A DNA stretch of 64,000 nt from Macrostomum hystrix (lineage: Eukaryota; Animalia; Platyhelminthes): positions 11,966,001 through 12,030,000 of the forward strand of contig CATNEN010000001.1 in NCBI GenBank assembly GCA_950097015.1, in the 5' to 3' direction. Shown here in pieces: positions 1 through 64,000 of this stretch. Numbering within the stretch: the first letter of the stretch is position 1; every line of letters begins with the position of its first letter. The notes under the pieces were generated by a model. The model saw only the letters and a program-made list of their open reading frames with translations. It was not told the DNA's origin and did not search any database. A program made the translations under genes and the position numbers.

Positions 1-1469
1 GAATTCGGTAAGCGTCTTCGTCAGTGCTGGCCGGAGCGTTTCCAGTCAGCGGTGGAGGCAATCGATAATCGTCTTCAACGAATTCGGGGTGATCAGACGC
101 AACAGGCGGCAATCGATACTCATATTCACCAGTTTTATATAAACTTTGGCCCGTAGCATGCGGTGGCGGCAATCGATAATCGTCCTCGTCTGTTCTAGGA
201 GGCATGCGATAATCATATTCGTTGCTAGGGTTACCGCCTCCTCTAGCAACCGTTGGAGGCATGCGATAATCATCTTCAGGTGCCTGGGCAGTTGGTCGTC
301 TGATCGAAGAATTTAACGGGAATCGACCGGTTGAAACGTGGAGCGATCTGTAAAATAGAATTACAGATTTCTCATAGACATGCTTTATTAAATAAATCGT
401 GATTCTGGTCTTGAAACCCGCTGTAAATCCCTTGATTGTAGCTCAGAAATCTCGTAGTAAATCCATTGATTAAAGCTCAGAAATCCCGCTGTTAATCCAT
501 TAATTACATCTCAGAAATCCCGCTGTAAATCCATTGATTAAAGCTCAGAAATGCCGCTGTAAATCCATTGATTAAAGCTCACAAATCCCACTGAAAATCC
601 TTTGATTATAGCTTAGAAATCCCACTGAAAATCCTTTGATTATAGCTTAGAAATCCCACTGAAAATCCCTTAATTTACAGTTATTTATCAAAGAGTAAAG
701 ACCACATTCTAGGCTATAAATAATCTAGGCTAAATCGCGAGTCTAGTCCCACATTTCTTACCTGATAGTGCCATCGATGCTATCGCCTGGAATGTAGCGA
801 CCAGACGGTGAAAGCATGTTTTGGGAGAGCGGCTGAAATTGCTGCACTTGTAGAAATGACGCACCAGATAGAGGAGGAAATTGTCCTCTATAAGAGGGAT
901 CGATAGTGCTATCATTTATCCCGGACAGATCGTCTTCGCCAAGTCCGCACGCGTTGCTCAGATGGCTGACCCAGCGCTCCATGGTATTGCTCTCTGGCAG
1001 GAAATAGTAGGTGCGCATCTGCCTGCGGTGGAGAGTCTCCAGCAGGAAGAATGCCGTCTGATCCCGTCTGAAGAATTCTGGCCTTGATGGGGCGCGGAGA
1101 AGCCTAGGCTGCAGCTTGTTCAACAGATATATTGGCGGAATTACGTAAGCAGTGATGTTATTGGCGTGCTCCAAATCCACCTGGCCCTTGCGCTTAGTCT
1201 GCAGTTTGTCTTCATAATAGGTCAGTAGGTAGTTGCTAGAGCGGTCTTTAGTTCTGATGCAGCTTAGTACGAAATAGCGACGCCGCCAGCGCTATAAAAA
1301 ATGAGGAAATTGTATCATTGGTGCAATAATACTAATGGATGATAATGCACTTTAGACTCACTGGTTGAAGTGGCTGTGGCCTACGGAAAATGCTGGAACC
1401 ACCACCAGATGGTTGAAATGGCGGCGATTTAACCAGCCAGCCCTTGAATATAGTATCTCTCTGGTCCAT
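1..1469 (-). CDS. Gab/DOS-like PH-domain docking protein, 5' part (exons 1469-1362, 1291-762, 347-<1; continues beyond window)
   Basis: Spliced by hand. ATG at 1469 gives MDQRDTIFKGWLVKSPP. Donor GTGAGT at 1361, acceptor TTTATAG before 1291 giving RWRRRYFVL...TYYEDK...KGQVDL...MERWVSHL. Donor GTAAGA at 761, acceptor TTTTACAG before 347; frame is preserved throughout. GWLxKSPP...W(K/R)RRxFVL is the Gab1/DOS-type PH signature. Exon 3 encodes repeated (D/E)YR(M/L)PP motifs. Confidence 0.8.
414..670. repeat. Intronic minisatellite, ~33-34 bp unit (AAATCCCGCTGTAAATCCATTGATTAAAGCTCAG-like)
   Basis: About 7 degenerate tandem copies visible in intron 2 of the Gab-like gene. Confidence 0.85.
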
Positions 1470-1711
1470 TGTCTCTGGTCCAGAACAGTTGCCAGGTGGA
1501 GACGTGCAACTATATAAGTTGGCCAGCTGAAACAGTGGTTTGGTAAAATGGGCTGATTTAAGTAGCCAGCCCTGTAGTATTGTATCACTCTGGTGATACA
1601 ATTTGCGCTTTCGCAACAGCAAAATCCAATACTGGAGTTTCTAGTGTTAAGCCTCCACTATTGGAGTTTCTACTGTATGGACTCCAATACTGGAGTTTCT
1701 ACATATAAAAG

Positions 1712-2000
1712 TCCCACCTCGACACCCAACTCCCCACCTAGCCACCCAACTCCCCACCTAGCCACCCAACTCCCCACCTAGCCACCCAACTCCCCACCTA
1801 GCCACCCAACTCCCCACCTCGCCACCCAACTCCCCACCTAGCCACCCAATTCCCCACCTAGCCACCCAACTCCCCACCTAGCCACCCAACTCCCCACCTA
1901 GCCAACTCCCCACCTAGCCAACTCCCCACCTAGCCCGACAAACCGCCCAACCTAGCCACCCAACTCCCCACCTAGCCACCCAATTCCCAACCTAGCCACC
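1712..2000. repeat. 20-bp minisatellite GCCACCCAACTCCCCACCTA
   Basis: Direct tandem copies, degenerating towards the right end. Confidence 0.95.
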
Positions 2001-2217
2001 CCTCATCTCATTCTCCAGTCTAAAGCAAAAATGAACAAAAAAACAATGCTCCATGTTTTGTGCACAATAAAACAACATTGCGTGCGTAAATACGAGCAGT
2101 TCTTATTGGATTTATTTATATCAAAAGCAAAAACAGAAAAATGACACGTGGTGCACAATACTATGTTGACACGACCTGTATACCGCCTCCTCTCATCCCG
2201 TTCAGAATCCGCTTTCT

Positions 2218-2354
2218 CCTCTACCCACCCTACCCATTCTACTCCTTCACTCTACCCAACCTACTCCAACACTCTACCCAACCTACCCCTACGCTCTACC
2301 CAACCTACTCCTACGCTCTACCCAACCTACTCCTACGCTCTACCCAACCTACTC
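2218..2354. repeat. ~22-bp minisatellite (CTCTACCCAACCTACTCCTACG)
   Basis: About 6 degenerate tandem copies. Confidence 0.85.
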
Positions 2355-3004
2355 TTGAATTATCACCGTATTATTATTACAGGTCAACCAAGATGAGGAA
2401 ATCAAAATTAATCGATTTTAGGTTTGCATGACCTGAAGAAATTGGATACAAAAAAAGTGTATAGAAAGGATTATAATATTATTAAAATAATTACAATAAA
2501 AAAATAAATATCATTAAAACAATTTTATCATTAAAAAAATAATGCTGACACAGACACTGAGTGCGCATGCAACGTTGTGTGGGGCCGGCTGTTTCTTATA
2601 AATGTTCTAAATGTAAATAAATGAATATGTTAGAAAATAGAGTCCCATGTTTCGCGTTCGATAAATAAATATTCTATTGAATTTCGTGAGTGGTGCATTG
2701 GTGCACTTTCGCTGTACCTTGGAGGTTTTACTAAATGTCGTGCTTCGAGATGTATTAATAACTGCGTGCCATTAATCGTTATAATTGTTTCTTTCAAAGC
2801 AGAATATGTAAAATCTCCTAATTACCTCTTACCCAAAAAATTCTTGCCCTTGTCTATTCAATAAAATTTGTGTATGTTCTATTTTGAAAATAACTGCAAA
2901 TAACTGAAAAAGGAGTAAATAGAAAAATGACACGTGGTGCACAATATTATGTTGATTGCGTTGAGGTGAAAGTGCATTGAGGTGAGATGAATAAGGAATT
3001 GCGG

Positions 3005-3383
3005 CACAGGGAGAGAACTCGGCACGCTTTGAAGAGCAGGTCGCATCTGCAAGAATTGGGACAGGGAGAGAATTCAGCACGCTTTGAAGAGCAGGTCGCA
3101 TCTGCAAGAATTGGGACAGGGAGAGAATTCAGCACGCTTTGAAGAGCAGGTCGCATCTGCAAGAATTGGGACAGGGAGAGAATTCGGCACGCTATGAAGA
3201 GCAGGTCGCATCTGCAAGAATTGGGACAGGGAGAGAATTCAGCACGCTTTGAAGAGCAGGTCGCATCTGCAAGAATTGGGACAGGGAGAGAATTCGGCAC
3301 GCTATGAAGAGCAGGTCGCATCTGCAAGAATTGGGACAGGGAGAGAATTCGGCACGCTTTGAAAGGCAGGTCGCATCTGCAAG
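3005..3383. repeat. 55-bp tandem repeat, ~7 copies
   Basis: GCAAGAATTGGGACAGGGAGAGAATTC(A/G)GCACGCT(T/A)TGAAGAGCAGGTCGCATCT recurs with period 55 (e.g. 3049, 3104). Confidence 0.95.
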
Positions 3384-3565
3384 TGATGGCAAGTCGCAAA
3401 AGTCAAACACATTTTCTGCATTCTACTTTTATTATCTACTTGTTTGTATTGTCTTTGGGCCCTATAAAAATAGATATCTTCTTCCTATAGTAGATAATAG
3501 CAGATATGAGCAATCATGTGCAAGTTCTTTGAGACTTCTCTAATTCTTTGAGATTCGTACTGCTT

Positions 3566-3700
3566 TTTTTGCGTTGCCTAAAAAGGACGCACTTGTCAGG
3601 GAAAAGCCGGATCGGATTAAGAACCGACATTGTTTTTGCGTTCCCTAAAAAGGACGCACTTGTCAGGGAAAAGCCGGATCGGATTAAGAACCGACATTGT
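3566..3700. repeat. 67-bp tandem duplication overlapping the stop codon of the NTPase-nuclease gene
   Basis: TTTTTGCGTT(G/C)CCTAAAAAGGACGCACTTGTCAGGGAAAAGCCGGATCGGATTAAGAACCGACATTG occurs at 3566 and 3633. Confidence 0.9.
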
Positions 3701-6578
3701 AGGAAGGTAACCGATGTCTCCAGGCTTGAATTGGCGCACCAGAAAATTCAATCCGATGGCCTGCTGCTGCTCCAGCCTCCTCGCTGACTCAGACCCCTCG
3801 GGCCGAGGACTAGGGAAAAGCGAGCAGACAGTGCCTGTGGGAGAACCGAACGCCTGCAAAACGAAGAACTTCTGAAATCCTCGTTGCTGAAGGTCCAGCT
3901 CGAGTTGGACTAGCAGATCCATACATAAATGCACCTTAGTCCTGAGGTTTGCTTTGATCTTACAATCGGTGTCGGCCAGTCTCGACTTGGCTAAAATGAG
4001 AATGCAGAATGACGACAAATTGAGATTCAGAGAAAAGTTCAAATTACTACATAGATCAGAACAAATATCGGACAACTAGATAAGATGCACTCACCCTCGC
4101 AAAGGAACAGATACAGGGTGTCCGTCGTTAGTACAGCAACAAATCCGTCGAATCCCGGACAGGTTCTCGTTCCCTTGCACAAAAGGACATTCACATTTGA
4201 ACCTGAGGTGGGATTTTCCTTCAGAAACGCATTTAGTTTGGCCTGGACGTCTTTGCAAGTGCCATTTGTATCCTGTTCCAGTTTAGTCACTTTGTAGACT
4301 TTGTCTCTAATGCAGAGCGCCTTGCACAAATATCTCGTGGCATTGTCATTCTGACGGCACTCGTCGCAGGACGCTTTCTTGCAGCTGGGGAATGAATTCC
4401 ACTGCATAAAGGTCGGCAATGAAAAGTACCTTAGGATTTGATTCCGCATAGATTTGTGCTGCGTTTCATTGTAGTTTGAAGAAAATACATGAAGCACTTG
4501 CTTGTTGAAAACCGCACCGGAGGGAAACGCAAGAGAGAGCAGAAAGAAGACGAGATGCATATGAGCAAACGCAACACGCTCAAACACATCAGAAAAATCT
4601 TCATTGTTATTGAAAATAGTGCACACTGTGCTCACTAAATGAGACATGCTGTACTGTTCATTTGCTGGTAATAAACGTGAGAGCTGATGCATCGTCGCCA
4701 GAGCCATAGAGGCTGAGAACTGAGAAGTTTCATCGTAGTCTAAAGAATTTATATCTTTGAAACCAAGGCCAGATGGCAGCAAATGCACGAAGAGTGATGC
4801 TTTAATGAAACATCGGACAAGTGGTCGGGTCGTGTCCACTGCAACTCCAGAAATGCCAGCCAATAGTATTTTTGCAATCGTAGTTTGCATCTCCGTTTCG
4901 GTCCCCAGGATTGAGGTCTGAATTTGCGATGATAAACCAATGATTACGGGCGCAGTAACAAAATCGTGGCACTTTTTTCTTACAGCGCTTAGTATTTGCT
5001 GAGCCAGCTGATTCTCGTGCGAATGTGAATCATTCGGCGCGTCAAAGAGAATTTCTGTTATTGATTTTTGCAGTTTGGTCAAAAAATCTTGACGGAAGAT
5101 ACGAATCGAGTTCGAGTGGGTCAGATATTGAGCGGTGGCCAAGATTGTAGATAGCAGCTCATCCCAAAGTGTCTTTTCCGTGAAATTGTTTTTGGCATTT
5201 ACACGTTCAAGCATTTCGACCACCTCAGAATACAGAAAGCAGCAAAAGTACTGCGACGACATCTTGCGTATCTGAGAGTCAGTCGGAGCACTATTTGCAC
5301 CACTGCACTTTCCACGGCAGTCTAGTTTAGTGTACAGCAAAGTCTTGAAGATTAGCTTTCTAGTTGAAGAATGGCTTATTATAAATCGAGTATCAACTAG
5401 CGTTGACCCTTTAGAGCTACTCTGCTCTACCCAGATAGGAAAGTAGCCTACTCCGCTGGCACAGCACACTACAACGGGCTTGTTTTTGTGGCCTTGCAAC
5501 GCTTTTGCAACAACATCCATGATATCTATAAATGCCCTTGACAAAGTCGTCAGCGCAGATTCGTCATCAGGATCAATGTCTGAACCGGAAAGCGGAAATC
5601 GTTCCCGTGCTCCGTTACTCCGTACGCCATGCTCAAAGAGGAAAACTTCTTGACTTTGGGCACAAGACTTGATAAATTCAGTATCAAACTGGTTTTTAAG
5701 CTTTTGGAAGCCCCTTGCAGTAGCCTCATCGTACAAGAAGATGACGTCTTTCGACGAGTCAATTCGATCAGTTAACTCAGGGATGCAAAACTCCTTAGTT
5801 GTCCTGAAACTCTCTATGAACTTTTCAGCGCACTTGTCGATCTCCATGTCCGAATTATGGACGGCATACTTTGCAAATGACTCAAAAAATCTAGCTTTCT
5901 CTTCTTTAGCCACCTGCATCGCCTTAGAAATTGAGATGTATGCTTTATTCACACGTTCCGGGTTCGTCAGGTTGGGAATGCAAAAGATGTTGTAGGTGTC
6001 AGTCTGTTCGGCAAGGTAGTTGGTCCAAGTGGTCTTGCCGAAGCCAAACCCAGCATTGTAGCACAGAAGAGAAACTTTACGACGGTCATCAAAGATTCTT
6101 ATCTGCTGCAGCTCCTTCTTGAATTCATCGAGCGTTTGAACTTGATCAAACTGAAATGAAAAAAGCGAAAAAGAAAGCTAGATAGTGTAACTAGATAGAC
6201 AATGGAAGGAAGCATATAATATAATTTAAATCAGTTTTTACATGCTGAGTAAAAAAATAACATCATATTCGTACAGTATACTATGTAAAAATGCATCTAG
6301 AAAAAACTTACCATCCTCAATGGCTTGAAAGGAGACAGATTCAATTTCTTAGCGTTCTGCTTAAATATATTCTCCTCTTCGGTCAACGTGGCCAGCAGGT
6401 CAGAACGGAAAGCACTATCAGACGTCAGTTCGTTAACGTGCTCGGTCCACTCACTCGCCGAAGACTCACCTCCATACAAGAGGAATGACTTGAATTCGTC
6501 GGCAACCTCGAGCAGCAAAGTACGTCGAAGATTTGCTGCAGCCATTTCGGCCCAAGATCGTTTGTTCGTTTGACTCAT
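3617..6578 (-). CDS. 3-exon, 898-aa P-loop NTPase + C-terminal PD-(D/E)xK nuclease-like protein (Crinkler/CR-effector-like); exons 6578-6312, 6150-4095, 3990-3617
   Basis: Donors GTAAGT (6311) and GTGAGT (4094) and acceptors TTCATTTCAG (before 6150) and CTCATTTTAG (before 3990) join three ORF-track pieces in frame (2697 nt). Walker A AGFGFGKTT lies in the part of exon 2 missed by the ORF track. Walker B is DVIFLYDEA. The C-terminal CPGFDG...LYLFLCEAK motif is completed only by splicing. Confidence 0.8.
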
Positions 6579-7284
6579 TCCGCATGAGTCAATCAAAGTT
6601 TCAATCACGACAGCCCTGGAATGATTTTGTGAACAGAAATGATTATCCCACAAAAAATAAAAAACTAGCCAACATCTAGCCAACTCCCCAACTAGCCACC
6701 CAAGCCACCTAGTCACCTCGCTCCCGCTATTGTTCCCACTAGCTTTGTTTCTGCCAAGTCAATTGGAAGCGACAACTTTTAAAAGCAAACTATAAGTTAA
6801 CAGCAGTTCTTAGCAGTTTGCAATTGATACTTAAGTGCAACACTCGGCAGGTAATATTCCAATACCTGGTTTTGATGCAATTTCTGAGAATGATGCAGTG
6901 TGTGAGGCTGGACTAAACTGAGACTTGAGACTCTGCTAGCTCTTTACACACCAGAGTTTTTAATTCCCAAATAAATCCTTTCTTTTTACTTTTGCCTATT
7001 TTTATACGTAATATGTACCGCATTGCCTAGAAATGTTTTTAATTCGCATTTCATGTTTTAATTTACTACTTTTATTTTCTATTTTTGCTAACAAATATTC
7101 TAATTGCTTTTAATTGCGCTAACAAATATCTTGCATGCATGCCTTTTAGATTTCCCTTTTTTATTAGATCCCTTCTTTGTGCGGGATTCCCTTTGTATAT
7201 TTCTCCCATTTTATCTTCCAATGCGTGCCCAAATATTTCCAAATATTGAATTATTGTTTTATTGTTTTATTGTTTTATTTTCAA

Positions 7285-7458
7285 TCTATATATATAAAAG
7301 TGAAAACTCTGTCTGTCTGTGTGTGTGTGTGCAACCTTTTGTCTTTATATTCGTATATAATCAAGATCGAATAGCCTGTATATTTTTAATAAATTTTGAT
7401 TAAATATAATAAAGAATAATAAAGCGGCAGAGTTCCTCGGAACTGACCCGCGCCCCAG
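7285..7458 (+). mobile_element. Short non-autonomous Helitron-like element
   Basis: Starts TCTATATATATAAAA after an A, followed by a (GTCT)n(GT)n tract. Subterminal GC-rich hairpin GCGG..AGTTCC-TC-GGAACT..CCGC. Ends CCAG (variant of CTRR) before a T; no TSD. Confidence 0.6.
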
Positions 7459-8019
7459 TACTTTGGGGAATTCGTTTTAACATCAAACTGAGACTTGAAA
7501 AGCTTGGGTTGCTTTCAGGAAAAGTCATCTGCTTCTGAAGTGACGGTCATAATTCCTGCCCCTCTCAAACTTTAAAAATTTTAAAAAATTTTCAAGTCTA
7601 AGAAATTACTCTCAGGTTAATGTAATCTCCTATATGGATACTATGGATATAAGAATTAGATAACAATAAAAGACAAGAATGATTTTAAATATGATAGGGG
7701 CCTAAATGGGCCATGTTAGGAGCATAAAATCATTATACTACAATCAACCCTCTTCAAATATATCATTTCAATGAATCCCCCTTTGAATATTACAGCTGAT
7801 GTAATAATCAGTTCCTGTTGAATACATTCAGGTCTAACAATCAATCCCCTTTTGAATAGTTGAAATTGCAATAATTTAAACCATCTACTGCACACCATTC
7901 AAAAGATGATAATTTCTGCAAAAAAATAGTAAAACTAAATGGAGTTATCACCAGCCTCTTGATTTTGTGTAGCATTTCATGCATAGCTAATATTATCAAT
8001 TGCTTTTAATTGCTTTTAA

Positions 8020-8391
8020 TTACCAAAAGTCTAAGCTCCACTTTTTAACTCTAAGTTGAAGTCTAAGTCTAAGAAATTGCTTTCAATTGCCAAAAGTCCA
8101 AGCTACACTTTTCAACTTTAAGTCTAAGTCTAAGAAATTGCTTTCAATTGCCAAAAGTCTAAGCTCCACTTTTCAACTCTAAGTTGAAGTCTAAGTCTAA
8201 GAAATTGCTTTCAATTGCCAAAAGTCCAAGCTCCACTTTTCAACTCTAAGTCTAAGTCTAAGAAATTGCTTTCAATTGCCAAAAGTCCAAGCTCCACTTT
8301 TCAAGTCTAAGTCTAAGTCTGAGTCTAAGAAATTGCTTTCAATTGCCAAAAGTCCAAGCTCCACTTTTCAAGTCTAAGTCTAAGTCTAAGT
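8020..8391. repeat. ~61-67 bp tandem repeat with internal (TCTAAG)n
   Basis: About 6 copies of CCAAAAGTCCAAGCTCCACTTTTCAACTCTAAGTCTAAG...AAATTGCTTTCAATTG. Confidence 0.9.
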
Positions 8392-8901
8392 AAAAAAAGC
8401 AACGTCTTTTAGCTCCAAATCCTTAAAGAATGATTTTAACTATGCTAGGAGTCTAAAGTTTATAGGTTAGTAGCATTCTATTTAAAGATAGTCAATGGTA
8501 GTCTTTGATGTAGATAGACGTCTAAGATTTTATACATATTTTCTAAAAAAATATATCCATTTAAAATATGTTCAATAAAAACCAATTAGGATAATTGTTT
8601 ACATAACAAAAATAATATATTAGGTTCCACTAGTGAAATCTCAAAGCCATTTCTTATAGTTCAAGGTGCGAGTGGGAGTGATAAGCGAAGCGCGTGCGCA
8701 AGACAATTTAAAAAGCAATGGACAAAGCAAAGCAATGTCTTTTATTAACAAATTAAAACTTTGCTTTGCAAATTCGAACAATAAAAACGATATAAAAATA
8801 TCAAAATGTAGTAGAAACAGATTTTAACTCAGAGAAAATTACACACTGCCTCAATTTGTTGGTAACTTAGTTTTTACGCTTTTGGTGTGCAATATCCGGC
8901 T

Positions 8902-9539
8902 GCGCCAGTCCGGCACCTCTAGATGGTCGGGACAGAAAGTTGTGGCTATTTTTAGAATTTCATGAGTTTGACTTGTTATCAGTCAATGTCCTTGACTTTC
9001 CATAAAGTCAATGCTTCCTACATCCTTCTCGGGCCGATTCGAGACAGTTCCCGAGGTCCCCGGGAACTGATTTTGGTGTCGTTCGAAAGGCCTGGCGATG
9101 CTCTATAGATTCCGGTTGAGTCCCCCGAGATTGTCTATTGGGTGCCAACTTGGGCTCTGAGCGGCTACCTAACTTGTCAAAGAGCAATACTTATTCGAAA
9201 ATTGACCAAATCGAAATTTCAGTCATTGGCGGGCAATGTTGGAAATGACATTTCTCGACTAGAGGTTGACGCCCTGAGTCTAGAGGCGCCAGTCCGGCAC
9301 CTCTAGATGGTCGGGACAGAAAGTTGTGGCTATTTTTAGAATTTCATGAGTTTGACTTGTTATCAGTCAATGTCCTTGACTTTCCATAAAGTCAATGCTT
9401 CCTACATCCTTCTCGGGCCGATTCGAGACAGTTCCCGAGGTCCCCGGGAACTGATTTTGGTGTCGTTCGAAAGGCCTGGCGATGCTCTATAGATTCCGGT
9501 TGAGTCCCCCGAGATTGTCTATTGGGTGCCAACTTGGGC
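8902..9539. repeat. 254-bp direct repeat (8902-9155 and 9286-9539; period 384)
   Basis: Two apparently identical copies from GCGCCAGTCCGGCACC to GCCAACTTGGGC. Confidence 0.9.
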
Positions 9540-9757
9540 CAAATGCCAAATTTCTGCGCGCTAATTATATTTGTTATTTTTGTTAAAGTTAATATTTGTT
9601 AAAGTTTGTCCGCCATATTTTTTACCCTTTTCAAAGTCGAAATGCCTCTTAAGGGCTCTACGAGAGCTTGTAAAGCAGACTTTTCTGCAGCGAGATCGGT
9701 CTTTTCAATCTGGAAAGCAGAGTTGCTCGGCTTACGGGGCTTATTTCGTAGGTAAGG

Positions 9758-12435
9758 ATCATAGGAATCGGCCCTAATAGGAATCGGCCCTCATAGGAAT
9801 CGGCTCTCATGGGAATCGGCCCTCATAGGAATCGGCCCTCATAGGAATCGGCTCTCATAGGAATCGGCTCTCATAGGAATCGGCTCTCATAGGAATCGGC
9901 TCTCATAGGAATCGGCTCTCATAGGAATCGGCCCTCATAGGGAATCGGCTCTCATAGGAATCGGCTCTCATAGGAATCGGCCCTCATAGAAATCGGCCCG
10001 ATCATAGGAATCGGCTCTCAAAGGAATCGGCCCTCATAGGAATCGGCTCTCATAGGAATCGGCTCTCATAGGAATCGGCTCTCATAGGAATCGGCTCTCA
10101 TAGGAATCGGCCCTCATAGAAATCGGCCCGATCATAGGAATCGGCTCTCAAAGGAATCGGCCCTCATAGGAATCGGCTCTCATAGGAATCGGCTCTCATA
10201 GGAATCGGCCCTCATAGGAATCGGCCCTCATAGGGAATCGGCTCTCATAGGAATCGGCTCTCATAGGAATCGGCCCTCATAGAAATCGGCCCGATCATAG
10301 GAATCGGCTCTCAAAGGAATCGGCCCTCATAGGAATCGGCTCTCATAGGAATCGGCTCTCATAGGAATCGGCCCTCATAGGAATCGGCCCTCATAGGAAT
10401 CGGCTTTCAAAGGAATCGGCCCTCATAGGAATCGGCTCTTATAGGAATCGGCTCTCATAGGAATCGGCTCTCATAGGAATCGGCTCTCATAGGAATCGGC
10501 TCTCATAGGAATCGGCTCTCATAGGAACCGATAGGAATCGGCTCTCATAGGAATCGGGTCTCATAGGAATCGGCTCTCATAGGAATCGGGTCTCATAGGA
10601 ATCGGGTCTCATTGGAATCGTGTCTCAAAGGAATCGGCCCTCATAGGAATCGGCTCTCATAGGAATCGGGTCTCATAGGAATCGGCTCTCATAGGAATCG
10701 GCTCTCATAGGAATCGGCTCTCATAGGAATCGGCTCTCATAGGAATCGGCTCTCATAGGAATCGGCTCTCATAGGAATCGGCCCTAATAGGAATCGGCCC
10801 TCATAGGAATCGGCTCTCATAGGAATCGGCCCTCATAGGAATCGGCTCTCATAGGAATCGGCCCTAATAGGAATCGGCCCTCATAGGAATCGGCTCTCAT
10901 AGGAATCGGCCCTAATAGGAATCGGCCCTCATAGGAATCGGCTCTCATAGGAATCGGCCCTCATAGGAATCGGCTCTCATACGAATCGGCTCTCATAGGA
11001 ATCGGCTCTCATAGGAATCGGCTCTCATAGGAATCGGCTCTCATAGGAGTCGGCTCTCATAGGAATCGGCTCTCATAGGAATCGGCCCTCATAGGAATCG
11101 GCTCTCATAGGAATCGGCCCTCAAAGGAATCGGGTCTCATAGGAATCGGCTCTCATAGGAATCGGCTCTCATAGGAATTGGCACTCATAGGAATCGGCTC
11201 TCATAGGAATCGGCCCTTATAGGAATCGGTCCTCATAGGAATCGGCTCTCAAAGGAATCGGCCCTCATAGGAATCGGCTCTCATAGGAATCGGCTCTCAT
11301 AGGAATCGGCTCTCATAGGAATCGGCTCTCATAGGAATCGGCCCTCAAAGGAATCGGCTCTCATAGGAATCGGCTCTCATACGAATCGGCCCTCATAGGA
11401 ATCGGCTCTCATAGGAATCGGCTCTCATAGGAATCGGCTCTCATAGGAATCGGCTCTCATAGGAATCGGCTCTCATAGGAATCGGCTCTCATAGGAGTCG
11501 GCTCTCATAGGAATCGGCTCTCATAGGAATCGGCTCTCATAGGAATCGGCTCTCATAGGAATCGGCTCTCATAGGAATCGGCTCTCATAGGAATCGGCTC
11601 TCATAGGAATCGGCTCTCATAGGAATCGGGCCTAATAGGAATCGGCCCTCATAGGAATCGGCTCTCATAAGAATCGGCTCTCATAGGAATCGGCTCTCAT
11701 AGGAATCGGCTCTCATAGGAATCGGCTCTCATAGGAATCGGCTCTCATAGGAATCGGCCCTCATACGAATCGGCTCTCATAGGAATCGGCTCTCAGAGGA
11801 ATCGGCTCTCATAGGAATCGGCTCTCATAGGAATCGGCTCACATAGGAATCGGCTCTCATAGGAATCGGCTCTCATAGGAATCGGCTCTCATAGGAATCG
11901 GCTCTCATAGGAATCGGCTCTCATAGGAATCGGCTCTCATAGGAATCGGGCCTAATAGGAATCGGCCCTCATAGGAATCGGCTCTCATAAGAATCGGCTC
12001 TCATAGGAATCGGCTCTCATAGGAATCGGCTCTCATAGGAATCGGCTCTCATAGGAATCGGCTCTCAAAGGAATCGGCCCTCATACGAATCGGCTCTCAT
12101 AGGAATCGGCTCTCATAGGAATCGGCTCTCATAGGAATCGGCTCACATAGGAATCGGCTCTCATAGGAATCGGCGGCGGAATCGACCGACGGACCACCCT
12201 GAGCGGCACCGCCTCGCTGGAGGCTGTCTGGCTGCCAGGGGTTAGCGATATGGGCGGCATCTGCCGCCTCCTCGCTGCGTCCGTCATGGAGGCTCCCTGC
12301 CGCTAAGTCAAAGAAGTAAGTCATAGGAATCGGCTCTCATTGGAATCGGCTCTGAAAGGAATCGGCTCTCATAGGAATCGGCTCTCATAGGAATCGGCTC
12401 TCATAGGAATCGGCTCTCATAGGAATCGGGTCTCA
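9758..12435. repeat. 16-bp satellite (ATAGGAATCGGCTCTC)n, interrupted at 12175-12321
   Basis: About 2.5 kb of tandem monomers with recurring variant blocks. Confidence 0.98.
12175..12321 (+). mobile_element. Severely 5'-truncated LOA-type LINE (ORF2 end + 3' UTR + tail) inserted in the satellite
   Basis: Aligns by eye with 27950-28093 (CCACCCTGAGC...CCAGGGGTTAGCG...CCGCCTCCTCGCTGCGTCCG...GCTAAGTCAA) and ends in an AAGT-type tail. Confidence 0.8.
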
Positions 12436-14660
12436 TTCGGCTGATTACTGGTAGGAGGCAAATGCCTCGGTAATTGTTCATGTTATTGCGGTCGCCTTTT
12501 TTGTAAAGTGGTAGGATCTGGCCGATCTTCTGGTCCGGGTCCCACCCAGGCGCCGGTTCACTCCATAGGCGGAGGACTTCGTTGTGCAGGGCGGTCTTTG
12601 CTTCCGGTGGTGCCTCCTTGATGTATCGGATTCGTATTTGGTCCTCACCCGGGGCTCCGTCTTTGATGCGTTGTAACGCGCAGTCGATTTCCTCCGTTGT
12701 GAGCGGGCGCGACAGTCTAATGTTCGCCAGCTCCCAGTCTTGGTTAGAGATGGTTGGCAACTTCGTCTCCCTGATCTTGGATAGTATCGTTGCTGGGTCC
12801 GTTTCGAAGCGCTCGGCTTGGATTGTTTCCAGGTGGTTCTTAAAATCCTCTGCTGCGAAGAGAGTTTTTGGCTGGCTGTTGTTAGAGTTCTGGTGCGCGG
12901 CGCGTCCCATTCTTCTGAGGCAGTCGTACATGCCGCCTACATTGCCAAGGTCGCACATCCGTCTGCATTCGTCGGCCAAGTCTATCCACCAACTGTCTTC
13001 CCATTCTTGTAGTTTCTGCTTCTTGATCTTTCTGCATTCTTTGGTGTTCTCCTTCTCCTCCGCCAGGGTGCGTTCTCGGTCTTCCGATGGGCTCGCCATT
13101 AGGCGTTGGCGTGCTTCATTTCTCCTCTTTAGTGCTGTTGCTAGATTGCGATTTAGTAGTTCAAGGTCCCTTTCGTGTCCTAGCATCCATTCGTTCGTTT
13201 GCCTGGTTTTGATGCCGCACGACTCCGTTGCTGCTTCCAGGATGGCTCCCTGAACTGATTTCCAGCGGGTGGTGGTCTCTTTGTCCTTCTCGTGTCTTGT
13301 TTCTCTGGTCGTCTCGTTGATCTTCTCGCTAATTTTTTCCCGGTAGGCTACGCGTACCTCTTTGTCTCTCAGCCGTTCCCAATTCTTTTGGGTTTCTTCG
13401 ATTGCTGGTTGCGGGCGTTGGTCGTGGCCTTGCTGACCTTTTCTACCAGGGCCGGGTGCAGCGTCAGGACCTTTGGCAGGTGGTCTGATAGATCCGTGCT
13501 GTGGTCAGTTTGCGCGCTATCAGGTGGCGTTGGTTGCTTTTAGTAGCGAATCCATCCAATTCGTACCAGATCTTGGAGTTCGGGTTTCTCCATGTTCCGG
13601 CTTTCTTTTGTTTGAAGAATGAGTTCAGCCATACCATGTCCATACTGACGAGCCAGGTGAGTAGTTCTTCTCCCTGTTGGTTCGTTTGGCCTGTCCCGTA
13701 TTTTCCTGCACTCGTGAAGTGGGCTGCTGCCCCTCGGCCGATGCTCGAGTTCCAGTCTCCCCCCACAATCACGATCATGTGTTTGGGTGCCGTGTATGTT
13801 AGTCGCTCGATTTCATTCCGGATGTCTTCCACTTCCGCCTCGTAATCTGCACTTCCTTTGGTATACTGCAATGAGTAGTACGTTGGCTATCTCTAGTGCC
13901 AGCGTGCGCTGATTCGGGTGCATCTTTCTACCTCCGCTGCACCAGAGGTGCCACGCTGTCTCAGTTAGTAGGATTCCCACCCTTTGGGAGTGCACCAGGT
14001 GCGTCTCTTTACGTTGATGGTGGAACACTCTGATGCCCGTGTCTCGCGCGTTCAATTCGGTGAGCAGGGTCACATCCCAGCTTTCCGTTGCTTTCTTCAC
14101 AATTTCGCCAAATCTCGCTGAGCCTAGGTTTGCCCTTTGGACGTTCCATGTCGCTATTCTTATCCGTTTCTGATCCCACTCCTTCTGTGCTTTTTCCGTG
14201 CGTTCGGTATCTTTCTCGCATCGGCGTCTACCTCTCTTAATTCTTCGCCTTCTGCTTCTCGCCATCCTCTGCTCGATCGATCTTGGTCCGGGGTTCTTCT
14301 CTATTGTCCGCAGCTTGATCTGTGCCTGCGCTGTGAGCAGCCTTTTCCTGGCTGTACGGTATCTAATTTTTTTTGTTTTTTTGTTTTCTTCGGTATTATT
14401 TCTGGTTTTTGTTCTTGGTTCTCGTTCTTCTGTCTTTTGTTCTCTCCTCTCACTACGCCCTTCATTTCCGATCTTGTCTCTCTCTCCTGTTCTCTCCGGT
14501 GATTCACGATGGTTTTGTTTAAAGAGGTCCCACGGTTCGTTATGCCGTGGTCACTCTGCCGGGTGCGGTTTTGCCCGCGGGACATGGTTTTCAAATCACG
14601 GCCGCGGGCCTCAACGCCCCCCCGGTTCCTTTTTTGCCAGACTGGCACGCCAGTCTGCCC
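12436..14660 (-). mobile_element. RTE-like non-LTR retrotransposon, 5' half (AP endonuclease + start of RT), frameshifted and truncated by the satellite
   Basis: ORFs 13813-14265 (RIATWNV, LLTE), 13464-13871 (IVGGDWNSSIG, TWRNP, ELDGF) and 12401-13186 (APGEDQI, LYKKGDRNNMNNYRGICLL) carry APE and early RT motifs. The RT core is missing. Confidence 0.85.
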
Positions 14661-14689
14661 GCTTGGCACCGATCGGGAAGGTTGGGAAC

Positions 14690-14826
14690 CATCGCCAAGC
14701 AGCCGAGCGACTCAACAGCGTCCAGCCGTGCGCCGTCCTCCTCCAAGAGACTAAGCTGCGCCCGGGGGAAAACTTTACCCCACCTCGCGGCTACAGTGTG
14801 GCCGCGTGCAAAGACGGAGAGCCCAA
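14690..14826 (+). pseudogene. Fragment of an AP-endonuclease N-terminus from another LINE
   Basis: Translates as QPCAVLLQETKLRPGENFTPPRGYSV, matching the LINE APE 'xLQETxL...GY' motif. Confidence 0.55.
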
Positions 14827-15016
14827 CAGGACTTTCACCCAGCCCTGATGTCGGCTCCGATGGCCAGACGGCAGAACCTCCTAGTGCGCGGGGTGCCGCG
14901 GCGGGCGTGCAGCGTGCAGCAACCGAGACCTGCCCGTCACCGTCACCACCCCGCCCGCCCCCTGGACAGCAGCGCCGGGGAGACCCCGGCCGGAGGCAAC
15001 GGCGCCGGCCAAACCA

Positions 15017-16563
15017 GTGCCGGCAGGGCGGCAGGCACCGAAGCAGAGCCGGCCGGGCCCCACGGACATGGGCTGGGCCGACCGGCCGGGGGTAGTGAGC
15101 CCAAATCAGCGCCGCAGACGCCTCAAGGCAAAGCTACGGGCCGCGGGCGCCTTCGACGCTTCAAACTCTCGGCCTAGGCCGAAGGAGGCCCAGCCGACCG
15201 AGGCGGCCGAGGCGGGAGGCCTCCGGCCCACCTGTCCGACCCCTGAGGAAGGAAGGGCGCCCGAAGCCAGTGAAGGGTACCCCATGCCGGTCTCCCTCGC
15301 TGCTGTGGACCCTCAGCCCGATGCCAGTGTAGCCCAGCCAGCCAGGGCGGCGGGCGCGGAAGGCCCTAGGCCTCCACGCCACGCTGCCCTGGAGGGTGGG
15401 GCCTCTGTCACCGCGACTGGTGGAAATTTCAACCTCGCCGGTAGCAACCGGCTCACCTTCGCCGCCGTCGTAAAGAGGCAACCGGCGATCGTCATTCTAG
15501 GCAGAGACGCGCGTCTGACTGCTGACCAGCTGAAGCAAGCAAGCCGCGTCATCGACGGGCTCCTGTGGAAGCAAACCCTGAAGGGCACGCCCCTGGCTAT
15601 AAAAACCCACGCCACGCGGGACTCGTGCCTGCTCATCTGGCCCAGCGATGCCGAATCAGGCCGGCGACTTCTTGAGATGCTGCCTGAGCAGAGCTGGGAA
15701 GCCAATATGGCCTTCCACCGAGAGGACGAGCCACCCCAGACGAAGAGGCACCGCATCTTCGTCCCGGCGGCCAGCGTCGTCACCTCATCGGAAGAGTTGC
15801 GGAATTGACTGCTTGCAGTCAACCGCGACATGCCTGCCGCGGGCCTAGTGGTGCACGACACCATTCAGCATCCCGAGGGTCGGGGCTTCACCGCCATTCT
15901 TGGCCTGTCGGACGTCTGGATGCGCAAGTACCCGGACGACACGCAGATCGCCATCGGCCTCCTAAAGCTACGCATCAGAGCTTTTGAGGCAGACAAGCGC
16001 AGAAAGCAGGGCGTGAACCCTACAGAGGCGGCAGCCGAAGGAGCTTCGGCCCCTAAGGCAGCAAGGCTCTCGAATAGGGGGCATAAAGCCCAGCATAGCC
16101 GCGCCGGAAAGGCAGATCGCGCTGCGGAGGGGGCTCTGATCGCCACCCAGCGCGCTCCACAACGCGGAAAGGCCTCCTGCAGAGGGCCGCGGAGGCAGTC
16201 CAGTCAGCAAAGCTGACCCACCTCAGGAGGGAGGTCTCCGGCCAATCGAGGCTAGCTGCCCAGCCTAGGGAGACTGGCGGCGCCACCGATGGGCCCAGCT
16301 CCATAGAGCAGGGACCTCGGGGACCACGCCAAGTTGCCCAGGGCGGGGCTCTCACCGAGACAGTGGGCACCACTCAGATGGTGGGCTCCGCTGTGGGAGG
16401 AAATAGGGCGCCTCAGGATGCCCAATGCCCGCCCGCAGGTCAGGAGCCCAACGCTGAGGAGGAGCCCATGGAAACCGGCTGCCCCCGGTTTCTCCCCATC
16501 ACTGAAGAGGAGGAAGAGGGCCTTCTGGCCCAATCCCCTCAGAAACCGGAGGACCATCAATGA
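15017..16563 (+). pseudogene. LOA-type LINE ORF1 remnant (in-frame stop at 15806-15808, probable frameshift near 16140-16210)
   Basis: Long GC-rich ORFs directly upstream of ORF2. The last stop overlaps the ORF2 start (ATGA at 16560-16563). Confidence 0.6.
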
Positions 16564-18437
16564 TTGAAAATCTTTGCTGCCTCCAAATAAACACTCAGCA
16601 CTGCGTGGCGGCATCGGTTAACCTGATGCGCTTGGCTGAGCGCACGCTCCCGAGCCTCATTTTTGTTCAGGAGCCCTGGCTTTCCAAAGGTAAGTCTACC
16701 AATCTACCTTCGGGATTTGACTGTTTTTGCATGGCGGATACCCCTCGCCCCAGATCGCTGATCTTTGCTGCAAATTCTCTAAAAGCGTGGATGAGACCCG
16801 ACCTATCCACCGGGGACATCTGCGTGATCCAAACCCTGCACATTGTGCAGCGAAAATCTACTCTGGTGGCATCGGTATACCTGCCAGGAGATGCCCCCAC
16901 GGTCAGCGATGCGTTGGTAGCTCTCTGCGACTACGTGCATGCGCAAAACTTCGAGCTCCTCATTGCCGGTGATGTGAACGCACACCACACGCACTGGGGT
17001 AGTAAGAACATCAACGACCGCGGCGAAGAGCTCCTCGCTTTCGTCGGCGGCACAAACCTTAATTTCTGCAATGCCGGAAGCACCCCTACTTTCGACAATG
17101 GCCGTTGGTCGGAGGTCCTCGACGTCACCCTCGCCTCCCCGGGCGTCCTCGCCAGGATATCCGGGTGGAGAGTGTGGGGAGAAGAGGAATCCCTCTCAGA
17201 CCATCGTTTTATCCGCTTCGAGGTTGCTAGTGCTACCCCGAAGAAAACCATCACCTGGAGCAGGAACGTCCGAAACACCGACTGGACCAGGTTCGGCCTT
17301 GAGCTGAGCAGGGGCCTGCGCGACATCGGCACTCCGGGTGACATCACAAACTGCGACATTGCTGACGAGATAGCCTCCAAGCTTGGAGGCACGGCCATCG
17401 ATGCCTATGAGGCGGCCTGTCCCCTCAAAGCCTATAAAGGCAAGAAATCTGCCCCCTGGTGGAACCCCGAGCTCGGAATCCTGAGAAAACGAGCCAAGGC
17501 TCTGCAGAGGAGATTTCTAAAAACCAGGACCCCTGAAGACAGAGAAGCCTATGTTCATGCCAGTCATGAGTTCAAGGGCCAGGTCAGAAGGGCAAAAGTG
17601 GCCAAATGGCGCCAATACTGCGAAGGGCTTGAGGGCTCCCGCCCCACTGCCCGAGTGGTAAAAGCGCTCACTTAAGACCGCTTCTCCAAACTATCCGTGG
17701 TAAAGAGACCTGATGGGTCCACCACAGATACACCAGAAGAGACGCTCCAGTTAATGCTCGGGCATTTATTCCCCAGCAACCAGACAGCGCAGGGCCAGCC
17801 AGACCACACTGTGGGCGGGCAAGGCCTAGCAAAGTCTCTCGTCACCAAAGACCGCATCATACATGCGGCAAAGTCCTTTAATCCGTACAAAGCTCCGGGT
17901 CCGGACGGCATTTACCCGGTGTTCCTACACGAGGCAGTGAAAAACTCCTGCTTCCTGGACATTCTGTGTCAGCTTCTGCGGGCCTGCGTGGAGCTGGGCT
18001 ACGTACCAGCAACTTGGAGGGAGGCCCGCGTGGTCTTCCTTCCCAAGCCCGCAAAAGACGACTATCAATCAGTCAAGGCCTATCGTCCAATCAGCCTGAC
18101 TTCCTCCTTCCTGAAGCTGCTTGAGAGACTGGTTCTCTGGCGCCTCCTCTCTGTGGAGCTCAAGCGCTTCCCTCTCTCTCAGAACCAGCACGCTTTTAGG
18201 GCTGGCAGGTCCACTGAGAGCGCCCTCCACTCCATCGTGGAAAAGCTGGAACGAGCTGTGCTGGGTAACAGCTTCGCCCTCTCCGTTTTCCTCGACATCG
18301 AGGGGGCCTTCGACAACGTCCGTTTCGAAGCGTTTCGTAGAGCCCTTGAATCTAGGGCCACGCACCCCCACCTTGTCCGCTGGATAATGTACATGATCCA
18401 GCACCGCTCTGTGGTGGCCAACCTCAATGGGCACTCG

Positions 18438-18868
18438 TGTTGTGACGCAGCCCTCACCTCTGCCCTATCATTTTCATATCTTTCTCATTCCCTGCCCCGC
18501 CAGTCGGCTAGCGTGCCCCACCCCAGTCATATGTATCGATCGCCCAGCCTACCCCTAATTGTTAAATGTACATTTCACCCGTGGGCCGGCGCTTGCGTAA
18601 GCCCCGGGCGAAGACTTGTTAATTAAATATATATTGACTCTGCGAAGAGACCCGAGTCTCAACCGTTCCGCCTGTTCACCCTGCATTGCTCATTAATTAA
18701 AACAGCCTTCAATTCAATCCAAGTTCAAGCCTCGCTGGGCCAGTCGTCGGCCGTAAGTACCCTGCGCTCTCTTTTCTGCCATTCCCTGGGAGACGGGACG
18801 GGTGGCACCCGACTGGGACCTGGGCTGTCGCAGCTTCCCCAAAGGCTGTAGGGCCGTGAGACACAACA
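18438..18868 (+). repeat. Gypsy 5' LTR
   Basis: Matches 24877-25307; only one substitution seen (GGGCCGTGAG vs GGACCGTGAG). Confidence 0.97.
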
Positions 18869-18870
18869 AC

Positions 18871-18888
18871 TGGTGCCGTGACCAGGAT
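18871..18888 (+). promoter_or_regulatory. Primer-binding site, complementary to tRNA-His 3' end
   Basis: TGGTGCCGTGACCAGGAT, 2 nt after the LTR, is the complement of ...ATCCTGGTCACGGCA-CCA. Confidence 0.8.
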
Positions 18889-18959
18889 TTCAGTTGGTGC
18901 TACCGGTGATTCAGTTTTTTTGACGTCTGGTTGTAGAGTGAGAGAGAGTGCTGTGCGTC

Positions 18960-19907
18960 ATGGCCGGATTAGACGATCTCATTGGTGCGTTGACAGCGAG
19001 AATCCAGGAACAGCTTCATGTGGGTCAGAGAATCCCTCGTCCGAATAAATATGTTCCCAGTCAAGATTTTGCGCTCTGGCTGCAGCAATTTAATGCGTAC
19101 TGCGAGGCCACCCAGATCCCCGAGGATCAGAGGAAACAGACTCTGTTGAGTCTCCTTGACTTCGGCACGGCCTTCAAGGCAGTGGCCAACATGGAGTTGG
19201 ACGAGGAGTTAGGTTATGACCAGTTCGTTGAACAGCTGGAGGCTCGGTTTAGTCAAAATCGAACGGCTCAGGACTATAAGACGGAATTTCAGAGCAGGAA
19301 TCAGAGAGACGGGGAGGCTCTTGAGGACTACGCTGACGCTCTGAAGGAGCTAATGCGCAAGGCGTACCCGGCGCTGCCGGTGGAGCAGAGGGACGAGCTA
19401 GCGAAAGACCGCTTCCTCAAGGGGATTCGGGTGCCGGACAGGGTGCTTGAGAACGTGCTGCTGCAGGACCCTGACACGCTACAGGCCGCCATCCAGCGAG
19501 TCCGCCAGACTCTGGCTTCGATGAAGCTGCTGGAAGGAAAGCGGTCAGTTCACGTGGTGAACAACCAGGCTGCCGCGGCGGCTGAAAGTCAGGCAGCCCG
19601 CATGGCAGCGGAGATCGCTAGCTTGAAGGCGGAAATCGCGCAGCTGAAGCAAGGAGGTGCGTCTGCGCAGGCTGGGAGGCCGAGCCCACAGCCACAGTCA
19701 GCAGCAGCGCCTCAGTCGGCCAAGAGCTGTGGAAGGTGCCTTCAGGCTGGACATTCGACAGCGGAGTGCAGGAATCGGGTGGCATGCTACGCCTGTGGCC
19801 AGCCGGGTCACACCCGCGCCAGATGCCCGAATCAACAGGCTGCTCGGCAGCAGGGAAACGGGATGGGGGCCCGGCTAGGCCAGCGTCCCGGGCCCCGATT
19901 TCAGTAA
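18960..19907 (+). CDS. gag: Gypsy Gag with two CCHC zinc knuckles
   Basis: ATG at 18960. MHR-like QRDGEALEDY; knuckles CGRCLQAGHSTAEC and CYACGQPGHTRARC. Confidence 0.92.
   Translation: MAGLDDLIGALTARIQEQLHVGQRIPRPNKYVPSQDFALWLQQFNAYCEATQIPEDQRKQTLLSLLDFGTAFKAVANMELDEELGYDQFVEQLEARFSQNRTAQDYKTEFQSRNQRDGEALEDYADALKELMRKAYPALPVEQRDELAKDRFLKGIRVPDRVLENVLLQDPDTLQAAIQRVRQTLASMKLLEGKRSVHVVNNQAAAAAESQAARMAAEIASLKAEIAQLKQGGASAQAGRPSPQPQSAAAPQSAKSCGRCLQAGHSTAECRNRVACYACGQPGHTRARCPNQQAARQQGNGMGARLGQRPGPRFQ
19853..19897 (+). promoter_or_regulatory. Probable -1 ribosomal frameshift signal (G GGA AAC + downstream GC stem)
   Basis: The heptamer is correctly phased in the gag frame and the protease ORF is in the -1 frame. 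A GGGGCCCGG...CCGGGCCCC stem starts about 6 nt downstream. Confidence 0.75.
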
Positions 19908-22900
19908 CTGGAAAAGCGCCAGGGCCCTCGACCCAGACCCACAGTGTGCTTGGGAGAGCTGGGCTGGGCTACATCGACGCGAAGTTCGAGTCGGGGCCTC
20001 TGGTAGCTTGCTTGCTGGACAGTGGGTCCAACGTATCTTTGCTTAGCAATCGTTTCTTAGAAGCTGAAAATATTAAAGGTCAATTGCAAAACAGTACATT
20101 AGATTTTTCTATTTTTACTGCTAATGGTGAGCCGATCGAAATTCAGGGAAACATTCAATTTCATTTTTCAATTGGGGAGACAAATTTCACACACGAGTTC
20201 CTGGTTGTCGACGGAATTTCACAGCCTTGCATTCTTGGAACAGATTTTTTTCTAAAGCATTGCATGATTATTGATTTTGCCAAACACTGCCTGCAGACAG
20301 AAACCAGCGTGTATCCTTTTCGCCTGTGCGCTGAGAGGCCGCTTCTTTGTCGTATTGTACTGTGCCAGAATATCCGGATGAGTATGGGAGAGGAGATGCT
20401 GATTCCGGTTCGCCTGCAGAGAAAAGGAGCGAAAGGTTTCCAGTTTCCAGGAATGGTAGAGCCCTGTCGGCAAGGTGAGCGTGAGCACCTCCTGGCCCGG
20501 TCCGTGCAGATGCCGAGTCAGGACGGGCATCTGTCAGTCAGGATCATGAACATGTCCGAGTCCAGCCTATCAATGAGAAAGGGGGCGCGCATCGGTTGGT
20601 TCTCGCCGATCTCAGCGCAGCAGCCGGCAGGAGCTGCAGCTGAACACTGTGCAGTCTGAGGAGGATTCGTGGAACCCCCTTAGCGAAGTGAAGGAGTGGG
20701 GGTCGTGTGGCCTAACTGAGGGTGAGTCGAGGGAGTTCGTGGAGCTTGTCGCCAGAAACCGCGATGTGTTTGCCAAAGACAGCTCTGAACTTGGCCTGAC
20801 GGGCCTCTTGTCCCACGAGATTGACACGGGCAGCGCAAAGCCGGTAAGTGAGCCGCTGCGTCGGCTACCGCCCCACTGGCGAGAGGAAGTCAACAAACAG
20901 GTGGATCAGCTTCTGGCCGAAGGCCGCATATTCCCGTGCCAGTCACCCTGGTCGAGCCCGGTGGTGCCGGTCAAGAAACCGGATGGCAGCCTCCGAATGT
21001 GCTTGGATTACAGGCGGCTGAACAGCGTGACTGTGCCGGATCCGCTACCTCCGCCCAGGATGGACGAGACGCTGGATGCCTTGGGGGGAAACTGCATCTT
21101 CTCCACCATGGATCTGGCTTCCGGGTACCATCAGTGCCCGTTGGATCCAAAAGACCAGTTGAAGACGGCCTTCGTAGTGCCGAATCGGGGACAGTTCGCC
21201 TGGAATTGCATGAGCTTCGGGCTCAGGAACGCCCCGTCGACATTCACGAGACTCATGTCTATGGCGCTATCCGAGGTGAACTGGAAGGAGTGCCTCGTGT
21301 ATTTCGACGATATTGTCGTCTTTTCTATAACAGTCCGGCAGCACTTTGAGCGCCTCTTGCACGTTTTTCAGTGTCTCCGGGCAGCTAACATTAGGCTAAA
21401 GCCCGCGAAATGTGTCTTCCTTGCCGACCGGATCAAGTTCCTAGGTCACGTGATCTCAAAGGATGGAATTGCCGCGAACCCCGAGAAGTGTGCGGAGATT
21501 CAAAACTGGCCAAGGCCTTGCAGTGCTGCGAAGGTCCAATCGTTCTTGGGATTGTGCGTGTATTACAAAGCCTTTATCCCAAATTTCTCCGAAATGGCCG
21601 CTCCGCTGTACAGGCTCACCGCGAGCGGAGCAGAGTTTAAATGGGGCCAAGATCAGGAAGAATCGTTCAACAACTTGAAGGCTGCCCTGTGTTCGCCTAG
21701 AGTGATGGCATTCCCAGATTTCTCGCCCGACGCTGGCGACTTCATTCTTGACACGGATGCCAGCTCGAGGATCGGGATCGGCGCCGTGCTGTCACAGCGT
21801 CAGGCGGATGGATCTGAGAAGGTCATCGCCTATGGGTCACGGATGATCCAGCCCAGTGAAAAGAACTACTGCACCACTCGCCTAGAGTTACTAGCAATCG
21901 TGCATTTTGTAAAAAAATACCGTTACTACCTGCTTGGGAGAAAGTTCATAATCAGGTCTGACCACAAAGCGCTGCAGTGGCTCACGAATCTTCGTGATAC
22001 AGAGGGCCAGTGTGCTCGCTGGCTGCAGATGCTGCAAAATTACGAGTTCACCATAGAACACCGAGCCGGGAAACTCCACGGCAACGCGGACTCTTTGTCT
22101 CGCAAATACAGGAAGCATTCCGGGCACGAAACCTGTCCGAGCTGTACGCTGGCGGACTCTCGTGGCGTTAATACCGTCCTTTGCAGTGGACTGGGCAGGG
22201 AGGAAATTCAAACAGCCCAGGAAACTGAGTCCAAACTGGAAGTAATCCGCAGTTTTGTGCACAATGGTAACTCTGAGCTGATTGCGCCGCCTGTGATGTC
22301 ATGGGAGGAAAGATGTCTATGGTCTCAACGCCAGCTGATCAGGCTGGAGGCGCAGGTCTTGGTCGTCAAGGGACCTGACTCGGAGAAGCCAAAAATTGTC
22401 TTGCCGCCGAGTCTGTTCCAGAGGGTCTTCAGTGAGTTACATGACGGGGTTGCTGGAGGTCATCTTGGAGTGAAGAAGACTCAGGCGAAAGTTAAGAGTA
22501 GATTCTGGTGGCCAGGGCTCTCGAGAAAGATCGAGGAGTATTGCCGGAGCTGCGTGCACTGCGCCAGAGCCAAGCCCGGCAAAGCTGGCAGAGCGCCGCT
22601 GCAGCCGATAGTATCGGAGGCCCCATTCCAGCGAATCATGAGTGACATTGTAGGCCCGTTGCCTCGATCGAAGAATGGCTCCAGGTTTGTGCTGACCATT
22701 CAGGACTCATTCACGAAGTGGCCGGTCGCTGTGGCGCTCTCGAATCAGCGTGCGAGCACCGTGGCGAAGGCGATTTTTGACAACTGGATCGCCCAGTTCG
22801 GCTGCCCAGAATTCCTGATAACCGACAAAGGCACCAACTTCGAATCACTTCTCGTGAAGCAGCTGTGTCAGCTGATGGCAGTGAAAAAGTGCCGAACTAC

Positions 22901-23766
22901 GTCTTATCACCCCATGGCCGATGGCCAGGCGGAAAGCTTTAACAAAACGCTAAAAAACATGATTAAATGCCGGCAGAGCGAGGCTGAGGCGGATTGGGAG
23001 GACTTGATTGGCCCCTCGCTTCTGGCCTATCGCAGCAGCGTCCATCGTGGTACGGGGTACACCCCGTACTACATGCTGTACGCGAAAGAGATGCGCCTTC
23101 CAGTCGACATCGGGAACTTGCCTGAAACGATGCCAGCGAATGCGCCGGAGTACCTGCTGTCTCTAGGTGACAGGCTCGCAGACGCGCACTCGCACGTAAG
23201 GCAAAATCTGCAACAATATCAGCGCAAGCAGAAAGTCAACTACGACTCCAGGGTTCGAGGTCCGACCATAGATGTTGGGGATATTGTGCTTGAATACTCG
23301 CCGGCCCTGCAGCCCAGCGAAGTTGCCAAGTTCCACAAATATTGGAAAGGCCCGGCTGAGGTCACTAGAGAAAATCTCAGATGTCAATTTCAAAATTCGC
23401 CACCAGAACAGTCGAAAAACTAGAATAGTCCATTACAACAATCTTAGAAAAATTCCACAGCGGCCCCCTGAGCTGCAAGCTCCAAAACAGAGACGGCAAA
23501 GGCGGATGGCGCGCCAAGTACAGGGTGAAGTAGCTAGAGGGACACCTCAGCAGGATGAGTCCGAGTCAGATGACGCCGAGTCTGACTTCGTCTATGTGCC
23601 GCCGCCGCCGGGGCACGAAGCACCAGTGCCGCAGAACGAACCCATTCAAGTTGCAGCGCCGCCACTGCAGGAGATTCCTGCTCCGCCATCACCGCGCAGA
23701 CTCCGGCCTGGAAGGGGTAATCCACCGGCGCGCTACGGCAACCCTAGTGCTGTACTAGCACTGTAA
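19853..23766 (+). CDS. pol: Gypsy Pol (protease, RT, RNase H, integrase) with apparent frameshifts near 20650 and 23365
   Basis: LLDSGS protease; YFDD RT; TDAS...ELLAIV...RSDH...NADSLSR RNase H; HHCC (H-GH...CVHC) and D,D,E integrase (SDIVGP, TDKG, QAESFN). The C-terminus continues in ORF 23272-23766. Confidence 0.9.
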
Positions 23767-24863
23767 TAAATTACACTAAAAACAATAAGGCAATAAAAAA
23801 TACAAAAAAATACATTAAAACTGTCAAAACGCAAAAAAAAGCTCGAGTAAAACATCTAAAATCACAATAACTTCCTTCATATTTAGTATTTATTTACGAG
23901 TACATGTACTTGCTTTGCAACTGACATCATTTTTACTGTATTACGCGTGCGCTAGTTTAGCTACAGTTCTGCGTCCAGTTCGTCTTAGCAGTTAGGGGTA
24001 CCTGTCCGGGAAGCTGCACTCCCTGGGTTTCATGTTGGGTGTCGCTCGGCCCGTTTCCCATTGGGGTGGTGGAGGGCCAGGTGGAGGACACCAGAGGCGG
24101 AAGACCCGGAAGCAGCAAGATACGGCAGGAGACACCGCTGCGCCACAGCAAAGCACCACCAACCAGTCAGCGTCAAGTCAGCGAACTGGAGCGACGGAGA
24201 TGCTACGAAGGCGTCACCTGCAGTCGCTGTGAGCTGAAGAGCGCTTGATGACCGGTCAACGGCAGTGCGAGCGAGTTCGGCGGTAACCAAGGCAAAATGC
24301 GAGAGCGACCATTGGCCTAGCCACGGGAGTCGGCGCGCACGAGTCAGCGAGCTGGCAGGTGAGTCAGCGGGTCTCGGGGTCGACAGGCTGCCCGGCAGCG
24401 AGCGACCCGAGTTCGGCATTCAGCTCGGCTGGGACACTGCTGTGTTTCGAGCCAGGACTGCGTGAGGCGAGCGACTTTGGCAGAACCGAGGTCGGAGCGA
24501 GCCGGTTGGATACCGCGACGTGACGAAGCTGCAGGAACTGTGCTAGCCGAGTATCGTGAATACATTACTATCATTTTTCTAAAAAAACAAACTGACGTTT
24601 CAACCCTAAAATATTTTGCGCTCATGTGTCATCTACATATATCATGCGATTCGTGTTATTTCTCCTTTCCGTTAATCCTACATGATTGCGTCATCAACAT
24701 GTTTTTTTTTGTCATCCGTTTGAGCGTCTTGTTTTCGTTCACTGCCCACTGCATTCTTACCCAATTGCTAATCCGCTTATCATTTTTTTTCTTCATTTGT
24801 AATGCCGTTTTTCTTTTCTTCTAATACTCGTAGTCTTTGTTTTCGTACTTCCCACCGTTTTTT

Positions 24864-24876
24864 AAGGAGGGGAGGA
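24864..24876 (+). promoter_or_regulatory. Polypurine tract
   Basis: AAGGAGGGGAGGA immediately before the 3' LTR. Confidence 0.9.
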
Positions 24877-25307
24877 TGTTGTGACGCAGCCCTCACCTCT
24901 GCCCTATCATTTTCATATCTTTCTCATTCCCTGCCCCGCCAGTCGGCTAGCGTGCCCCACCCCAGTCATATGTATCGATCGCCCAGCCTACCCCTAATTG
25001 TTAAATGTACATTTCACCCGTGGGCCGGCGCTTGCGTAAGCCCCGGGCGAAGACTTGTTAATTAAATATATATTGACTCTGCGAAGAGACCCGAGTCTCA
25101 ACCGTTCCGCCTGTTCACCCTGCATTGCTCATTAATTAAAACAGCCTTCAATTCAATCCAAGTTCAAGCCTCGCTGGGCCAGTCGTCGGCCGTAAGTACC
25201 CTGCGCTCTCTTTTCTGCCATTCCCTGGGAGACGGGACGGGTGGCACCCGACTGGGACCTGGGCTGTCGCAGCTTCCCCAAAGGCTGTAGGACCGTGAGA
25301 CACAACA
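24877..25307 (+). repeat. Gypsy 3' LTR
   Basis: Copy of 18438-18868. Confidence 0.97.
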
Positions 25308-26244
25308 CTCGCTTTCTGCACCAGTCCAGAAAGGGGGCCCTCAGGGCGGGGTTCTTACTCCTCTCCTTTCGAACCTTGTCATGGATGAGCCTTGTCATGG
25401 ATGAGCTGCTTGAGGATGCTCAGCCAGATCCGGTCCAAAAAGTGGGATACGCTGACGATGTGACCGCCACCTGCGCGGGACCTTCAGCGGACACCACTAG
25501 AGACCTCATCCAGAGTTTCATCAAAAGAGCTGTAAGCTGGGCGATCCGCTGCGGGCTCAGACTCTCCGAGTCCAGGAACATGGCGATCATGTTTACCAGC
25601 AAGCTACGTTGAACCATGAAACCCCTCACTCTCTACGGCAAGGACATCGCCATGAGCAAGCAAACTCGTTGCCTTGGTTTTATCTTGGACCATAGGCTAA
25701 ACTGGAGTCACCACCTCCGTTTCAAAACCAAGAGGGCCCTGGCGATACTGGCGCAAGTCAGGCAAGCCCTTGGCACCACTTGGGGCCTCACCCCCCAGAA
25801 GCTCTGGTGGATCTACACAACGATCATCAGACCCTCGATCTCGTACGCCAGCCTCATTTGGGCTAGCGCCACGAGTACCCAGGGAAACCTGGATGCGCTT
25901 TACAGGGTGCAGGGTAGAGCCTGTCGTATGACCATGGGCGCCTCACCCTCCACCCCCTTCGAAGGCATGAACGCCTTCCTGGGAGCCACTCCTTTGGACA
26001 TCTTCGTCAAGGGAGAGGCCGCGAAGAGCACCAGGCGCCTTATGGATGCCGGCGTGACGTTCAAATTCTCGAGGGCCTTCAAAAAGCGCTCTCTCACTCC
26101 CCACTCCGATCTGTGCCTCAAGATTCTGGGCGAGTGCGAAGGGCTCCACATCCTCTCCGATGCTATACCCGCCACTCTGATCCTGAGCCACAGGTACAAG
26201 GTCGAAATTCAGCCTCGCCAGGAGGCAAACGACAGCTGGACCGA

Positions 26245-27052
26245 TCAGCGCCAATCTACCTGACTGCTCCAGCGGGCGCGTTCAGCTCTTCTTTTAGGGC
26301 GGAGGAGTGTGCCCTCCGCATTGGTCTCCTCGCAGCCCTGGAGCGCGTCTCATGGCCCGGTACGGCAGAACTGCGTTGCGCCACTGATTCGCAGGCCCTC
26401 ATCCGATCGCTCGAACAAGGCCCGCACTCTCACCTGTCCCCCTGCGGCCGGGACATCTGGCGCCTCCTCCTCAAAGTCCCTGCGGACCACCACGTGACTA
26501 TCCAATGGGTCCCAGGACACTGTGACCTGAGGCGCAACGATCTGGCGGACAACCTCGCAAAAGACGCCGCCAGACTCCCACAAGACCAAGCGGAAATCGA
26601 CCTAAACAGTGCCAAGTCCGCGATCCGCCGCACACTGGCCGCCGAGGCTCGCGCTGCCTACGAAGCGGACCCACACTGCCGGACGCACCGCGCTGCCTTC
26701 CGCGAAGACCGCAGGTCCGAGGCGACTCTCAGCAGACGCGAGTTGAGCACGCTAGCGCAACTTCGCACGGGCCACTCGCCTCTGCTGGCCCAGTACCGCC
26801 ACCGGATTGACCAAGAACAGCCCGCGTCCTGCGGGCACTGCGGACACCAGGAGGAGGACCTGAAGCATGTGATGCTGGAATGCCCAGCTCACGCCCAGAC
26901 CCGCAACCGCGTCCTCGGCCCTAACCCGACGCTGGCCATCCTATCCGACGACGGCCCCCGTGTCCTGTCCTGTTCCTGTTCCTGTATCTCCAGGCGATAG
27001 GGTCGCTGACCCGACCCCCGGACCTGCCCGGCCAGGAACGTCTAACTAACTA
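26245..27052 (+). mobile_element. 5'-truncated I-group (Ingi-like) LINE: RNase H + CCHC end
   Basis: 13-bp TSD ACAGCTGGACCGA (26232-26244, 27053-27065); (CTAA)n tail; SSFRAE, TDSQAL, QWVPGHC, LAQLRTGHSP, CGHC...H...C. Related to the element at 31063-34627. Confidence 0.92.
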
Positions 27053-28328
27053 ACAGCTGGACCGACTCTGAAATCCACTGTTATACCGACGGCTCCCTGA
27101 TGAGCGGAATCTCAGGATTCGGAGCCTGTATCTACAAGGGAGGAGAGGTCGTCTGGACTCACTCCCAGCACACCGGGAAAAACTCCAGCGTTTTTCAGAA
27201 CGAGATGCTCGCCATCAGTTCATGTGCAGCAGAGTTGCGCCAGAGGGGGCTCACTGACCGGAAAATCTTTTTCCACTCCGACAGTCAAGCCGCCCTCCGG
27301 GCCCTCGACCGCAGCACCACCTGCTCTAAGACCACCTTGGACTGCAACGCCCAGCTCAACGGGCTGGCGCGGACCAACGAGGTCAAGCTCAAATGGATCC
27401 CAGGTCACGCTGGCTTTCCAGGGAATGAGATGGCGGACCAGCTCGCAAAAGCTGGAGCAGCCAGAACCCTGGCTGGGCCAGAACCTGGCGCTCCTATCCC
27501 CGTCACTGTGACCAACATCAAGCTGAAACGCTGGATAGAGGCACAGCACCTGGACAGATGGACCAAGACCCAGAAATGCAAGCAGTCCAGGGCAGCGGTA
27601 CCATGTCCGTCTCACCGCCTGCGCAAAGCCCTCTTAAGGCTGAACCGCAGAGATCTCCGCGCAGTCAGCATGGCCCTCTCAGGGCATGGCTGTTTCTCTC
27701 GGCACCGCTTTCTCCAGGGCCAGCTCCAGGAGGACAAATGCACATTTTGTAGCTCGGGCAGTGAAAACGCCGAACACTTTATATGCCACTGCCCATTTTT
27801 CACCAGGGCAAGGCTTGAACACCTTGGGCCTAACCCAACTCTCTTCGATGTTTGCAGGCCCGAGAGCATCCCTCAGCTTGCCCGGTACCTCCGGGATCCG
27901 GGGCGAGCCAACGTCTTTCCCACTGACAGTGCGGAGGACCATGCTGCAGGCGAGTCCGACGGGCCACCCTGAGCAACACCACCTCTCCTGAGGTCGTCTG
28001 GTTTGCCAGGGGTTAGCGGAATGGGCGGTCCTCTCCGCCTCCTCGCTGCGTCCGCCGGTACGGAGCACCCTGCAGCTAAGTCAAGTAAATCAAGAGCCCA
28101 AATCAGCCAAGACAACCAAGGCAGCCAAAGCAGTCAACAAGCAACCGCCCAGCGCAAGAGCAACCTGGCTCTGCGCGAAATGCGAAGCACCTATTTTTGT
28201 AGACCAGGAATTCTTTAGATAGCGCAAAGGCCACGAACTACGTACAAGGAGATTCGATATATTTATACTGACAAAATATGGCTGGGGGTGACAATGGCAC
28301 GTGGAGAGCAAGGAGTAAGAACATAGCA

Positions 28329-29096
28329 CGTTGTGTCACACGCGCAGGTGACACACGCGGCCCACGCACGCATAGGAAAATGGGCGTGCATTGAGCAATG
28401 ATAAGTTAATAGAGTACATTCAAGTCCGGTTGAATATTCAAGTCACAACATCCCTCCACACCAAAGCTAAAAATAAATTGAATAACACCGCGAATAGTCA
28501 ATCCACCGTACATTGGAGCTGTTGGTCATTTAAGCAGAGTCACTAAATCACTGGTAGACCAATCGGTCAGGTGGTCCGCACTTCCTGCTTGAGCGCCTCG
28601 GCAATCCCTCACCAGTGTCCTCATGGGTCTCGGAAACACCTGGCAGGACCACCGCCGCTTCTGCCTGGCCACCAGGTGGGGTCGAAGTTGGCAGCTGTGA
28701 CTGGGGCTCTTCAGCAGTCAGGGTAGGCCCAGCCGGCTTGCGCACCTGGTCCACATGGCGATGGGCGTCCCGTCCATCTTCGAAACGGCAGGTGAAGGAC
28801 GTAGCGCCAGAACTCGCCGTCACGGTCGCCGGCTTCCAGCGACCTTCGTTCGCGAAGTCGCGGGCAAGCACGGCGTCCCCGACCTCCACCCGACGGTCGC
28901 GGGCGTGGATGTCGTGGTGCTGCTTTTGCAACGCTTGCTGCTGAGAGACCCTGGCCGGCACATCTGGGCGGACTCGATCGAGAAGTGAGTGAAGTCGTCG
29001 TCCCATCAGCAGCTCACACGGGGCCACCCCAGTAGTGGCGTGCGGAGTCACCCGATATGTCAGGAGGAATCGGGACACCCGCTCTTCCAGCGTATC
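28329..29096 (-). mobile_element. 3' remnant of a Mag-like Gypsy element (integrase C-terminus, PPT, short LTR 28329-28450)
   Basis: FLLTYRVTPHATTGVAPCELLMGR...RRSSR...PPDRL. On the minus strand the PPT GGTGTGGAGGGA is followed by TGTTGTGAC...GACACAAC(G). Cut off by a satellite. Confidence 0.85.
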
Positions 29097-29402
29097 CCAG
29101 CTCATATCTTTCATTTATCCCAGCTCATATCTTTCATTTATCCCAGCTCATATCTTTTATTCATCCCAGCTCATATCTTTCATTCATCCCAGCTCATATC
29201 TTTGATTCATCCCAGCTCATATCATTCATTTATCCCAGCTCATATCTTTCATTTATCCCAGCTCATATCTTTCATTTATCCCAGCTCATATCTTTTATTC
29301 ATCCCAGCTCATATCTTTCATTTATCCCAGCTCATATCTTTCATTCATCCCAGCTCATATCTTTCATTTATCCCAGCTCACATCTTTTATTCATACCAGC
29401 TC
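29093..29402. repeat. 23-bp satellite (ATCCCAGCTCATATCTTTCATT(T/C))n, short array
   Basis: About 13 tandem monomers. Confidence 0.97.
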
Positions 29403-30445
29403 AAATCACAGTCGGCATTGCTTTGCTAGCTGCCCGATCGATGCTCAATGTCGTAGTGGAATTCACTTAGCCGCTCGATCCACCGACCAAGGATCCCTTG
29501 TGCCTCTGTCTGGCGTGGAAGCCATGGAACTGCCTTGTGCTTGGTGCAGGCTGGAATCGCTTGCCGATAAGATAAAAGCGGAAAGGTTTCATTTTGTTGA
29601 CTGGCGCTAATAATTCTTTTCTGGCAATGTGGATATCGTTTCTCTAAATTCTTCTTAGCTCGGCTAAAGTACGCAATCGGCCTCTCAATGCCGTCGGACC
29701 GTATCTTTGCAAGACAGGCGCCGATTAGAATGTCGCTAGCATCGACATCTCGGACCAGTCGTACTTTTTAATCGTCTGAGAACTCTGGATATGCGAGCAC
29801 TCACAGCGAGGTCAAATCACAGTTATGACCCACTAGCTAGTTTACCAGCGACTTGAACTGATTCAATTCACAAGCAGATTCCAATGCACCAATGGACTGC
29901 AAAAGAATTCATCTTGTAAAACAGCAGGGATTTGCCAATACTGCGGGATTAGGTGCAATTGGATTACTGAAATAATATGACTGTATTACGTGAACGTCAA
30001 AGCTGCAGACTGTGCATTGATTTGAGATCTGATTGAACATTGAGATGAAATCATAGCATATTGACAACATTTTCCAGCTTCGGGCGAATCGACTCCTTAC
30101 AGGGAAGTCTGCCAAAAGGGACTGGAGAACAGTTTACCATATTTCGGGAAGTTAGCCAAATTTGTCGGTTAATTTTTTATCTCATTTAAAACTTAGCTTT
30201 GTTTTCCTCATTCATGAGAAATTCTCCCTCAACTCAAAAGAGAGGAAAAGCAGAGAGACAAGAAGAGGAGAAAACACAGGGTCTTTTGTCTCTCTCTCTC
30301 TGGACCTATAAAATATCCAATCTAGAAAATAAAGAAAGTGAGCTGCAGCGACAGACTAAATTATTCGAATGTAATAATGCCAATCCGGAACTGGAAGTAC
30401 ATAGGGATGCTAAATAAATAAAACAGGTGATGAACATAACTAACA
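29393..30445 (+). repeat. Segmental duplication block X, copy 1 (copy 2 at 42622-43670)
   Basis: About 1 kb near-identical by eye; the ORF track shows near-identical peptides at 29909/43138 and 30199/43428. Confidence 0.95.
29408..29800 (-). pseudogene. Degenerate Gypsy RNase H fragment (block X copy 1)
   Basis: Minus strand, across frameshifts: VLAYPEF...DVDASD..IGACL...ERPIAYFSR / KELLA...FRFYLIGKRF / RWIERLSEFHYDIEHRSG..SNAD. Confidence 0.75.
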
Positions 30446-31062
30446 TCTGATGAACATATCTAACAGCTGACTAACATATCTAACAGCTGATGAACATATC
30501 TAACAGCTGATGAACATATCTAACAGCTGATGATCATATCTAACAGCTGATGAACATATCTAACAGCTGATGAACATATCTAACAGCTGATGAACATATC
30601 TAACAGCTAATAAACATATCTAACAGCTAATAAACATATCTAACAGCTGATGAACATATCTAACAGCTGATGAACACATCTAACAGCTGATGAACATATC
30701 TAACAGCTGATGAACACATCTAACAGCTGATGAACATATCTAACAGCTGATGAACACATCTAACAGCTAATAAACATATCTAACAGCTGATGAACACATC
30801 TAACAGCTGATGAACATATCTAACAGCTGATGAACATATCTAACAGCTGATGAACATATCTAACAGCTGATGAACATATCTAACAGCTGATGAACACATC
30901 TAACAGCTGATGAACATATCTAACAGCTGATGAACACATCTAACAGCTAATAAACATATCTAACAGCTGATGAACATATCTAACAGCTGATGAACATATC
31001 TAACAGCTGATGAACACATCTAACAGCTGATGAACACATCTAACAGCTGATGAACACATCTA
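30422..31062. repeat. 20-bp satellite (AACAGCTGATGAACATATCT)n, array 1
   Basis: Tandem monomers. Confidence 0.97.
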
Positions 31063-34000
31063 AGACAAGGAATCCACGCCACGTCAGCCGAAGCCTCGGG
31101 CCTCCGTATCCACGACCCCCGGCTACCGCGCCCCCTGGATGTGATCAACATCTACCTCCCGCCGGTCCGCGCCGCAGACGGCCGCACTTCGAGCCCGACT
31201 GGATCCCCGTTTCACGGGACTCGTTGGTGCTGGGCGACTTTAACGCCCACCACGGGATGTGGGACGCCTCGGGGGACGACGGCGAGCTGGGCAGGGCCCT
31301 CGAAGACTGGCCTACGACCTGGTCGCTCTGAACGACGGCTCCCCAACTAGGATCAGCCCCCCGCGGCCTGCCGAGCTCCCCTGACGTCTCCTTCGCCCAC
31401 GCCTCCTGGCAAGACCGGATCGAGTGGCGAACCGGGGAGCACATCGGCTCAGACCACCTGCCGATCATCATCGACCTCGCAGCCTACGGCCCGGCCCGCT
31501 CCAGCACCAAGCGCCTGATGCGGTACGCCTACCACAAGGCGGACTGGGACCTGTTCCAGCGGTCCCTCGACCAGGCCCTGGCCAGCTGGCCGAAGCGCCC
31601 CCCACGCACGGTGCCCGCCGCCGCCAGCAGGTTCGCGTCCGCCGTCACCAGCGCCGCCAAGGCGGCCATCCCGAGAGGCTGCCGGCGCGCCCCGATCGCC
31701 TGGTGGTGCCCGGAAGCCGAGGCGGCCTGCACCGCCCGCCGCGCAGCGCTCGAAGGGCTTCGCGCGAGCCCGGACGACCCGGCGCTCTCGGCCGCGTACC
31801 AGGCTGCTGCCGCCGCGGCTGCTCACGCCATCTGCCGCGCCAAGGAGTCGTTGTGGCGCGATTTCATCACCGATCCGGGTCACGACCTGTGTTTCGCCGA
31901 CCTCTGGCAGATCATCCGGGCTCTCGACGGCCGGTCCCAGGGGACACCCTAGTCGGCTGCCATCCAGGGCTCCACGGGGGCATCGGCCGTCTCCGACCAA
32001 CAGAAGGCCGCGCTTTTCTGCCGGGAGTACGCCGCCGTCAGCAGGCTCCCCAAGAACAAGGCGGAAGACCGGCCGGTTATCCAAGAAGCCCGTCACACGC
32101 TCCGCGCCCCCTGCAGCTGTCAAGGCCTCTGCAGCGGCCCCTGCCCCGACTTCCAGCCCGACGCCCTCCGCCGCGCCTTGGTGCGCCTGCCGGACCGCTC
32201 GGCCCCGGGACCGGACGGGGTCGCGAACATCATGCTGAAGCATCTGTCCGACCTGGGGCTCCGCTGCCTCCTGGACCTCCTGAACCTCTCGTGGAGGACG
32301 GGGGAGGTGCCCGCCCCGTGGCGACTTGCGGAGATCCGCCCGATCCCCAAGTCGGACAAGCCAGCCGGCCTGACATCCAGCTTCCGCCCTATCAGCCTCC
32401 TCAGCTGCCTGGGCAAGCTCGCCGAGAAGATGGTGAACGAGCGGCTGTCCTACATCCTCGAGACGCCCTCCACCCGTCGCAAGCCGGTTTCCGCCAGGGC
32501 CGCTCCACGGAGGAGCACATCGCCGCGGCGGCCCAGTACATCTTCGACGGATTCCAGGCCAAGAAGCCGGCAGCTCGCACCGCTCTGCTGCTTGCAGACT
32601 TATCCAGAGCCTACGACCGCGTCTGGAAAGCGGCCCTCATCGTTAAGCTCGGTCGGAAGGGGATCCCCACGTGCCTCATCCGCTGGCTCAAGGGATTTCT
32701 CTCCGACAGGAGGGCCTTCGTGCGGTGGGTTGGTGCGGCCTGCAAGCAAACCGTGTTCTCCGAGGGGCTGCCGCAGGGGTCGGTCCTCGCCCCGATCCTG
32801 TGGGTGATCTACATGGAAGACCTCTTGGACGGCGCCCCCAAGAATTGCCTCACGCTGGCGTACGCCGACGACAGCACCTTCGGCGCGCAAGGGACCACCC
32901 CTCGGGAGTGTGAGCGGGCCCTGCAACCGGCGGCCGACTGGCTCGTGCGCTGGTCCCAAACCTGGATGGTGGACCTGAGCCGCACCAAGTCGGTCGTCGC
33001 GTTCTTCTCGCTCGACCCCCGGGAGGTCAACGGAAAGGTCCAGCCGCGCATCCTCCTCGGCGACACGCCAGCCCCGTTCGAGCTGCACCCGAGGCTCCTG
33101 GGAGTGCACCTCGACTCCCAGCTGACCTTCCGCCACCACGCCAAGCTCCAGCGCCGCGCCCTCCAGCAGCGCACCGGCGTCCTCCGCTGCCTCGCGGGCC
33201 GCGACTGGGGCCAGGACGGCCAGCGCCTCGCCCAGCTCTACCACACCTACGCGGAGGCGGCCGCGCTCCACGGCGCCTCCACGTGGCTCACCTTCGCGTC
33301 CGACTCCTGCCGGGACGAAGTCGAGATTGCGCATCGATCGGCCGCTCGCGTCATCACTGGCTGCTGCCGCTCGACCGCCATTGGCGCCCTCATGCCCCTG
33401 ACCTCGTGCTGACCTTGTGCCCCTGGCGACCAGAGCGGAGGCGGAAGGCGCAGCCCTGTTCGAGGGAGCCCTCCGTCACCGTCAACCGACTCCGCTCCGC
33501 GCTGCAGCGGGCACTCTACGCCCCGCTTGCGCGCTCACGGGGAGCCTGGGGCCTTCCGCAGGAACTGGCGCGACTCGGCGCAGCATCTGAGCGCCGCCGC
33601 CGGCCTGGCCCCCCTCCCCCGGGAGCAGGAGAACCTCCCTCCGCCGCCATGGTCCGACACCAGCCGGGTCACCATCCGCTGCGACCTCCTGACCGCGACC
33701 TCCCGGGAGGACGCGCCCCACGTCAGAAAGCAGGCCGCGCTGGAGACGCTGGCGAGCCTCCCACCCGCCGACCTGGAGCTCTGGACAGACGGTTCAGCCT
33801 CCGGGGGCACCCTCAACGGCGGAGCGGGGGCGGTCATCTTCAGCAAGACCGCGCCGCCAGTCCACCTGTCGCAGGCTGCGGGCTACTCGTCCTCCTTCCG
33901 TGCCGAGGAGTCGGCGCTCTGGTTGGGGCTTCAGCACGTCGCCTCCAGGCCGGACCTCGCCTCCCTGAGCGGCCTCCGCTGCCTGACGAACTCGCAGTCC

Positions 34001-34627
34001 CTGCTCCGAGCCCTCGAGAAGGGACCGTCCAAGTCCTCCTCGCCAGCGTGCCGGGAGATCTGGACGCTGCTGACCCACATTGCCGCCCGCTTCCCAATCT
34101 GGCTGCAATTGGTCCCCAGCCACTGCGACCTCCGGCGAAACGATGCTGCGGACGCCACCGCCAAGACCGCGGCCGGCCTCCCCCAGGACGAGACGCCGAT
34201 CGACTTCGGGTCAGCGCGGGCCGCCCTCCGCCGGGTCCTCGCCGAGCGCACCCGCGAAGCCTAGTCGGCCGACCCGCACTGCGCCACGCCTGGCAACCGC
34301 CACCGCCGCCACGCCTAAACCGGGCCGACGCGGTGACCCTCGCCCAGCTGCGCACGGGCCACTCACCGCTCCTGCGCTGGTATCGGCACCAGATCAGCCT
34401 GGACACCGCCGCCACCTGCCCCCGCTGCGGGGCCGCCGACGAAGACGTGGCCCACGTTTTCCTACACTGCCGGGCCCTTGACGACCTTCGGGCCCGCATC
34501 CTTGGACCAAACCCGTCCCTGGCCGTCCTCTCGACGGACGGCCCCCGCGCGCTCGATTTCCTCCGCACGGTAGGGGCGCAGACACGCCCCCCGGATCCTA
34601 CCGGCCGGGAGTAACAACAACAACAAC
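31063..34627 (+). mobile_element. Ingi/I-group LINE, 5'-truncated in APE; APE-RT-RNase H-CCHC with stops and frameshifts
   Basis: INIYLPP, LGDFNAHH, GSDHLPII, APGPDGV, FRPISLLS, GLPQGSVLAP, YADD, WTDGS, SSFRAE, LAQLRTGHSP, CPRC...H...C; (CAA)n tail at 34613-34627. Confidence 0.92.
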
Positions 34628-35107
34628 GAGACAGCTAGCGACGACCGAGAGCACGAAGAGACAGCCAGCGACGACCGAGAGCTCGACGACAGGAAGCGAC
34701 TCACGAGGAGATTGTGACGGTGATACAATTGATGGTTTATCTTGCTCTCGGACTAAGTAACTTGATTTTCAAGCTTCCTGTCTAGAGTTCACTTCTCCAG
34801 CGAAGAGAGAAAATGCTGAATAGTCCCCGTTCGGGCGCCATGTAGTTGAACTGACACGACTCAATTGATTATTTTCTCTTTAGGGTTTGTTGAGAGAAAG
34901 CAAGCGCGCGCTCTGGGCCGCTGGTTTGACGTTATTTATTTAGATAATGAACGTCATGAACGAAGAGAAATGAACGCGTGGGGGAGGGTGCCCAGGGCAC
35001 GAGCAGATGTACATTGCATGACAGGGCGGAGCGGGGTGAAAGGTGAGTCGGCTTTCACTTGATGCACAAAAACCATTTGGCTGAATAAAAATGTACTTTT
35101 CCGCCAC

Positions 35108-35441
35108 AGCAACTATCACCTGTTAGATAGCAAGTGTCACCTGTTAGATAGCAACTATCACCTGTTAGATAGCAAGTGTCAACTGTTAGATAGCAACTAT
35201 CACCTGTTAGATAGCAAGTGTCAACTGTTAGATAGCAACTATCACCTGTTAGATAGCAAGTGTCATCTGTTAGATAGAAACTATCACCTGTTAGATAGCA
35301 ACTATCACCTGTTAGATAGAAACTGTCACCTGTTAGATAGCAAGTGTCACCTGTTAGATAGAAACTGTCACCTGTTAGATAGCAAGTGTCAACTGTTAGA
35401 TAGCAACTATCACCTGTTAGACAGCAAGTGTCACCTGTTAA
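35108..35441. repeat. 21-bp minisatellite (AGCAACTATCACCTGTTAGAT / AGCAAGTGTCACCTGTTAGAT)
   Basis: About 16 monomers of two alternating variants. The reverse complement shares ATCTAACAG(G/C)TGAT with the 20-bp satellite. Confidence 0.95.
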
Positions 35442-35975
35442 ACATCGTAAAACAAGACATATTTTCGAGGCAGTACAAGAAGGGGCTGTGTTGCAGTAAA
35501 ATTATGTAAATCGGAAGCGGTCACCGCCGCAAAGTCATCTTGGGCCTCTTCTATTTGTGTTTTTGCCCCAGTTGCTCCTTAACACTTTCCTGTCGGCTTC
35601 TGGTACGGGGTTAGTTGGTTGCTAAGGCCATCTCCTTGCTGCAGAACCAGGAAGTACAGGAAGATGATGCGGAGTCACGAAGTAAGAATTTCAGACAGAA
35701 GATAAAACGGAGACAGCAACGGTCGACCAGAAAACAATTAGTGAAAACAGATGCGGCAGCGAAATATCTGGCAATTTCTGTTTTGCACTTTAGCCAGCCA
35801 CGGATTTTGTACAGGAAATTTTTCTGAGGCTTTTTTATGACGCTTCTGTCTTGCGCATTCCAAGAAAATGAAAGAAAAGAAAAAGAAAGAAAGTGCGCTG
35901 CAGCGACAGACAAAATTATTGCAATCTAATAATGCCAATCCGGAACTAAAAGTGCTTAGTGAAGCTAAATAAAAA

Positions 35976-36442
35976 AACAGGTGATGAACATAACTAACAT
36001 CTGATGAACATATCTAACAGCTGATGAACATATCTAACAGCTGATGAACACATCTAACAGCTGATGAACATATCTAACATCTGATGAACATATCTAACAG
36101 CTGATGAACATATCTAACAGCTGATGAACATAACTAACAGCTGATGAACATAACTAACAGCTGATGAACATAACTAACAGCTGATGAACATATCTAACAG
36201 GTGATGAACATAACTAACAGCTGATGAACATATATAACAGCTGACGAACATATCTAACAGCTGACGAACATATCTAACAGCTGATGAATATATCTAACTG
36301 CTGATGAACATATCTAACAGGTGATGAACATAACTAACAGCTGATGAACATATCTAACAGCTGATGAATATATCTAACAGCTGATGAATATATCTAACAG
36401 CTGATTAACATATCTAACAGCTGATGAACATATCTAACAGCT
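35976..36442. repeat. 20-bp satellite, array 2
   Basis: Same monomer as 30422-31062. Confidence 0.97.
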
Positions 36443-36926
36443 TGCGGAAACAGCGCCGTGTTCAAATACATACTTTGGTCGGTGTAGAGCGGATTTGCAT
36501 TAGCATGGCGGCGCACATTGAGCAGAACGGGAGAACGGACCCATAGGATACTAAGCAGAAGATGAGGGGTGATTGTGGAGGCGCACACGGGGTTAGGTGA
36601 GAGAGCAGCAGAACTCACATTACGTGCTCATTTGGCACATGCCTATATACAAGCTTCCTACTTTTTAGTCGCCTCTTTTGCTGGTCCATCATGTTTTCCG
36701 TTTCAGCTTCATATTGCTTAATAGTTATTATATACCTGTTCTAACCTGTCCGCGGAACTGTTCATTTTTATCCACGCGCCTTAATTATTGTATTCGGTTT
36801 ATTTGTATTCTGTTTGGCTAATTATGTTTTTCTCGCTGATTTCTTTCAAAAACCCCTGTAGGGAGGTCAGTTGATGTAGCGCGATTTGAAAACCGAATTT
36901 TTCTTAGAAAGAGTCGCGAAATAATA

Positions 36927-37915
36927 TGCTTTTTGCGATTGAATTCGTCCAAACTGCAAAACCTTTCGTCCACAAATGCTTTCTTAATGGAAGCTAAATT
37001 TAGATTATACCATAGACAACTGTGTTCACGCAAAACGGTTCATCCAGTTTGTAAAACATTTCGTCCCCTAGACTAGAGACCGAGTGTACTGTTCCTACCA
37101 TAGTTAACACCCAATTGACAGTTCGCTTTTGCTACCACTACAGCTACAGCGACGCATATTTTCCATTCTGAACCCGGCAAAACGGCAAGATGAACCGAGG
37201 CTTCTACCATCTAGTGTCAAACGAAGACCGCAGGCGATTAGCCTTGGCTGTTGAAGAAGGCCGCGATTGGAAACAACTGGCCGATATCCTTGGGATCAAG
37301 AGAACCGGGCGCATTGAGAAGTTTCCATCAGCAGGTGGCCGTCCGAAGCAACTGCAAGAGCAGCAGATTGAGTCAATCATCGAGTTCCTCGAGGCAAACC
37401 CGTCCGCGCTCACCTTCAAGTCCCAGGACTTTCACCGCAACACAGCACCTATCAATTGCCACCGTACTCTCCGTATCTCAACCCAACTGAGCGCGCAGGG
37501 TCTTCCCTGAAGGCATCAGTGAAGAGGGTACTGTCAGTTCCCGCTACTAAGCACGAGCTCTCTAATCGGCAAGCTGCTGCTGCTGCGAACCTGACTCTGC
37601 ATGCCTGGCGGATGCACATTTTGAAGAGAGAGGTCGAAGCTGCACTGTACGTGATTACACAGGAGAAGTGCCAGCGATGGACCAATCATACTGTGGGTTA
37701 CTAGGGCCGCTGTTTGGACTACGAAGACATTTTGAACTAACATTCTAACAAGAGACACTGTTTTTGCTTTGTTCAATATCTCGTGATATCAAATAAAGTC
37801 GCTCTGTTTAGCTGTTAGCTGTTTGGACGAAGGGTTTAGACTAAATGTTTTACAAACTGGATGAACCGTTTTGCGTGAACACAGTTGTCTATGGTATAAT
37901 CAATCGCAAAAAGTA
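36927..37915 (+). mobile_element. Internally deleted IS630/Tc1/mariner-superfamily DNA transposon
   Basis: TA TSD (36925-36926, 37916-37917). Terminal IR TGCTTTTTGCGATTGA / TCAATCGCAAAAAGTA plus a 63-bp IR (37003-37065 / 37839-37901). HTH (GRDWKQLADILG...GGRPK) and LPPYSPYLNPTE motifs. Empty site in the paralogue at about 52593. Confidence 0.92.
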
Positions 37916-38786
37916 TATTTGTTATAAGTGATGAATTCAGTTTTACTTGTTTTACGAGAGCAGAGGAAAGATAAAGATTTGCACTGGTGTGATACGCACG
38001 CATTAATAAAATCTTTCGCATTGATTTCTGAGAAAGCTGTCTAAATTGGATCATTGGTAACGCCTAAGAGCGGACTGGAATACATAGAAATGAAAATACG
38101 GCCATAGAAAACGCTACCAGATTGACTACTAGACAATTATACTAAAACACATGCTTTGAGTCATTTTAAATGTCATCTTTTAGTTTCTGCTGAAAGTAGT
38201 ATGTTTATCAAGCTTCTGTTGACCAGTGTAGTTCAAGGTGACTTGCATTCTGCCTATTCGTAATGACTCCAGCCAGGCCTTCGCAAGTGAAAAACGATTG
38301 GCTTTAGTTTATCAATGAAAAACATAAAATTACGTGTTTTGAGATCGGTGATTTGACATTTCCTTCTACCCCACTGCGGCCAGACTGTTTGTCTCTTGCC
38401 TATGGACTGAACTTTACGGAGTACAGTACAGTGGCAACTGTACGGAGTCGCCACTGACTGTACGTTCGGCCCAACTGGTTAGGTTCTATCTATCTATCTA
38501 TCTATAAACATTAGTCATTGATTTTCTTGTGCGTCAATAGGTATTTTTACCATTGACGCCAAGAACTGGTGCGGCATTTTCAAGCATTAAATATACTGTG
38601 AACTTCTGTGACGTGCGAACACTTTAGTAACACACTGATGGAGTGCTAGTAATGTATATTTGCACGCTTCAGCACGACTAGCTAATATTTTGTCTTTTCC
38701 ACACATAAGAAGGTCCATTTCAGTGACAAAAGTACGTCAATATGGGACAAACAATTTATAATTAAAATGTGGCGTCATGCCTGCTC

Positions 38787-39110
38787 TCACAATAAGCTTT
38801 GTATTCCAAAAGTAGCGTCGCAAGCACGCCTAATCTCTTCCTTCAGTTGTTGTACCTCTGATTCTTTGTGGCCGCCAAAATCATGGACAGCCTTTGATAT
38901 AGCGCAAAGCAGTCGTGGCTCTTCGCGCCATTTAATATGGCCGAACCTTGGTTCAAGATGCACTAATACTTTCTCCAGTTCCTTAAACTGCTCTGATTCA
39001 GAAAGTCTTTGTCTGTCACCGATAGCAGCTGCTTGAGATTCAGTCGGGAAAGTCAGCGTGATCAGCAGCAGAAACAGTGGCATAATCGTTAGTGCTGTTG
39101 TCGGCTTCAT
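38787..39110 (-). CDS. Small secreted protein, paralogue A (107 aa, signal peptide, 2 Cys)
   Basis: Intronless ORF MKPTTALTIMPLFLLLITLTFPTESQAA... with a hydrophobic core and a small-residue cleavage site. TATA about 92 bp upstream; paralogue at 53385-53705. Confidence 0.75.
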   Translation of the reverse strand: MKPTTALTIMPLFLLLITLTFPTESQAAAIGDRQRLSESEQFKELEKVLVHLEPRFGHIKWREEPRLLCAISKAVHDFGGHKESEVQQLKEEIRRACDATFGIQSLL

Positions 39111-39201
39111 ATTTCGATTAATTATGTCCTTCGATTGACTTGCTGAGTGAAACCTGAGCTAAGAATGTTTTGCGTGGGTGTCGAAAAACAGCCATCTCGG
39201 C

Positions 39202-39207
39202 TTATAA
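39202..39207 (-). promoter_or_regulatory. Putative TATA box of paralogue A
   Basis: CTTATAAG conserved at the same distance in both paralogues. Confidence 0.55.
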
Positions 39208-39364
39208 GCGAGGGGCATTCCCTGTCCAGTCGTGAAAGTTCGTGAAATCAGGCAGTTTTGGCCACAGAAGTTGAGCTGATGGGCTTTCACGCAGTAGACT
39301 TCAGCATGTCTATGTCTGAAACCTAGAGTTTTAGCAGTTCTGCTTTTCCGAGTCGCTTAATTGT

Positions 39365-42300
39365 GATATCTTTCATTCATCCCAGCTCATATCTTTAATT
39401 TATCCCAGCTCATATCTTTCATTTATCCCAGCTCATATCTTTCATTTATCCCAGCTCATATCTTTCATTCATCCCAGCTCATATCTTTAATTTATCCCAG
39501 CTCATATCTTTCATTTATCCCAGCTCATATCTTTCATTTATCCCAGCTCATATCTTTCATTCATCCCAGCTCATATCTTTCATTTATCCCAGCTCACATC
39601 TTTCATTCATCCCAGCTCATATCTTTCATTCATCCCAGCTCATATCTTTCATTCATCCCAGCTCATATCTTTCATTTATCCCAGCTCATATCTTTCATTC
39701 ATCCCAGCTCATATCTTTCATTCATCCCAGCTCATATCTTTCATTTATCCCAGCTCATATCTTTCATTTATCCCAGCTCATATCTTTCATTCATCCCAGC
39801 TCATATCTTTCATTCATCCCAGCTCATATCTTTCATTCATCCCAGCTCATATCTTTCATTCATCCCAGCTGATATCTTTCATTTATCCCAGCTGATATCT
39901 TTCATTCATCCCAGCTCATATCTTTCATTTATCCCAGCTCATATCTTTCATTCATCCCAGCTCATATCTTTCATTTATCCCAGCTCATATCTTTCATTCA
40001 TCCCAGCTTATATCTTTCATTCATCCCAGCTTATATCTTTCATTTATCCCAGCTCATATCTTTCATTTATCCCAGCTCATATCTTTCATTCATCCCAGCT
40101 CATATCTTTCATTTATCCCAGCTCATATCTTTCATTCATCCCAGCTTATATCTTTCATTCATCCCAGCTCATATCTTTCATTCATCCCAGCTCATATCTT
40201 TCATTTATCCCAGCTCATATCTTTAATTCATCCCAGCTGATATCTTTCATTTATCCCAGCTCATATCTTTCATTTATCCCAGCTCATATCTTTCATTCAT
40301 CCCAGCTCATATCTTTCATTTATCCCAGCTCATATCTTTCATTCATCCCAGCTCACATCTTTCATTCATCCCAGCTCATATCTTTCATTTATCCCAGCTC
40401 ATATCTTTCATTTATCCCAGCTCATATTTTTCATTCATCCCAGCTCATATCTTTCATTCATCCCAGCTGATATCTTTCATTTATCCCAGCTCATATCTTT
40501 CATTCATCCCAGCTCATATCTTTCATTTATCCCAGCTGATATCTTTCATTCATCCCAGCTCATATCTTTCATTTATCCCAGCTCATATCTTTCATTCATC
40601 CCAGCTCATATCTTTAATTTATCCCAGCTCATATCTTTCATTTATCCCAGCTCATATCTTTCATTTATCCCAGCTCATATCTTTCATTTATCCCAGCTCA
40701 TATCTTTCATTTATCCCAGCTCATATCTTTCATTTATCCCAGCTCATATCTTTCATTTATCCCAGCTCATATCTTTGATTCATCCCAGCTCATATCTTTC
40801 ATTTATCCCAGCTCATATCTTTCATTTATCCCAGCTCATATCTTTGATTCATCCCAGCTCATATCTTTCATTTATCCCAGCTCATATCTTTCATTCATCC
40901 CAGTTCATATCTTTCATTCATCCCAGCTCATATCTTTCATTTATCCCAGCTCATATCTTTCATTCATCCCAGCTCATATCTTTAATTTATCCCAGCTCAT
41001 ATCTTTCATTCATCCCAGCTCATATCTTTCATTTATCCCAGCTCATATCTTTGATTCATCCCAGCTCATATCTTTCATTTATCCCAGCTCATATCTTTCA
41101 TTTATCCCAGCTCATATCTTTGATTCATCCCAGCTCATATCTTTCATTTATCCCAGCTCATATCTTTCATTCATCCCAGCTCATATCTTTCATTCATCCC
41201 AGCTCATATCTTTCATTTATCCCAGCTCATATCTTTCATTCATCCCAGCTCATATCTTTCATTCATCCCAGCTCATATCTTTCATTTATCCCAGCTCATA
41301 TCTTTCATTCATCCCAGCTCACATCTTTCATTCATCCCAGCTCATATCTTTCATTTATCCCAGCTCATATCTTTCATTTATCCCAGCTCATATTTTTCAT
41401 TCATCCCAGCTCATATCTTTCATTCATCCCAGCTGATATCTTTCATTTATCCCAGCTCATATCTTTCATTCATCCCAGCTCATATCTTTCATTCATCCCA
41501 GCTCATATCTTTCATTCATCCCAGCTCACATCTTTCATTCATCCCAGCTCATATCTTTCATTTATCCCAGCTCATATCTTTCATTTATCCCAGCTCATAT
41601 TTTTCATTCATCCCAGCTCATATCTTTCATTCATCCCAGCTGATATCTTTCATTTATCCCAGCTCATATCTTTCATTCATCCCAGCTCATATCTTTCATT
41701 TATCCCAGCTGATATCTTTCATTCATCCCAGCTCATATCTTTCATTTATCCCAGCTCATATCTTTCATTCATCCCAGCTCATATCTTTAATTTATCCCAG
41801 CTCATATCTTTCATTTATCCCAGCTCATATCTTTCATTTATCCCAGCTCATATCTTTCATTTATCCCAGCTCATATCTTTCATTTATCCCAGCTCATATC
41901 TTTCATTTATCCCAGCTCATATCTTTCATTTATCCCAGCTCATATCTTTGATTCATCCCAGCTCATATCTTTCATTTATCCCAGCTCATATCTTTCATTC
42001 ATCCCAGCTCATATCTTTGATTCATCCCAGCTCATATCTTTCATTTATCCCAGCTCATATCTTTCATTCATCCCAGTTCATATCTTTCATTCATCCCAGC
42101 TCATATCTTTCATTTATCCCAGCTCATATCTTTCATTCATCCCAGCTCATATCTTTAATTTATCCCAGCTCATATCTTTCATTCATCCCAGCTCATATCT
42201 TTCATTTATCCCAGCTCATATCTTTTATTCATCCCAGCTCATATCTTTCATTCATCCCAGCTCATATCTTTCATTTATCCCAGCTCATATCTTTCATTCA

Positions 42301-42631
42301 TCCCAGCTCATATCTTTCATTCATCCCAGCTCATATCTTTCATTTATCCCAGCTCATATCTTTCATTTATCCCAGCTCATATCTTTCATTCATCCCAGCT
42401 CATATCTTTCATTCATCCCAGCTCATATCTTTCATTTATCCCAGCTCATATCTTTCATTTATCCCAGCTCATATCTTTCATTCATCCCAGCTCATATCTT
42501 TCATTTATCCCAGCTCATATCTTTCATTTATCCCAGCTCATATCTTTCATTTATCCCAGCTCATATCTTTCATTTATCCCAGCTCATATCTTTCATTCAT
42601 CCCAGCTCATATCTTTCATTTATCCCAGCTC
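39365..42631. repeat. 23-bp satellite, long array (~3.3 kb)
   Basis: Same monomer as 29093-29402. Confidence 0.98.
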
Positions 42632-43670
42632 AAATCACAGTCGGCATTGCTTTGCTAGCTGCCCGATCGATGCTCAATGTCGTAGTGGAATTCACTTAGC
42701 CGCTCGATCCACCGACCAAGGATCCCTTGTGCCTCTGTCTGGCGTGGAAGCCATGGAACTGCCTTGTGCTTGGTGCAGGCTGGAATCGCTTGCCGATAAG
42801 ATAAAAGCGGAAGAGTTTCATTTTGTTGGCTGGCGCTAATAATTCTTTTCTGGCAATGTGGATATCGTTTCTCTGAATTCTTCTTAGCTCGGCTAAAGTA
42901 CGCAATCGGCCTCTCAATGCCGTCGGACCGTATCTTTGCAAGACAGGCGCCGATTAGATTGTCGCTAGCATCGACATCTCGGACCAGTCGTACTTTTTAA
43001 TCGTCTGAGAACTCTGGATATGCGAGCACTCACAGCGAGGTCAAATCACAGTTATGACCCACTAGCTAGTTTACCAGCGACTTGAACTGATTCAATTCAC
43101 AAGCAGATTCCAATGCACCAATGGACTGCAAAAGAATTCATCTTGTAAAACAGCAGGGATTTGCCAATACTGCGGGATTAGGTGCATTTGGATTACTGAA
43201 ATAATATGACTGTATTACGTGAACGTCAAAGCTGCAGACTGTGCATTGATTTGAGATCTGATTGAACATTGAGATGAAATCATAGCAGATTGACAACATT
43301 TTCCAGCTTCGTGCGAATCGACTCCTTACAGGGAAGTCTGCCAAAAGGGACTGGAGAACAGTTTACCATATTTAGGGAAGTTAGCCAACTTTGTCGGTTA
43401 ATTTTTTATCTCATTTAAAACTTAGCTTTGTTTTCCTCATTCATGAGAAATTCTCCCTCACCTCAAAAGAGAGGAAAAGCAGAGAGACAAGAAGAGGAGA
43501 AAACACAGGGTCTTTTGTCTCTCTCTCTCTGGACCTATAAAATATCCAATCTAGAAAATAAAGAAAGTGAGCTGCAGCGACAGACTAAATTATTCGAATG
43601 TAATAATGCCAATCCGGAACTGGAAGTACATAGGGATGCTAAATAAATAAAACAGCTGATGAACACATCT
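42622..43670 (+). repeat. Segmental duplication block X, copy 2 (includes a Gypsy RNase H remnant on the minus strand, ~42637-43030)
   Basis: Near-identical to 29393-30445. Confidence 0.95.
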
Positions 43671-43785
43671 AACAGCTGATGAACACATCTAACAGCTGAT
43701 GAACATATCTAACAGCTGATGAACATATCTAACAGCTGATGAACATATCTAACAGCTGATAAACATTTCTAGCAGCTAATGAACG
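43650..43785. repeat. 20-bp satellite, array 3 (short)
   Basis: About 6-7 monomers followed by degenerate CTGTCTAACAGATAAAAA repeats. Confidence 0.9.
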
Positions 43786-44366
43786 TATCAGTTTGTAAAA
43801 CCTGTCTGACAGATAAAAACTGTCTAGCAGATAAAAACTGTCTAACATGTTACAAAACCTGTCTAACAGATAAAAATCTGTCTAACATGTTACTAAACCG
43901 GTCTAACAGGCTACAATATTTTCCTTAAAATGCTTTGTACTTTCCAGCATTAATTTAGGAGAAACTTATTAAAATTATTTGATGATTTCTGCATCACAGC
44001 TGAGAGCGCTAGTTCTCATGAGTTCTCACTGAGTCATGTTCGCAGCAGGCATTGAACCGCAGCAACTCGTGGCTGTTCGTAATGTTGTTAACTTGAAAAA
44101 CATTTCTCCCACGGGGGAAAAATGTTCTCTGTTGCACTCTCGCTCGAGTCTTAGTCGATTGACCGAACTCGTTAGTCGCTTGATGAGACAAAGTAGTTTG
44201 CGGTTCTCAGCTCGTGGGTCATTTCATCGGCTCGGACTGATTTCGTTACGCCACTGAATGAGTGCTCCTATGAGCTACTTCGGCACTATAAATTTGGATT
44301 AAGTAAATGACTCACTCTAATGTTTTCTGTATCTGAATTGCACTCTGTATAAGTCATATTCTACAT

Positions 44367-45378
44367 TATCTATGTCACTGCCTTCATGATATCTATCACT
44401 GTTTTCATGATATCTATCACTGTCTTCATGATATCTATCACTGCCTTCATGATATCTATCACTGTCTTCATGATATCTGTCACTCTTTTCTTCATGATAT
44501 CTGTCACTGCCTTCATGATCTCTGTCACTCTCTTCATGATCTATGTCACTGCCTTCATGATCTCTATCACTATCTTCTTCTGATCTCTGTCACTCTATTC
44601 ATGATCTCTGTCACTCTCTTCATGATCTCTGTCACTCTCTTCATGATCTCTGTCACTCTCTTTAGGATCTCTGTCACTGACTTCTTTTAATCTATGTCAC
44701 TCTCTTCATGATCTATGTCACCTCTTCATTATCTATGTCACTCTCTTCACGATATCTGTCACTCTCTTCATGATCTCTGTCACTCTCTTCATGATCTCTG
44801 TCACTCTCTTCATGATCTCTGTCCCTCTCTTCATGATCTCTGTCACTCTCTTTAGGATCTCTCTCACTATCTTCTTCTGATCTCTGTCACTCTCTTTAGG
44901 ATCTCTCTCACTATCTTCTTCTGATCTCTGTCACTCTATTCATGATCTCTGTCACTCTCTTCATGATCTCTGTCACTCTCTTTAGGATCTCTCTCACTAT
45001 CTTCTTCTGATCTCTGTCACTCTCTTTAGGATCTCTCTCACTATCTTCTTCTGATCTCTGTCACTCTATTCATGATCTCTGTCACTCTCTTCATGATCTC
45101 TGTCACTCTCTTTAGGATCTCTCTCACTATCTTCTTCTGATCTCTGTCACTCTCAAATTGATCTCTGTCACTCCCCACTTGATCTATGTCACTCTCTTCA
45201 TGATCTATGTCACCTCTTCATGATCTATGTCACTCTCTTCATGATCTATGTCACTCTCTTCATGATCTCTGTCACTCTCTTCATGATCTCTGTCACTCTC
45301 TTCATGATCTCTGTCACTCTCTTCATGATCTCTGTCACTCTCTTCATGATATCTGTCACTATATTCATTATCTGTCAT
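44367..45378. repeat. 21-bp minisatellite (TCTGTCACTCTCTTCATGATC)n
   Basis: Tandem monomers; shorter paralogous array at 58876-59192. Confidence 0.95.
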
Positions 45379-46294
45379 ATCATTCCACATTAGAGTGGGT
45401 TAGCAATCCCTATGCAGCAATCCGCCAAACATTTTTCTTGAGCAAACTTGCTAATTGATGCAACAGAAAAAAATGACTCAAGGAGCATTTCCTTGTACTC
45501 TCCTGGCCTCTACAAACAGCTTTTGTCTGTCTGGAACTACTCAGTAACTTGTCTGATAGTTTGTTCTACTATGACTCTTAACTATGACCGATTGAGCACG
45601 TCATGGATCAGTCAGCACTGAGCGATTTTGCAAGACACGGGCCCAAATTCTTTATCAACGGTAAAACCAAGGACAGGCTGACCATTACAGCAGATTCGAG
45701 ACACAAATTAGCGGTCCAAATTGGTTGAAATTGATTTCTCCACATTCGTTTGTCCCTAGACGACCTGTCTCCCCACTGAGTTGACCAATTGAGTTGAGTC
45801 CTTAATTTGTCTGATAATTCTATTTTGCATAGAAGCAGCAGCAGCAGCAGCAGCAGCAAAAGAAGAAATTTGCATCAGCGGACACTCCCAACCAGGCCTT
45901 CGTGTCTTTCTCTGCTCTCCTTCGTCTCGTTGACTTGCCGATGGCATGAGTCACTCGATACAGATGCTCGAGAGGAGACTTCAAAAAAAAGAAATGCTGT
46001 TAGTTCTGGCTCGAGTGTATTCTTCAACTGATCTCCCAACTGTCAAATCAAGTAGGCACAATGGTACCTCTTTGGCCAGTTCGTTCTAAATCAAACTAAA
46101 TCCCGCTTAGTGCACTGTGTATCATTTCTCAACTGCCAAATTGAATTACTACGAGTATTTATGTAGTTAGGCAAGTCCTGCTTTGGAAGTTTGATAGATA
46201 AGCCTGGATTTCGCGAGGATCAATTCTAAATAAATAACAAAAGGCTGGCCAGAGACGGAGTTAGAAATACGACGCTTAGAAGGATGAGTTTGGG

Positions 46295-46930
46295 GTGAGA
46301 TGAAACGGGAGAGATTAGACAGGGGAGAGATGAGACAGGGAAGAGATGAGACACGGGAGAGATGGGACACGGGAGAGATGGGACACGGGAGAGATGGGAC
46401 ACGGGAGAGATGGGACACGGGAGAGATGGGACACGGGAGAGATGGGACACGGGAGAGATGGGACACGGGAGAGATGGGACACGGGAGAGATGAGACACGG
46501 GAGAGATGGGACACGGGAGAGATGGGACACGGGAGAGATGGGACACGGGAGAGATGGGACACGGGAGAGATGGGACACGGGAGAGATGGGACACGGGAGA
46601 GATGGGACACGGGAGAGATGGGACACGGGAGAGATGGGACACGGGAGAGATGGGACACGGGAGAGATGGGACACAGGAGGGATGGGACACGGGAGAGATG
46701 GGACACGGGAGAGATGGGACACGGGAGAGATGAGACACGGGAGAGATGGGACACGGGAGAGATGGGACACGGGAGAGATGGGACACGGGAGAGATGGGAC
46801 ACGGGAGAGATGGGACACGGGAGAGATGGGACACGGGAGAGATGGGACACGGGAGAGATGGGACACGGGAGAGATGGGACACGGGAGAGATGGGACACGG
46901 GAGAGATGGGACACAGGAGGGATGAGACAG
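46295..46930. repeat. 16-bp minisatellite (GGGACACGGGAGAGAT)n
   Basis: Tandem monomers; paralogous array at 60105-60532. Confidence 0.97.
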
Positions 46931-47451
46931 GGTGGAGTAGATGTTTGAGGAGTCGAGCATTAGGGGTGCATTTTTGTGAGTTTGGAGGGCCGCATCTTGC
47001 CCGCGGGCCGGAGGTTGCCGACTCCTGGTCAAGGAGAATCTTTGATTAATAGATTTCTAGGATGGTAGAATAAGTTAGACTATACGTAAGTTCTTTCTTA
47101 AAATCGATCTTATGCTAGAGTGTAACTGGAGAACAATTTTATCTAGGGTGAGCAATTGTCAAGATGTTGTTTGTAGTTTGTCTGCAGGCAGGCTAAACTT
47201 TAGCGGCTATGGATTACTGGCAGTGTGTTATTTAGGAATCGATGGAGATGAAAATGCAAATGCTCAGAATTCGGCAAAAATAATATTGAATTTCTGTCTG
47301 AGAATTTTCGTGTGTATCATTTAAAGAATGCTTGACTAATCACGTGTAACCAAGGCGCATGATTTCTCCCAAAGAATAAAGTTCAAAGATTTTTTGGAAT
47401 ATTTTTGACGATAATTTTGCCAAGATAGAGGCGAGAATTACAGAATAGGCT

Positions 47452-48500
47452 AATAAGAGATAAGAGAGATAATAGATTGAGAGAGAGAGATTAGAGATGT
47501 GAGAGAGGAGAGATGTGAGAGAGGATAGACAAGAGATTTGAGAGATAAGAGATAGAGAGAGGAGAGATAAGAGATGTGAGAGAAAAGAGATAAGAGATGT
47601 GAGAGAGGAGAGATAAGAGATGTGAGAGAGGAGATATAAGAGATGTGAGAGAAAAGAGATAAGAGATGTGAGAGAAAAGAGATAAGATATTGAGAGAGGA
47701 GAGATAAGAGATGTGAGAGAGGAGAGATAAGATGTGAGAGAGGAGAGATAAGAGATGTGAGAGAAATAAATGTGAGAGAGGAGAGAGAAGACATGTGAGA
47801 GAGGATAGACAAGAGATTTGAGAGAGGAGAGATAATATATGGGAGAGAGGAGAGATAAGAGATTGAGAGAGGAGAGATAAGAGATGTGAGAGAAAAGAGA
47901 TAAGAGATGTGAGAGAGGAGAGATAAGAGATTGAGAGAGGAGAGATAAGAGATTGAGAGAGGAGAGATAAGATATGTTAGAGAGGAGAGATAAGAGATGT
48001 GAGAATGGAGAGATAAGATATGTGAGAGAGGAGAGATAAGAGATGGGAGAGAGGAGAGGTAAGAGATGTGAGAGAGGAGAGATAAGAGATGTGAGAGAAA
48101 AGAGATAAGAGATGTGAGAGAGGATAGATAAGAGATGTGAGAGAGAAGAGATAAGAGATGTGAGAGAGGAGAGATAAGAGATGTGAGAGAGAAGAGATAA
48201 GAGATGTGAGAGAAAAGAGATAAGAGATGTGAGAGAGGATAGATAAGAGATTGAGAGAGGAGAGATAAGAGATTGAGAGAGGAGAGATAAGATATGTTAG
48301 AGAGGAGAGATAAGAGATGTGAGAATGGAGAGATAAGATATGTGAGAGAGGAGAGATAAGAGATTGAGAGAGGAGAGATAAGAGATGTGAGAGAGGAGAG
48401 ATAAGAGATGTGAGAGAAAAGAGATAAGAGATGTGAGAGAGAAGATAGGATAAGTGATAGAGGAGATTGGAAAAGAGAGGGTAGAGGAGAGATTAGAGAG
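47452..48500. repeat. GA-rich degenerate minisatellite (GAGAGAGGAGAGATAAGAGAT(G)T)n
   Basis: Purine-rich tandem units; paralogous array at 61052-61460. Confidence 0.92.
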
Positions 48501-48599
48501 GGTTTTGAAAGGCTAACAAACTGCAAAAGCAATTGGAAACCACAGGAAAAATTTCGTTTCTCAGTTCGATACCCATTGGAGACAAAGGACACAGAACGC

Positions 48600-48930
48600 A
48601 AGCAAGCAAAGTCACTTCTATTACTCCTTCAATCAATATTATTCAGCCGAAAAATACTAGGAAACCATAAGCTAGCTTGCGAAACATTGCGAACTGCGAG
48701 ACCGAAAATTCCGTATCAGAATAGATTATGTAGCAAGGAAGTTGAAAACGAGGTCCACTTACTATTTAAGTGCAGTTGGAATGTGTATAGCGCCGCAAGT
48801 TCGAATTAAACAAAAGAACATTTCTAGGAAAACTCCAAATTTCGCATCCTTAACAGCAGAAGAGAAACCTAACTGCATAATGGCACAATAAGATAGGGAA
48901 ACCACTGAAGCTTTAGCAAAGTACATCATA
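48600..48930 (+). pseudogene. Old non-LTR retrotransposon ORF2 C-terminal remnant
   Basis: LGNHKLACET...PKIPYQNRLC..EVENEVHLLFKC...Y resembles the 'HxLxxE...RxC...EDExHxxxxC' LINE C-terminal domain. Confidence 0.6.
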
Positions 48931-48961
48931 GAAATGTGTTTTTACTGCTCTTATTTTGAAT

Positions 48962-51900
48962 AACACCGCTTGTGAAAACACCGCTTGCGGAAACACCGCT
49001 TGTGAAAACACCGCTTGCGGAAACACCGCTTGTGAAAACACCGCTTGTGAAAACACCGCTTGTGAAAACACCGCTTGTGAAAACACCGCTTGTGAAAACA
49101 CCGCTTGCGGAAACACCGCTTGTGAAAACACCGCTTGTGGAAACACCGCTTGTGAAAACACCGCTTGTGGAAACACCGCTTGTGAAAACACCGCTTGTGA
49201 AAACACCGCTTGTGGAAACACCGCTTGTGAAAACACCGCTTGTGAAAACACCGCTTGTGAAAACACCGCTTGTGAAAACACCGCTTGTGAAAACACCGCT
49301 TGTGAAAACACCGCTTGTGAAAACACCGCTTGTGAAAACACCGCTTGTGAAAACACCGCTTGTGAAAACACCGCTTGTGAAAACACCGCTTGCGGAAACA
49401 CCGCTTGTGAAAACACCGCTTTTGAAAACACCGCTTGTGAAAACACCGCTTGTGAAAACACCGCTTGCGGAAACACCGCTTGTGAAAACACCGCTTGTGA
49501 AAACACCGCTTGTGAAAACACCGCTTGTGAAAACACCGCTTGTGAAAACACCGCTTGTGAAAACAACGCTTGCGGAAACACCGCTTGCGGAAACACCGCT
49601 TGTGAAAACACCGCTTGTGAAAACACCGCTTGCGGAAACACCGCTTGTGAAAACACCGCTTGTGGAAACACCGCTTGTGAAAACACCGCTTGTGGAAACA
49701 CCGCTTGTGAAAACACCGCTTGTGAAAACACCGCTTGTGAAAACGCCGCTTGTGAAAACACCGCTTGTGAAAACACCGCTTGTGAAAACACCGCTTGTGA
49801 AAACACCGCTTGTGAAAACACCGCTTGTGAAAACACCGCTTGTGAAAACACCGCTTGTGAAAACACCGCTTGTGAAAACACCGCTTGCGGAAACACCGCT
49901 TGTGAAAACACCGCTTGTGGAAACACCGCTTGTGAAAACACCGCTTGTGGAAACACCGCTTGTGAAAACACCGCTTGTGAAAACACCGCTTGTGGAAACA
50001 CCGCTTGTGAAAACACCGCTTGTGAAAACACCGCTTGTGAAAACACCGCTTGTGAAAACACCGCTTGTGAAAACACCGCTTGTGAAAACACCGCTTGTGA
50101 AAACACCGCTTGTGAAAACACCGCTTGTGAAAACACCGCTTGTGAAAACACCGCTTGTGAAAACACCGCTTGCGGAAACACCGCTTGTGAAAACACCGCT
50201 TTTGAAAACACCGCTTGTGAAAACACCGCTTGTGAAAACACCGCTTGCGGAAACACCGCTTGTGAAAACACCGCTTGTGAAAACACCGCTTGTGAAAACA
50301 CCGCTTGTGAAAACACCGCTTGTGAAAACACCGCTTGTGAAAACAACGCTTGCGGAAACACCGCTTGCGGAAACACCGCTTGTGAAAACACCGCTTGTGA
50401 AAACACCGCTTGCGGAAACACCGCTTGTGAAAACACCGCTTGTGGAAACACCGCTTGTGAAAACACCGCTTGTGGAAACACCGCTTGTGAAAACACCGCT
50501 TGTGAAAACACCGCTTGTGAAAACGCCGCTTGTGAAAACACCGCTTGTGAAAACACCGCTTGTGAAAACACCGCTTGCGGAAACACCGCTTGTGAAAACA
50601 CCGCTTTTGAAAACACCGCTTGTGAAAACACCGCTTGTGAAAACACCGCTTGTGAAAACACCGCTTGTGAAAACACCGCTTGTGAAAACACCGCTTGTGA
50701 AAACACCGCTTGTGGAAACACCGCTTGTGAAAACACCGCTTGTGAAAACACCGCTTGTGAAAACACCGCTTGTGGAAACACCGCTTGTGAAAACACCGCT
50801 TGTGAAAACACCGCTTGTGAAAACACCGCTTGCGGAAACACCGCTTGTGAAAACACCGCTTTTGAAAACACCGCTTGTGAAAACACCGCTTGTGAAAACA
50901 CCGCTTGCGGAAACACCGCTTGTGAAAACACCGCTTGTGAAAACACCGCTTGTGAAAACACCGCTTGTGAAAACACCGCTTGTGAAAACACCGCTTGTGA
51001 AAACAACGCTTGCGGAAACACCGCTTGCGGAAACACCGCTTGTGAAAACACCGCTTGCGGAAACACCGCTTGCGGAAACACCGCTTGCGGAAACACCGCT
51101 TGCGGAAACACCGCTTGCGGAAACACCGCTTGCGGAAACACCGCTTGTGAAAACACCGCTTGTGAAAACACCGCTTGCGGAAACACCGCTTGCGGAAACA
51201 CCGCTTGCGGAAACACCGCTTGTGAAAACACCGCTTGTGGAAACACCGCTTGTGAAAACACCGCTTGTGAAAACACCGCTTGTGAAAACACCGCTTGTGA
51301 AAACACCGCTTGTGAAAACACCGCTTGTGAAAACACCGCTTGCGGAAACACCGCTTGTGAAAACACCGCTTTTGAAAACACCGCTTGTGAAAACACCGCT
51401 TGTGAAAACACCGCTTGTGAAAACACCGCTTGTGAAAACACCGCTTGTGAAAACCGCTTGTGAAAACACCGCTCGTGGAAACACCGCTTGTGAAAACACC
51501 GCTTGTGAAAACACCGCCTGTGAAAACACCGCTTGTGGAAACACCGCTTGTGAAAACACCGCTTGTGAAAACACCGCTTGTGAAAACACCGCTTGCGGAA
51601 ACACCGCTTGTGAAAACACCGCTTTTGAAAACACCGCTTGTGAAAACACCGCTTGTGAAAACACCGCTTGCGGAAACACCGCTTGTGAAAACACCGCTTG
51701 TGAAAACACCGCTTGTGAAAACACCGCTTGTGAAAACACCGCTTGTGAAAACACCGCTTGTGAAAACAACGCTTGCGGAAACACCGCTTGCGGAAACACC
51801 GCTTGTGAAAACACCGCTTGCGGAAACACCGCTTGCGGAAACACCGCTTGCGGAAACACCGCTTGCGGAAACACCGCTTGCGGAAACACCGCTTGCGGAA

Positions 51901-52101
51901 ACACCGCTTGTGAAAACACCGCTTGTGAAAACACCGCTTGCGGAAACACCGCTTGCGGAAACACCGCTTGCGGAAACACCGCTTGCGGAAACACCGCTTG
52001 CGGAAACACCGCTTGCGGAAACACCGCTTGCGGAAACACCGCTTGTGAAAACACCGCTTTTGAAAACACCGCTTGCGCAAACACCGCTTGTGAAAACACC
52101 G
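48962..52101. repeat. 15-bp satellite (AAACACCGCTTGTGA)n with higher-order structure
   Basis: About 209 monomers. Diagnostic variants recur at 780-bp spacing; one 13-bp monomer near 51451. Confidence 0.98.
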
Positions 52102-52198
52102 CCGTGTTCAAATACATACTTTGGGCGGTGTAGAGCGGATCTGCATTAGCATGGCGGCGTACATTGAGCAGAACGGGAGAACGGACCCATAGGATACT

Positions 52199-52240
52199 CA
52201 CGGACTAATCAAGTAGTCTACTATCTACTTGTAGTCCTTG
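52199..52240. mobile_element. 42-bp MITE with 8-bp TSD (P- or hAT-like termini CA...TG)
   Basis: CACGGACTA-ATCAAGTAG...CTACTTG-TAGTCCTTG flanked by AGGATACT on both sides. A single AGGATACT is present at the paralogous empty site (~36545). Confidence 0.85.
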
Positions 52241-53384
52241 AGGATACTAAGCAGAGGTGATGAGAGGTGATTGATGAGGCGCACACCGGGTTAGGTGAGA
52301 GAGCAGCAGAACTCACATTGCGTGCTCATTTGGTACATGCCTATATATTAGTCGCCTCTTTTGCGGGTTAATCATGTTTTCCGTTTCACCTTCATATTGC
52401 TTAATAGTTATTATATACCTGTTCTAACCTGTCCACGTAACTGTTCAGTTTTAGCCATGCGCCTTAATTATTGTATTCCGTTTTGCTAATTATGTTTTTC
52501 TCGCTGATTTCTTTCAAAAGCCCCGGTAGGGAGGTCAGTTGATGCAGTGCGATTTCAAAGCTGATTATTTCTTAGAAACACTCGCGAAATAATATTTGTT
52601 ATAAGTGATGAATTCAGTTTATTTGTTGTACGATAGCAGAGGAAAGATACAGTTTTAGATTGGTGTAATACGCAAGCATAAATGAGAAGGTTCGCATTGA
52701 TTTCTGAGAAAACTGTTAAACATGGATCATTGCCTAAGAGCGGACTGGAATACATAGAAATGAGAATATGGCCAAAGAAAACGCTACCAGATTGACTACT
52801 AGATAATTATACTAAATGCTACCAGAATAACTATACTTAGACACTCAGATACACGCTACTAGTCTGAATTAGTTTGAAAAAATATATTGAAAAACGCATG
52901 CTTTGAGTTATTTTATCTGTAGTTTCTGCTGAAAGTAGTATGTTAAGCTTCTGTTGGCCAGTGTTGTCCAAGGTGACTTGCATTCTGCCTATTCGGAACG
53001 ATTCCAGTCCATTGTGTTTCATCCAGACCTGCGCAAGTGAAAAACAATTGGTTTTATTTAATCAATTAAAAACATAAATTACGTGTTTTAGAGATCGGTG
53101 ACTTGACATTGCCTTCTACCTCACTGCGGCCAGACTGTTTGTCTCTTGCCTATGGACTGAACTTAACAGCTGTACGGAGTCGCCACTGACTGTACGTTCA
53201 GCACAACTGGGTTAGCTTAATTTTCCATCTATTTTCATCGTAAGTATCTAATAAAATGACTAGCTGGAATTTAGTCTTTTCCACACATAAGAAGGTCCGT
53301 ATCAGTGACAAAAATACGTCAATATGGGACAAACAATTAATAATTAAAATGTGGCGTCATGCCTGCTCTCACCGAAAGCTGTAG

Positions 53385-53705
53385 TTAGCAAACACGGCTT
53401 AACTTTTCCTTCAGTTTTTGTATCTCTGAATCTCTGTTTTGTATATCTTTGTATTCGGGATTACGGTGGGCACCTTCAAGGAATGAATAATAATCAGAGC
53501 AATAATTTCGATAAGTGTCACGGAAAATTACGATCGTTTCTATACCACTGTTTACTGTTTCATTCAGATTTTTTAACTGCTCTGATCCAAAATCTGGTAC
53601 AGTAATACTATCTTCATCCCAAGCAGCTTGTGATTCAGTCGGGAAAGTCAGCGTGATCAGCAGCAGAAACAGTGGCATAATCGTTGATGCTGTTGTCGGC
53701 TTCAT
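53385..53705 (-). CDS. Small secreted protein, paralogue B (106 aa, signal peptide, 2 Cys)
   Basis: MKPTTASTIMPLFLLLITLTFPTESQAA...; the frame stays open through the divergent region; TATA at 53797-53802. Confidence 0.75.
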   Translation of the reverse strand: MKPTTASTIMPLFLLLITLTFPTESQAAWDEDSITVPDFGSEQLKNLNETVNSGIETIVIFRDTYRNYCSDYYSFLEGAHRNPEYKDIQNRDSEIQKLKEKLSRVC

Positions 53706-54091
53706 ATTTCGATTGATGATGTCCTTCGATTGACTTGCTGAGTGAAACCTGAGCTAAGAATGTTTTGCGTGGGTATCAAAAAACAGCCATCTCGGCTTAT
53801 AAGCGAGGGGCATTCCCTGTACAGTCGTGAAAGTTGGTGAAATCGGGCAGTTTTGGCCACAGAAGTTGAGCTGATGAGCTTTCACGCAGTAGACTTCAGC
53901 ATGTCTATGTCTGAAACCTAGAGTTTTAGCAGTTCTGCTTCTCCGAGTCGCTTAATTGTGAGAGAACTTTAGCGAACTCACAGCCCAGCAAATCGCCCTA
54001 CGGCAATAACGATGGAAGTGTAGAGAAAAAAGTCTACATTTCCGATCAAGTGGTTTTCTGACTTCTGTCTGATAATTGGGGTTTTATTTTA

Positions 54092-55182
54092 ATTCCCTGC
54101 TCTAGACTGCCACTTGTCAGACAAGATTCCCTGCTCTAGACTGGCACTTGTCAGACAAGATTCCCTGCTCTAGACTGCCAATTGTCAGACAAGATTCCCT
54201 GCTCTAGACTGGCACTTGTCAGACAAGATTCCCTGCTCTAGACTGGCACTTGTCAGACAAGATTCCCTGCTCTAGACTGGCACTTGTCAGACAAGATTCC
54301 CTGCTCTAGACTGGCACTTGTCAGACAAGATTCCCTGCTCTAGACTGCCACTTGTCAGACAAGATTCCCTGCTCTAGACTGCCACTTGTCAGACAAGATT
54401 CCCTGCACTAGACTGCCACTTGTCAGATAAGATTCCCTGCTACAGACTGCCACTTGTCAGACAAGATTCCCTGCTATAGACTGCCACTTGTCACACAAGA
54501 TTCCCTGCTCTTGACTGCCACTTGTCAGACAAGATTCCCTGCTCTAGACTGCCACTTGTCAGACAAGATTCCCTGCTCTAGACTGCCACTTGTCAGACAA
54601 GATTCCCTGCTCTAGACTGCCACTTGTCAGACAAGATTCCCTGCCCAAGACTGGCACTTGTCAGACAAGATTCCCTGCTCTAGACTGGCACTTGTCAGAC
54701 AAGATTCCCTGCTCTAGACTGCCACTTGTCACACAAGATTCCCTGCTCTAGACTGGCACTTGTCAGACAAGATTCCCTGCTTTAGACTGCCACTTGTCAC
54801 ACAAGATTCCCTGCTCTAGACTGCCACTTGTCAGACAAGATTCCCTGCTCTAGACTGCCACTTGTCAGACAAGATTCCCTGCTCTAGACTGCCACTTGTC
54901 AGACAAGATTCGCTGCTCTAGACTGCCACTTATCAGACAAGATTCCCTGCTCTAGACTGCACTTTTCAGACAAGATTCCCTGCACTAGACTGCCACTTGT
55001 CAGACAAGATTCCCTGCACTAGACTGCCACTTGTCAGACAAGATTCCCTGCTATAGACTGCCACTTGTCAGACAAGATTCCCTGCACTAGACTGCCACTT
55101 GTCAGACAAGATTCCCTGCTCTAGACTGCCACTTGTCAGACAAGATTCCCTGCTATAGACTGCCACTTGTCAGACAAGATTC
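54092..55182. repeat. 34-bp satellite (ACAAGATTCCCTGCTCTAGACTGCCACTTGTCAG)n
   Basis: About 32 tandem monomers. Confidence 0.97.
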
Positions 55183-55433
55183 CAGAACTTGTCAAAAACA
55201 GTCGAGCGATTCTTAGAAACCGGACAGCGATTTTTAGAAACAGAATAGCGGTACGCAAATTTAAAATTGCTGTTCTTAAAAAAGGAGCGGTTCTTAGAAA
55301 TAGTAGAGCGGTTCTCCGAATAAAAAAAACTGTTCTTTCAAACAATCGAGCGGTTCTCAGAAAGAAAAGAGCAGAGCGTTTCTTTGAAACAATGGAGTGA
55401 TTTTTCGAATCAGGAGAGCAGTTCTTAGAAACG

Positions 55434-56640
55434 AGTAGAAGAGACAGAAGAAATCACAGGGAGTAGAAGAGACAGAAGAAATCACAGGGACTAGAAGAGA
55501 AAAAATCACACAAAAAAAAGAGACAGAAGAAATCACAGGGAGTAGAAGAGGAGAAATCACAGACAGTGGAAGAGACAGGAGAAATCACAGGGAGTAGAAG
55601 AGACAGGAGAAATCACAAGGAGTAGAAGAGGAGAAATCACAGGGAGTAGAAGAGACAGGAGAAATCACAGGGAGTAGAAGAGGAGAAATCACAGGGAGTA
55701 GAAGAGGAGAAATCACAGGGAGTAGAAGAGGAGAAATCACAGGGAGTAGAAGAGACCGGAGAAATCACTGGGAGTAGAAGAGACAGGAGAAATCACAGGG
55801 AGTAGAAGAGACAGGAGAAATCACAGGGAGTAGAAGAGACAGGAGAAATCACAGGGAGAAGAAGAGAAAAAATCACACAAAGTAAAAGAGACAGGAGAAA
55901 TCACAGGGAGTAGAAGAAAAAAAATCACACAAAGTAAAAGAGACAGGAGAAATCACAGGGAGTAGAAGAGAAAAAATCACACAAAGTAAAAGAGACAGAA
56001 GAAATCACAGGGAGTAGAAGAGGAGAAATCACAGACAGTGGAAGAGACAGGAGAAATCACAGGGAGTAGAAGAGAAAAAATCACACAAAGTAAAAGAGAC
56101 AGAAGAAATCACAGGGACTAGAAGAGAAAAAATCACACAAAGTAAAAGAGACAGAAGAAATCACAGGGAGTAGAAGAGGAGAAATCACAGACAGTGGAAG
56201 AGACAGGAGAAATCACAGGGAGTAGAAGAGACAGGAGATATCACAGGGAGTAGAAGAGGAGAAATCACAGGGAGTAGAAGAGACAGGAGAAATCACAGGG
56301 AGTAGAAGAGGAGAAATCACAGGGAGTAGAAGAGGAGAAATCACAGGGAGAAGAAGAGACAGAAGAAATCACAGGGAGTAGAAGAGACCGGAGAAATCAC
56401 AGGGAGTAGAAGAGACAGGAGAAATCACAGGGAGTAGAAGAGACAGGAGAAATCACAGGGAGTAGAAGAGACAGGAGAAATCACAGGGAGTAGAAGAGAC
56501 AGGAGAAATCACAGGGAGAAGAAGAGAAAAAATCACACAAAGTAAAAGAGACAGGAGAAATCACAGGGAGTAGAAGAAAAAAAATCACACAAAGTAAAAG
56601 AGACAGGAGAAATCACAGGGAGTAGAAGAGACAGAAGAAA
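55434..56640. repeat. Purine-rich 24-28 bp minisatellite (GAGTAGAAGAGACAGGAGAAATCACAGG)n
   Basis: Tandem monomers with length variants. Confidence 0.95.
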
Positions 56641-56646
56641 TTCAGA

Positions 56647-58364
56647 AACAGCTGATCAACATATCTAACAGCTGATGAACATATCTAACAGCTGATGAAC
56701 ATATCTAACAGCTGATAAACATATCTCACAGCTGATGAACATATCTAACAGCTGATGAACATGTCTCACAGCTGATGAACATATCTAACAGCTGATGAAC
56801 ATATCTAACAGCTGATGAACATATCCAACAGCTGATGAACATATCTAACAGCTGATGAACATATCTAACAGCTGATGAACATATCTCACAGCTGATGAAC
56901 ATATCTAACAGCTGATGAACATATCTAACAGCTGATGAACATATCTAACAGCTGATGAACATATCTAACAGCTGATGAACATATCCAACAGCTGATGAAC
57001 ATATCTAACAGCTGATGAACATATCTAACAGCTGATGAACATATCTAACAGCTGATGAACATATCTAACAGCTGATGAACATATCTAACAGCTGATGAAC
57101 ATATCTAACAGCTGATGAACATATCTAACAGCTGATAAACATATCTAACAGCTGATCAACATATCTAACAGCTGATGAACATATCTAACAGCTGATCAAC
57201 ATATCTAACAGCTGATGAACGTATCTAACAGCTGATGAACATATCTAACAGCTGATCAACATATCCAACAGCTGATGAACGTATCTAACAGCTGATGAAC
57301 ATATCTCACAGCTGATGAACATATCTAACAGCTGATGAACATATCTAACAGCTGATGAACATATCTAACAGCGGATGAACATATCTAACAGCTGATGAAC
57401 ATATCCAACAGCTGATGAACATATCTAACAGCTGATGAACATATCTAACAGCTGATGAACATATCTAACAGCTGATCAACATATCCAACAGCTGATGAAC
57501 GTATCTAACAGCTGATGAACATATCTAACAGCTGATGAACATATCTAACAGCTGATGAACATATCTAACAGCTGATGAACATATCCAACAGCTGATGAAC
57601 ATATCTAACAGCTGATGAACATATCCAACAGCTGATGAACATATCTAACAGCTGATGAACATATCTAACAGCTGATGAACATATCTCACAGCTGATGAAC
57701 ATATCTAACAGCTGATGAACATATCTAACAGCTGATGAACATATCTAACAGCTGATGAACATATCTAACAGCTGATGAACATATCCAACAGCTGATGAAC
57801 ATATCTAACAGCTGATGAACATATCTAACAGCTGATGAACATATCTAACAGCTGATGAACATATCTAACAGCTGATGAACATATCTAACAGCTGATGAAC
57901 ATATCTAACAGCTGATGAACATATCTAACAGCTGATAAACATATCTAACAGCTGATCAACATATCTAACAGCTGATGAACATATCTAACAGCTGATCAAC
58001 ATATCTAACAGCTGATGAACGTATCTAACAGCTGATGAACATATCTAACAGCTGATCAACATATCCAACAGCTGATGAACGTATCTAACAGCTGATGAAC
58101 ATATCTAACAGCTGATCAACATATCCAACAGCTGATGAACGTATCTAACAGCTGATGAACATATCTAACAGCTGATGAACATATCCAACAGCTGATGAAC
58201 GTATCTAACAGCTGATGAACATATCTAACAGCTGATCAACATATCCAACAGCTGATGAACGTATCTAACAGCTGATGAACATATCTAACAGCTGATGAAC
58301 ATATCTAACAGCTGATGAACATATCTAACAGCTGATGAACATATCTAACAGCTGATGAACGTAT
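56647..58364. repeat. 20-bp satellite, array 4 (~1.7 kb)
   Basis: Same monomer as arrays 1-3. Confidence 0.98.
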
Positions 58365-58509
58365 CAGGTTATAACCTGTCTAACATGCTACCAAACCTGT
58401 CTAACAGATAAAAACTGTCTAACAAATGGCAAAGCGTGTATTTGACAAGCGAGTGCCAAATATTATCCACTAATAAGTTAAGAGAAACTCATTAAAGATA
58501 TGTGATGAT

Positions 58510-61460
58510 TTCCGCATCACAGCTGAGAGCGCTAGTTCTCATGAGTTCGCTGAGTCATGTTCGCAGCAGGCATCGAACCGGAGCAACTCGTGGCTGTTCG
58601 TAATGTTGTTAACTTGAAAAACATTTCTCCCACTGGGAAAATGTTTTCTGTTGCACTCTCGATCGAGTCTTAGTCGATTGACCGAAGTCGTTAGTCGCTT
58701 AACGAGACAAAGTAGTTTGCGGTTCTCAGCTCGTGGGTCATTCCATCGGCTCGGACTGATTTCGTTACGCCACTGAATGAGTCCTCCTATGAGCTACTTC
58801 GGCACTATAAATTTGGTCTAAGGAAATGACTCACTCTGACGTGAACTAATATTATCTGTATCTGAATTGCACTCTGTATAAGTCATATTCTACATTATCT
58901 CTGTCACTGTCTCCATAATATCTGTCACTCTCTTCATGATATCTGTCACTGCCTTCATGATCTCTGTCACTCTCTTCATGATCTCTGTCACTCTCTTCAT
59001 GATCTCTGTCACTCTCTTCATGATCTCTGTCACTCTCTTCATGATCTCTGTCACTCTCTTCATAATATCTGTCCCTCTCCTCTTCATGATATCTGTCACT
59101 CTCTTCATGATATCTGTCACTCCCTTCATGATATCTGTCACTCTCTTCACCATATCTGTCACTCTCTTCATGATATCTTTCACTCTCTTCATGGTCTAAG
59201 TCATTATTCCACGTTAGAGTGGTTTAGCAATCCCTATGCAGCAATCCGCCAAACATTTTTCTTGAGCAAACTTGCTAATTGGAGCAGCAGAAAAAATGAA
59301 TCAAAGAGCATTTTCTTGTTCTCTCCTGGCTTCTACAAACAGCTTTTGTCTGTCTGGAACAACTCAGTAACTTGTCTGATAGTTTGATCTACTCTGGCTG
59401 TTGCTATGACCGATTGAGCACATCATGGATCAGTCAGCACTGAGCGATTTTGCAAAACACAGGCCCAAATTCTTTATCAGCGGTGAAACCAAGGGCAGGC
59501 TGACCATTGCAGCAGTTTCGAGACACAAATTAGCGGTCCAAATTGGTTGAAATTGATTTCTCCACATTCGTTTGTCCCTACATGACCCGTCTCCCCACCG
59601 AGTTGACCAATTGAGTTAAGTCCTTAATTTTTGTGATAATTCTTTTTTTGCATAGAAGCAGCACCAGCAGCAGCAAAAGAAGAAATTTGCATCAGCGGAC
59701 ACTCCCAACCAGGTCTTCGTGTCTTTCTCTGCTCTCCCTCGTCTCGTTGACTTGCCGATGGCATGACTCACTCGATAAAGAGGAGGCTCGAGAGGAGACT
59801 TAAAAAAAATGCTGTTAGTTCTGGCTCGAGTGCATTCTTCAACTGATCTCCCAGCTGTCAAATCAAGTAGACACAATGGTACCTCTTTGGCCAGTTCGTT
59901 CTAAATCAAACTTAATCCCGCTTCGTGCACTGGTGCATCATTTCTCAACTGCCAAATTGAATTACTATTTATGTAGTTAGGCAAGTCCTGCTTTGGAAGT
60001 TTGATGGATAAGCCTGGATTTCGTGAGGATCCATTCTAAATAAATAACAAAAGACTGGCCAGAGACGGAGTTAGAAATACGACGCTTAGAAGGATGAGTT
60101 TGGGGTGAGATGAAACGGGAGAGATTAGACAGGGGAGAGATGAGACAGGGAAGAGATGAGACACGGGAGAGATGGGACACGGGAGAGATGGGACACGGGA
60201 GAGATGGGACACGGGAGAGATGGGACACGGGAGAGATGGGACACGGGAGAGATGGGACACGGGAGAGATGAGACACGGGAGAGATGGGACACGGGAGAGA
60301 TGGGACACGGGAGAGATGGGACACGGGAGAGATGGGACACGGGAGAGATGGGACACGGGAGAGATGGGACACGGGAGAGATGGGACACGGGAGAGATGGG
60401 ACACGGGAGAGATGGGACACGGGAGAGATGGGACACGGGAGAGATGGGACACGGGAGAGATGGGACACGGGAGAGATGGGACACGGGAGAGATGGGACAC
60501 GGGAGAGATGGGACACAGGAGGGATGAGACAGGGTGGAGTAGATGTTTGAGGAGTCGAGCATTAGGGGTGCATTTTTGTGAGTTTGGAGGGCCGCATCTT
60601 GCCCGCGGGCCGGAGGTTGCCGACTCCTGGTCAAGGAGAATCTTTGATTAATAGATTTCTAGGATGGTAGAATAAGTTAGACTGTACGTAAGTTCTTTCT
60701 TAAAATCGATCTTATGCTAGAGTGTAACTGGAGAACAATTTTATCTAGGGTGAGCAATTGTCAAGCTGTTGTTTGTAGTTTGTCTGCAGGCAGGCTAAAC
60801 TTTAGCGGCTATGGATTACTGGCAGTGTGTTATTTAGGAATCGATGGAGATGAAAATGCAAATGCTCAGAATTCGGCAAAAATAATATTGAATTTCTGTC
60901 TGAGAATTTTCGTGTGTATCATTTAAAGAATGCTTGACTAATCACGTGCAACCAAGGCGCATGATTTCTCCTAAAGAAAAAGTTCGAAGATTTTTTGGAA
61001 TATTTTGACGATAATTTTGCCAAGATGGAGGCGAGAATTACAGAATAGGCTAATAAGAGATAAGAGATTGAGAGATTGAGAGAGGAGAGATAAGAGATTG
61101 AGAGAGGAGAGATAAGAGATTGAGAGAGGAGAGATAAGAGAGTGAGAGATTGAGAGAGGAGAGATAAGAGATTGAGAGAGGAGAGATAAGAGATTGAGAG
61201 ATTGAGAGAGGAGAGATAAGAGATTGAGAGAGGAGAGATAAGAGATTGAGAGAGGAGAGATAAGAGAGTGAGAGAGGAGAGATAAGAGATTGAGAGAGGA
61301 GAGATAAGAGATTGAGAGAGGAGAGATAAGAGATTGAGAGAGGAGAGATAAGAGAAGTGAGAGAGAAGAGATAAGAGATGTGAGTGTGAAGATAGGATAA
61401 GTGATGGAGGAGATTGGAAAAGAGAGGGTAGAGGAGAGATTAGGGAGGAAAGAGATGAGA
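58510..61460 (+). repeat. Segmental duplication block Y, copy 2 (with 21-bp, 16-bp and GA-rich arrays)
   Basis: Paralogue of 43990-48500; similarity ends after the GA-rich array. Confidence 0.92.
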
Positions 61461-62091
61461 TAAGGGATTGAGGTTAGATAATATTTTCGGATCGATCAGG
61501 TAGTAGAGAGGCTAAATAGATAATGATTATAGATATTACTGGTGATGAGCAGTAAGACCCAAATTCTTAGCAGTATTTTACTGATTTAAAATTTCTCAGT
61601 CTGGAAGATACCTTTCAAGGAATTAATTATCTTGCGCACAAGTGGAATAGATATTGAGAGACAATATTGAGATCAGTATTCGAATGCACAGACTACAAGC
61701 GGAATCGGGGTTGCACGGGACTGGCCAACTGGCGAACGGGAGGGGTGAAGGGCTGCAGGGAGTGGAGAGGCTGGTCGGCGGTTTAAAAAACGGCAAGCCG
61801 GATTTGTTCAATAGAAGGAAACTTGTCAGAAGAATAATAGCTTCTAAATCCATCTGCTTGAATGACAATCATTTTTTTCTCTATATTTTTCTGAGCACCG
61901 GAGTGTAAAACTTATTGAAGCCTGCAGACACGGTCATTGTTGGTGAGTGTTTGATTTGGCTTTTTACCTATTGTGTGTATTTAATGACACAGGAAAGCAC
62001 AGAGTTAACAGAAAGTTTTGTGGACTCCATAGAAAGCATACTCAAGGCTAGTTAAAAAGCCACTGCCCTGAGGCCCATATTTAGACCAACA

Positions 62092-63330
62092 GAGTACTGA
62101 GGTCGCCTAGTATTTTTAGAATCCACCACCCCTCCGGTCACCTTTTTAGTCTAATGGCACAAGTATTACAACTTTGTATACAAAGTTGTGGCTAAAATGG
62201 TGTATACAAAGCCAAGGCTCAGAAATATAAAATACATTTTACACTTCGAAAACTAGACTCGGTTGCCGTCGTCGATCAACAACTCCGTAACAGCCATGCC
62301 CTTACGTCTGAACAACAACAGCCATGCCACTAAAGTGCGCGGTATCTAATTGCAATAACTGCGTTTCTGATGCATCTGTATCCTTCTTTCGTCTGCCTTT
62401 CAAGGACTTCCTTACACAATGCAATCAATGTACGTACGGCTACAGTCCTGTACAGAAATAAAGTCTTGAGGACGTTTTAAGCATACATGGTATTCGTCCA
62501 GGCTACATTAGCTACTTGTACGAGCTATTTTTCTATGTATACTCGTATTTCTGAGCATTGGCTTGTACAGACCATTCTATACTCAGCAACAGCTAAAACC
62601 CCCCCCGAACTCACGCTGTCACACGGGCACAAAAGTTAAGCAATGTCTTTAATTCTAGTCTCAGTATCGTGTGTAGGAACCACGAGCATGCAAAAGTGCC
62701 GTGACTCGTCGTGGCATCCTGATCACCAGCCGGTTGATGAACTAACTCTTGGGGCAGCTGCTGCCAGGCATTCAGCACCGCCAGTCGCAACTGTTCAGCA
62801 TTCTGTGGGGCATCCTGCTGAACTCTTCGCTTTACAAAGTCCCAGACATGCTCGATGGGGTTCATGTCTGGAGACTTTGACGGCCTGTTCAATGTGCGAA
62901 TGCCGAGCTGCTCCTTCAGCAGCTGCACGTGTGCTGCTCGATGTGGCGCAGCGTTGTCGTCTTGAAGCATGCAGTTCTGCGTGCACCCTCTTGCACCCTA
63001 CTCTTTAACTAGTGATGGTTTACCATTGCGCAATGCAGCCACCAGTGGGTTGAGTTGCGCCACCCCCTCCCCAAATCCCCCATGCCGCACTTTGCGCTCG
63101 CGTCTGGCGGCGGCAGCCAATTTACACATTTCTGAGTCACCGATGGCATACAAAACTTTTGGGCCGTGTGACAGCGTGAGTTGGGGGGGTTTAGCTGTTG
63201 CTGAGTATAGCCAAAACTTGTGCCATAGACTAAAAAGCTTGGTGACCGGAGGGGGTGGGTGGATTCTAAAATCGGCTTCAGATTTTCGTCCTTATTGGCA
63301 CTCTAATCTATACTAGACGACCCAGTACTC
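62092..63330. mobile_element. Imperfect inverted repeats (62092-62164 / 63216-63330), possible DNA-transposon ends
   Basis: GAGTACTGAGGTCGCCTAGTA...TTTTAGAATCCACC.CCCCTCCGGTCACC...TTTTTAGTCTA.TGGCACAAGT is matched in reverse complement on the right. Confidence 0.55.
62640..62975 (-). pseudogene. Tc1-family (DD34E) transposase C-terminal fragment
   Basis: LQDDNAAPHRA...NRPSKSPDMNPIEHVWDFVKRRV. Confidence 0.88.
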
Positions 63331-63829
63331 ATTAGTTAGAATGCTTGAATATAGTTTGAGTTTTTGTTTTCTTGTAGTTGATCGTAACTCGCAAAAACAC
63401 ACTGGCTTCATTTTTTTGCTTTAAAGCCTTTGTTTACAAATTTAAAATATTTTATTAGCCTAAAATTAATATCATGCATGCTACTGCATTTCTATCGCCG
63501 TTTTGAAATCGAATCGTTCAGCCTTGTTACCAAAATGAAATAAACAAAAATTCTGTGCAAATGTGCAAACTCGTGGTTAATAAAATAGTAGAAAGACCTA
63601 TTTTAGCTCCTACTCCGTGTACCCACGGCCTACTTCACGTGAGCTCCCAAACCAAATGACCAATTTTCTTGAAAAGTCCACCATGTGAATCCAAATTTTC
63701 TGCCCTTTTCGAACTAACTTTCAACATTCGACGTCAGCATTGCTTGAGTATTTTTAGGGATACAGAAAAAAACGTCGGTATTTGAAATATCCCCCTGTGC
63801 TCTTGCAATTGTTACTGGGTAATGATTGA

Positions 63830-64000
63830 AGCTGGCATAATCAGGTTGTTAGATCTCTAGAAATCTAATAGGAAGGTCGGGAGTTCGATTTTCAGCCCAC
63901 GGAATGCTATTTGTGTCAGCTTTCAGCATTAGCTGGGATAGAAATTTGGATAGGTGCAGGGGCCGCCACAGTCCATGGACTGAACGGTTGAAAAACAGTG
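63830..64000 (+). mobile_element. Possible tRNA-derived SINE head
   Basis: A-box-like TGGCATAATCAGG (63833) and B-box-like GAGTTCGATTT (63881) at Pol III spacing; no intact cloverleaf. Confidence 0.45.

Follow-up and report, generated by a model that had tools for sequence, protein, structure and literature searches.

The window analysed here is a stretch of 64,000 nucleotides of the Macrostomum hystrix genome (GenBank assembly GCA_950097015.1, contig CATNEN010000001.1, positions 11,966,001 to 12,030,000), and coordinates given without a contig refer to it. Reading of its minus strand and translation of the pieces gave a gene of three exons and 898 codons (89+685+1+123), joined via two GT..AG introns. 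Its features are as follows (a slash marks the exon-intron border):

6312..6578, minus strand: exon 1; ATG at 6578-6576, 89 codons, ending AGG ATG/GTAAGT, donor GT at 6311-6310
6151..6311, minus strand: intron 1; 161 nt, GT..AG, phase 0, with an acceptor that could alternatively take a spliced leader
4095..6150, minus strand: exon 2; 685 codons plus 1 nt, ending TGC GAG G/GTGAGT; NTPase domain, helical middle and most of the nuclease-like domain
6028..6051, minus strand: Walker A, LLCYNAGFGFGKTT (GFGFGKTT), exon 2 residues 34-41
5725..5745, minus strand: Walker B, VIFLYDE, exon 2 residues 136-142
5452..5475, minus strand: sensor-1-like strand, VVVCCASG, exon 2 residues 226-233
4789..4878, minus strand: most conserved mid-protein block, IAK..LA..SGV.VD..R..VR......SLF
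4357..4383, minus strand: small Cys cluster, CKKASCDEC
4096..4161, minus strand: first part of the nuclease-like motif, C-P-G-F-D...L-Y-L-F-L-C-E, exon 2 residues 664-685
3991..4094, minus strand: intron 2; 104 nt, GT..AG, phase 1, splitting the x codon of E-x-K
3986..3990, minus strand: last two bases of the split Ala codon and the Lys codon that completes E-A-K
3617..3990, minus strand: exon 3; remainder of the split codon, 123 codons, stop TAA at 3619-3617

The original prediction had joined three open reading frames into a single 898-residue frame through canonical splice sites, and this reading holds, as judged by the GT..AG borders and the codon sum. The mechanical ORF (4039-5952, GTG start) indeed begins downstream of Walker A, as had been pointed out. 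The nuclease-like motif is likewise completed only across intron 2: the split codon supplies the A of E-A-K, and the first complete exon 3 codon supplies the K. Walker B, the sensor-1-like strand and the Cys cluster, together with CPGFDGFVAVLTTDTLYLFLCE, were all recovered in the exon 2 translation.

A phmmer search of 1.84 billion representative proteins found a single outside homologue, P0001 (888 aa, 34% identity). Exon 2 matches its residues 102-764 (E 5e-71 and 3e-77) and exon 3 is colinear with its residues 781-869 (E 9e-11). Word-index searches with exon 2 and with P0001 returned nothing besides P0001 itself. A word-index search with profile A2 gave no relatives and also missed P0001, and this blank is hence uninformative. 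A scan of metagenome contigs with alignment A8 yielded 371 pattern matches and no relatives. P0001 provides independent support for the second junction, since it reads ...LYLFFCEAKTRLD... unbroken over the intron 2 site, with EAK at that place, and since exon 3 continues the colinear match; moreover, in two paralogue types (B and C, below) the x codon of E-x-K is split by a GT-AG phase-1 intron, just as in the gene itself (type A). Taken on its sequence, the gene is a real, intact, multi-exon gene.

Three highly diverged types of paralogues, sharing 19-23% protein identity, are present in the same genome:

C39:28.0/33.3 kb: type B
C2:8.124/8.188 Mb: type C
C2:8.156 Mb and C9:1.358 Mb: type D

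Type C was found in a genome-wide profile search at E 5e-6, and hhalign with alignment A8 gave E 3e-5 against type B and E 5e-4 against type C. The three types share with the gene a colinear architecture and the invariant GKT, Walker B, F-P, mid-block and D...E-x-K. Conservation does not extend to the N-terminal regions, to the Cys cluster or to what follows E-x-K. In alignment A4, which holds five sequences, only 13 columns are invariant; they include two triad residues (D and E), K/A/V/R/S of the mid-block and an F-E pair. Type B forms a 5.25-kb tandem pair located 28-35 kb from a contig end, and pieces of the gene with nearly the same sequence occur dispersed at C39:83-101 kb and C1:15.165 Mb. 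Several signs of turnover were observed, namely identical tandem copies, one copy with stop codons and fragments of 98-99% identity. The best explanation of these observations is a small, very fast-evolving, flatworm-restricted family that undergoes birth-and-death turnover and comprises four or more paralogue types, all deeply diverged. Selection on the gene had been argued from its being intact while neighbouring elements are degraded. This argument is weak: the locus lies in retroelement-rich DNA, and the nearby retroelement ORFs are long and intact. Conservation among paralogues is a better argument for selection.

The motifs of the N-terminal half are kept across the family. G38, K39 and T40 of Walker A are invariant in alignment A2; the paralogues read GxGKTT, with GKT in all types. 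F138, Y140, D141 and E142 of Walker B are also invariant in alignment A2, the motif reading IFIYDE elsewhere and LLHDA in types C and D. The sensor-1-like strand reads AVLCASG, VLFCTS, AIVCFSS or GILCFST in other members. Curated P-loop families gave sub-threshold matches only (AAA_22, AAA_16, ATPase_2 and NPHP3_N, all below gathering scores), the best scores being E 0.083 for AAA_22 with the gene of the window, E 0.029 for AAA_33 with P0001 and E 0.0021 for AAA_16 with type C. The NTPase part of a low-confidence model aligned weakly to NB-ARC/STAND and ORC-type AAA+ proteins. These motifs support the predicted P-loop NTPase front end, which would be of ASCE type and most resembles the ORC/Cdc6-STAND branch of AAA+.

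The NTPase is followed by a helical region of about 300 residues. In the mid-block, K427, A431, V438, R446 and S452 are invariant in the five sequences of alignment A4. The Cys cluster is only partly kept in P0001, and the other paralogue types do not have it.

The C-terminal domain carries the candidate catalytic triad, D757, E774 and K776 in full-length numbering (in which the Walker A lysine is K128). D668 and E685 of exon 2 are invariant across the five sequences of alignment A4, despite identities of 19-34%. After splicing, E-x-K reads EAK in the gene, EAK in P0001, EMK in type B and ECK in type C, and in every type S or T follows the K; D is separated from E-x-K by 17 residues in three types and by a longer loop in two. 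In classical PD-(D/E)xK enzymes, two neighbouring strands form a hairpin, the first beginning with D and the second ending in E-x-K. In the AlphaFold model of P0001 (regional pLDDT 42-78), the predicted secondary structure at the motif is alpha-beta-beta-beta-alpha-beta (H709-725, E731-738, E748-754, E757-764, H771-791 and E804-811); D starts the second strand (E748-754) and E-x-K ends the third (E757-764). The best-predicted part of the model, at pLDDT 53-78, falls here.

The original prediction had looked to structural models for a P-loop and a REase fold. The models were poor (pLDDT 39-40) and gave no significant match: exon 2 alone reached pLDDT 39.6 and was unusable, and P0001 with a 7-row alignment reached 39.2, only residues 694-763 being moderately confident. 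Foldseek and VIA on the models returned no significant structural match, Hjc resolvases being recurrent among the weak, sub-significant Foldseek ones. No member matched a PD-(D/E)xK Pfam family, and a profile search of PDB sequences was empty up to E 10; neither these searches nor Foldseek linked the domain significantly to an established PD-(D/E)xK enzyme. In the region after E-x-K, similarity between paralogue types was undetectable by phmmer against six-frame translations of the paralogue loci. Of the predicted fusion of an NTPase to a restriction-endonuclease fold, the NTPase motifs and the invariant D...E-x-K are in place, while the order of secondary-structure elements would fit in a model of low confidence.

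Tandem repeats were observed at the 3' end of the gene and beyond it:

3566..3700, unstranded: 67-bp tandem duplication, 2 copies, 98% identical, covering the last 28 codons and the stop
2996..3383, unstranded: 55-bp satellite, 7 copies, 234 bp 3' of the stop
1713..2001, minus strand: 20-bp satellite array

The C-terminal residues encoded inside the 67-bp duplication still align to P0001. One more perfect unit of the 20-bp repeat, oriented like the array, stands on the 5' side of the gene at 6687-6701, so that the repeat brackets a unit of about 5 kb; it was also found 5' of type B. Types A, B and C share, just 3' of the gene and in the same orientation, the 55-bp satellite and flank at 96-99% identity. 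Elsewhere in the genome, this satellite is present at high identity in only four places, three of which adjoin family members. A DNA transposon with terminal inverted repeats was ruled out, none being found to bracket the gene.

Three alternatives to the preferred reading given below were considered, two of which concern the protein itself. Support for exon 1 and the first junction is drawn from sequence signals, namely a 139-codon open frame that includes exon 1 and its ATG, a strong in-phase GTAAGT donor, and a start-to-Walker A length of 123 residues, near the 125 of P0001. Exon 1 is probably in the mRNA. It could instead lie outside the mRNA, with the acceptor at 6151/6150 receiving a trans-spliced leader whose ATG would serve as in-frame start of a protein of about 810 residues. 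Between 10 and 20% of M. hystrix genes are trans-spliced, and ATG is the probable terminus of the spliced leader in Macrostomum (PMC10468722). Exon 2 begins in phase 0 with no Met ahead of Walker A, and the similarity of exon 1 to P0001 was not significant by sequence comparison, as such a start would have it. Set against the open frame, donor and N-terminal length just described, we consider a leader-provided start rather improbable. An equally improbable alternative is that the C-terminal domain adopts a non-nuclease alpha/beta fold in which D, E and K play another catalytic or structural role. The missing Pfam match and the lack of conservation of the second half of the domain between types would fit this view, whereas the spacing of D and E-x-K is classical for PD-(D/E)xK. 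As all structural matches were sub-significant, they provide no support for any other fold either. A RavZ-like protease was ruled out by alignment A4: the RavZ triad is Cys-His-Asp, while the family has no invariant Cys or His and its invariants are D, E and K.

The remaining alternative concerns the nature of the locus. Instead of being a host defence gene, it may belong, as cargo or as machinery, to an element that is selfish, mobile or cassette-like. The NTPase and REase-like pair would then serve transposition, homing or as an addiction toxin, functions of the kind proposed for Crinkler C-termini in their prokaryotic transposon ancestors, and the satellite-bracketed unit of about 5 kb would spread or recombine. 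Several observations point in this direction: protein identity between types A, B and C amounts to only about 20%, yet these types carry near-identical 3' satellite and flank, the 20-bp repeat stands 5' of types A and B and brackets the window unit, type B is a tandem pair near a contig end, near-identical fragments are scattered at C39 and C1, and the surroundings are retroelement-rich. In the literature, CRN genes are associated with Helitron-rich arrays of head-to-tail copies, and prokaryotic NTPase and REase pairs with transposons (PMC5289972). Nevertheless, terminal inverted repeats do not bracket the gene, the protein has no transposase, integrase or Helitron Rep domain in Pfam, spliceosomal introns at conserved positions and deeply diverged single intact copies look like resident genes, and the shared flanks could result from ectopic gene conversion between related loci. 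A mobile element seems to us unlikely.

The reading that we prefer, with about as much confidence as doubt, is that of a spliced host gene of a flatworm-restricted family encoding an NTPase-switched, PD-(D/E)xK-type nuclease engaged in genetic conflict. The protein of 898 residues would be intracellular and composed of an N-terminal helical region, the NTPase with its helical region, and a C-terminal alpha/beta domain carrying the triad. The NTPase may act as a nucleotide-dependent switch or oligomerisation module, and would license the C-terminal nuclease to cut nucleic acid, either in defence against mobile or foreign DNA or in a selfish, toxin-like function. We infer the folds of both enzymatic domains, the nuclease activity and the biological role; for the latter, effector, defence gene and selfish element are the alternatives. 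NTPase-plus-nuclease fusions recur in conflict systems, in prokaryotic defence as well as in Crinkler/RHS effectors of oomycetes, fungi and kinetoplastids. A broader and more doubtful proposal, which we put forward tentatively, is that members of the family are animal-specific, ATP-switched nucleases carried in satellite-bracketed, partly subtelomeric or tandem cassettes, acting in innate genome defence or as selfish toxin-like genes. They would be an animal counterpart of STAND/AAA+-nuclease and Crinkler/RHS modules, with cassette exchange driving diversification.

If the preferred reading is true, the family represents a new case of the NTPase-nuclease conflict design, in a free-living animal; it would be new because of the absence of a detectable link to a known family, together with birth-and-death turnover and shared satellite flanks. 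Without the nuclease fold, an ordinary, fast-evolving orphan ATPase family would remain. The idea is testable, since Macrostomum lends itself to experiments: RNAi and transgenesis are available, and many of its species have been sequenced.

Comparison with known systems shows resemblances of design. In Tn7-type transposons, TnsA (REase fold) and TnsC (AAA+) are separate proteins of a defined transposon in which a transposase is present; the flatworm gene shows no sequence similarity to them and has neither a transposase nor element ends. Prokaryotic STAND/AAA+ NTPase-nuclease defence proteins, for example of Avs type, carry PD-(D/E)xK effector domains. They resemble the flatworm protein as fusions of a nucleotide-switch NTPase to a REase-like effector. 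In contrast to them, the nuclease-like domain is C-terminal in the flatworm protein, no repeat sensor domain was recognised in it, and its gene is eukaryotic with conserved spliceosomal introns. PADLOC defence models gave no family at E up to 5 with P0001 or exon 2, and NCBIfam and PHROGs gave no above-threshold family and at most sub-threshold P-loop matches.

The original prediction had placed the gene among Crinkler/CR-like effectors. This membership was not borne out: Pfam recognised no header, whether Crinkler Ubl/LxLFLAK or any other, in exon 1 or at the N-terminus of P0001 (E up to 1-5), the P0001 model predicts helices alone for the N-terminal region, and no sequence homology to CR proteins was detected by phmmer among the 1.84 billion representatives. 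A Crinkler-family cluster match in the ESM Atlas (0.90, rank 26) is the lone lead, and a language-model lead only. Unlike CR effectors, the protein comes from a free-living animal and lacks an evident secretion signal, and its REase fold is only predicted. Nevertheless, the C-terminus of CR effectors is described as an NTPase, HTH and REase module in the summary of Zhang et al. 2016 given in PMC5289972, and, as far as that summary goes, the flatworm gene has the same order of P-loop NTPase, helical linker and D...(D/E)xK domain. Like CR effectors, its family is multi-copy and fast-diversifying, and lies in repeat- and transposon-rich DNA with head-to-tail copies.

The window gene (type A) was modelled by reading the minus strand and translating three pieces, as follows (the slash marks the splice site).

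6578-6312, minus strand: exon 1, ATG at 6578-6576, 89 codons, ending ...ATG/GTAAGT
6311-6151, minus strand: intron 1, between exons 1 and 2
6150-4095, minus strand: exon 2, 685 codons plus 1 base, ending ...GAG G/GTGAGT
6051-6028, minus strand: Walker A GFGFGKTT, from the exon 2 translation
4094-3991, minus strand: intron 2, phase 1
3990-3617, minus strand: exon 3, stop TAA at 3619-3617

The spliced frame has 898 codons (89+685+1+123), reproducing the count of the original prediction, and all motifs quoted there were found in the exon 2 translation. The Walker A indeed lies upstream of the called start, the mechanical ORF beginning at GTG 5952, and the nuclease-like motif is finished only across intron 2, since the lysine of E-A-K comes from exon 3 alone.

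Similarity searches were run exon by exon. Exon 2 gave a single match by phmmer among 1.84 billion representative proteins, the 888-aa homologue P0001 (E 5e-71, 34% identity). The only record of P0001 itself consists of three near-identical sequences, carried by Logan contigs of 2.9-3.1 kb, a size which would suit assembled transcripts. Exon 2 is colinear with its residues 102-764 and exon 3 with residues 781-869 (E 9e-11). Because P0001 is colinear with both exons and reads uninterrupted (...LYLFFCEAKTRLD...) at the position of intron 2, the predicted junction 4095/3990 is confirmed. Exon 1 showed no significant similarity to P0001. It is nevertheless probably the true first exon, as judged by its location within a 139-codon open frame, its strong donor and the N-terminal length it provides, with 123 residues ahead of the Walker A versus 125 in P0001. 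Alternatively, the acceptor at 6150 could take a spliced leader instead of exon 1. The Macrostomum spliced leader probably carries an ATG at its end (PMC10468722), and an ATG supplied in this way would be in frame. The window gene is real and intact. A 67-bp tandem duplication (3566-3700, 2 copies, 98%) takes in its final 28 codons together with the stop and extends into the beginning of the 3′ flank; the first copy can still be aligned to the P0001 C-terminus.

As to paralogue number, a point raised with the original prediction, the window gene itself has one intact copy in the genome, and further, diverged types were found. Fragments with 98-99% DNA identity to it, several carrying stop codons, occur at contig 39 (83-101 kb) and contig 1 (15.160-15.166 Mb), along with a copy of the repeat from window 7589-8000. 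They represent recent duplications of parts of the gene and not intact paralogues. Type B, reached via weak P0001 matches, is a 681-codon ORF in two identical tandem copies (contig 39, 28.0 and 33.3 kb). With type B joined to the window protein and P0001 in a profile, a search of the genome revealed type C (contig 2, 8.124 and 8.188 Mb, E 5e-6 genome-wide, the second copy with stop codons) and type D (contig 2, 8.156 Mb and contig 9, 1.358 Mb). In hhalign comparisons, the pair of window protein and P0001 matched type B with E 3e-5 over 381 columns and type C with E 5e-4.

The five-sequence family alignment is colinear with 19-33% identity and only 13 invariant columns, including a mid-protein block (K427, A431, V438, R446 and S452, exon 2 numbering), an F-E pair, T631, D668 and E685. 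Walker A, Walker B, the F-P motif and the sensor-1-like strand are kept in all N-terminal pieces of the family. The Cys cluster is shared with P0001 only in part and is absent from the other paralogue types in the alignment comparison, and no conservation between types was detectable in the part after E-x-K. As judged from the sequences, the family is flatworm-restricted and fast-diverging, and combines a putative NTPase in its front part with a tail in which D...E-x-K is invariant.

Unspliced, the ORFs of types B and C seem to continue through the motif as ESK and ECK, respectively. At the DNA level, however, one shared phase-1 intron splits the x codon, with GAG G/GTGAGT ... AG/CC AAG TCG in the window gene, GAG A/GTAAGT ... 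AG/TG AAG TCG in type B and GAG T/GTAAGT ... AG/GC AAG TCA in type C. The spliced motif reads EAKS in the window gene, EAKT in P0001, EMKS in type B and ECKS in type C. Thus, types B and C, too, complete the motif only across this intron. Such agreement provides good evidence that the family is old, that its gene structure is conserved and that D, E and K are under selection.

Curated libraries (Pfam, PADLOC, NCBIfam, PHROGs and PDB sequences) returned only sub-threshold P-loop matches for family members. AlphaFold gave a pLDDT of 39.6 for exon 2 alone and a mean of 39 for P0001 with a clean seven-row alignment, residues 694-763 reaching 53-78. In the C-terminal part of the latter model, a helix is followed by three strands, a second helix and a final strand; the second strand begins with D, and the third ends with E-x-K, as is classical for the PD-(D/E)xK superfamily. 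A nuclease fold of the C-terminal domain is plausible, and we regard it as moderately probable. A RavZ-type protease is unlikely, because neither a Cys nor a His is invariant among the members.

Two repeats flank the gene.

2996-3383: 55-bp satellite, 234 bp past the stop on the 3′ side
1713-2001: array of a 20-bp repeat, also present once 5′ of the ATG
6687-6701: one perfect unit of the 20-bp repeat, 5′ of the ATG

Outside the window, copies of the 55-bp satellite with 96-99% identity are confined to four places in the genome: one lies 3′ of the second type C copy (contig 2, 8.190 Mb), three sites flank the tandem copies of type B, and a further one is on contig 5 (1.720 Mb). Its orientation relative to the gene is constant among family members. 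The 20-bp repeat occurs in the 64-kb window only at 1713-2001 and 6687-6701 (0.34 matches expected by chance), and type B carries it on its 5′ side. About 700 bp of the 3′ flank is shared with contig 39 at 98%. There, near the contig end (26.5-36.9 kb), satellite-bracketed type B forms a tandem cassette of 5.25 kb per unit. Given these shared flanks, the window gene looks like one ~5 kb unit of that tandem with a very different gene inside. Satellite flanks are near-identical (96-99%) whereas the proteins are only ~20% identical; this would be explained either by family loci homogenising their flanks through ectopic conversion or by a carrier element that they have in common. No terminal inverted repeats bracketing the window gene were found.

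A dispersed ~350 bp repeat (6934-7286; at least 10 copies, 94-98% identity, contigs 2, 3, 7, 8, 12, 29 and 38) lies ~350 bp upstream of the ATG. Elsewhere, a 627-codon plus-strand frame (40775-42658) consists of leucine-rich repeats of the BspA type (Pfam LRR_5, E 1e-25), an unusual finding in an animal. A gag-like ORF of ~365-372 aa, which has a CCHC zinc knuckle and ends in a Q/N-rich tail, adjoins family members on contig 39 (20001-30000) and contig 2 (8152001-8161000). A GC-rich (52-70% GC) retroelement block with long open frames occupies 12400-34600 and includes:

16560-18626: LINE-type endonuclease and reverse transcriptase (RT)
18948-19907: gag with zinc knuckle
20649-23423: Ty3/gypsy pol (RT, RNase H, integrase)
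27100-27972: RNase H
31424-33412: further RT

What is new here is the union of the window gene and types B, C and D in one family, together with the conserved in-motif intron, the single outside homologue and the satellite flanks common to family members. The original prediction had likened the gene to Crinkler/RHS-type (CR) effectors. PMC5289972, in summarising Zhang et al. 2016, states that NTPase+REase (restriction-endonuclease fold) accounts for over a quarter of CR C-termini, often with an HTH in between; these originate in prokaryotic transposon-linked proteins, occur in free-living eukaryotes too, and lie in Helitron-rich, head-to-tail arrays. The flatworm family has no recognisable header domain (Pfam) and could not be linked to CR proteins by sequence (Pfam; phmmer, 1.84 billion representative proteins), and for these reasons we do not class the window gene as a Crinkler; the only hint in that direction is a Crinkler-family cluster match in the ESM Atlas (0.90, rank 26, low recognition value). 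The family nevertheless shares its order of putative domains with the CR module and resembles it in genomic style, and the window gene may work like that module.
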